A DNA stretch of 38,831 nucleotides, taken from positions 1-38,831 of IMG/VR virus record IMGVR_UViG_3300049844_000167; one strand, given 5' to 3'. The notes under the pieces were generated by a model that did no database searches, was not told where the DNA came from, and worked only from the letters and a program-made list of their open reading frames with translations. This stretch comes from a virus (taxonomy: Duplodnaviria; Caudoviricetes). This document shows positions 1-38,831 of the stretch, one piece after another. The position numbers and the translations under genes are program-made. Position 1 is the first letter of the stretch. Each line of letters starts with the position of its first letter.

Positions 1-39
1 GTTGGTCGCGGGCTTAATGTCTCAAATCAAACAAACCCA

Positions 40-978
40 ATGAAGAAACCTACTCTCTACCCGGTTCCAAACGAACCTGGAAACTTCATTCTGAAGATTT
101 CCAACAGTTCCTTGGAACTTCTCACGACTTGTCCTCGTGCTGGATCACACTACCTCATTCAGCGTCGACGCCTCGTATCAACGTCTGCCGCTTTGCTTTA
201 CGGCGGCGCGGTTCACGCAGGTCTCGTGCCGCGGAAACTTCGCGTCCCCAACTGGGAAGCCGAGCAAGCCAAAGCGGTGGAACAATCCTACGACGGTAAA
301 GCCTTTCCGCCGGACGACTGGAGAACACCCGACCGTTGCATAGCGATGTTGCAAGGATACAACCGAGCCTACCCAATTGACGGTGAACCTTTCACCGTCC
401 TTCCGGAGTCGGTTGAGTCCAAGTTCGAGGTTCGCATTGGTACTGTTGACTTCTGCGATGTCCTCGAAACTGCCGACGGTCCCCTTCACGTCAACCGTCT
501 TGACATCCACTACACCGGACGTATTGACGCCATCGTGTCTTGGGACGGTACCAACTTCATCATGGATCACAAGACCACCAGCGTCCTCGGCCCGACGTTT
601 TGGGATGACTTCCAACTCTCGGCACAAATGATCGGCTATGTCTGGGCAGCAAGGCAACTTGGCTATGACGTCAAAGGACTTCTCCTCGACGTCATTGCTG
701 GGCGGAAGCCAACCAGGACTGGCACCTCCGCGGAATACCTTCGTCAACGCTACTGGTATCCTGAGGAGCACGTCGAAGAATGGCTCAAGGACGTGTTCAC
801 CCAAATCCAAGACTGGCTTGAGAAATGGTCGAACCGGTACTTCCCAAAATGCACCAAATGGTGCATTGGTAAATACGGACGCTGTCAGTACTTCGACGTG
901 TGCACACAGAAAACCACCGACGAACGTACCGCCATGCTTTCGTCGGAAGCCTACGAGGACGTTGTTGAACATGACTAA
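40..978 (+). CDS. Cas4-like / PD-(D/E)XK exonuclease with Fe-S cysteines
   Basis: N-terminal TCPR Cys, GRIDA...IMDHKT nuclease motifs, QMIGY (QxxxY) motif, C-terminal CTKWC..RCQYFDVC cluster. Confidence 0.85.
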   Translation: MKKPTLYPVPNEPGNFILKISNSSLELLTTCPRAGSHYLIQRRRLVSTSAALLYGGAVHAGLVPRKLRVPNWEAEQAKAVEQSYDGKAFPPDDWRTPDRCIAMLQGYNRAYPIDGEPFTVLPESVESKFEVRIGTVDFCDVLETADGPLHVNRLDIHYTGRIDAIVSWDGTNFIMDHKTTSVLGPTFWDDFQLSAQMIGYVWAARQLGYDVKGLLLDVIAGRKPTRTGTSAEYLRQRYWYPEEHVEEWLKDVFTQIQDWLEKWSNRYFPKCTKWCIGKYGRCQYFDVCTQKTTDERTAMLSSEAYEDVVEHD

Positions 979-1168
979 ACCACGACAGCACCCCGCATTA
1001 AACCGCGAACTTGGAGACATTTTTCTCTCGGACTTTATCGAGATGCTCGAATGTCTCAATGAAGATCTCGGACCCAACGTAGTAATAACCTTTAACAATC
1101 ACTACAACTTCACTTTTCAACGCATTGACAGCGTTGGCAAGAGAAGGCAACTAAACATCAAACACTAA
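971..1168 (+). CDS. Small hypothetical protein (65 aa)
   Basis: ATG at 971 overlaps the end of the nuclease gene; fills the gap to the next gene; real part of track ORF 638..1168. Confidence 0.6.
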   Translation: MTKPRQHPALNRELGDIFLSDFIEMLECLNEDLGPNVVITFNNHYNFTFQRIDSVGKRRQLNIKH

Positions 1169-1172
1169 TCTA

Positions 1173-1874
1173 ATGAAAAGCGCACAAGAATACAAACCAA
1201 ACCAAAGTCGGGGCATCCTGCTCCTCGGTCAGCCAGGCTCTGGCAAAACCACACTCGCCCTTCAACTTGGACGAAAACCCTGGATCGCAGACTGCGACAA
1301 CAATCTGTCCGGAGCCTTTCGTCACCTTGGAGCGAATTGTCACGCCATGTACGACATCATTGACCTCGATGACGAGTTAAAGCCCATTGCGGAAAACCTC
1401 CGCTTCACCAACCTCACTCGAAAGGTCGCGGATGCGTGCAAGTCGGACTGTGACACCCTGATCTTCGACTCCTACTCAAAGGTTTCGGACTACGTCCAAG
1501 ACGACATCCTGCGCCAGCAGGGACGTACGCAATTCCAAATGCAAGACTGGGGCACTTACCTCAACGTGATGAAGAAGCTCACTAACCAAATGCGTTCGAC
1601 TCAACGGATGTTTGTGGCTACAGCCCACGTGCGTCCCGAGAAGGACGAAGTCTCTGGCATCGTTCGCTACTTCATCGCGTTGCCTGGGCAAATCCAGCAC
1701 CAACTTGGCGCACTCTTCTCTGACGTCTGGCTTTGTGAGTGCCAAGAGAAAAACGGCCAGCATCAATTCGTCGTTCGCACCATGCCAAACACGTGGTACG
1801 CGCTCAAAAACAGCTTGGGCCTCAAGCCCGTCTGTACCGTTCCTGAGATCCTCACCGCTCTCGGTTATGCGTAA
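1173..1874 (+). CDS. Sak4-like AAA_24 P-loop ATPase (phage recombinase)
   Basis: Walker A GQPGSGKTT, Walker B LIFDSYS, QDWG and TAH motifs, FSDVW; lies between an exonuclease and an SSB-like gene. Confidence 0.82.
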   Translation: MKSAQEYKPNQSRGILLLGQPGSGKTTLALQLGRKPWIADCDNNLSGAFRHLGANCHAMYDIIDLDDELKPIAENLRFTNLTRKVADACKSDCDTLIFDSYSKVSDYVQDDILRQQGRTQFQMQDWGTYLNVMKKLTNQMRSTQRMFVATAHVRPEKDEVSGIVRYFIALPGQIQHQLGALFSDVWLCECQEKNGQHQFVVRTMPNTWYALKNSLGLKPVCTVPEILTALGYA

Positions 1875-2037
1875 ATCCACCGCAAAGGCGTTGAAAAATC
1901 TTGCGAGTAACAAAGCAGCCTATCGACGTCTAAAGGCCGCCTTCAACACCCTACCCCGGCACGAACGTGCTGCGGTGAAAAAGGAAATTGAACATGACAG
2001 CAACTTTTCTGGTCGAGGTCGAAGTGGACGGGATTGA
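1867..2037 (+). CDS. Small basic hypothetical protein (56 aa, MRKSTAKALK...)
   Basis: ATG at 1867 overlaps the ATPase stop region; in frame with track ORF 1612..2037. Confidence 0.5.
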   Translation: MRKSTAKALKNLASNKAAYRRLKAAFNTLPRHERAAVKKEIEHDSNFSGRGRSGRD

Positions 2038-2179
2038 TCCTGTCTCACTGCAAACCACAACCGAAGACATTGCCGATGCGTGTGAGTCCGCTGGACTCCT
2101 CGTCTCGTCAGTGAAACCTTGGAGCAGACCAACCTCTGCCCCAATGGGCATAACGCCCGCACAGGGTGGTGCACTGTAA
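1994..2179 (+). CDS. Small hypothetical protein (61 aa)
   Basis: ATG at 1994 preceded by AAGGAA; ORF fills the gap before the SSB-like gene. Confidence 0.55.
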   Translation: MTATFLVEVEVDGIDPVSLQTTTEDIADACESAGLLVSSVKPWSRPTSAPMGITPAQGGAL

Positions 2180-2216
2180 CCTAACGCACCAAGTAGCGAA
2201 ACAAGAACCAAAACAA

Positions 2217-2684
2217 ATGGAAAACAATAACGAACAACTCGTCAACGAAATCATCGACCTTGGTTACAACGTGGAAGATGTCGATCTGTCTCGTCCGGTG
2301 CTCGCCGCCGGAACCTACCCCTTCACCGTTGTCGGTGTCGCGGCGGAGCAGTCGAAGTCCAACCCGCAAAACCGGAACCTCAAAGTCACCTTCGCCCTCG
2401 CCGCCGTTGCAGAGGCGACGAATGGCAAGTTGGTGAATCCGGGATTCCGCCTGACGATGTATATGCCCCTCCAGGACGTCGGCAAGATGCAGCCCGGTCA
2501 GTGGAAGGAGCGTCCCGCGCAGTTGCACAATGGCCTCGGCCTCACCGGAGCCATTTCGACTGGCGAGTGGACTGGCAAGACCGTCAACTGCACCGTGAAG
2601 GTCACGCCTTCTCGCACAGATGACGCTTCGGGTCGAACCTATCCCGAAGGCAATGAGATCACTCGGTTCTCTCAGGTCAAGTAA
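2217..2684 (+). CDS. DUF669-like putative single-stranded DNA-binding protein
   Basis: PVLAAGTYPFTV...SKS..NLKVTF pattern, GKTVNCTVKV and YPEGNEITRF C-terminus typical of DUF669 OB-fold proteins found beside Sak4; ATG 2217 after an A-rich leader. Confidence 0.7.
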   Translation: MENNNEQLVNEIIDLGYNVEDVDLSRPVLAAGTYPFTVVGVAAEQSKSNPQNRNLKVTFALAAVAEATNGKLVNPGFRLTMYMPLQDVGKMQPGQWKERPAQLHNGLGLTGAISTGEWTGKTVNCTVKVTPSRTDDASGRTYPEGNEITRFSQVK

Positions 2685-2703
2685 CCGAAACTAAACCAAA
2701 CCC

Positions 2704-2736
2704 TGGGGGATGGTGGGCAATTCCTACCATCCCCCA
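2704..2736 (+). terminator. Strong intergenic hairpin (terminator or RNA processing/stabilising stem)
   Basis: TGGGGGATGGTGGG-CAATT-CCTACCATCCCCCA, 14-bp stem with one G-U pair, only a short T run after it. Confidence 0.55.
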
Positions 2737-2746
2737 ACTTTAAAAA

Positions 2747-3514
2747 ATGACAACACTATCTCTAGATCAACTTCGGACAATCGTCCCCGCAGCCTTCGCC
2801 ACCGAACCTCGTTCGGATGTGTCTGACCGTTACGACTTCATTCCCACGCTAGACGCTATCAACTACGCAATGAATCGTGGTTGGTTTCCTGTTCGCGCTC
2901 GACAGTCTGTGGCAGCGCAAGACCAGATTCACGCAAAACACAGCATTATGTTCCGTGCCGAGGCGTCTAAACTCATCGTGGGCGACATCTTCCCGGAACT
3001 GACGCTCATCAACAGTCACGATAGAACACGTTCCCTCGTGTTCCGTGCTGGTCTGTTCCGCCTCGCGTGCTCTAACGGAATGTCCGTGGCGATCTCCGGA
3101 ATGTCGTATAGCGCAACCCGCGTTCACCTCCGCGGCGGCAACCCATTGCCGAACTTGTTCAATCACGCACTGGATCAACTTGAGCCGGTGACTGAAGCCG
3201 CAAGGTCCTGGCAGACGCGAATCTTGTCAGCCGAAGAAACAACAACGTTGGCTAAGAAGGCCGTGCTGATTCGCTGCAACGGGAACAAGCTCTCCGCTTC
3301 TTACCACAACCACAACGAATACCTAATTCGTCGGCGAGGGGACGACGAACGGTCAGACTTGTGGACAGTCTACAACGTCCTGCAAGAAAACTCCATCCGC
3401 GGTGGTATCCAAGGCCCAGTCCGCGCCCTTCGCGGAATCAACACCGTCGAAGAAATCACACGGATCAATCAAGAACTCTGGACCGCAGCGGAAGAAATCT
3501 ATGGAAACAATTAA
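2747..3514 (+). CDS. DUF932/DUF945 family protein
   Basis: VSDRYDFIPT..GWFPV, KHSIMFR, PELTLINSHD, AGLFRLACSNG, DLWTVYNVLQENSIRGG, INQELW motifs. Confidence 0.85.
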   Translation: MTTLSLDQLRTIVPAAFATEPRSDVSDRYDFIPTLDAINYAMNRGWFPVRARQSVAAQDQIHAKHSIMFRAEASKLIVGDIFPELTLINSHDRTRSLVFRAGLFRLACSNGMSVAISGMSYSATRVHLRGGNPLPNLFNHALDQLEPVTEAARSWQTRILSAEETTTLAKKAVLIRCNGNKLSASYHNHNEYLIRRRGDDERSDLWTVYNVLQENSIRGGIQGPVRALRGINTVEEITRINQELWTAAEEIYGNN

Positions 3515-4883
3515 ACTCACACAAATCAACATCGGGGATCGTCTCCGGGAAGACTACGGAGATGTCGAAGGACTGGCGGAGTCCATTTATGAACTCGGTC
3601 TAATCCAGCCTATAGTGCTTCGGCGTGACTCTGAGTCCGCCTTCACGCTAGTAGCTGGAGGTCGACGTCTCACTGCTATCACCTCCCTCGGTATCACCGA
3701 ACTCCAGCATGGAATCACCTCTGTGCCTGGAGTTGCGGGTTTTGTTTACGCCGACGAACTCCCGGAGGATCGCCTCCGGGAGTTGGAGCTGGAGGAAAAC
3801 GTGCGCCGCAAGGACATGTCCTGGCAGGAACGAGTCCTTGCCATCGACGAAATCCATCGGCTCAAAAGTCGTCGGGCCGCTCTCGACTCAACGTCGTGGG
3901 GGTTAAAGCAAACCGGCGAACTTCTCGGGGTCACGATGGGACACACGTCGTGGATTCTCCAGATAGCCAAAGAACTTCGTGCGGGTTCTGCGATTAAAGA
4001 CTGCGAGCATTTGACCGCAGCCATCCGGTGGCTGATCCAGCAACGCGAAGACGAAGCGAAAGCAGAACTTGTCCGGATAAGTCAAGAGTCGCTTGCGAGA
4101 CAAATCTCCTCCGCTTCCGCCTCTCCGGTCAAGTTGGATAATGCAACAAAACCAGCCGAGCCTTCTGCCTCTCCTGGTTTTGCTCTCGCCAATCAAGTCT
4201 GCTTCAACCACGACTGTCGAGGTTTCCTGGCCAAATGCGCTCCCGAGCAATACGACCACATCGTCTCCGATCCTCCCTACGCAATCGACATGGACATGCT
4301 TGCTCAAACTCAAGCCTTGTCCACCATCGACTCCGTTCGGGAGACGCACGACGTCGAACAGAACAAGGAACTCCTCTGGACCATCATGCCGGACTTGTTC
4401 CGCGTACTCAAACCAAAAGGCTTCTGTGTCTTGTGGTTCGACAGCGTTCACTGGTCATGGCTCACAGCCCGAGCCGAGGAAGTTGGTTTCCGCGTCCAGC
4501 GTTGGCCGTTAGTCTGGTGCAAAACCTCTCCTTGTGCTAACGCAGCTGCGTTTTCCAACTTCACCAAAGCGACAGAGATGGCTTTGGTCTTGTCGAAACA
4601 AAGCGCGACGTTGGTCAAGCCAATCACCACCAACTGGATCACGGCTTCCAACTCCGAAGCTCGAACGGCGGGCCATCCGTTTTGGAAGCCTGCAGAAGTC
4701 TGGAACTTCATCTTCTCCGCAATAGCGACTCCTGGACAATCAGTCCTCGACCCCTTCGCGGGAGCTGGTTCCTCGACCACCGCCGCCATCAAGTTCGGAC
4801 TCGTCCCGACTGCCGTGGAGATTGACGTCAAACACTACAACAACCTCCTCCTCAACGTGCAAAAAGCATATGACAACGCCTGA
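3501..4883 (+). CDS. ParB/Srx-like N-terminal domain fused to a beta-class amino (N6-A/N4-C) DNA methyltransferase
   Basis: LAESIYELGLIQPIV, LVAGGRRL, ELEENVRRKDM (ParB); catalytic SDPPY precedes SAM-binding VLDPFAGAGS, with HPFWKP; start trimmed to ATG 3501. Confidence 0.88.
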   Translation: METIKLTQINIGDRLREDYGDVEGLAESIYELGLIQPIVLRRDSESAFTLVAGGRRLTAITSLGITELQHGITSVPGVAGFVYADELPEDRLRELELEENVRRKDMSWQERVLAIDEIHRLKSRRAALDSTSWGLKQTGELLGVTMGHTSWILQIAKELRAGSAIKDCEHLTAAIRWLIQQREDEAKAELVRISQESLARQISSASASPVKLDNATKPAEPSASPGFALANQVCFNHDCRGFLAKCAPEQYDHIVSDPPYAIDMDMLAQTQALSTIDSVRETHDVEQNKELLWTIMPDLFRVLKPKGFCVLWFDSVHWSWLTARAEEVGFRVQRWPLVWCKTSPCANAAAFSNFTKATEMALVLSKQSATLVKPITTNWITASNSEARTAGHPFWKPAEVWNFIFSAIATPGQSVLDPFAGAGSSTTAAIKFGLVPTAVEIDVKHYNNLLLNVQKAYDNA

Positions 4884-5079
4884 TTATTCCCACGTACCTC
4901 CGCACGAAGTTACCAAAGCATTGCGACTCTGCAACTTGAAAATCCTAGATCAAGTCCTCCACCGCTATGCGTGGCAATCTCCGAAACGTTACAACGAGAT
5001 TGCTCACTTCGTCGCGAAAGTTCGTCGCTTAACCGAAAAGAAAAATGAAAAAGATCGTCTACGTAATGTGGGACGGTGA
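4870..5079 (+). CDS. Small hypothetical protein (69 aa)
   Basis: ATG 4870 overlaps the end of the methyltransferase gene. Confidence 0.5.
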   Translation: MTTPDYSHVPPHEVTKALRLCNLKILDQVLHRYAWQSPKRYNEIAHFVAKVRRLTEKKNEKDRLRNVGR

Positions 5080-5257
5080 TGGTTACGAGGTTCACCTTGA
5101 CCTCGCGACTCATGACCCAACCTCAATCTACTGTTACCGAGGGAATCGTCCAAATCCGCGCCGCGTATTCTGGGACGACCTTTCCGAACAACTCCAAGAC
5201 CGCATCAACAACAAAATAGCAAACCTACCAAGAGATGGAAAATCAAATTGTACCTAA
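5045..5257 (+). CDS. Small hypothetical protein (70 aa)
   Basis: ATG after an A-rich leader; bridges to the polymerase gene. Confidence 0.55.
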   Translation: MKKIVYVMWDGDGYEVHLDLATHDPTSIYCYRGNRPNPRRVFWDDLSEQLQDRINNKIANLPRDGKSNCT

Positions 5258-7832
5258 CTGTTTCCCTACTGTGGAAACCTCCTATCGCCTTGCCATTATC
5301 GGTGAGGCTCCCGGAGCCGAAGAAGTCGTCGCCCGCACTCCCTTCGTGGGAGCTGCCGGACGTCTCCTCTCCGCGCTTCTCTCCCGCTGTGGTATCATGC
5401 GCTCCGCGTGTTTCGTGGGGAACATCTGCCAACATCGTCCCATGAACAACGACATTTCAACTTTCGAGTGGGGCGGTGAAGAAATACAATCGGGGCTGGA
5501 ACGCTTAAAAGCTGACCTTGAAACGTTCCGCCCGACGTGCATATTGCTCCTAGGAGCCACGGCTCTCCGGGCCTTTACTGGTGAGCACCGAAGTATCGAA
5601 GATTGGCGCGGGTCTGTCTTCGCCGCGGCGGAGATTAGTCCTGGAACTAAATGCATCGCTTCCTATCGCCCGGCTGATTGTTTGCGGATGTCTGAGCTAA
5701 CTCCCCTGCTAAACTTCGACCTCCGTCGTGCTCGGTCGGATGCGGACTTCCCTGATCTTCGTCTCCCCGAACGGAGCTTTGAGTTATCCTTGTCCGCCGA
5801 CGAGATCATCGCTCGTCTCGATGCCATCGAACCGAACACTCTCGTCTCCTTCGACATCGAAGGTGGGCTAGACTCCTTGTCCTGCTTGTCCATCTCCACC
5901 GACCCCGGGTCAGGCTTCATCATACCCTTCGAAGCCTCCGTCGGCACGTCAAAGTGGGACATTGACACAGAGGTGAGAATCTGGGCCGCCGTGAAAAAGT
6001 TAATGGAACGGAGCGACGTGCCTAAGGTTCTCCAAAACTCATTGTATGATTGCTTCGTCTTGGGTTATAGTTACGGCATACACGTGTCTAATGTAGCCGA
6101 AGACACCATGCTCAAACATTGGGAACTCTATTGCGAACTGCCCAAATCCCTCGGTCTTCAAGCCTCTCTTTACACCCGCGAACCCTACTACAAAAGCGAA
6201 CGCAAAGCTGACACGTTGCAACGCTTCTGGACGTATTGCTGCAAGGACAGTGCGATTACTCTTGAAATCTGTCAGAAACTCGATGGAGCGTTAACAGCTC
6301 CAGCGAAGTCCCACTACCGTTTCAACGTAAACATGCTCAGGCCTTTGCTCTACACGGAGTTGAGGGGCATCTCTTACGACGAAGCTGCCGCATCTGACCT
6401 GCGGGAAAAGACCAAACGAGAGATGTACCTGCTCCAGCACCGCCTTAACAAGCACGCTGGCTGTGAGCTTTCAGTCCAAAGCGAAACGGAGGTTCTCGCT
6501 TTGTTCAAAGAGATTGGCTGCCAGAAGCGGTTGAAAGACGCTTGCACAACGGTCATGCTTATGCCACAGTGTGCCCTAAAGCCCTACATCTACGCGGCTC
6601 GACGTCTCCAGGTTTTATGTCAGTCCGGCTTCCCCTTCGACGACGCAAGGAACGGTGAAGCGGCGGTGTTGTTGAACCACCATCTCAACGTTGACAGTAA
6701 CAAACAGATGTGCGACTTCCTCTACCGGAAGCTTGCGCTGCCGGTACAGTACAAACCACGAACGACGTCGCCCACAGCTGACGTCCTCGCCATGCTTCGT
6801 TTGTATAAGAAAACCGACAACCCAATCTGTAAGCTTGTCTTGCAAGTCCGTGCGCTGGCCACCGCTATGGAAACTCTCGCCATCAAAGCTGACGAGGATC
6901 ACCGAGTCCGTTGTGGTTACAACGTTGTCGGGACTGTGACAGGTCGTCTGACGTGTTACAAATCTCCCACCGGCTCCGGATATAATCTCCAAACCGTCAC
7001 CAAGAAACAACGCCACTTGTTCAAGGCCGACCCTGACATGTGGATGTTTCAATGTGACTTGTCTGGTGCTGATGGCTGGACTGTCGCGGCTCATTGCCAA
7101 CGCCTCGGCGATCCAACCATGATGGACGATTACTTGTTCGGTCTCAAACCGGCCAATATCATCGCCCTGATGTACGAAGGGATGAAAGTCAACGGGATGT
7201 CGCGTGAACAGCTCAAAGTCGAGGGCAAGAAAGTCGACAAAGACGGCTGGCTGTACTTTGCCTGCAAGCGCGTTCAGCACGGCTCCAACTATGGTATGGG
7301 GAAAATTACTATGTCTGACGTGATTCTAAAAGACTCCTACAAATACCTCGGAGAGCCGACGGTGGTTCCTTCGTCGACGTGTGAGCAGCTTCAACGTCTC
7401 TACTACATGCGTTACCCTGGCGTACTCGCTTGGCATCGTTGGATGGTGCAACAGCTCAAAGCCACTCGTTCCTTGACCAGCGGTTCGGGCCATACGCACC
7501 ACTTCTTTGGTCGCTCGGACGATCACGATACACTCAAATCCGCCCTTGCGGATGAACCACAGCAGAACACCACCTACGCGACAAACCGCGCAATCTTAAA
7601 CCTATGGCTTGATCCAGAAAACCGGAGTGGCTCCCGTCTAATCGTGGAACCTCTCCACCAAGTCCACGATGCCCTCATCGGACAATTCCCGAAGAAGCGT
7701 ACCGACTGGGCTGTGGAGAAAATCCGTGGCTGGTTCAACGAACCATTAACAATAGCCGGACAATCTCTCGTCATACCTTTCGAGGGAAACTACGGCGACT
7801 CTTGGGGAAATCTCAATGTCGGAACAATTTGA
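5235..7832 (+). CDS. polA: Family A DNA polymerase with N-terminal family-4 uracil-DNA-glycosylase-like domain and 3'-5' exonuclease domain
   Basis: UDG motifs IGEAPGAEE, PFVGAAG; ExoI FDIEG, ExoII QNSLYD, ExoIII YCCKD; TGRL..NLQ; motif A DLSGAD, motif B KRVQHGSNYG, motif C QVHDA. Confidence 0.92.
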   Translation: MENQIVPNCFPTVETSYRLAIIGEAPGAEEVVARTPFVGAAGRLLSALLSRCGIMRSACFVGNICQHRPMNNDISTFEWGGEEIQSGLERLKADLETFRPTCILLLGATALRAFTGEHRSIEDWRGSVFAAAEISPGTKCIASYRPADCLRMSELTPLLNFDLRRARSDADFPDLRLPERSFELSLSADEIIARLDAIEPNTLVSFDIEGGLDSLSCLSISTDPGSGFIIPFEASVGTSKWDIDTEVRIWAAVKKLMERSDVPKVLQNSLYDCFVLGYSYGIHVSNVAEDTMLKHWELYCELPKSLGLQASLYTREPYYKSERKADTLQRFWTYCCKDSAITLEICQKLDGALTAPAKSHYRFNVNMLRPLLYTELRGISYDEAAASDLREKTKREMYLLQHRLNKHAGCELSVQSETEVLALFKEIGCQKRLKDACTTVMLMPQCALKPYIYAARRLQVLCQSGFPFDDARNGEAAVLLNHHLNVDSNKQMCDFLYRKLALPVQYKPRTTSPTADVLAMLRLYKKTDNPICKLVLQVRALATAMETLAIKADEDHRVRCGYNVVGTVTGRLTCYKSPTGSGYNLQTVTKKQRHLFKADPDMWMFQCDLSGADGWTVAAHCQRLGDPTMMDDYLFGLKPANIIALMYEGMKVNGMSREQLKVEGKKVDKDGWLYFACKRVQHGSNYGMGKITMSDVILKDSYKYLGEPTVVPSSTCEQLQRLYYMRYPGVLAWHRWMVQQLKATRSLTSGSGHTHHFFGRSDDHDTLKSALADEPQQNTTYATNRAILNLWLDPENRSGSRLIVEPLHQVHDALIGQFPKKRTDWAVEKIRGWFNEPLTIAGQSLVIPFEGNYGDSWGNLNVGTI

Positions 7833-8067
7833 AGAACTAGAAAACACACCAGAAATCATCGAATGTTTGGAGATGCTTCGCAGCACTCTTCATACCTACT
7901 ACACCTTTTTCGGAATCTATCCCAAAGTTGCGTTTTGCTCACAAGAGTACTTTCGCTGCTTCCCTGTGATGGATCTGGAAAACCCTTGCTTAACCGTCAA
8001 CGAAATAGACATCATTCCCAACCCTAACTTAAAAGGAAAAACAATCTACATAAGGCATCTACTATGA
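7816..8067 (+). CDS. Hypothetical protein (83 aa)
   Basis: Overlaps the pol end; ATGA-coupled to the next gene. Confidence 0.55.
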   Translation: MSEQFEELENTPEIIECLEMLRSTLHTYYTFFGIYPKVAFCSQEYFRCFPVMDLENPCLTVNEIDIIPNPNLKGKTIYIRHLL

Positions 8068-8330
8068 GTATCGAAAATACACTTAAAGCCCGGGGCAAGA
8101 CCCACGGGAACTTTATCGACAATTCCAACGTGACTCAACATCTAAAACGAGTTATACGCTGCTCGAAGAACTGGGACACCATGGGCAACGTCAATCGCGA
8201 AGCCCTCGACATGATCTGTCACAAAATCGGTCGCATCTGTTCGGGCAATCCGTCCGAGGTTGACCACTGGCAGGACATCGCAGGCTACGCAACACTCGCC
8301 AAGCAAGGCATAACCGGAGACCTGAACTAA
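8064..8330 (+). CDS. DUF6378-like small all-alpha protein (putative nucleotide-handling)
   Basis: L..RG.THG.F N-terminus, MICHKIGRI..G, DHWQDIAGYA C-terminal motif. Confidence 0.75.
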   Translation: MSIENTLKARGKTHGNFIDNSNVTQHLKRVIRCSKNWDTMGNVNREALDMICHKIGRICSGNPSEVDHWQDIAGYATLAKQGITGDLN

Positions 8331-9193
8331 TGCCAACCCGACCAATGTTAGCCGCGCTGGTACGAGACATCGACTTGCTCTCGTACCCACTCGTCGCCAC
8401 ACCAAAGATCGACGGAATCCGGTGTTTCATCCACGAAAGCCTCGGCCCCGTTTCTCGCACCTTCAAACCCATCCCCAACGATTGGATTCGAGGACAGTTG
8501 TCGGGTTTGCCTCCGGGTCTCGATGGAGAACTCATCGTGCCAGACGCAGACTTCAACGACACGCAGAGCGCAGTCATGTCCTACGATGGCATCCCTGAGT
8601 TCAAGTACCTCGTCTTCGACTATTGTCCCTCCGGCTGGGACTTTTTGGCCCACGTTCAACGTATGTCTATGATCCCAGCCGGACTCCCCGAATGGGTTGA
8701 GGTGCTTCGTGGACTCACGGTTCGGGATAGCCTCGAACTCACCGATTACGAAACCTCCTGTCTCGAAGGGAACTTCGAGGGCGTCTGTCTACGTGACCCG
8801 CTCGGCCATTACAAATCTGGCCGCGGAACCGTCCGCGACCGCACCCTCATGAAACTAAAAAGGTTCCACGACTCCGAGGCCACCATCCTCGGGTTCGTAG
8901 AACTCCAACACAATCAGAACGAGGCCGTAGTCTCCGAACTTGGCCTTCTAAAACGCTCCAAGCAATCGGCCAACCTTACCCTCGGTCAAATGCTTGGCGC
9001 ACTGAAAGTCCGCGACGTCGTCTCCGGCGTCGAGTTTGAGATTGGCTCCGGTTTCACTACTGCCGAACGAATCGACATCTGGAACAATCGGTCCATGTTT
9101 CTCAATCGAATCCTAACCTACAAATACCAACTCTACGGCATGAAAGACAAGCCTCGTTGCCCTGTCTTCAAAGCCTTCCGCTACGACGTATGA
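8330..9193 (+). CDS. lig: Minimal ATP-dependent DNA ligase (Chlorella-virus-like, with latch region)
   Basis: Motif I PKIDGIR, LDGEL, VFD, EGVCLR, KLKRF, FEIGSGFT, KPRCPVF. Confidence 0.93.
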   Translation: MPTRPMLAALVRDIDLLSYPLVATPKIDGIRCFIHESLGPVSRTFKPIPNDWIRGQLSGLPPGLDGELIVPDADFNDTQSAVMSYDGIPEFKYLVFDYCPSGWDFLAHVQRMSMIPAGLPEWVEVLRGLTVRDSLELTDYETSCLEGNFEGVCLRDPLGHYKSGRGTVRDRTLMKLKRFHDSEATILGFVELQHNQNEAVVSELGLLKRSKQSANLTLGQMLGALKVRDVVSGVEFEIGSGFTTAERIDIWNNRSMFLNRILTYKYQLYGMKDKPRCPVFKAFRYDV

Positions 9194-10422
9194 ACTTCTT
9201 TGCAAACTACATGAAATACTGTGAGGGTTGCGAGACCCCGGAAATCTACGATCTCTGGTCGTCTCTCGCCACCATGTCCTCGATTGTGTCGAGAAGAGTC
9301 TGGGTCAACCAAGGCTACTTCCGCATCTACCCGAATTTATACGTCGTCCTCGTCGGACCTCCGGGCGGGCGTAAAACCACCGCTATGAACGTCTGCAAGG
9401 ATATGTTGACGGAACTCAAGACCATCAACTTCGCCGCGACGTGTATGACCAAAGAAGCCATGTGCAAATACATGGTTCAGTCTTGCATCAAGACGTTCAC
9501 CATCCCCGACTCCGGACAGATCAAAGAATACACCCCGATCACGATGTGTCTCACCGAGCTATCGCACTTCCTTGGTGCGAACTCGGCTCACATGATCGAC
9601 TTCCTCACAACAATCTATGACCAAGAGTTCTACGACGCCAAGACGAAAAACAAAGGAGACGATATTATCCCGGCTCCGTACCTTACGATCTTGGCTTGCA
9701 CTACTCCGTCCAACATCACACGGTATCTCAAGGAAGACGTTATATCGGGCGGCTTTAGTCGCAGGACTTTATTTGCCTACGAGACCGACGATGGTGAGCC
9801 GATACCGTATCCTGAAGTTACTCCCGAAGCACAAGCAGCATGGGACTCCTGTGTTGCCTATGCTCGTAGTCTCGAAGGAATCTGCGGAGAGTTCACGTGG
9901 GACCCAAAGGCCAAAGACTGGTATGGAAAGTGGTACTGTGACTTCCACAATTCCCTCAAGAACCACCACGAACAGCTGACCCGAGGTTATTTGAAGTCGA
10001 AGCACGTTCAACTGCTGAAAATCTCAATGTTGGTCGCACTTGCCGAAGAACACGTCCTCGTCTTGAAACGCGACCACCTTGAAATAGCACTTGACATGCT
10101 CAACCGTTTAGAGAAAAACCTGCACAAAGTCTACGAGGGCATGGGTCGCAACGAACTCAACGCAATCTCCGCCCGTCTCATCGAGCTTCTGGAGACAGCA
10201 AAACGACCACTCCCTGAAAAGGAAGTGGTCGGTATGCTTTACCGAGACGCGGATACGGCGGAAATCTACAGTCTCCTAAACCATCTCCACAGCGTCGGAA
10301 GAATTGTCCGGCTCGAACAACGAGCTAAGGACGGCTCTTTCACTCGTAAAGTTGTGACAACACCGGAGATAGCCGACCGCGAGTTCCCCGGTTGGAGAGC
10401 AAGTCTGCCGCCTCCCACCTAG
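9190..10422 (+). CDS. DUF3987/YfjI-like P-loop ATPase, putative replicative helicase
   Basis: YPNLYVVLVGPPGGRKTTAM Walker A, variant Walker B MCLTEL, ILACTT sensor, GGFSRR arginine finger; ATGA-coupled to the ligase (start 9190). Confidence 0.75.
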   Translation: MNFFANYMKYCEGCETPEIYDLWSSLATMSSIVSRRVWVNQGYFRIYPNLYVVLVGPPGGRKTTAMNVCKDMLTELKTINFAATCMTKEAMCKYMVQSCIKTFTIPDSGQIKEYTPITMCLTELSHFLGANSAHMIDFLTTIYDQEFYDAKTKNKGDDIIPAPYLTILACTTPSNITRYLKEDVISGGFSRRTLFAYETDDGEPIPYPEVTPEAQAAWDSCVAYARSLEGICGEFTWDPKAKDWYGKWYCDFHNSLKNHHEQLTRGYLKSKHVQLLKISMLVALAEEHVLVLKRDHLEIALDMLNRLEKNLHKVYEGMGRNELNAISARLIELLETAKRPLPEKEVVGMLYRDADTAEIYSLLNHLHSVGRIVRLEQRAKDGSFTRKVVTTPEIADREFPGWRASLPPPT

Positions 10423-13400
10423 ACATAGTCGGATCGCTTTCAACCAGCGAATCTATTTGTGCAGCCCGCCGCACAGAGGTCATGGATGGTCCCAGTGTGG
10501 GAACTCCTAACCTTTGTGCTGCGGCTGCATGGAGTTGTTTTCTTGCAAGACTCGTGGATTGCATCGGAGTTTGTGGCACTCCAAACAATTCGTCAATCCG
10601 CCCCTGCGTCGGCCCCGCCGCGCGGCTCCCCAACTCTCTCGGGTCTGGTGGCAGAGTCAACTGCCCCAACCTGTTCGCCACACTTTTCATCAAGTCCCTC
10701 GGATCATTGCCGCTTTGCACTTCTTTGCGGAACAATCTGGCAGCGTCAGAGTCCTGTCCCGCCTGCAACTTGCGAGCAATGTCCGTTGTCCTTCGGCGTT
10801 TAGCCTCCAGTGCCGCCGTCTCTGCCTGTGCCGACAGCCTAGCATAATCCTGCCAACGGCTGACTCGGCTTGGCGTGAATCCGACAACCCTTCCAAGTTG
10901 CTCGGCCACACTCAAATCCGTTGCTAACAAGTCTCTCGTATTCGGGTTGATGAATACATTCCCTTGTTCCAACGCTTGAGCCATCCGTGCTACGCCCCGA
11001 GGCATGACCAACTCTACCGCTTTCTGTGGGTCGAGGTTTGCCGTCTCCTTCGTCGCTTTGATGACGTTGTTCACAAGGCTTGCCGAAGGTCCGATAAAGT
11101 TCGACCAATCAATTCCATTATACGGTGAGATGCCCAAGGTCGTCGAGAGGGACAATCTGGCACCCATGTCCGGAGCGTTGGACAACACCGACGGAAGACC
11201 TTTTGCCAAGGCTTGTCCAAGGAAACCTCCCAACTCCTCGTCATCTCCAAGCACCTGCGACAACACTTCTCTCACCGCGAGTTCCGGGTTAGACCCAGGA
11301 AACAACTTCTGAAAGGCTGCCATCGCTGGTGCGAGGAATGGCATCCCTAACGCTCCGGCTAAGGCCATTTGCGTCATCACCATCTGCATCATCGCCTTTC
11401 GGTGTTGCACGATTTGCGCTGGCGTCAGGCCACTACCCGGCAACGACTTTCTGATTAAATGCCCCATCAGGGTCATCATGCTCGTCGAGTAGGTCTGGAG
11501 GCTGAACCCCGTCTGTGCCATAGCTCTCGGCAAAGCGTGGAACATTCCCACAGGCCTGTTGTACTTTCCTCCGCCAAACATAGAGTGATCTTTGACGAAC
11601 TTGGATTCGCGATACGCGTCCTCGACCGAAAGTCCGCGTTTCCGAAACTCCTTATAAGCCGCGATGAACGCAACCTCTGAGTTATACGTGGGAATCTTGC
11701 TGTAAAACTTCCTGGCCGCAGCAAACAGCCCTACCAGCTTATTCTTAGCGATGTCAAATGCGTTCAAGGGTCGCATCCCGCCACGACTCCGCATGAAATT
11801 CACCGTTGAGTAAGACTCCAAGAAGTCTAACTCCGCATAAATCCCGGCGTCAACGACACCCTCCTCACGTGCTCGCTCCATTACAACTTTCAATTCTCCG
11901 ACGTAGTTACCTCGCAGCGCCGCGGACAAAGCCTCCTTATTCGCGTCAGCTATCATGCCATACGACTTCGCGGCTTTTCCAAACTTCAACGTCAAGACTG
12001 GAGCCAAGGAGGTCAACTGTTGAAACGGCTCTACAATCATGTTGCTCAAATTATACGCCATGAAGTAAGCAAAGTTCATGGACGAAATTGAACGACCAAT
12101 CTGCGAGTCTGGTTTCAAGACATTTTGCACGTGCCTTTTCGCGTATGTCTTCAAGTTCGCCTGAATATCAAAGGCGGGGTGGGCCAACGCAATCTCGGAC
12201 TCCATCTTCACGTGTCTGTTCTTAATCGCATGGATGACGTTGTTCATATGTTCCTGTTGCACAAAGAACATATCCAACATCTCCCTGCTTTTCGCGTGGC
12301 GACGTTTGACTGGCGTAAGCACACTCTGCGCCGCGATTGCTTCTTCAAGTGAAGTTGTATAATCCAAAGAAACCGCCATCTCGCCTCCCTTTTCCTCGCC
12401 GTATTTATTCACCAACCTTTCTTTTAGTCGCTTTGTCTGCGCGTCAAAAAACTCGAACACGCGCATGTCTCTCGTAACCCCCGCCGACGACTCGTTCGGG
12501 TTGATGTTTCGCACAACCTTCAACCGTTTTTCCTTCACGCCAAGTTCACGATCCTTGGCCGTTTTCCAATAGAAACTCTGCGTCTTGCCCTTATCATCCG
12601 TATAGATCACTCCATACGAACCTTGCCGACGTTCCGTCATGAAGTATCCCGCGCGGCCAGTTAGAATCTTTCCTAAGTCTTGTGCCTTAGCAAAGTTCAA
12701 CAAGAGCTGATTCGCCACGTCAGAGAAGGCCTCGTAGTACTCCGGCTTCCCAGGCACGTCCGGAGGCAAATACGCCCACGCTTCGTCGAAAAACCTTTGT
12801 GCGCGATCCGAGTGTTCTTTCCTATTAAACGCATCACTCTTAGCAAGTTCGTTATAATCGAAATACTTGCGAAGCGCCTTCGTGAAGGCTCGTGCCTGAT
12901 CGACATTCAGCACACGATCATTCACAATTTCCAGAACAGCCACCTGACTGAAATGTTCAAACGCGGCGTTGGTCATAATGTCCGCCATGTACCGCATTTG
13001 GTTCTTCGTTCCATTGTAAACTGCTTCCGCAGCTTCTCTTTCGTTCGCGTTAAGCTTATGCTTGTTGTAGTACGTCTCCCTTACATTCGCGTCAAAACCA
13101 TTCCACTGGGTCACTTGCTTCACTCGTTCCGTCGCGGGATCGTGCTCAACTTTAAACTGTTTGTCATCCCCTTCAAGTTGTTGTGCCAAGGCCATTTCGG
13201 AGAAACAATCCCGAATCTTCTGACTCTTAGCGACCATTTCCCATTGCCTTGTGGTCTTGGTTTCAACAAACCCAGTGCCAGTTGAAGCCTCCAGACCAAC
13301 GCCGGCGGTGAACAGTTTACTAACCTGAGCCTTAGCCAAGTGATCCGCGCTGGACAATGCATCATACAACGGCCTTAGTTCAGGATATTGTGCCGCGGTC

Positions 13401-16400
13401 ATTACGAACGGTGCAATGTTCTTGAGCCACCAACTCAACTGCTTCATTGCTTCCGGTGACTCTGGACTTCCGACTCCGGACACCGGTGCTAACGTATCTG
13501 CTTTCGCCGCAGCGTAGTTTTCAACATCCTCCGGACGCATCTGACCAGCTCCGACAGACTTCACAACCGCCTGAGCGTTTTCTTGCAACACGTCCGGACG
13601 GAGTTTCGCAATCGTGTACGTCGCCGCGATCTCCTGTTCCCTTTTTAAAACGTGCTGCGCGGTCTGACGAAAGAACTTGTACGTAGGTAATACCTTCGCC
13701 GCTAACTCTTCAAAGCCAGCAGACTTCAAATAGCCTTGCACTCCTAGCCAAGCACTCGCCTGTCGGGTCTTATGCAGCGCAATCAAAGCTCTGGTTGGAT
13801 CATCAAGTTCCAACGAATCCAAGGCTTTGTCAATGAACTTTGTCACAGCCGCCGGAGACTCCATCGCAAAATCCAACGAAACTAAAAACTCGTGCACGTC
13901 GCTGGCAGCATACTTAGGAGTGCTTGTGGCTACATTGAACTTTTCATGAGCAAACTTAGTAAGAGCTTCTGTTCGCGCGACTCGTTGCTCTGGCGTAAGT
14001 TTTTGATAATAACCAACAACCTCATTGAGCAAAGACGCGATCCGCGGGTCTTTGAGAAACGCTTTGGTGATGTCCTCTGCTAGTTTAGTCTCAACAGCAT
14101 GGGCGCTTTCATGTCTTGTTGTAACGCCGAACTCAACAGCATCTTCTGCCGTGTAGTTAATCCCAACCGTATCATCATTCGGGTTGTAATAACCTACCGC
14201 ACTTTCGTCTTTTGTCGGATGCCACAAAACGTTTCGACCAGCTCCGTGAACCATCTCCATGATTGCCGGTGCCATAGCGTCGGCAAACTCCCGATTGAAG
14301 CCCAGCTGTAAGTAATAACCTTTAATGGTATTGAACTGCGACTGTGCTTCTAGCCCAACGCGGTTCACAGGTAACATCCTCACATCCCTCTCGGTGACCT
14401 TTTCCAACGAACCCTTTACCATCCAGTACATGTTCCCTTCGCGGTGCAGCTTCGCACCAAGCACCGGCCTCCAAAGCGTCCCGAACGCCTCAGCATCAAT
14501 CGGAGTTAGATAGATTCGATCCCCGTTCTCAACCTGCTGTCTCGTTGTCGCTTGCATCGCATCCGTAACTCTTGTCAACAACGGCCTTTCGTCGCGGGAC
14601 ATGGCCCAGTTTTGTCCGTCGGCATCCCCGCGAGTCTCCGATGTTTTCCACTGTTCAAACAGCGGCGCGTTCTTGATAGGCTCGTACGATTTCAACGACT
14701 CCTCAGCAAGTTTAAGCTCAACCTCAACACGATCCCTCGCGGCGTTGATCTGCTTCTCCAGCAACTCTCGACCTTTTGCTCCACTCACCTTCGTCCACTG
14801 TTCATACAAAAGCGTCAGCTTCTCCGACGCTTCTTGGTACGCCTTCATAGACGTCCTCCGCCACTCTGACAGCTCCTCAAACGCTTCAGATTTAGCGACG
14901 AGTCCAGCCAACGTTTTATCGTGCATGGCGACCTGGGTAGAGAACTCAAGCAACTCACGCTCCGTATCTGTCAACCTAACAACCAAATCAAGCTGACGTT
15001 CGTCTTTCGCCCTTGCCAACTGCGTTGTTAATCTTTCCCGTTCAGCGAGCAGTTCCACAATTCTCGCCTCGCAATTCTTCGTGACGCTTTCATGCAAGTG
15101 GAATACTTCCATCAAATCCAATGGTTTCTGCGGTTCCCATTTCTGTAACCTCTCCCGGACATACCTCATGGCTTCGGCTTCACTCACCGCACCTTCTCCA
15201 CTTTCGTCAAACGCCCTCGCTGTAATCGTCCCTTCCTCTGGAGTGTATTCAACCGGAACTGTGCGCCTATTCGAAATCTGTGATGCCCAGGTTTTAACGA
15301 TGGCTTGTTCTGTCGCAGACAGCTCCTCCATCTTCAACGGAGCTGGGTGATTCACCATCTTGTATTCGTTAATCGCCTTGGTGATCGAGCTGATTTTAGA
15401 CTCATCCGGTTTCGGATTCTCGATACCGAGTAGATGCGGCACCAGCAACTTCTTCGCCTCGCCTGCGTCCTTCGCACCGCGAGCAAGAGCCAAGTCACTA
15501 TACGCTTCTCGCGGAACTTGCACCCCAATAGCTTCAAGCTGTTTCAAGGTTCTTTCGTATCCTGCAAAGAACTCCTCCGCCTTACTTTCCTTACCTTTTC
15601 CGAGGGACAAGCTTTGCAGTTGCTTCCTAACAAGATTCAAGGACTCGACAGCAAGTTTCATGTCTACTTGCTTTTCGAGTGGCACTGATCGCACCCGATC
15701 CAGTATCTTTTTCATCAACGCCTGCTGTTCGACAGGCAGCGAAGCTGTGGCCAACGGCGCATGAGAGCCTTTGCCCGCAGTCGGCAACCACGAACCATTC
15801 AACACCATCGCTTCTGCCGTTATCGCATCCACCGGAGTCGTCATTCTACCCTGACTTGCGGGATTCTCTTGTTCTGGAATCTTACCTCCAGTCGGTCCAA
15901 CACGCTCGACCAAGTCAGGCCGAGCCTTTTGTGCCCTTGGACCAAAAATCAACCCTCTAGGCGCAGTTGCTTGTGCGTCTTGCACGTGTAGCTGAACGGC
16001 AAACTCCTCGACAAGTTGTTTCGCCTTCGCGTTCTTCTCGGGAGCCTCGAACACACTACGAGTCAACCCCCTCTCGACAAACCACGAATCTGGGTTCTTT
16101 TTAATCTCCCTCAACGCGTTCGCACGATAAACCGCACGATCGGCCTCGACCACTCCAGTCCACGTCTTAAAGACTGGCGCATCCTCCAACAACCGATAAA
16201 GGTCATCCCTCACCATGAAGCCTTTTCCCGCCCGCAGTTGCGTCTGGATTCCAGGACTTCCTGGCAGCCACCTACCCTCCTTGTTCTGTTTCCACGGAGC
16301 GTAGCCACCCTGGGCCTCGTATTGAGTGACGGACATTGCTCTCACCACAGCCTGACGTGCTCTATCTAGCACGTTTTCTGCCATCGCGGGACTTCCGAAC

Positions 16401-19400
16401 AGCTTCGAAAACATTCGATGGAAAACAGCGAACACGCGACCCAGCAACGTCCCGTCGTCATACTTATTCTTGTAGTTAGGTGACGGCAGCTTAGTGGGAT
16501 CAATCACCAAATCCTTCATGTAGGAAATCAGCTTTGGGTCGCGAAGCACACCCTGCATGAACTCGATGGGAGATGACAGACTGTGCAAATACTCCCTCCC
16601 GATCACTCGATTCCCTGCGTCATCGTACCCGTACGAATCTGACACGTACTTATGCAAACGTGTCACCTCTCCGCGAATCTCATCGTCATGCAAGAATCCA
16701 AACACTTGATTCATGTGCAAAACTTCGTGATGCAGATCGTCGAGAATCTTCTCAGGAGACTTGAAACGAAACCACCTGTCTCCGGGAATATGCTCAAAAG
16801 GACTCATCATGATTCCGGGAGAACCGGAGCCATCCTCATACCAATAGAACAACGCACCCACCGTTGGATCTTTCGCTTGCGCCACACCAACACGACAATT
16901 CATGCCACGTTGGAGAAGTACCTGCAACTCTTTTAGCTTTTGTTTGTTTTCAGCCGTCGCCATGTTCGGCAAGTCGGCCAAGTCCTCCAGCCCACCTAAG
17001 AGTTGCTTCGTATCCACGTAACCGCGTTCCTTGAACGTCTTTTTCAACATCCCATACAAGCCGGACAAACCAGACGTATTCTTGACAACCGTCTGCTTGC
17101 CGTTAGTATCTTCGACCGTGTATTCGGTGACCTTCGACACCGTCGTCTTGACCCTATCCAGCACCTCGTCCGGGAACGCTGGATCAAAACGATCGGCCCA
17201 ATCCACCGTGTGACCGATTTCCGCAAAGTCCAACAGACCCTGTGGCATGGTCTTACGCAACCTCAACCCTGGCTTTCGCTCTTTCAAATACGGCGACTGG
17301 ATGCCCCGAACCACATAATCCGCCACCGCCAATGCAGCTTCGATGACATTCGCACGACCGCCGAAGAAATTACGCTTCGTCAAGGCCACAGGCTGCACGC
17401 CAAGCAACTCCGCCAGCTTCCGTGCTTGTGGAACATAATCAGCCATGAACCCCTCGACACCCTCTGACCTCAACGCTCCGCCCTTTTTCGCCAGTTTCAC
17501 CTGTTCCGGCGTGGCTTTTCCTTGATTAACCAACTCGACCAAATCGACGTCTTTCTCGCGTCTAAACGAGATAACCGACGGCAAGCCATCCGATAAAGCA
17601 AAGGAAAGTACCTTTTTGACTTTTTCTCGCAAGTCAACGCGAAGTTTGGGACCGAAACTATTAGACGAAACTCCTGGAAACGCAGTTTCGATTGCAGTCT
17701 TAATCTGAGCGTCAGTCAACATATCCACCCCAACTCGGAGGGACTGCATCAGATGTTCGTGCAACGCAAGACGAACGGACAGCTCCGGACTGGCGTTAAT
17801 TCTCCTATAAGCGTTTTGAAGTAGATTAGTCGTTTGGCGAATGTCAATACCCGACTCCGAAGAAACTCCCTCTGCGGTTTCATAAGCTTGAGCTTCTTCA
17901 CCTTCTCCAGCTTCCCTAGCCGCTTCGACATCCTCCGCAGTCTCACTCTCATACTGCTTTTTCAACAACTCTTTGACGACAGTTTCACGCTCTTCTGCGT
18001 CCATCGAATCGAATCGCATGTAACGTACCTTGCGAATTTTCCACTGTCCTTTGTCTCTCTCCGCTATCAGCGGCTCACCGGCGTATGTTTTGTCCTTCTT
18101 CAGCACTTCTTGGGCCGCAATTTCAACCTCAGCTTTAGACGCTCCGACAAGAGTGTTACCGTTCTCGTCCGTAACATAATCCGAACTAAGCTTCTGTGAG
18201 TACGCCTTAAGCATAGCTCGTTTAGCCGCGCCTCGCACCTTAGCCTCGAAAGCCCGGACAGACTTAGAATCTTCCCAGTTAATCGGTTGGCTGTAGTCCA
18301 AAATCGCTTGGTCGATGGCACGAGAGACTTCAACATCAACTTGGAAAGCCTTAGAACCGTCAGGATCGGACTCCGTTGTTTCGTCCAATCCAAGCTTCTC
18401 CATTGTTTCAAGCGTGGTATCTTCGTCCAACCGTTTCTCTACCAACCCCAGCTGACGCTCCAACTCCGTTTTCTTCGTGACCAACTCGGGAGTTTGCTCC
18501 CGCGTGTCCATGTCATCAAGCAACTTAACGAGAGTCTCAGCCGACTGTTGTAACGCCTCTCTTTCGGCCCGAACTTCATCAATCGTACGTCCTTTCTTGG
18601 TTTTAAGATGACGTCCGACTAACCTGTCAAAAAAGCTTAGCGTCCGCACGTCACGCTGACCCGACTGCAAGATTGTAGTTGTTTCTGTCTCCGTGTCAAA
18701 GTGAGTTTTCGGAAGACCTGCATCAGCTTTGTCAACGTCAGTCCCGAAGATGTGTGCCACACGCTTAACAAACTCAGGATCATCTTTCATCCGTTTTACT
18801 GCAGAGGCATCAGCTTCACGTTCCGCGAATCTCCGTTTCGAACCTTCAATCTCAGCCCAAAAGTGTTCACTAGAACGCTCATTCCAACTGTCGGTTTTAG
18901 CTCGAATGACATTCTTTGCAGAATCCAGTGACATGTCCTGAGCCAACACCTGCAGATACTCAACAAGACCACTCGCGGCGTCGTTCTGTTCTTTCTTGTC
19001 CTTGAACTTCCCGCCAAGTGTCTCCTCTGCCCATTCCAGTAACACCGTCCTCGGAACTTTCTGATCCCGAAACTCGACGGTCGACGTTTCAAACGTTCTC
19101 TTGAAGATGTCTTGCAGACTTCCGAAATCGTCGCGAGCAAACGCGACGTTATCAGCAATGCTCCCCGCGAGTTCGGCGGGTTTCTGCGGCATACCCCCAG
19201 CCCAAGCAGCCTCAAACTCGCGTTGAACGTGTGCCTGATCAAACCGCATACCAGGAATACGAGTCTCCAACTCAGCCAACTGATGCTTCAAGACACGTTC
19301 AGTCGCTCGTTTTGTCGTCTTATGCTGCCACTTGGGATTCAGCTTCCGTCCCTCCGCCACATCAAACGCGACAAAAGGCACATTCATCACAACCTGCGCG

Positions 19401-20203
19401 GCGAGGTTCTGCGGCGAGATAGTCTCCGACAAAGCTTCCCCGAACGTCACGTCCTTCTTAATCGTCTCGCTGAGAAGTTGCTGACCGAGTCCTAGCCCAA
19501 TACCACCCACCTGCATCCCGAGCTGTTGTCCTGCAACCTGCCCTAGCGTCTTCGGGACCAGCTCTTTCCCCAACGCAGCCGCGTAGCTTGGACTGACATT
19601 CTGAACCTTAGTCAACAAGTCAGCATACAAAGTCCCGAAGGATGGTGCGCCCATCTTCGACAGAACTTTCTGTCCCACTGAGTGCATAGCCTTTGGCATC
19701 AGTGCTGCCCCGGCACCAGAAATCAACGACTGAGGAATATCACCCGTCGCGCCGTAGGTTCCCGCCGCAGCCATTCCGCCCATCGTTGCCAGACTCGCCA
19801 GCCCAGCGACACCAGCACTTGCGCCAAGGTACGGCAGGGCCGCACCAACACCGAGAGCAGCCCCCACGTCAACGGCAAGCGAAGGAATAGCACCGAGTGC
19901 TCCTTCCATCGAACTTTCCCATTTGGCTCGTCCTTCTTCACCCGCCCCGACGAGGTCAGCGATGCCACCACCTGCAGCTTTGCCCCAACGTCGCATCGGC
20001 TCAACCATTGGAGCCTCGATTCTCTGCTTCGTCGCCATTGCACGACGAAACCAGTTATCGCCAGTCAACCCGGCGTCGAAGTCCTGAGTTCCCGACACTT
20101 CATTCATGAGCGTGGAAAAATCCACGAGGCTCATGTCGGCAAAGTCAGGGTCTTGCTTTGCTTTGTCGTAGCGATCTACGATTTGGTAGAAGTCGTATGG
20201 CAT
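10340..20203 (-). CDS. Giant (3287 aa) internal virion / ejection-type polyvalent protein with two zincin-like HExxH motifs
   Basis: 9.9 kb ORF at the end of the structural operon; Gly/Ala hydrophobic N-terminal helices, coiled coils, HEVLH and HESAH motifs, helical C-terminal region. Confidence 0.8.
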   Translation of the reverse strand: MPYDFYQIVDRYDKAKQDPDFADMSLVDFSTLMNEVSGTQDFDAGLTGDNWFRRAMATKQRIEAPMVEPMRRWGKAAGGGIADLVGAGEEGRAKWESSMEGALGAIPSLAVDVGAALGVGAALPYLGASAGVAGLASLATMGGMAAAGTYGATGDIPQSLISGAGAALMPKAMHSVGQKVLSKMGAPSFGTLYADLLTKVQNVSPSYAAALGKELVPKTLGQVAGQQLGMQVGGIGLGLGQQLLSETIKKDVTFGEALSETISPQNLAAQVVMNVPFVAFDVAEGRKLNPKWQHKTTKRATERVLKHQLAELETRIPGMRFDQAHVQREFEAAWAGGMPQKPAELAGSIADNVAFARDDFGSLQDIFKRTFETSTVEFRDQKVPRTVLLEWAEETLGGKFKDKKEQNDAASGLVEYLQVLAQDMSLDSAKNVIRAKTDSWNERSSEHFWAEIEGSKRRFAEREADASAVKRMKDDPEFVKRVAHIFGTDVDKADAGLPKTHFDTETETTTILQSGQRDVRTLSFFDRLVGRHLKTKKGRTIDEVRAEREALQQSAETLVKLLDDMDTREQTPELVTKKTELERQLGLVEKRLDEDTTLETMEKLGLDETTESDPDGSKAFQVDVEVSRAIDQAILDYSQPINWEDSKSVRAFEAKVRGAAKRAMLKAYSQKLSSDYVTDENGNTLVGASKAEVEIAAQEVLKKDKTYAGEPLIAERDKGQWKIRKVRYMRFDSMDAEERETVVKELLKKQYESETAEDVEAAREAGEGEEAQAYETAEGVSSESGIDIRQTTNLLQNAYRRINASPELSVRLALHEHLMQSLRVGVDMLTDAQIKTAIETAFPGVSSNSFGPKLRVDLREKVKKVLSFALSDGLPSVISFRREKDVDLVELVNQGKATPEQVKLAKKGGALRSEGVEGFMADYVPQARKLAELLGVQPVALTKRNFFGGRANVIEAALAVADYVVRGIQSPYLKERKPGLRLRKTMPQGLLDFAEIGHTVDWADRFDPAFPDEVLDRVKTTVSKVTEYTVEDTNGKQTVVKNTSGLSGLYGMLKKTFKERGYVDTKQLLGGLEDLADLPNMATAENKQKLKELQVLLQRGMNCRVGVAQAKDPTVGALFYWYEDGSGSPGIMMSPFEHIPGDRWFRFKSPEKILDDLHHEVLHMNQVFGFLHDDEIRGEVTRLHKYVSDSYGYDDAGNRVIGREYLHSLSSPIEFMQGVLRDPKLISYMKDLVIDPTKLPSPNYKNKYDDGTLLGRVFAVFHRMFSKLFGSPAMAENVLDRARQAVVRAMSVTQYEAQGGYAPWKQNKEGRWLPGSPGIQTQLRAGKGFMVRDDLYRLLEDAPVFKTWTGVVEADRAVYRANALREIKKNPDSWFVERGLTRSVFEAPEKNAKAKQLVEEFAVQLHVQDAQATAPRGLIFGPRAQKARPDLVERVGPTGGKIPEQENPASQGRMTTPVDAITAEAMVLNGSWLPTAGKGSHAPLATASLPVEQQALMKKILDRVRSVPLEKQVDMKLAVESLNLVRKQLQSLSLGKGKESKAEEFFAGYERTLKQLEAIGVQVPREAYSDLALARGAKDAGEAKKLLVPHLLGIENPKPDESKISSITKAINEYKMVNHPAPLKMEELSATEQAIVKTWASQISNRRTVPVEYTPEEGTITARAFDESGEGAVSEAEAMRYVRERLQKWEPQKPLDLMEVFHLHESVTKNCEARIVELLAERERLTTQLARAKDERQLDLVVRLTDTERELLEFSTQVAMHDKTLAGLVAKSEAFEELSEWRRTSMKAYQEASEKLTLLYEQWTKVSGAKGRELLEKQINAARDRVEVELKLAEESLKSYEPIKNAPLFEQWKTSETRGDADGQNWAMSRDERPLLTRVTDAMQATTRQQVENGDRIYLTPIDAEAFGTLWRPVLGAKLHREGNMYWMVKGSLEKVTERDVRMLPVNRVGLEAQSQFNTIKGYYLQLGFNREFADAMAPAIMEMVHGAGRNVLWHPTKDESAVGYYNPNDDTVGINYTAEDAVEFGVTTRHESAHAVETKLAEDITKAFLKDPRIASLLNEVVGYYQKLTPEQRVARTEALTKFAHEKFNVATSTPKYAASDVHEFLVSLDFAMESPAAVTKFIDKALDSLELDDPTRALIALHKTRQASAWLGVQGYLKSAGFEELAAKVLPTYKFFRQTAQHVLKREQEIAATYTIAKLRPDVLQENAQAVVKSVGAGQMRPEDVENYAAAKADTLAPVSGVGSPESPEAMKQLSWWLKNIAPFVMTAAQYPELRPLYDALSSADHLAKAQVSKLFTAGVGLEASTGTGFVETKTTRQWEMVAKSQKIRDCFSEMALAQQLEGDDKQFKVEHDPATERVKQVTQWNGFDANVRETYYNKHKLNANEREAAEAVYNGTKNQMRYMADIMTNAAFEHFSQVAVLEIVNDRVLNVDQARAFTKALRKYFDYNELAKSDAFNRKEHSDRAQRFFDEAWAYLPPDVPGKPEYYEAFSDVANQLLLNFAKAQDLGKILTGRAGYFMTERRQGSYGVIYTDDKGKTQSFYWKTAKDRELGVKEKRLKVVRNINPNESSAGVTRDMRVFEFFDAQTKRLKERLVNKYGEEKGGEMAVSLDYTTSLEEAIAAQSVLTPVKRRHAKSREMLDMFFVQQEHMNNVIHAIKNRHVKMESEIALAHPAFDIQANLKTYAKRHVQNVLKPDSQIGRSISSMNFAYFMAYNLSNMIVEPFQQLTSLAPVLTLKFGKAAKSYGMIADANKEALSAALRGNYVGELKVVMERAREEGVVDAGIYAELDFLESYSTVNFMRSRGGMRPLNAFDIAKNKLVGLFAAARKFYSKIPTYNSEVAFIAAYKEFRKRGLSVEDAYRESKFVKDHSMFGGGKYNRPVGMFHALPRAMAQTGFSLQTYSTSMMTLMGHLIRKSLPGSGLTPAQIVQHRKAMMQMVMTQMALAGALGMPFLAPAMAAFQKLFPGSNPELAVREVLSQVLGDDEELGGFLGQALAKGLPSVLSNAPDMGARLSLSTTLGISPYNGIDWSNFIGPSASLVNNVIKATKETANLDPQKAVELVMPRGVARMAQALEQGNVFINPNTRDLLATDLSVAEQLGRVVGFTPSRVSRWQDYARLSAQAETAALEAKRRRTTDIARKLQAGQDSDAARLFRKEVQSGNDPRDLMKSVANRLGQLTLPPDPRELGSRAAGPTQGRIDELFGVPQTPMQSTSLARKQLHAAAAQRLGVPTLGPSMTSVRRAAQIDSLVESDPTMSRWEAADLLSNRGTRGRLSPVLSQLYE

Positions 20204-20205
20204 AA

Positions 20206-21366
20206 TTAAAGCGGCTCAGGGAGTCCAAAAGTACCTTGATAATAGCGTTTAAAAGCTTCATACTTTTTCATTAACTCTTGTTGAGCAAGACGCGCTTCGG
20301 AATCTTGAGCGTCGGTTGTACTTGTAAACAAACTAGGCTGTAACGCGGCAGCAAGTCTAGAGTTTTCGTCACCCATTCGCCTCCAAAGAATGTGTAAATT
20401 AGTGGGAGACTCGTCTTGAGGTAAATTATAATCAGCCAACAGTTTTAATATGTTGTACGGAGAATCTTCAGCGATCGGAGAAACGCTTGGCACCGGTTGC
20501 GTCGAAGTATCAGACGGCTTGGGCACACTTTCAGGCGAAGTTACCGTCGGCGTCATTTCCGGAACTTGCACAACAGCCTCCGGATTGAATCCATCGCGTG
20601 GTTTGTATTCAACCCCGCCGGGAACCGCTTTTGGAGTTTTAAACTCAGTTCCATTCTCGTCCACAATAACAGGCATCCCTGGAGGTCTTGGTTGATTCAA
20701 AGACTCAGCAGCCGCGAAACCAAACTTATTCTTAACATTCGTCAAGGCGTTGTTATTCGTGTGACCTTCAGGCATTGTGATCAGATCGGGCTGGAACCCA
20801 ACCTTAGCGTTAGGAAACTGCTCACGTTTCTTCTGATCCGCAAAACCACGGCCCGCAACTCTCGTACCCCAATCACCAAGCGCCTGTCCAGGAGCAATAG
20901 TCGGCGCACCGACGTTCTGCAAGGCAGCCCGACGTTGCACAGCCAGTGCATTTGGAAGTCCCATAGAATCCGCCTGACTCTGCATCGCAGCTTCGTTCTC
21001 GAAGCCGAATTGTTGCGGATTCAACGTGCTCCAATCAGCACCGACTTTGTTCGCAATTCCTTGTCCTTGCGAGAACGTCGGCTTCCTATCCCAAAACCCT
21101 TGGATGCTGGCATTAGTTCCTCCGGTCGCAAGACTGCCGTAATCTTTCGCCGCAATACCTTGGCTTTTCCTCGCCTGCTCCGCGGCCATCTGCTCAAACA
21201 CGGGACCGAGAGGATTCGGAGGTAGTTGTGGTGTTGCGTAATTAACAGGCGCAGCGGCAGGTTGTGCCGTCGGCTGAGCCACACGCAAATCCTGTGGTGA
21301 AAATTGTTGCTGCTTGCGCTTTTCTTCGTCAAGCAACAGTTCGAGAATTGAAGGTTGTGGAGGCAT
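20206..21366 (-). CDS. Pro/Gln-rich putative internal virion protein
   Basis: 386-aa ORF tightly packed directly upstream of the giant gene. Confidence 0.6.
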   Translation of the reverse strand: MPPQPSILELLLDEEKRKQQQFSPQDLRVAQPTAQPAAAPVNYATPQLPPNPLGPVFEQMAAEQARKSQGIAAKDYGSLATGGTNASIQGFWDRKPTFSQGQGIANKVGADWSTLNPQQFGFENEAAMQSQADSMGLPNALAVQRRAALQNVGAPTIAPGQALGDWGTRVAGRGFADQKKREQFPNAKVGFQPDLITMPEGHTNNNALTNVKNKFGFAAAESLNQPRPPGMPVIVDENGTEFKTPKAVPGGVEYKPRDGFNPEAVVQVPEMTPTVTSPESVPKPSDTSTQPVPSVSPIAEDSPYNILKLLADYNLPQDESPTNLHILWRRMGDENSRLAAALQPSLFTSTTDAQDSEARLAQQELMKKYEAFKRYYQGTFGLPEPL

Positions 21367-21368
21367 AA

Positions 21369-21878
21369 TTAAAGAAGTTTAGCTGCTTTGGTTTTCTGTG
21401 CGTCCGTCGCGTTAGTTTTCGGTTTTTCTGGTGTAAGGTAGCTTGGCGGCACAAGCTGAGAATCAATGCCCAACTCGGCGCGGCCAAAAAGTTCTTGTGT
21501 TAGTCTTTTCACTTCGTTCCAATCTCCAGCTTCTTGTGCTGCGCCGATAGCGGTGTAAAGAGGATGCAACTTCAACTCCCGAACCCTGGCTTCCCTCCCT
21601 TCCGACAAGGCTTTTCGTTCTTCTTCCCGAACGCCACGATCAGCCAGAGAGTTCGACACGGCTACCGATGCCGCACTTGGATAACCAAGCTGATTCGCGT
21701 ATTGTTCTGTCCTCGCGTCCTGCTGGAGATTCTGCATCCCCCGCATGGCGTCGATATCTGCGTTTGGTCTTGTTGCATTATACAACTCAACCATTGGCGC
21801 GAGCTTCTGAAAAAGTTCTTCCATCGGATCAGGTCTCCGTGGACGTTGTCGATTTTCTCTATGTCGTCGTTGTTTCAT
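21369..21878 (-). CDS. Hypothetical protein, possibly a small internal virion protein
   Basis: 169-aa ORF with 2-nt spacing to both neighbours. Confidence 0.6.
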   Translation of the reverse strand: MKQRRHRENRQRPRRPDPMEELFQKLAPMVELYNATRPNADIDAMRGMQNLQQDARTEQYANQLGYPSAASVAVSNSLADRGVREEERKALSEGREARVRELKLHPLYTAIGAAQEAGDWNEVKRLTQELFGRAELGIDSQLVPPSYLTPEKPKTNATDAQKTKAAKLL

Positions 21879-21880
21879 AA

Positions 21881-22060
21881 TTATTTACCACTTTCCGGCG
21901 GGACACTTTTGGCTCCGCCATTGTTTCGCAAAGTCCAATAATCTAACGGACAGCTTTGTGTATTACAAACACAACCTCGCTTGACCACGCAAGTCTTGGC
22001 AACGCGATAGTCGCAAGCAAGGCAAATCCGACGAGCTTCGACAAACAGCGGAACTCTCAT
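21881..22060 (-). CDS. Small Cys-rich putative metal-binding protein (59 aa)
   Basis: RRICLAC...C.....CVC....CPLDYW; ATG 22060 overlaps the upstream TGA (ATGA). Confidence 0.6.
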   Translation of the reverse strand: MRVPLFVEARRICLACDYRVAKTCVVKRGCVCNTQSCPLDYWTLRNNGGAKSVPPESGK

Positions 22061-23535
22061 GGCTGTGCCCACGTTATAGCAACACTTACATCTTGCGCTC
22101 GCGTTAAGCTAAGGTTATAGTCTTCGACTGGTTTATCGCAGTACATATTTACGCTGTTTCCAGCAAGTGTGGCCGTGCCACAGTTATCCTCAAGGGCTTG
22201 AAAATTCGCGAGATTCGTACAAGGCGCACCGAAGCGGTCGTCAAGGTCACAATAAGCGTTGTACGAAAAGGCCGACTCGACTACGACGTTCAAAGTTATC
22301 CAATAAAGCCAATCGGCTTTGTCATTCCCCGTGCCTTTAATCCACAGACCCGGGAAGGACCACGCTTCCAGACCTTCAATACCTTCGTCAGTGTCGCACC
22401 ACGAAGTAACATCAGAGGCTACTTGCACAAACAGACTAGTACAATCCTCGGTAGACTCAATCGTATCGGACAAAGTACAAGTATAAGTCTCTCGCGTGTT
22501 CTGGAACACGGCGTCAGTATAGGTTCTATACCGCACCGTTGCAACAGAAACGTGATCAGACATGAGAATCAACTCGAACGCGTCGTAGATTTCTACCCCA
22601 GTTACCGTAGTCTCCCAATCAGAATACAACGGATCAGACACCTGCAATTCAATGTAAGTCTCGTCGTAGTAGCCATAAACGACAAAGTTCTCCGAAATGC
22701 CGGCTGTTTGTATATCACACACCGGGAAACTGTACGTTACGTCCACGCGTTGCAAGTTAGTACAAACATTGTCTGCAATCTCATAGCCAGTGTAAAAACC
22801 TGGTTCTACACTCCCAGACCAGCTTGTATGAACTTCACCACAATCCTCAAACAAGTCATTGATCTGCGTCCGAAAAGCGTCACAATCAACTTGTGTACCT
22901 GGAGTTGACGAATAGTCCCAAGTAGACAGTCCGTAAGTCCCTGGGAACAGATAAATACCATACGTCACGTCAGTTATACCTGATTTTCCGTACTCCGGAT
23001 CAGAGCTATCGGTTTCCCCGGAAAACGTAAGTGTTATGTTCTGGTCTCCTGGACACCCCGGAGTAGTCGGACAGTGCACAACAGCATCAGCAGTACCAGT
23101 CCAAGTAGTATGCCGCACAACCTCGCAGCCCACAACTTCCGTCCAACTGGTAACGTAAACCTCCCCGTTACTGATGTCAACGTACACAGCACCACCCCCA
23201 CAAGGAGCGCAAACGTCCGGCAAGCTTATCGTCATTGTGCCAGAGAACGTCAACGTAGCCGAGAAATCCGAGTAGTACTTTCCATCATAAAGGAAATACC
23301 AGTCCGACGCAAACCTACCCATTTCTTTATAGGACGTCGCGGACGGGGCACCCCAGACAACTCCGTCGTCCATTAAAAACTTTCCATTAACCCTAGCAGC
23401 CCAAGGACCAAACGCCCACAGTTTATTTACCGACTCAAACGAAATGGGTATAAGAGTTTCCCCGACAACTTCCGAACACGGAGTAGTCTCACTGGTCGGA
23501 CAATACCCGTTAATTGGCAAGAGCCACGGTTTCAT
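22057..23535 (-). CDS. Acidic Cys/Thr-rich structural protein (candidate receptor-binding or tail protein)
   Basis: 492-aa ORF, about 18 Cys, beta-rich composition, located in the tail module. Confidence 0.6.
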   Translation of the reverse strand: MKPWLLPINGYCPTSETTPCSEVVGETLIPISFESVNKLWAFGPWAARVNGKFLMDDGVVWGAPSATSYKEMGRFASDWYFLYDGKYYSDFSATLTFSGTMTISLPDVCAPCGGGAVYVDISNGEVYVTSWTEVVGCEVVRHTTWTGTADAVVHCPTTPGCPGDQNITLTFSGETDSSDPEYGKSGITDVTYGIYLFPGTYGLSTWDYSSTPGTQVDCDAFRTQINDLFEDCGEVHTSWSGSVEPGFYTGYEIADNVCTNLQRVDVTYSFPVCDIQTAGISENFVVYGYYDETYIELQVSDPLYSDWETTVTGVEIYDAFELILMSDHVSVATVRYRTYTDAVFQNTRETYTCTLSDTIESTEDCTSLFVQVASDVTSWCDTDEGIEGLEAWSFPGLWIKGTGNDKADWLYWITLNVVVESAFSYNAYCDLDDRFGAPCTNLANFQALEDNCGTATLAGNSVNMYCDKPVEDYNLSLTRAQDVSVAITWAQP

Positions 23536-23876
23536 GCGAGAAGAAAAGTCCGTTCGACGATTTCTCCGTCTTCGCAGACGTAAAGTGTGTAGGGTGCTCC
23601 AACAGAAGCCTTCCCTCCGCCACCGCCCTGCCGCGCAGCCCTATCCACCAACCACTTCCCACCCCTTCCACTCGCGCCCATAATCGTCAGCGCATCTCCC
23701 ACTCGACCTTTTGTGTCCTTCTTCCGTTGTTCGGCTTGCTCCTGCCAGTCAGCCTTGATGTCACGAATGGACTTCAGAGCCTCTTTCCGAGACACTCCTG
23801 TAAGCTCTCGTACCCCTTTTACAAGATCACGTTCCTCACGGGTCGCTGATCTGCGGATGTCGTAGCCGTCGCTCAT
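23532..23876 (-). CDS. Hypothetical basic protein (114 aa, MSDGYDIRRS...)
   Basis: ATGA overlaps at both ends. Confidence 0.6.
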   Translation of the reverse strand: MSDGYDIRRSATREERDLVKGVRELTGVSRKEALKSIRDIKADWQEQAEQRKKDTKGRVGDALTIMGASGRGGKWLVDRAARQGGGGGKASVGAPYTLYVCEDGEIVERTFLLA

Positions 23877-25177
23877 GCGGGTGTCACAGGAATCTGCGCC
23901 AGTACTTCCGTCCGAACTTTCAACCCGAAGGGTCCGTCCTTCACGTCTCCGGGAATCACGATCCAGTCGCCAGCAGTCCAAACACTCACAGCACTTCCGA
24001 TGGAAGGGGTGTCACCAGAAACAGAGTAGACCTTAAATGTCGGCGTTGCAACAATGTCTTTGACCCCGATTCCGGTACTCTGGGGACGTACTGACGCACC
24101 ATCGGGTAGGGCCACCTCTTCCCCGTTAACGTAAATCTCGTAGTCAACTCCAGCGCAAATATGCGGTTGTAGCGGAGTGCTCTTGCACACGGCGCGGCCA
24201 TCAAAAATACTCTCGGTGTAAATCGTCAGTTGCTGTTCTTGAAACTGCGTTACAGCATACGTTGGTGTTGTCGCGTCGGAGAACGTAAAGGTTCGGATGT
24301 TCAACGTCTTGGCCGGACCCCGATAACCGTTTTTGTATTTAATGTGCCACTCCCAATCGTAGTTGTCACCCACAGCCCAACCGAGAATGACATCGGTGAG
24401 AATGTCTGGCACCACAATGTTCGCCACATCGTACCACTTATGAACCTGGCTCGTAAAAGCCGAAGCAGTCACCACCGAAGTAATCTTCAACGACCGTCGA
24501 TCGTCGTAGTCCTTGTATTCCGTTCTGGTGATAACTCCAGCTGCCGTTGCCTGCGTTGCTGGGGTATTCGTCTTTGCGACCAACTGCTTTTTGACAACGA
24601 TCGGCACGGACAGTCCGTATTCCTCGTAAATCGTATTCTCGATCAACTCCGGATACGCCGCGGCGATCAGCTTGGTGACGCGAAGAATGCCCGTTACCCC
24701 ATCCCCCGTCGGAGTCATATCAGCTTCCAACACACGGAACTTATCGTTCCCACTCACACCCATGTAGGCGTAAATGTCCAACGTACCAGCCGCCGTATAC
24801 GTCCCGGACGTCAGATTCGGATACGACAGATCAGTCGCCCCAGTCTCATACGTCTCCTGCGTAAACCACGACAACAAACACAGCTTCTCCATCACGAACG
24901 CCTCACCGTGTTCCGTCTCGACCATCCCGACGTTCGGCGCTAGAGTCGTCGAAATCTCCAATGTAACCTGCGTCAACTTCCGTTCGTCTGTTCTTTCTTG
25001 CGTCAACGCAGAAGCAGCAAGAGTCCCGGACAGCGTCGGCAACGCTTCTCCAAGAGACACTTGCTGCTCGGTTTTAACAACTTTGACAAATCTCTTAAAC
25101 TTCTCTGGAATCGCATCCAACGACCCTTGAAAGGTCGAAGTTAAGATTTGTCCTTTATTCTTGTTCGTGTTGCTCAT
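23873..25177 (-). CDS. Putative tail structural protein (434 aa)
   Basis: Thr/Val-rich beta-type composition; follows the adaptor gene with an ATGA overlap. Confidence 0.6.
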   Translation of the reverse strand: MSNTNKNKGQILTSTFQGSLDAIPEKFKRFVKVVKTEQQVSLGEALPTLSGTLAASALTQERTDERKLTQVTLEISTTLAPNVGMVETEHGEAFVMEKLCLLSWFTQETYETGATDLSYPNLTSGTYTAAGTLDIYAYMGVSGNDKFRVLEADMTPTGDGVTGILRVTKLIAAAYPELIENTIYEEYGLSVPIVVKKQLVAKTNTPATQATAAGVITRTEYKDYDDRRSLKITSVVTASAFTSQVHKWYDVANIVVPDILTDVILGWAVGDNYDWEWHIKYKNGYRGPAKTLNIRTFTFSDATTPTYAVTQFQEQQLTIYTESIFDGRAVCKSTPLQPHICAGVDYEIYVNGEEVALPDGASVRPQSTGIGVKDIVATPTFKVYSVSGDTPSIGSAVSVWTAGDWIVIPGDVKDGPFGLKVRTEVLAQIPVTPA

Positions 25178-25899
25178 TCCAAGTCGTAACTATCAGCCCC
25201 GGTGCTCATAAGCCCCGCGTTCCAGTTTAGCAGGTCTAGCCACGCATTTTCCGCTTGCTTCTCCGGCGGTGTGAGATTTCCTTCCTGTCGATACACGAAC
25301 TCTTTAACCAAATGGTTGCACTCACACACAGCCTGCCAGAACAGATACTCCGAGCCATACGTCAAAAAGAAGTCCGACGTAACAGAGCCGCTGTAATCAG
25401 GTAGCCATTGAACGACGTCCAAATACAACGTGATCGTTGCGCCACCCCACACCGTTTGCGACTGCGGATACAACTGCAAGGTGTCGCCAAACTGCACCAC
25501 CCAAGGATCCGTGAAAGTCCAAGCAGGACTTTCCTGTACCGAAAGCGTCGAATACCTCTCAGCGGAGTCCTTCACCTGACTTTCACGCCCGACGAAGCGC
25601 ACGGGACGAGCAGAGCCATTGACCGGGAAAAAGGCGTCGAGCACCTTCTTCACCGTGACTGCTGTATTCGTCCCGTGCAACTTCGCGTTTGCGAGCGAAC
25701 CTCCGGTGGCGACTGCCACCGACAGGTCTGCTGAACACTTCGCCAACTCAAAGTCATGAAGCCGCTGGGCACGACGCTTCGCAGCGTTGATCCCTTCGAG
25801 CAACAGATCGACACTATTCAAGGTGTACTTGGCAGTATCCCCAGCTACCGAGAGTCCCAGATACCCAGCAACTTTTCCTTTGAGGTCAGCGAGTGTCAT
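25174..25899 (-). CDS. Putative head-tail adaptor / tail tubular protein
   Basis: MTLADLKGKV...INAAKRRAQR N-terminal helices, LQLYP beta segment and C-terminal helices typical of podovirus adaptors; position after the capsid genes. Confidence 0.65.
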   Translation of the reverse strand: MTLADLKGKVAGYLGLSVAGDTAKYTLNSVDLLLEGINAAKRRAQRLHDFELAKCSADLSVAVATGGSLANAKLHGTNTAVTVKKVLDAFFPVNGSARPVRFVGRESQVKDSAERYSTLSVQESPAWTFTDPWVVQFGDTLQLYPQSQTVWGGATITLYLDVVQWLPDYSGSVTSDFFLTYGSEYLFWQAVCECNHLVKEFVYRQEGNLTPPEKQAENAWLDLLNWNAGLMSTGADSYDLE

Positions 25900-25905
25900 G
25901 ACAGA

Positions 25906-26106
25906 TTACTGATTGAGGTCGTTCTTTGCGCCAAGGCCGTCCTTGGGCACGCCGCCAGACGTCTTGTACTGGACGGTCTTATTGCTCTCCGTGAAAACCG
26001 GAGAGTCTTTCGCCCCGCCGTCGAGCATCGAGGTCTGACGAACGTCTTTCCCGTCGCTCATTGAACAGGTCATGTTTTTCAGTTTTTCGCTAGGTACTCC
26101 AGCCAT
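25906..26106 (-). CDS. Small hypothetical virion-associated protein (66 aa)
   Basis: Strong SD AAAGGAG upstream of ATG 26106. Confidence 0.65.
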   Translation of the reverse strand: MAGVPSEKLKNMTCSMSDGKDVRQTSMLDGGAKDSPVFTESNKTVQYKTSGGVPKDGLGAKNDLNQ

Positions 26107-26129
26107 ATGTTTATCTCCTTTGTTTGTGG

Positions 26130-26444
26130 TTAGTAACCTTTAATTGTGCAGCTGTACGTATCTGTCGGCGCGTCAACTGGATTGATCGAGCCGTCGGCTT
26201 CGTCAATTTCCAAGGTCAACAAGCTCGTTCCGTCATACGACGGAGCCGCCAGAATTACAGCACTGTTGTCATCTGCAACGAGAGGTAGCACTTCCTCGAT
26301 CTTCGTCAAACCAAAGGTGGATGCGGGGATGTCACCCGCAGTTCCACCTTCAGTATCAAGAGCGAGAGTGCCCACCAGAACGTTGCGGCGGCGGGAGTTT
26401 GTCCCTCCCTCCGACCAATAATCCGACATCGTCCACGTAGGCAT
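26130..26444 (-). CDS. Putative capsid decoration/cement protein (104 aa)
   Basis: Immediately after the MCP, GAAAGGAAG leader, small beta-rich protein ending in IKGY. Confidence 0.55.
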   Translation of the reverse strand: MPTWTMSDYWSEGGTNSRRRNVLVGTLALDTEGGTAGDIPASTFGLTKIEEVLPLVADDNSAVILAAPSYDGTSLLTLEIDEADGSINPVDAPTDTYSCTIKGY

Positions 26445-26460
26445 CTTTACTTCCTTTCGG

Positions 26461-27849
26461 TTACGGAGTCGCAGTCAACACGTTCTTGATGAACATGTGA
26501 CTTTCGGGATACCGGACCTCCAGGCCCGACTCACCGCGCCATTCATCTTCCCGGTAGTCAGCGTTGTTCGGCTGAACCATCTTGAGAAGAGTCGTATCGC
26601 GGCCATCCAACGCCCGATAGATCAGGTTGTTGACATCGAGGAACAGCGCAGAGTTGCGAAGAGTCGCGTTCTGGCTGAACAGCGGATGCGTCTTGTAGTG
26701 CACCGTTCCGAACGGCGTTGCGTGAGACACGATGTCCCAGCCCCACTGATTCTTCACAGGCACGTTAACGTTCAACGTCGCTTTGCCGAGGTACAGGTCG
26801 TGAATGACCTGCAAGAACCCGGTCCCGCAAAACACCAGCTTCTCCTGCGCCACGTTGTTCGTGACTCGGAACAACCGCTCCAAGTAGTTGTGATACTGCT
26901 TGAGGCTCATCGTTCCCGTGGAGTTGTTGATGATCCGTTTGTTGTCGTCAGTGTCAGCCGTCGCAGCCGAACCGCCCGGACGGTAGTTGAACGCTCCGCC
27001 GTTGGTGGTGTTACCGAGTTCCCACTGTTTCAGGAACCACTCGATGCCGCCAGTCGTCCGACGCGGCAGACCCGTCACCGAGTCCGTCGACAGCGTCCGA
27101 GTACCAAACAGGAACCCAAGCTCCATCTCGATAGCGTGCTGCAACGTGGCATCCTTCGCTTTGTCAGCGTAGGGGCCAGTCTTGTCGAACTTGAGGCCCG
27201 CCTTCAACACGGTGCCGGTGAACTGGAACGCAGTCCGCCAGATTTGCGTGTAGTTGACGATGTCCAACGGAATGTTCCACGGGGCAAGACTCGCACCCGT
27301 CTGACCTTCCGTTGCGCTGTTGCCGATGACGACAACTTCCAACCCAACTGTATCAGCGGCCGAGCCGCTAAACGCAACCGTGCTCATGTCCTCCATCGCC
27401 TGCACGTTGACTTTCGTCGTCGAGACAGTCGCGGTGACAAGGAACTTCAGGTTGTATGTCGCGGAACCAGCTTGATTCGGCCACCCACGAACTTCGAGGA
27501 TATGACCAGCGCGAAGCATGGTGTTATCAGCAACATGCAACCGGTTGATCGTCGTGAACGGAACCATTTCCTGTCCCGCCGCGATATTAAACCCATCCGC
27601 GATTTCCGAGTCGGAAGTGTTTGTAATCGACCCAGTGCCGCCACTAACCGCAGCCGTTATAGTCTTCTGTTCAACGTGCCGCTTTTCAGAAATCTGAAAC
27701 TGCGGATCGTTCGTCGTTTCCTCTTTCAGTAGCGCCATAAACGCCACCAGAGAAGCCGACCCATTAGGGTACTGGTACAGCACCGAGCGACGGAAGTTTG
27801 TCAACCGCAGACTGGCCTGTGACTCAGATGTAAGCAAACCAAGAATCAT
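26461..27849 (-). CDS. Major capsid protein (SU10/DUF5309-like)
   Basis: NYTQIWRTAFQFTGT, HAIEMELGFLFG, RTTGGI, TPFGTV motifs; AAGGAG leader; follows the scaffold gene. Confidence 0.87.
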   Translation of the reverse strand: MILGLLTSESQASLRLTNFRRSVLYQYPNGSASLVAFMALLKEETTNDPQFQISEKRHVEQKTITAAVSGGTGSITNTSDSEIADGFNIAAGQEMVPFTTINRLHVADNTMLRAGHILEVRGWPNQAGSATYNLKFLVTATVSTTKVNVQAMEDMSTVAFSGSAADTVGLEVVVIGNSATEGQTGASLAPWNIPLDIVNYTQIWRTAFQFTGTVLKAGLKFDKTGPYADKAKDATLQHAIEMELGFLFGTRTLSTDSVTGLPRRTTGGIEWFLKQWELGNTTNGGAFNYRPGGSAATADTDDNKRIINNSTGTMSLKQYHNYLERLFRVTNNVAQEKLVFCGTGFLQVIHDLYLGKATLNVNVPVKNQWGWDIVSHATPFGTVHYKTHPLFSQNATLRNSALFLDVNNLIYRALDGRDTTLLKMVQPNNADYREDEWRGESGLEVRYPESHMFIKNVLTATP

Positions 27850-27893
27850 GGCTTGTGTTTTTCTCCTTTTTGTTTATCTTGTTGGGACGTAGC

Positions 27894-28706
27894 TTACCGT
27901 CGCGTGAACAATTCCTCGAACACGTTACCGGATGCAGGAGCCCGGTTGGTACCGCCACCGCCACGACCACCGTCACCCAACGGAGCCGGACGTTGTCCCG
28001 AGTTTTGAGTCACGGCAGGGCTTGCCCCACCGCCAGCGTTCGCGTCCAGTTTTAACACTGTTCGAACTCTGCCTGCTAGAGTGTCGAAGGCTTCGTCAAG
28101 GCTCTTCGCCTTGTAGCCCTCGTTTTTGAGTTGCCCAAAAACCATGTCTACAACAGCGTCGTAGTCTTTGAGGTCTTGGTGCTTCTCGTAAAATTTCGAC
28201 TTTGCACGTTCGGCCTGTTGCTCTTGAGCATATGCCGACATCGGGGAGATTTCCTTCATCAACTCTTCCCGCATGATTTGCATTTGGTATTGCATCAACG
28301 TATTAAACTGCTGAAGCATCCCATCCCGCATTGCGGTGACCGCGCCAAGAGCGTCCTCACCACCAGCAAGAAGCTGCTCGACAACGGAAGCATCCGGCTT
28401 CCACACCTTGAACATCGTATCGAGTTCGTCCTGGGAATATTGCTTCGGCGGTGCGGGAGGTTGCACCGCTTTGACCGCCTCTGCCGTGATACGTGCAATA
28501 TCCTCAGCAGTCATACCAGTCGGGCCGGGCTTCGCCTCTGGTTTCGGCTCCGCTTCTACTTTCGGCGCGGGTCCGCCAATTTGCCGACCGAAACCGTCAA
28601 ACTGAGCCTCACCGCCACCACCGGACGCACCCTCGCCTCCGGGGACTCCACCAAATGAACCGCCACCATCTTCTGTCAACATGAGTTTGTATTTGCTAAC
28701 TTTCAT
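27894..28706 (-). CDS. Capsid scaffolding protein
   Basis: Gly/Pro-rich ends with a helical Gln/Glu core; lies between portal and MCP; SD AAGGAG. Confidence 0.7.
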   Translation of the reverse strand: MKVSKYKLMLTEDGGGSFGGVPGGEGASGGGGEAQFDGFGRQIGGPAPKVEAEPKPEAKPGPTGMTAEDIARITAEAVKAVQPPAPPKQYSQDELDTMFKVWKPDASVVEQLLAGGEDALGAVTAMRDGMLQQFNTLMQYQMQIMREELMKEISPMSAYAQEQQAERAKSKFYEKHQDLKDYDAVVDMVFGQLKNEGYKAKSLDEAFDTLAGRVRTVLKLDANAGGGASPAVTQNSGQRPAPLGDGGRGGGGTNRAPASGNVFEELFTRR

Positions 28707-28962
28707 TTTTCTCCTTAACTAACTCTCGCAAAGCGTCCACCGATTCTGTCACCAGCCGCTCGAAGCGTCCCAAAGCTCGTCCTTCGCCTATTACTTGTTC
28801 GCGCGATATGAGCGATCCGATGTCAGGGGTGGCCAGCGAAAACACTGCCATTCGGCAGGCTTCGCTTTCTGTGGCGAGTTCTTCACAGAAAAGTTTGAAC
28901 CAAGGATTCTCTACGAATCTGATTAAATCAGGCAGTTTGTCCAGGTGGTGTTCTAGTTGCAT
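28696..28962 (-). CDS. Small helical protein downstream of the portal (88 aa)
   Basis: ATG ORF bridging portal and scaffold, a common podovirus arrangement. Confidence 0.6.
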   Translation of the reverse strand: MQLEHHLDKLPDLIRFVENPWFKLFCEELATESEACRMAVFSLATPDIGSLISREQVIGEGRALGRFERLVTESVDALRELVKEKNES

Positions 28963-30790
28963 TTTGTTGGGTTTGTTGCTGTTGTGCCATCATTGCTTGC
29001 AGTTCCATTGGAGCTTGCAAGAACCGCTCGGAACCACGAATCCCTCGCAGTTCCGCAATCTCCTTAATCAAGTTCTGCATGGAAGGCAGCATTAACATTT
29101 GCATTGACGCGGGGTTGGAGAGAAGTCCAAGCAACAGCTCTTGCATCGACTGGGCCAAGTAGCCCTTCTCGCTCGGAGCCGTTCCGTCGAAAGTACGAAA
29201 ATCACACTCAGCGGCTGAATCTTTCCACGCGGCAAACTGTTCCTCCGTCGCGGTGGCTCCAACATACTTCTTAAACAAGTTGAAGGTGAGATGTTCTGCG
29301 TGGTCTATCAGCATCTTTCGTCCGAGCGGAACGAACAACGTCTCCCACAAGACTGCCGCACCGGTCTTTAATCGCGATGCAGCACCAGCGTTGACCGAAC
29401 GAGCTTCGTAGGCAGAGCGGCGACCGCCATTGTACAACCCCAACGCGTTGTCGTTGATTCCGGTGCAAGTTTGCATGAAACTCCACAACGTTTGAACATC
29501 ACCAACATGGGCTTGAGTGACATCTCTCACGTCAAGTTGCTTGAGCCACATGTCAATTCCGCCCCTCGCAGACTCCGGCTTGAGTCGAATAATTGGACTA
29601 CGGTTCTGCAAGTCCTTCATCTCGATGGCTTGTGGGTTGACGACGAGTTTCGTATCAATCGTCTTGCGAACAGAAGCCACGTGGGAATTGATAAACCACG
29701 AACAGACGTCTTGAAGCTGCGAGACAAGCTCGGCCAGACCCTCGTTGACGATTTGCTGTTGGTCGTTGTTAAACTGAGCAATGTCGATGGTGAAATCGTC
29801 GTGCGGATAGTTCATCGGCTCGACACGGAGTATGGTCTTGTCGTTCGCGTACCAGACAACATAAAGCTCCGGGACGTCACTGTCACCCAACGGCTTACCT
29901 TCAGAGATTTCAAACTTACTCGGAGTCAACCAAATCTGCACTTCGGTCACGACGCAAACACCGGGACTTTGCCCCGACAACCCAGTGAGCATCCCTTTTC
30001 CGGTGGAGTTTGTTGAATGAAGTCGTCGCTCGGTTAACATAGCATCCGCAGCGAAAGGCTCGATTTCATCCACGTTCGAAATCATACCATCACCCTCCAT
30101 TTCACGCAACCGGGTCGTAGAGTATTCGTCCTCAACTCCGATGAACTCGCCTTCCGCCGCGCGTGTCAAAGGTAAGCGAGTGTCCGGAAAGACGCGATAA
30201 GGAGACACCGGCAGGATTTTGTGACCCTGACGAACAAGTTTGTCAACCATCTGAGTCACCGGAACACCAGAAACTGGAGCACCCAGAAAAGACTCGCCAC
30301 CTTGTGCCGGAACCTCAACAGAAACTTTCCTCGACTTTTCGTACCAGTAATGTTTCGTCGCACAAATACCACAGCGAGCTGCGTCGAGGAGAAGCTGATA
30401 AAGCACCGTGGGCCACTTATTCGCCCTTAAGTCGCCATCGAGGATCAACTCACTGTCGCGTTCAGGAGACCCAACGTCCTCCGGCCCGACCCCTTCGAGT
30501 TCGTAGAACTTCGGGCGTTGCATGAACAACGAGTAGACGAAGGAGACGTACGTCTGCACTTGCGCGTAGGTAAAAGGAAGAACCATCCTGGCCGGCTCGT
30601 TTTTCTGTTTCGCCTTGCGGTCGGATTCGGTCTCATCAACAACGCCGCGGTAGGTATTATCCGCCTTGTCCCACGCATCGTAGTAGGCGGACATCGTCTC
30701 CCGAGACATGTCCACAAGTGCGCGACAATGCTCCAATAGAGCGTCGTGCTCTTTGGAGTTTGGTTTCAAAGCGTTAGCTAAATTAGCCAT
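28928..30790 (-). CDS. Portal protein
   Basis: 620 aa; DAARCGICATK, VSPYRVFPD, TGINDNALG..GRRSAYE motifs and a Gln-rich C-terminus like P22/SU10-type portals. Confidence 0.85.
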   Translation of the reverse strand: MANLANALKPNSKEHDALLEHCRALVDMSRETMSAYYDAWDKADNTYRGVVDETESDRKAKQKNEPARMVLPFTYAQVQTYVSFVYSLFMQRPKFYELEGVGPEDVGSPERDSELILDGDLRANKWPTVLYQLLLDAARCGICATKHYWYEKSRKVSVEVPAQGGESFLGAPVSGVPVTQMVDKLVRQGHKILPVSPYRVFPDTRLPLTRAAEGEFIGVEDEYSTTRLREMEGDGMISNVDEIEPFAADAMLTERRLHSTNSTGKGMLTGLSGQSPGVCVVTEVQIWLTPSKFEISEGKPLGDSDVPELYVVWYANDKTILRVEPMNYPHDDFTIDIAQFNNDQQQIVNEGLAELVSQLQDVCSWFINSHVASVRKTIDTKLVVNPQAIEMKDLQNRSPIIRLKPESARGGIDMWLKQLDVRDVTQAHVGDVQTLWSFMQTCTGINDNALGLYNGGRRSAYEARSVNAGAASRLKTGAAVLWETLFVPLGRKMLIDHAEHLTFNLFKKYVGATATEEQFAAWKDSAAECDFRTFDGTAPSEKGYLAQSMQELLLGLLSNPASMQMLMLPSMQNLIKEIAELRGIRGSERFLQAPMELQAMMAQQQQTQQNATRTPPGQTA

Positions 30791-30815
30791 GTGTTTTTAT
30801 TTAATGCAACAAAAC

Positions 30816-31250
30816 CTATCGGATCGGCTCCTCGTTTGAGGACAACTCCCGCCACGACCGGAACAAGGCATCTTGAAGGTGCGGCGACTCCCAATCCAAC
30901 GCGACGAGGCCATGTCTTTTCGCTATCGCTTGTCCTTGTTGATACAAGTCCTCCCGATCCCACCCCGCATCGTACATTCCCGGAGCCTTCGTCGCCTCAA
31001 CAAGAGGCACCCAATCCACAGCTCGTCCGTAGTTATGAAAACTCTGGCCGCCGCGAGCCTTAGTAATCTTTGGTCCCTGCGCAAACAATTGATTCTGTTC
31101 GCGCACCGTACGCACTCCACAATAGACATACGGCAAAAGTCCCTCATCGCGACAAGCTGCCAACCACGCCTTGACCCGAGTACGAAAATCCTCCCGCAGT
31201 TTGGAGATTTTGTCCTCCGTGATACGAGAGGCGGCAGCCAGTGTTATCAT
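30816..31250 (-). CDS. Endolysin, M15-family (L-Ala-D-Glu-type) peptidase
   Basis: RTVREQNQLF, ARGGQSFHNYGRAVD, WESPHLQ zinc-binding motifs. Confidence 0.88.
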   Translation of the reverse strand: MITLAAASRITEDKISKLREDFRTRVKAWLAACRDEGLLPYVYCGVRTVREQNQLFAQGPKITKARGGQSFHNYGRAVDWVPLVEATKAPGMYDAGWDREDLYQQGQAIAKRHGLVALDWESPHLQDALFRSWRELSSNEEPIR

Positions 31251-31405
31251 TTAGCAAGACCTTTCACGGACGGGAGTTCATACGTCACGCCGACAGTTCC
31301 ATACTTTTCGTCTCCGTACTCAAACCGGAAAGAGCAGCCGGACAACAGCCAGCAGCTCGCGGCGAACAGCAGTACGGCGATGACAAACGCACCAGCGCGG
31401 CTCAT
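31247..31405 (-). CDS. Small lipoprotein (52 aa), possible spanin-like lysis component
   Basis: MSRAGAFVIAVLLFAASCWL-LSGC lipobox; ATGA overlaps on both sides. Confidence 0.6.
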   Translation of the reverse strand: MSRAGAFVIAVLLFAASCWLLSGCSFRFEYGDEKYGTVGVTYELPSVKGLAK

Positions 31406-31527
31406 TTTGCCGGACCTTTTCGGATGATGTTGATGAGACCGATGACAGACAAGCCAGTAGCGAGGATCAGTCCGCGCCACGTTGAGTTTTCAGAAAGACG
31501 CTCAAGCGCCCAGTCGATTGTTTTCAT
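31402..31527 (-). CDS. Holin-like membrane peptide (41 aa), absent from the ORF track
   Basis: MKTIDWALERLSENSTWRGLILATGLSVIGLINIIRKGPAK; AAAGGAAAC leader; stop overlaps the next ATG. Confidence 0.65.
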   Translation of the reverse strand: MKTIDWALERLSENSTWRGLILATGLSVIGLINIIRKGPAK

Positions 31528-31555
31528 TGTAGTTTCCTTTCGTTGTTGTTGAATC

Positions 31556-31593
31556 GCTGGCCGGGAGTCCAAACCCCTAAACTCCCGACCAGC
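31556..31593 (-). promoter_or_regulatory. Intergenic RNA hairpin within the lysis cassette
   Basis: Minus strand GCTGGTCGGGAGT(TT)...(GG)ACTCCCGGCCAGC; the mismatches are G-U pairs only on the coding strand. Confidence 0.45.
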
Positions 31594-31605
31594 CTCCCCG
31601 CCAAG

Positions 31606-31899
31606 TTATTCGATGTCGCCTTTGAGATAGTCTGCTCTCGCGGGACAAGTGTGAAAGTGTTTCTCCACCCGTTCGAGTCGATCATTGATCGACTGGACAA
31701 AGGCCGCGCTCTTCCACAGCAAAAGCATCACCGCGAACATCCCGCCGAGCAAGCCGAGAACCCAGCCGAGAGGGACACTTGTCTCCGCCGTGAGTTCCGC
31801 GCGAGCGTCGGCTACCGCACCAAGCACAAGCCCACCGACGGCCAAAGCCGTTGAACAGAGCGTCGTGCATACAGACTCGAAGAAAGGATGGGTGGTCAT
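31606..31899 (-). CDS. Membrane protein with two hydrophobic segments and a C-terminal coiled coil (holin/antiholin-like, 97 aa)
   Basis: STALAVGGLVLGAV and VPLGWVLGLLGGMFAVMLLLW followed by INDRLERVE; ATGA overlap at the start. Confidence 0.6.
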   Translation of the reverse strand: MTTHPFFESVCTTLCSTALAVGGLVLGAVADARAELTAETSVPLGWVLGLLGGMFAVMLLLWKSAAFVQSINDRLERVEKHFHTCPARADYLKGDIE

Positions 31900-32279
31900 T
31901 GGACTGAAAGACCCGCTTGCCTCGCGATTTCCACCATCGCACCGGAGAACGCGGCGGCGAAGGTCGGGTCGGTTCCGCACAGCGCGAAGCAGTCACGGAT
32001 GGTGTGGCGTTTTCCGTCAGCGAAAGAGACAGTCGCAGCCACCGGCCTCGCCGGGTCGCTCGCGGTAACGCGAAGTTCGACCAGACCGGATTCGTTCCCC
32101 GATTGTCGGGCGAGTTCCGTTTCCATGGCGGAAAGCATCGTGTTGAACAGCGCATCGGCAGACTTCCGCGAAACATCCGTCGCGACGACCTTCCGCCCCG
32201 TGGCGAGAAGATTCGTTCCGTCGAACGGGAGAAGCACCGCCGCAAACGTGACAGGAGTTGGATTGAGAATTGTTGACAT
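31896..32279 (-). CDS. Hypothetical protein (127 aa)
   Basis: GAAAGGA leader; ATGA-coupled to the next gene. Confidence 0.65.
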   Translation of the reverse strand: MSTILNPTPVTFAAVLLPFDGTNLLATGRKVVATDVSRKSADALFNTMLSAMETELARQSGNESGLVELRVTASDPARPVAATVSFADGKRHTIRDCFALCGTDPTFAAAFSGAMVEIARQAGLSVQ

Positions 32280-32297
32280 GTTGGGAAATCCTTTCTG

Positions 32298-33404
32298 TTA
32301 GACCATACCGGCCCCGAGGATGTCGGAGGAACGGGCCTTCGTGAAGGTTGTGCCGCCAGCGCCCTTTTGCACTGCCGAGCCGACGAGGAACAACTGTTTG
32401 CCAGACGGCAACTTCGTGGAAGAAGATGCAACGGTAAGGTCGGAGTATTGGACATTGACTGTTCCGTTTCCTCCAGAAGCACTTGTCCCCGATCCTCCGG
32501 CCACCGTAAGCGTTACGCCTGTCGGGTCAGTATCAATCAGGGTGATAGTACCTCCGTTTCCGCCAACTGGATTTGCCGACGTCGCTCCACCAGAAACATC
32601 AACCGACGTAGTAGAAACTCCATTAGTGATTGTAACAGTCCCCCCACCCCCAGCGTCGCCAGCTTGACTCGATCCGCCATACGCTTCCACCGCACCAACA
32701 GTGCAGTTCGTCAAAGCGACAGTAGCACCGCCAGTACTAGCCGCATTACTGCTCGCACTTCCGTTTGCCTTAACAGTAAGCAAAGTGCAATCTTCGGCTG
32801 TAATGTTCCCAGCCGTGCTGGGCGTAGTCGACTGTGTCGCGGGTGCGATAGTATCAACAATCCCAGCAGTTTGTACACAGCGCAACAAAGTCACCGCCCC
32901 GCTTGCACCATCTATCGAAGGTGCGGCCAATGAACAGTCACCGCCTGTTGTCACGATTGCTCCGTGGGAAACGTCAGTCAGATTAACAGACCCGCCATCA
33001 GACGCACTGTTGACCATATCTCCGTTATCAGGTGCTGCACCCTTTGACGAGACGGCACCGACGCTTATTCCAGTCTCACCGACGATTACCACATCTCTTC
33101 CTTCGGTTGGGGCAACGTAGGATTCCGTACCTTCGTCATAGTAACCAGCCGCACCATCTCCCGTAATGTTTCCGATAGCGTAAACCGTCCCGCCCTCAAC
33201 AGTCGCACCCTTCGCCAAGAGCAACCAATCGGGCCAGCCGACCGTCGCATCGAGCGTAAGATTACCCCAGTTGCCCGTGGTTTTCTGCTTGATTACGATT
33301 GTGTGGGTGTCATCGCCTGTCGGTGGGGTAGCGATAGCCGCATCATACGCCGCTTGCGTGTTGGCGTAGGTCACGCCATCGAGTTGAAAATTCGTGTTCG
33401 CCAT
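32298..33404 (-). CDS. Gly/Thr-rich fibre or spike protein with beta-solenoid-like repeats
   Basis: Repeated GG-x(n)-GGxVxLT units (GGSVNLT, GGATVALT, GGTVTIT, GGTITLI). Confidence 0.7.
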   Translation of the reverse strand: MANTNFQLDGVTYANTQAAYDAAIATPPTGDDTHTIVIKQKTTGNWGNLTLDATVGWPDWLLLAKGATVEGGTVYAIGNITGDGAAGYYDEGTESYVAPTEGRDVVIVGETGISVGAVSSKGAAPDNGDMVNSASDGGSVNLTDVSHGAIVTTGGDCSLAAPSIDGASGAVTLLRCVQTAGIVDTIAPATQSTTPSTAGNITAEDCTLLTVKANGSASSNAASTGGATVALTNCTVGAVEAYGGSSQAGDAGGGGTVTITNGVSTTSVDVSGGATSANPVGGNGGTITLIDTDPTGVTLTVAGGSGTSASGGNGTVNVQYSDLTVASSSTKLPSGKQLFLVGSAVQKGAGGTTFTKARSSDILGAGMV

Positions 33405-33405
33405 A

Positions 33406-33960
33406 TCAGAACCCTCCCACGAAGCTCACGAAGTCCCACGCAGCCGAACGGCTGAGGAACTTCAAGTAGTATGATTTACCATTCGTCAACGAGTACGGAG
33501 AAGCAAAACTCGACTCGCTCGGAATAGCGAAATTGGTCAGCGTCAGCGTTTTGCCGGACGCCCCTACGTCGAGCCGGATCAACAGTTCCGCGCCCTCAGA
33601 GAACTCGATCGGCGCGATGATCTCGATGTTGTTTGTCACAGCGATCTTCCGAGAAAGACCGTCGTCAATGTCCGGGGTTACTTGAGCGGCGAAAGCCAAC
33701 GTGACCGGAGCCACGACGTTCGCATCGGCGAGTGCCGCAATAGCCTGGGCCGTCCGGAGCGGGGTCATCAACACCGTGTTTGACGTCCCCGTTTGAGCCT
33801 CGGCTTGAGTCGCAAGGGCGACTTCTGTCGTGGACCACCCAGAGGTCGTGTAGAAATACCGATCCCCTCCGGTGGTGTTGATGTACACAGAGCCGACAGG
33901 AACGCCGACAGCAGTCGGTGCTCCTTCGCCCAAGTACAATAAATCGCTAAGTTTCGTCAT
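33406..33960 (-). CDS. Short tail/head fibre-like protein
   Basis: GAPTAV..GSVYINT motif, fibre repeat LATQAEAQTGTSNTVLMTPLRTAQAI, C-terminal beta-sandwich-like domain. Confidence 0.7.
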   Translation of the reverse strand: MTKLSDLLYLGEGAPTAVGVPVGSVYINTTGGDRYFYTTSGWSTTEVALATQAEAQTGTSNTVLMTPLRTAQAIAALADANVVAPVTLAFAAQVTPDIDDGLSRKIAVTNNIEIIAPIEFSEGAELLIRLDVGASGKTLTLTNFAIPSESSFASPYSLTNGKSYYLKFLSRSAAWDFVSFVGGF

Positions 33961-33972
33961 TTTATAATACTC

Positions 33973-34371
33973 CTAGCTTGCCAATGTGATACCGACTGCC
34001 GTGCCGCCGGACAAGGTGGCATCGGAAACCGCGAACGACGCAGCTTCGTCGGTAGAGAGGGTTAGAAGGTTACCGGCGGTTCCCGGACAAGTAGCAACGA
34101 TCCGCACAACATTACCGTACCAAAGCGCGAAGACAGCTTTGATGGGTTGCGTTTGGTTGTGGAGGTCGGTGCGGCAGATGTCGGCGTTAACTGCTGCGGC
34201 AAGGTTCTTCGCACATTCCACAGCATTATTACCCAACGCGAAGGTTGTGCCGTAGACATAATCCGTCCCAGCGACGACTACTTTCTTGCCAACGGTCGGG
34301 ACTTTTAGAATAGTCACCGTACCTGTGGCAGGTTCCCCGAAGGGTCGATAGTATGAAATCTGAGGATTCAC
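33973..34371 (-). CDS. Small beta-rich virion structural protein (GTG start)
   Basis: SD GAGGAG; ATGTVTI...AKNLAAAVN...VRIVA..GTAGN...LSGG pattern seen in virion surface domains. Confidence 0.65.
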   Translation of the reverse strand: MNPQISYYRPFGEPATGTVTILKVPTVGKKVVVAGTDYVYGTTFALGNNAVECAKNLAAAVNADICRTDLHNQTQPIKAVFALWYGNVVRIVATCPGTAGNLLTLSTDEAASFAVSDATLSGGTAVGITLAS

Positions 34372-34384
34372 TAAAATACTCCTC

Positions 34385-35890
34385 TCAGTTCAAGGTTAAA
34401 AGCGGCAGCGACAAGTCGCATCCGGTGAAAGTTTCTGCGGCGACGGAAGGCCCGTCCCAAACGGACGGATCGACCCACGTTGGGTCTTCGAGACAAAGGC
34501 GGTAGAGGTTCTCCATTGCGTGGTCGTTAGCATCCTTTGGCTTGTTCTCACGTTCATCCCAACAATAGTGGGTGAATTCAAACAACGTCTCTTCGAGCAG
34601 GGGAGAAACGTAAAGGCGATCCTTCTGCTTGAGTTCGGACTTTACCCGAAGGATACCGTGCTCGCGTGCCTTGGACGCTTTGGAGAAATACAGACCGCTT
34701 TTCGCAAGCTCGTCGATCATCGAGGTTCCCGTGATAGGATGTTCAATGAAAGCTAGAGGGTCTGCTATGGAAAGGATGGGCCGACGTCCCCGGAGCTTTC
34801 CCTTGATCTTGACTGCGAGGTCATCAATCGTACAGTGAACGAAAAGCTCGTCCCAGAGAAAGAGTTGTCCGGTTGGCGCGGCTGCAAGAAAGAGTACGTG
34901 GTGCGGAGTCTGCGGGTGGGGGTCGAGGGCTATGTAGATCGAGTAGGACGAAGGAGGTTCGTCGTAGGCAGACCAGCCGAGAGGCAGATCGGACAAGACG
35001 TGACGATTCCAGTCGAACTCTTTGTAAACGAGACCTGAGAGTTCGAGCGGAAGACCGAGAAGCCGGCATTGTTTTTCTTCGGCGGTCAACGTTGATTCGA
35101 AGTCCGCGATGGATTCGTCGGAGAGGGTCACGTTGTCGTAGGTTGTGGATCGTTGCATCCACTTGTTGCCGGATTCGTAGACACGGTCGGAGCCGGGTTC
35201 TTGCCGCCGTGAAGAACCGTAAAACTTGTCGTGAATCCACGGCTCTTTGAGAAGGGTGGCCGTGAACCAGTCTTTCCCGTCGCGGTCGATAAGACCGCGC
35301 GAGTGAGCCTTGAACATCTGTTCGGGACACGGCTCATCGACGTGGATTGCGTCCCAATCAGAGGACTCAGAACCCATCGGATTGACGGTCCAGGCTTTGA
35401 CAGTGTCAAAGCGGAGAACAGAACCGTTGACGCATTCGACAGTTTCAATGGCTCCGGAGTGGTTGCGTTTCTTGCTTTTAACGAAGCCACGTGGCAGAAA
35501 CTGCCAGATCTTCCCAGGCACACCGCGCTCGGAAGTAAAGATTTCGTCGACCTTGTCCCAATCTTGTGCGATGACGAGAAGCTTCACGGGATGTGAGGGG
35601 ATGCCAAGACGTCGAGCGGGGTCGGTGGCGGGGTACCAAACACGCTCCCCCATCAGCCACGCGCAGTCTTCGGCCACACCGCCGGTGGACTTGCCCGACC
35701 GATTCCCAGCTTCCCAGAGTCGGTGCTTGAAAGCTCCGGCCCGGTGGAAGTTGTCCTGCGGCGAAAAGCCGTTTTTGACGTAGGGCCGGTAGAAAAGAAG
35801 ACCATACTCTTTCGCCAAAGACCCTCGACGGGACAGAAGCTCCTTTTTCCGTTGAAGGAGGAGCTTCTTATTTTCGAGGTCTGTTTGCAT
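34385..35890 (-). CDS. terL: Terminase large subunit
   Basis: Walker A AGNRSGKS, Walker B IHVDEP, coupling motif TAT, nuclease IALDPH and KDANDHAM. Confidence 0.92.
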   Translation of the reverse strand: MQTDLENKKLLLQRKKELLSRRGSLAKEYGLLFYRPYVKNGFSPQDNFHRAGAFKHRLWEAGNRSGKSTGGVAEDCAWLMGERVWYPATDPARRLGIPSHPVKLLVIAQDWDKVDEIFTSERGVPGKIWQFLPRGFVKSKKRNHSGAIETVECVNGSVLRFDTVKAWTVNPMGSESSDWDAIHVDEPCPEQMFKAHSRGLIDRDGKDWFTATLLKEPWIHDKFYGSSRRQEPGSDRVYESGNKWMQRSTTYDNVTLSDESIADFESTLTAEEKQCRLLGLPLELSGLVYKEFDWNRHVLSDLPLGWSAYDEPPSSYSIYIALDPHPQTPHHVLFLAAAPTGQLFLWDELFVHCTIDDLAVKIKGKLRGRRPILSIADPLAFIEHPITGTSMIDELAKSGLYFSKASKAREHGILRVKSELKQKDRLYVSPLLEETLFEFTHYCWDERENKPKDANDHAMENLYRLCLEDPTWVDPSVWDGPSVAAETFTGCDLSLPLLTLN

Positions 35891-35902
35891 GATACAAAAA
35901 GA

Positions 35903-36571
35903 CTATGAACAGGCTTGCTGGAGTTCGGAGTCGATCTCCGCCAGCTCGCGGTCGATGGCCGCAACAGCTTCGGACGTGTCGGCGGGGGATCGTTTTTCCT
36001 CGATGATCTTCACGGCAGGTTTGCCGAGATAACGATCGAGGAGACTGTCAGCGGCGGTGCGACGCACCGCAGGAGGATTCGCGACGTTGTCGCGAAGGTC
36101 AATCAACGTGAGGACAGAGTCCAACGCCGCGCCTTCGATGGTGGAACGAAGTTCGTCGATCCCTGCGGAGCGTTGTTCCGCGACTAGTCTCGCACGAAAC
36201 CACGGCTGCCGGACGAGCTGAGAAACCCACGGAGCCGTATAGCCCAACGCCCTCGCAATTTCATTATTCGATGCGCCACGGGCTTTCATATAAACCGCGA
36301 GACGATGCTCCGGTTTTTCGTGCGCGATGGCAAGGTTCGGGTCGCGGTCGTTGAACAGACGATCCGGGTCTTCGGCGTAGGACTCCGCGACGGGATGGTC
36401 GGAGAGATCGCTGTTGACGTAGGCCTGCGTCTGTGTAACACTCGGCGGAAGGCCAACTCTCGCCCTTCGACGACCTTCCATGAGAAGCTCACGATGCTCC
36501 GAGCTTCCCTTTGTGAGAACCGTCCTCTCGCCCGAAAGGGGCGCGACGACTACTTCAACGTCGGCTGACAT
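35903..36571 (-). CDS. terS: Terminase small subunit (HTH-containing)
   Basis: GASNNEIARALGYTAPWVSQ HTH, VRRTAADSLLDRYLGKP motif; directly upstream of terL. Confidence 0.7.
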   Translation of the reverse strand: MSADVEVVVAPLSGERTVLTKGSSEHRELLMEGRRRARVGLPPSVTQTQAYVNSDLSDHPVAESYAEDPDRLFNDRDPNLAIAHEKPEHRLAVYMKARGASNNEIARALGYTAPWVSQLVRQPWFRARLVAEQRSAGIDELRSTIEGAALDSVLTLIDLRDNVANPPAVRRTAADSLLDRYLGKPAVKIIEEKRSPADTSEAVAAIDRELAEIDSELQQACS

Positions 36572-36763
36572 GGCTTGATAACAACCCGTTTGCGGGAGGA
36601 ACGAACGGCGACAACCGCCGCCTTTCCCGTGGTGCTCTTTTGACTCTGTTTCTTATCTGATTCCACGCTATCAGCCTAGCCGCGCAAGGCGCGGAAGGCA
36701 ACCTCAATCTTAAGATTCTTTTGTAGCTCTAAGACCCCGTTTCTTCGATGCTAAGACTGGCTT

Positions 36764-36823
36764 TGCTCCATTGTTCAATGCTCCATTGTTCAATGCTCAA
36801 TCCCTCAATGCTCTAATGCTCAG
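36764..36823. repeat. Degenerate 15-bp tandem repeat
   Basis: TGCTCCATTGTTCAA x2, then TGCTCAATCCCTCAA, TGCTCTAA, TGCTCAG. Confidence 0.85.
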
Positions 36824-37082
36824 ATTTCTTTCGCTCACCAAGCAAATATATCTTACGGCGCACGCCTTCCAAGGGAAAGGATACCCCCTTTAGGATACGT
36901 CAGAATTGAGAAAGGTGTTTATAGCAGAAACGAGAGAAACGTCTTAGGTTTGCCGTTACCGTTTCTCGGGAATGACATAGGCGAAAAAGCGATTCTAGGC
37001 GGGCGGGAAAGAGTAGGAAGGGAAAGAGGGTAGCGCGATTGCTTCCCTTGGGATTCCCTTTCGTTTGATAACAGAAAGACTA

Positions 37083-37589
37083 ATGATGAAAAAACTGATG
37101 GAATATATCGGTGATCTCACCAAGGCTGGCGACGCGAGGCACGCCAACAGCGCGTATACAGTGGTAGCGGACCTTGACAAGCTTCCGAAAGAACTTGTCG
37201 AGCCTTTGTTGGCGCTTGGCACGCTTCGGGCGTTACAGTCGCACGGTGTTAGCTCTGACGCTGACAAGGCGTCAGGCTTCCCGAATGGTAAAGGCGCCTG
37301 CGCAACAGAAGCGCAAGTTGCAGCTTGGCTCAGTGCGGTTAAAGAGGCTATGCCACCCGGCATCACGGTGACAGCGAGCGTGGACGCCAAATCAACGGAA
37401 GCGAGACAGGCCACCGCGAAAGCTGTGGAAGCCGGCAAGTCTGAGGCTGTTGCCTTGGCAAAAGCTGCAGCGAGGGCGGGGCTGCTGGTGGCCATGGCAG
37501 GGCAACCGTTGCCTGTCGTTGTGGCAGCGCTGGCGGGTGCGGGGTGCGATCCTTTGACGCCCCAAGAAATGGAAAGCTGGGGCACCTAG
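37083..37589 (+). CDS. Ala-rich hypothetical early protein (about 168 aa)
   Basis: Stand-alone ORF with ACAGAAAG leader, followed by a terminator on the + strand. Confidence 0.7.
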   Translation: MMKKLMEYIGDLTKAGDARHANSAYTVVADLDKLPKELVEPLLALGTLRALQSHGVSSDADKASGFPNGKGACATEAQVAAWLSAVKEAMPPGITVTASVDAKSTEARQATAKAVEAGKSEAVALAKAAARAGLLVAMAGQPLPVVVAALAGAGCDPLTPQEMESWGT

Positions 37590-37606
37590 AACACTTGCGA
37601 CGGATT

Positions 37607-37636
37607 GAGGGTAGCGGGAAACCGCTACCCTCTTTT
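37607..37636 (+). terminator. Rho-independent terminator
   Basis: GAGGGTAGCGG-GAAA-CCGCTACCCTC-TTTT; perfect 11-bp stem with a GNRA loop. Confidence 0.8.
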
Positions 37637-37717
37637 CCGGTTTAGTCTTTTCTAAGAGAGGCTAAACCGGAGAGGTCAATCAATCAATGGGGGAAAGAGC
37701 AATAAGCTTTCCTGCTA

Positions 37718-37952
37718 TGCTCCGTCAATCAATCAATCGGTCAATCATAGCTGATTCTTGAATCATCTATCTTAAGAGCATAAAGGGAAAGAGAGAAAAG
37801 GAAAAGAGCATAGGGGGATAGAGCATATGTCTTTCCCTCATATGTCTTTTTTTTTTTTTTCTAAAAGGTAGGGGTACGATATTCCCCTTCCCTTTTCTCT
37901 CTCCATCATCGCCCAAGAAGCCTGATAGACTGACCGATTGATTGACAGAGCA
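37718..37952. repeat. Nested imperfect inverted repeats around a T14 tract (origin- or terminus-like locus)
   Basis: TGCTCCGTCAATCAATCAATCGGTCA (37718-37743) vs TGACCGATTGATTGACAGAGCA (37931-37952); GAGAGAAAAGG (37791-37801) vs CCTTTTCTCTC (37891-37901); T14 at 37847-37860. Confidence 0.75.
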
Positions 37953-38048
37953 TTGCGGGAATAGCCCAGCATTACACCACAACAATTTCCCGTTGACATG
38001 GGGGTTAACGGGAGAGACAGAAGAATAACAACAGAAAGTGAGAAGAAG

Positions 38049-38258
38049 ATGAGACTTGTTACAAAACGAACGCAGGTGATTCAAATGAGCCACGAGGAAG
38101 TGCAAGAGTTTCACAAACTCATGGAACAGGCGGCTGAGGGGCGCATGAGCCACACGGCCGAGACGCGGTTGAAGAACGGGAGCTATCTGGCCGTGAGCAT
38201 CGTGGACGAACACGAACAAGAACGTCAGGCTAAGGAGGCTCGCCATGAGCGTCGTTGA
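38049..38258 (+). CDS. Small hypothetical early protein (69 aa)
   Basis: ATG 38049 after a purine-rich leader. Confidence 0.6.
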   Translation: MRLVTKRTQVIQMSHEEVQEFHKLMEQAAEGRMSHTAETRLKNGSYLAVSIVDEHEQERQAKEARHERR

Positions 38259-38433
38259 TATGAGGAGGAACACGGCTCTCAGAATCCTCGCATTAGGAGG
38301 AGGGCGAGTGATTCCTGTTTGGTGTCCTTGGCTTTGCCGAGCACACATGCTGCCAACAGGCACGTCGTTAGTGAGCCCCTCGGGGGTTTATTACATGGTC
38401 ACGTCTGCAGGTTCACTACGAGCCTGCCAATAA
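38245..38433 (+). CDS. Small hypothetical early protein (62 aa)
   Basis: Strong SD TAAGGAGG upstream of ATG 38245. Confidence 0.6.
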   Translation: MSVVDMRRNTALRILALGGGRVIPVWCPWLCRAHMLPTGTSLVSPSGVYYMVTSAGSLRACQ

Positions 38434-38513
38434 CATTCATACACAGGGGCTGGTTCGCCAGCCCCTGTAATGAGTGGTGTTGATAGGAAGGCTCCACGCC
38501 TTCCGCACCATTC
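38431..38513 (+). ncRNA. Candidate structured intergenic RNA element
   Basis: ACAGGGGCTGG-TTCG-CCAGCCCCTGT hairpin, plus a GGAAGGC-TCCAC-GCCTTCC hairpin enclosed by GAGTGGTG/CACCATTC. Confidence 0.4.
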
Positions 38514-38529
38514 TCGTTAGAGGTTAGAA

Positions 38530-38715
38530 ATGAAGACAATCAATCGCAGTAAACATGAAATGGTTGTGGACTTCGCAAAGTCCAACAACCTCAACATCAA
38601 TCTCGGCCCCGGGACGCAGGAGGTTTACATCCGTACCATGGAGGAAGCTCCTGCCACCACAGCCTACGCGCTCGCAAAAGCGACGGAGCAGAGAAACAAA
38701 GTCATCGGGAAGTAG
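38530..38715 (+). CDS. Small hypothetical early protein (61 aa)
   Basis: SD AGAGGT upstream; C-ending codon usage like the replication genes. Confidence 0.65.
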   Translation: MKTINRSKHEMVVDFAKSNNLNINLGPGTQEVYIRTMEEAPATTAYALAKATEQRNKVIGK

Positions 38716-38716
38716 T

Positions 38717-38831
38717 ATGAAACGAATCCATATTAAAGTCTATAACACGCGCGGCTACGGTGATCCTGTTGGATTGGCCACCACCCGCCACGGCTTGCTC
38801 AGCCTCGTTGGAAAGGCGTTCAAACAAAGTC
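38717..38831 (+). CDS. Small hypothetical protein running off the window end (43 aa if the sequence is circular, stop at 15-17)
   Basis: ATG 1 nt after the previous stop; MKRIHIKVYNTRGYGDPVGL..., continues RWSRA* across the junction. Confidence 0.5.
   Translation, partial: MKRIHIKVYNTRGYGDPVGLATTRHGLLSLVGKAFKQS

Follow-up and report, generated by a model that had tools for sequence, protein, structure and literature searches.

Gene content and extent of the window

The window considered here is a 38,831-nucleotide stretch of phage DNA whose plus strand carries a replication module built around a family A DNA polymerase and a stand-alone helicase (Table 1). Only the polymerase, helicase, exonuclease, Sak4 and putative SSB genes recur in all three clades of relatives. 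The putative SSB gave no Pfam or PHROG match at E 0.01. Sequence-level profile and motif-pattern searches of the large virion protein found no RNA polymerase or primase motif. In the non-coding repeat cluster, the ATGCTC copies are arranged as five on the plus strand followed by four on the minus strand. Repeats also cluster near the terminase gene in many relatives, where this region ranks among the top three 2-kb windows. A conserved origin sequence was rejected, as the relatives share no word there.

Table 1. Genes, polymerase residues and other elements of the window
Feature	Position	Strand	Basis and occurrence
PD-(D/E)xK exonuclease	1..978	+	15/15 genomes
Sak4-like single-strand annealing ATPase	1173..1874	+	phrog_124, PF13479; core in all three clades
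Putative SSB	2166..2684	+	Suggested by place beside Sak4; 13/15 genomes
ParB-domain and N6/N4 DNA methyltransferase fusion	3402..4883	+	14/15 genomes; unannotated in 119X
UDG-exonuclease-polymerase (family A), 865 aa	5235..7832	+	Pfam UDG aa 14-153, exonuclease aa 190-350, polymerase aa 476-858 (PF00476)
D613, steric-gate position (E. coli E710)	7071..7073	+	Codon GAT in DLSGADGW; D in 44/44 aligned proteins
K638 at D732 position	7146..7148	+	Covaries with Y754 in two clades; likely replaces the charge of lost R754
Y674 at R754 position	7254..7256	+	Alignment
H682 at F762 position, wider-group signature	7278..7280	+	44/44 aligned; 10/11 annotated relatives, exception vir526
ATP-dependent DNA ligase (accessory)	8330..9193	+	phrog_114; 9/15 genomes
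DUF3987 helicase (SF6, MCM-like), stand-alone, no primase domain	9190..10422	+	PF13148
Putative ejected virion protein, 3287 aa	10340..20203	-	Profile and motif searches
Non-coding repeat cluster, candidate origin or packaging site	36749..37961	.	9 ATGCTC copies, 39-nt inverted repeat, T run

The window is a fragment, and about 5–10 kb of early genes are absent from it. The exonuclease reading frame is interrupted by the start of the record and open at position 1, the record is rated 83% complete, and three sequencing runs extend beyond base 38,829. Furthermore, a region spanning 7.1–12.8 kb in 12 relatives is represented by only 2.3 kb. The absence of a primase can therefore be demonstrated only on complete relatives. 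The initial annotation recognised neither a primase nor an initiator in the genome; their absence cannot be established from a fragment, but the absence of a primase holds in complete relatives, within the reach of the searches described below. A search of 185,579 prokaryote genomes gave only three matches, every one in a MAG bin, and no host was assigned from them.

Polymerase architecture and nucleotide pocket

The AlphaFold model of the polymerase (pLDDT 93) has the Klenow fragment as its best solved match. This predicted Klenow fold, the catalytic aspartates in motifs A and C, and residues K758 and Y766 place the enzyme in family A. Residues are numbered by alignment to E. coli Pol I, and pocket residues in relatives were read from the alignment columns. 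The departures from consensus listed in the initial annotation were confirmed: motif A reads DLSGADGW, with E710>D (codon GAT, 7071-7073) and R712>W relative to E. coli Pol I; GLKPAN occupies D732-x-H734; Y674 lies at the R754 position; and motif 6 contains ADEPQQ. K678 and Y686 likewise preserve K758 and Y766. The VHDA of motif C is also present, but its HDA is nothing special, as N4 carries IHDA.

Three features had been overlooked. H682 at the F762 position is the most group-wide of the changes. An N-terminal uracil-DNA glycosylase (UDG) domain of family 4 retains the conserved GEAPG, N63 and HP motifs, and the 3′-5′ exonuclease is intact, with D207, E209, Y334 and D338 invariant. An E>D change at E710 is known to affect sugar selection. 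Literature searches for H762, His762 and E710D/E615D found nothing relevant. His762 polymerases lie outside one polymerase survey (PMC9069017), which restricted position 762 to F, L or Y.

The proposed tie between the rewired pocket and the lack of a primase is not supported by comparison of homologous polymerases, in which substitutions and primase absence are decoupled. The primase-less relatives Kuura and Desulfofustis MD01 retain E710, R712, H734 and R754, and E710 is kept in 65 of 70 sequences of the 119X clade. Self-priming has been shown for a single PolA, CCPol, which uses dNTPs for it and has both E710 and F762 (PMC7581432). The alignments thus do not support the pocket changes as an explanation of primase loss.

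The pocket changes do covary with one another. K732 in the Mel-JY34 clade occurs only alongside Y754 (19/19, against 0/54 with R754), although 6 of the 25 Y754 sequences of that clade are without K732; K/R732 accompanies Y754 in 65 of 71 sequences of the window clade. Pairing of D732K with R754Y in two clades probably reflects a compensating swap, in which lysine at 732 would stand in for the charge of R754. In a quick tree, which places N4, vir526, Kuura and MD01 only uncertainly, the two sets of pairs occupy different branches; the pairing may derive from only two origins. H762 would have arisen first, with H734 and R754 lost afterwards in several lineages, and compensation has probably rebuilt the pocket as a functional dNTP site. 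The natural D710, K732/Y754 and H762 variants form a ready panel for studying sugar and triphosphate selection.

It is very unlikely that the pocket is instead suited to a modified nucleotide, with the UDG domain guarding that modification. The UDG motifs are conserved here, and UDG-PolAs of SPO1- and SP-15-like phages accompany modified thymine (PMC13697223). Genes resembling MazG, NT5C, DUF3310 or dCTP deaminase occur in some relatives, but sporadically, each in a few of 80 loci. The core gene set contains no base-synthesis pathway, and such a pocket would leave priming unexplained.

Helicase and searches for a primase

The helicase is assigned to DUF3987/SF6 by its PF13148 match, Walker A and B motifs and conserved arginine motifs; in N4 its homologue is the N-terminal half of gp43. 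It is unfused in all of the best 150 relatives (247–498 aa), and profile searches of relatives found neither an AEP nor a DnaG primase fused to it or beside it. One longer relative, distant at 22% identity, has a weak TOPRIM match ahead of the helicase, so fusion does occur further out. The primase gap is hidden in annotation because the helicase family, phrog_14296, carries the label 'DNA primase'.

Toprim_2 matched none of 83 related genomes (0/34 and 0/49; 27 of the 83 with end repeats), while the positive control LUZ24 was matched. PriCT_1, for which N4 served as positive control, gave 0/72 above cut-off; a faint match in one relative (G012; 11.5 bits) was taken as chance, as the 166-aa ORF that contains it shows no primase motifs. 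Prim-Pol and DNA_primase_S each gave 0/34. An N4-type AEP profile built from 38 sequences reached a best E of 0.3 among 59,011 six-frame peptides, compared with 1e-139 for the N4 control. The AEP-TOTE profile matched 0/55 records, N4 among the unmatched, and is insensitive here.

Since the Pfam AEP profiles fail on N4's own catalytic core, a divergent primase could escape detection. Correspondingly, a primase of unrecognised sequence might hide among the small early genes, including those absent from the window. In the relatives' equivalent of the missing region, three near-core families without known function are present in 11–12 of 12 genomes. They are restricted to one clade, however, and show no more than one conserved acidic column, where the AEP control has 15. 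The predicted fold of one of them combines a winged helix and a small domain, and the 50 matches listed for it include no primase. For two early families without known function, the ESM Atlas gave no usable name, PHROG and PDB sequence scans gave chance matches only, and Foldseek returned no match at E≤0.001. A hidden primase is accordingly judged improbable.

A primase-less state across the relatives is therefore supported, within the searches made, and it is unusual: 98% of dsDNA viruses that encode a polymerase also encode a primase, and Pseudomonas phage 119X was named in 2016 as an unexplained exception (PMC4889955). The replication strategy had been called uncharacterised, a description that the 2016 mention of 119X makes too strong for the observation itself. 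By gene content, the window phage belongs to a large group that encodes a polymerase and helicase and in which a primer-making enzyme is undetectable. Relatives of the polymerase number at least 1,207 and clusters of the helicase at least 749 (the latter at E≤1e-30), not all necessarily primase-less, and cultured members infect Pseudomonas, Caulobacter, Vibrio, Aeromonas, Polaromonas and Microcystis. The one-line exception of 2016 thus becomes a broad, tractable group.

Relation to known replication systems

Pseudomonas phages 119X, PaP2 and PaMx41 (Jamesmcgillvirus, Fredfastierviridae) share genome layout and size with the window. In both, H762 is present and the polymerase adjoins a stand-alone DUF3987 helicase (23% identity). 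119X differs in keeping E710, in having no Pfam UDG match and in that no ParB-methyltransferase is annotated in it; the window clade forms a branch apart, with D710, W712, K732 and Y754. On single-gene identities of 22–23%, the window is best treated as distant kin of the Fredfastierviridae, not as a member.

The N4 module (gp39 PolA, gp42 exonuclease, gp43 dns, gp44 Sak4 and gp45 SSB) has five gene types in common with the window. N4 also encodes RNA polymerases of its own and has F762, a degenerate UDG and, on gp43, a C-terminal AEP/PriCT primase, all of which are missing from the window, whose module thus resembles that of N4 minus the primase domain. The window polymerase shares one defining trait of the N4-like PolA cluster #17 of Czernecki 2023, but departs from its Phe at B3 (762) and degenerate UDG residues in having His762 and a conserved UDG. 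The SPO1-like and SP15-like UDG-PolAs share the UDG-exonuclease-polymerase architecture and conserved UDG motifs; their phages are larger and contain modified thymine, and the window enzyme is about 20% identical to that of SPO1.

CCPol-MP-Cch2 of SCCmec (TV-Pol group) likewise combines a family A polymerase and a helicase without a classical primase. CCPol lacks most of the exonuclease, which is full in the window enzyme, keeps E710 and F762, requires the partner MP and works with an SF3 helicase. Its priming has been demonstrated.

Initiation of DNA synthesis

The preferred explanation, with a probability of roughly 0.45, is that the genome is copied by helicase-driven strand-displacement synthesis from 3′ ends made by transcription and recombination. 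At an origin, for which 36.7–38.0 kb is the candidate, the first round would take a transcript of the host RNA polymerase as its primer. Later 3′ ends would come from annealing or invasion through the exonuclease, Sak4 and SSB, which would also anneal displaced strands again, and ligase would seal the nicks. Among the start options in the initial annotation, the host transcript and the recombination intermediate best fit the conserved gene set. As precedents, staphylococcal phage replication requires Sak4 and SSB (PMC5499656), and T4 with its primase deleted still replicates vigorously (PMC3016281). The same exonuclease, Sak4 and SSB are carried by N4, which has a primase, so their presence is no proof of recombination priming. 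Of 13 window-clade genomes, 12 show a GC skew independent of orientation, against zero in one primase-bearing control; this is a weak indication confounded by codon use. In 119X, Tiera, P5 and ctMlz233 the skew lies close to zero, and in one further relative (G022) its sign is reversed.

That strand skew is close to zero in the 119X clade would suit leading-strand synthesis by the phage helicase and polymerase with a lagging strand primed by host DnaG, directly or via a PriA restart primosome. This somewhat unlikely route is the simplest way to account for a gene that is missing. Borrowing of host primases is frequent among viruses with helicases, but rare (2%) when the virus has its own polymerase (PMC4889955). 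Two further points count against host priming: the hosts of the group range from Pseudomonas to Microcystis, and DnaG normally docks on DnaB-type helicases and not on SF6 enzymes.

That the His762 polymerase primes its own synthesis, alone or with SSB or helicase as partner, in the manner of CCPol-MP, seems doubtful. Family A offers a precedent (PMC7581432), the polymerase gene adjoins the helicase gene throughout, and H762 is found in nearly all primase-less relatives examined and is absent from N4. However, CCPol is without most of the exonuclease domain and depends on MP (PMC10201439), while the window enzyme has an invariant proofreading site and a Klenow-like predicted fold. Moreover, vir526 lacks H762 and likewise has no detected primase, and E710D is not common to the group. 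It is similarly a long shot that the His762 polymerases of the supergroup, as full-length replicases with proofreading, can in addition begin chains de novo, and that such a polymerase and a bare MCM-like helicase make up a replisome of two proteins across hundreds of podovirus lineages; if so, they would constitute a new natural primer-independent family A enzyme. Any of these alternatives, if true, would tell how a polymerase-encoding dsDNA phage replicates without a primase of its own.

Genome ends were also inspected in sequence records. No long perfect palindrome occurs in 22 genomes, and direct overlaps close the genomes of nine relatives (30–127 nt) and of Kuura (606 nt).

Gene set and distribution

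The replication genes of the window lie on the plus strand with the other early genes of a podovirus-like phage, and the minus strand encodes the structural genes, including an SU10-type capsid and portal, the terminase and a 3287-aa protein (Table). The N-terminus and the last ~700 aa of this large protein are common to relatives, and its middle is variable.

Features of the window and its relatives
Feature	Position	Strand	Remarks
ParB-domain/DNA methyltransferase fusion	3402-4883		GGRR motif kept
Polymerase ORF	5235-7832	+	family-4 UDG, 3'-5' exonuclease and PolA domain (Pfam)
ATPase	9190-10422	+	matches DUF3987 and phrog_14296
3287-aa protein	10340-20203	-	two HExxH motifs
Candidate origin	36749-37961 (36.75-37.96 kb)	non-coding	repeat cluster
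Winged-helix early gene	L001:3200-3697 (a relative's locus) and relatives	+	near-core, missing from window

The helicase matches 25 of 50,697 GenBank phage records: 15 Pseudomonas records of the 119X/PaP2/PaMx41 kind, together with Tiera, P5, EBPR podovirus 3, Mel-JY34, Kuura, VS-ABTNL-3, MD01, vir526 and two spring phages. A common layout was found in all ten phage records examined. Eighty loci were sampled from each of three clades, those of the window, Mel-JY34 (Mel) and 119X (131, 419 and 94 confirmed loci, respectively). Genes for the polymerase, helicase, an exonuclease, Sak4 and a putative SSB recur in all three.

A primase is present in 98% of polymerase-encoding viruses; 119X is among the exceptions, and its mechanism is not given in the excerpt available (PMC4889955). 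Primase absence in 119X is already in print. Searches of an open-access library yielded no paper on the 119X mechanism or a His762 clade; members of the group may be listed in the supplements of PMC4889955 and PMC10201439. In the accessible portions of these sources, one survey retained only F, L or Y at position 762 (PMC9069017), another groups by the same three residues (PMC6302109), other UDG-PolAs are not clustered (PMC10201439) and SP15-like enzymes are treated (PMC13697223). For a relative of 119X, terminal redundancy of the ends and an episomal state are reported (PMC13348215); a check of 22 genomes here revealed no long perfect palindrome.

Polymerase and nucleotide pocket

The polymerase model has a pLDDT of 93, and the Klenow fragment is closest among solved structures. 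Of 7,993 candidates scored in a protein search, 1,207 proved to be relatives; the alignment comprised the query and 43 of the other 119 proteins listed. Comparison with E. coli Pol I, whose numbering is used for pocket positions, bore out every polymerase motif described in the initial annotation. D613 (E710 position) and H682 (F762 position) are invariant in the aligned proteins (44/44), the exonuclease residues show little or no variation, and the UDG motifs are conserved. The motif-B His of the UDG occurs in 42/44; the window has Arg at this position, 145 (codon 5667-5669), a substitution that may weaken the glycosylase or may be a sequence error. In three relatives (L064, L076 and L078), Trp replaces His at 762 (KQGIWGTCY). 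The polymerase gene is split in two, with ORFs between the parts, in Kuura (L082:25487-28891), VS-ABTNL-3 (L122:24872-28006) and a further genome, G012, possibly reflecting introns or homing elements.

Clade alignments gave D710 (71/71), Y754 (66) and H762 (68) for the window clade, D710 (79/79), R712 (75) and Y734 (76) for the Mel clade, and E710 (65/70), Y734 (70), N754 (69) and H762 (70) for the 119X clade, the fetch patterns having held motif A (window and Mel) or motif B (119X), so that the residues in these motifs are partly preset by the sampling; this does not affect the 44-protein set or the E710 count. In the Mel clade, K732 occurs solely alongside Y754 (19/19) and never with R754 (0/54), and six proteins have Y754 without K732. 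The window clade combines a basic residue at 732 with Y754 in 65/71. A quick tree placed the two pairings on separate supported branches; because kin share residues, they represent perhaps two events. We infer from these residues a charge swap that would preserve dNTP binding. A Tyr in T7 polymerase takes over the phosphate contact of the H734 position, and by analogy H762 could do likewise. That modified bases explain the pocket, as the initial annotation had considered, is highly improbable.

The pocket had also been proposed to underlie the lack of a primase. This does not hold, as Kuura (DLEQAESR, DLH, R754) and MD01 (DLSQIENR, DVH, R754) have near-canonical pockets and also no detected primase. 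The polymerase might instead prime itself: CCPol does so with E710 and F762 retained (PMC7581432, in part), and a relaxed gate is therefore not needed for self-priming, which we consider unlikely here.

A stand-alone helicase

The label of phrog_14296 is 'DNA primase', and the same label is attached to the stand-alone helicases of 119X, PaMx41, MD01 and vir526 in GenBank/RefSeq. Such annotation masks the primase-less state. DUF3987 is described as an SF6, MCM-related helicase family whose primase is usually fused or adjacent (excerpt of PMC4889955), and 5'-3' helicase activity was shown for one member (excerpt of PMC11724360). The window helicase is unfused, and the best 150 of its 6,352 relatives are 247-498 aa. 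Longer forms comprised one match among 3,509 candidates, at 22% identity, with a sub-threshold TOPRIM match ahead of the helicase. In N4 gp43, the first half is homologous to the window helicase and the second half carries N4's primase.

Primase searches in relatives

The window is the whole record, yet it is a fragment: base 1 falls inside its first ORF, completeness is rated at 83%, and contigs from three runs extend past base 38,829. The small terminase gene and the exonuclease are 2.3 kb apart, versus 7.1-12.8 kb in 12/12 relatives. The absent part is the early region, a possible site of a primase; the initial claim of primase absence therefore could not be drawn from the window, but it stands for the relatives within the reach of the searches.

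Toprim_2 was found in 0/34 and 0/49 relatives, 27 of these 83 having direct terminal repeats (control LUZ24 positive). Prim-Pol and DNA_primase_S were each found in 0/34, and PriCT_1 in 0/72 above cut-off, with one faint match (control N4 positive). An AEP-TOTE profile was uninformative (0/55, N4 among the 55). Because Pfam misses the AEP core of N4, a profile was built from 38 N4-type AEP regions; its best E-value in 59,011 six-frame peptides (266 overlapping sources) was 0.3, and N4 scored 1e-139. A Pfam scan of representatives of 139 gene families, each present in at least two of the first 80 loci (singletons left out), detected no primase. In the window's clade, three near-core early families of unknown kind each show no more than a single conserved acidic column. 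A primase hidden from all of these searches is quite improbable.

A 177-aa protein from one of these three early families is modelled as a winged helix with a small alpha/beta domain (best Z 5.9, a common arrangement). It is a possible DNA-binding initiator, origin-binding or regulatory candidate, which weakens the earlier statement that no initiator is encoded.

Proposed mechanism and candidate origin

The gene set, and primase absence within search reach, are directly established. They are best explained by strand displacement, in which the polymerase and helicase would start at existing 3' ends. The first would be a host transcript at an origin, and later ends would be supplied by the exonuclease, Sak4 and SSB. 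Replication of staphylococcal phages requires Sak4 and SSB (PMC5499656, in part), and primase-less T4 replicates well (PMC3016281, in part). Host DnaG could instead do the priming, a doubtful alternative that nevertheless carries some weight.

In the candidate origin, 9 of the 25 ATGCTC copies present in the window are packed head to head into 3% of its length. AATC repeats, tandem (15 nt) and inverted (39 nt) repeats and a long T run also lie there, and hexamer clustering is the strongest of all 2-kb windows in the record; a role in packaging or regulation is just as possible for the cluster. An orientation-independent term of the fourfold-site GC skew was seen in 12/13 window-clade genomes (-0.26 in the window) and was 0.00 in LUZ24, but it was also ~zero in four distant relatives, so that support for the mechanism is weak.

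Neighbouring genes and related contigs

The ParB/methyltransferase fusion lies just upstream of the polymerase in 14/15 genomes, with a possible role in replication or partition. Three genomes, G001 (L110-L112), G012 (L098-L100) and G032 (L107-L109), pair this replication module with another structural gene set, which is module exchange. Matches in prokaryote genomes number only three (L289, L290 and L291), MAG contigs from bins assigned to Saccharibacteria or archaea that are probably stray phage contigs.
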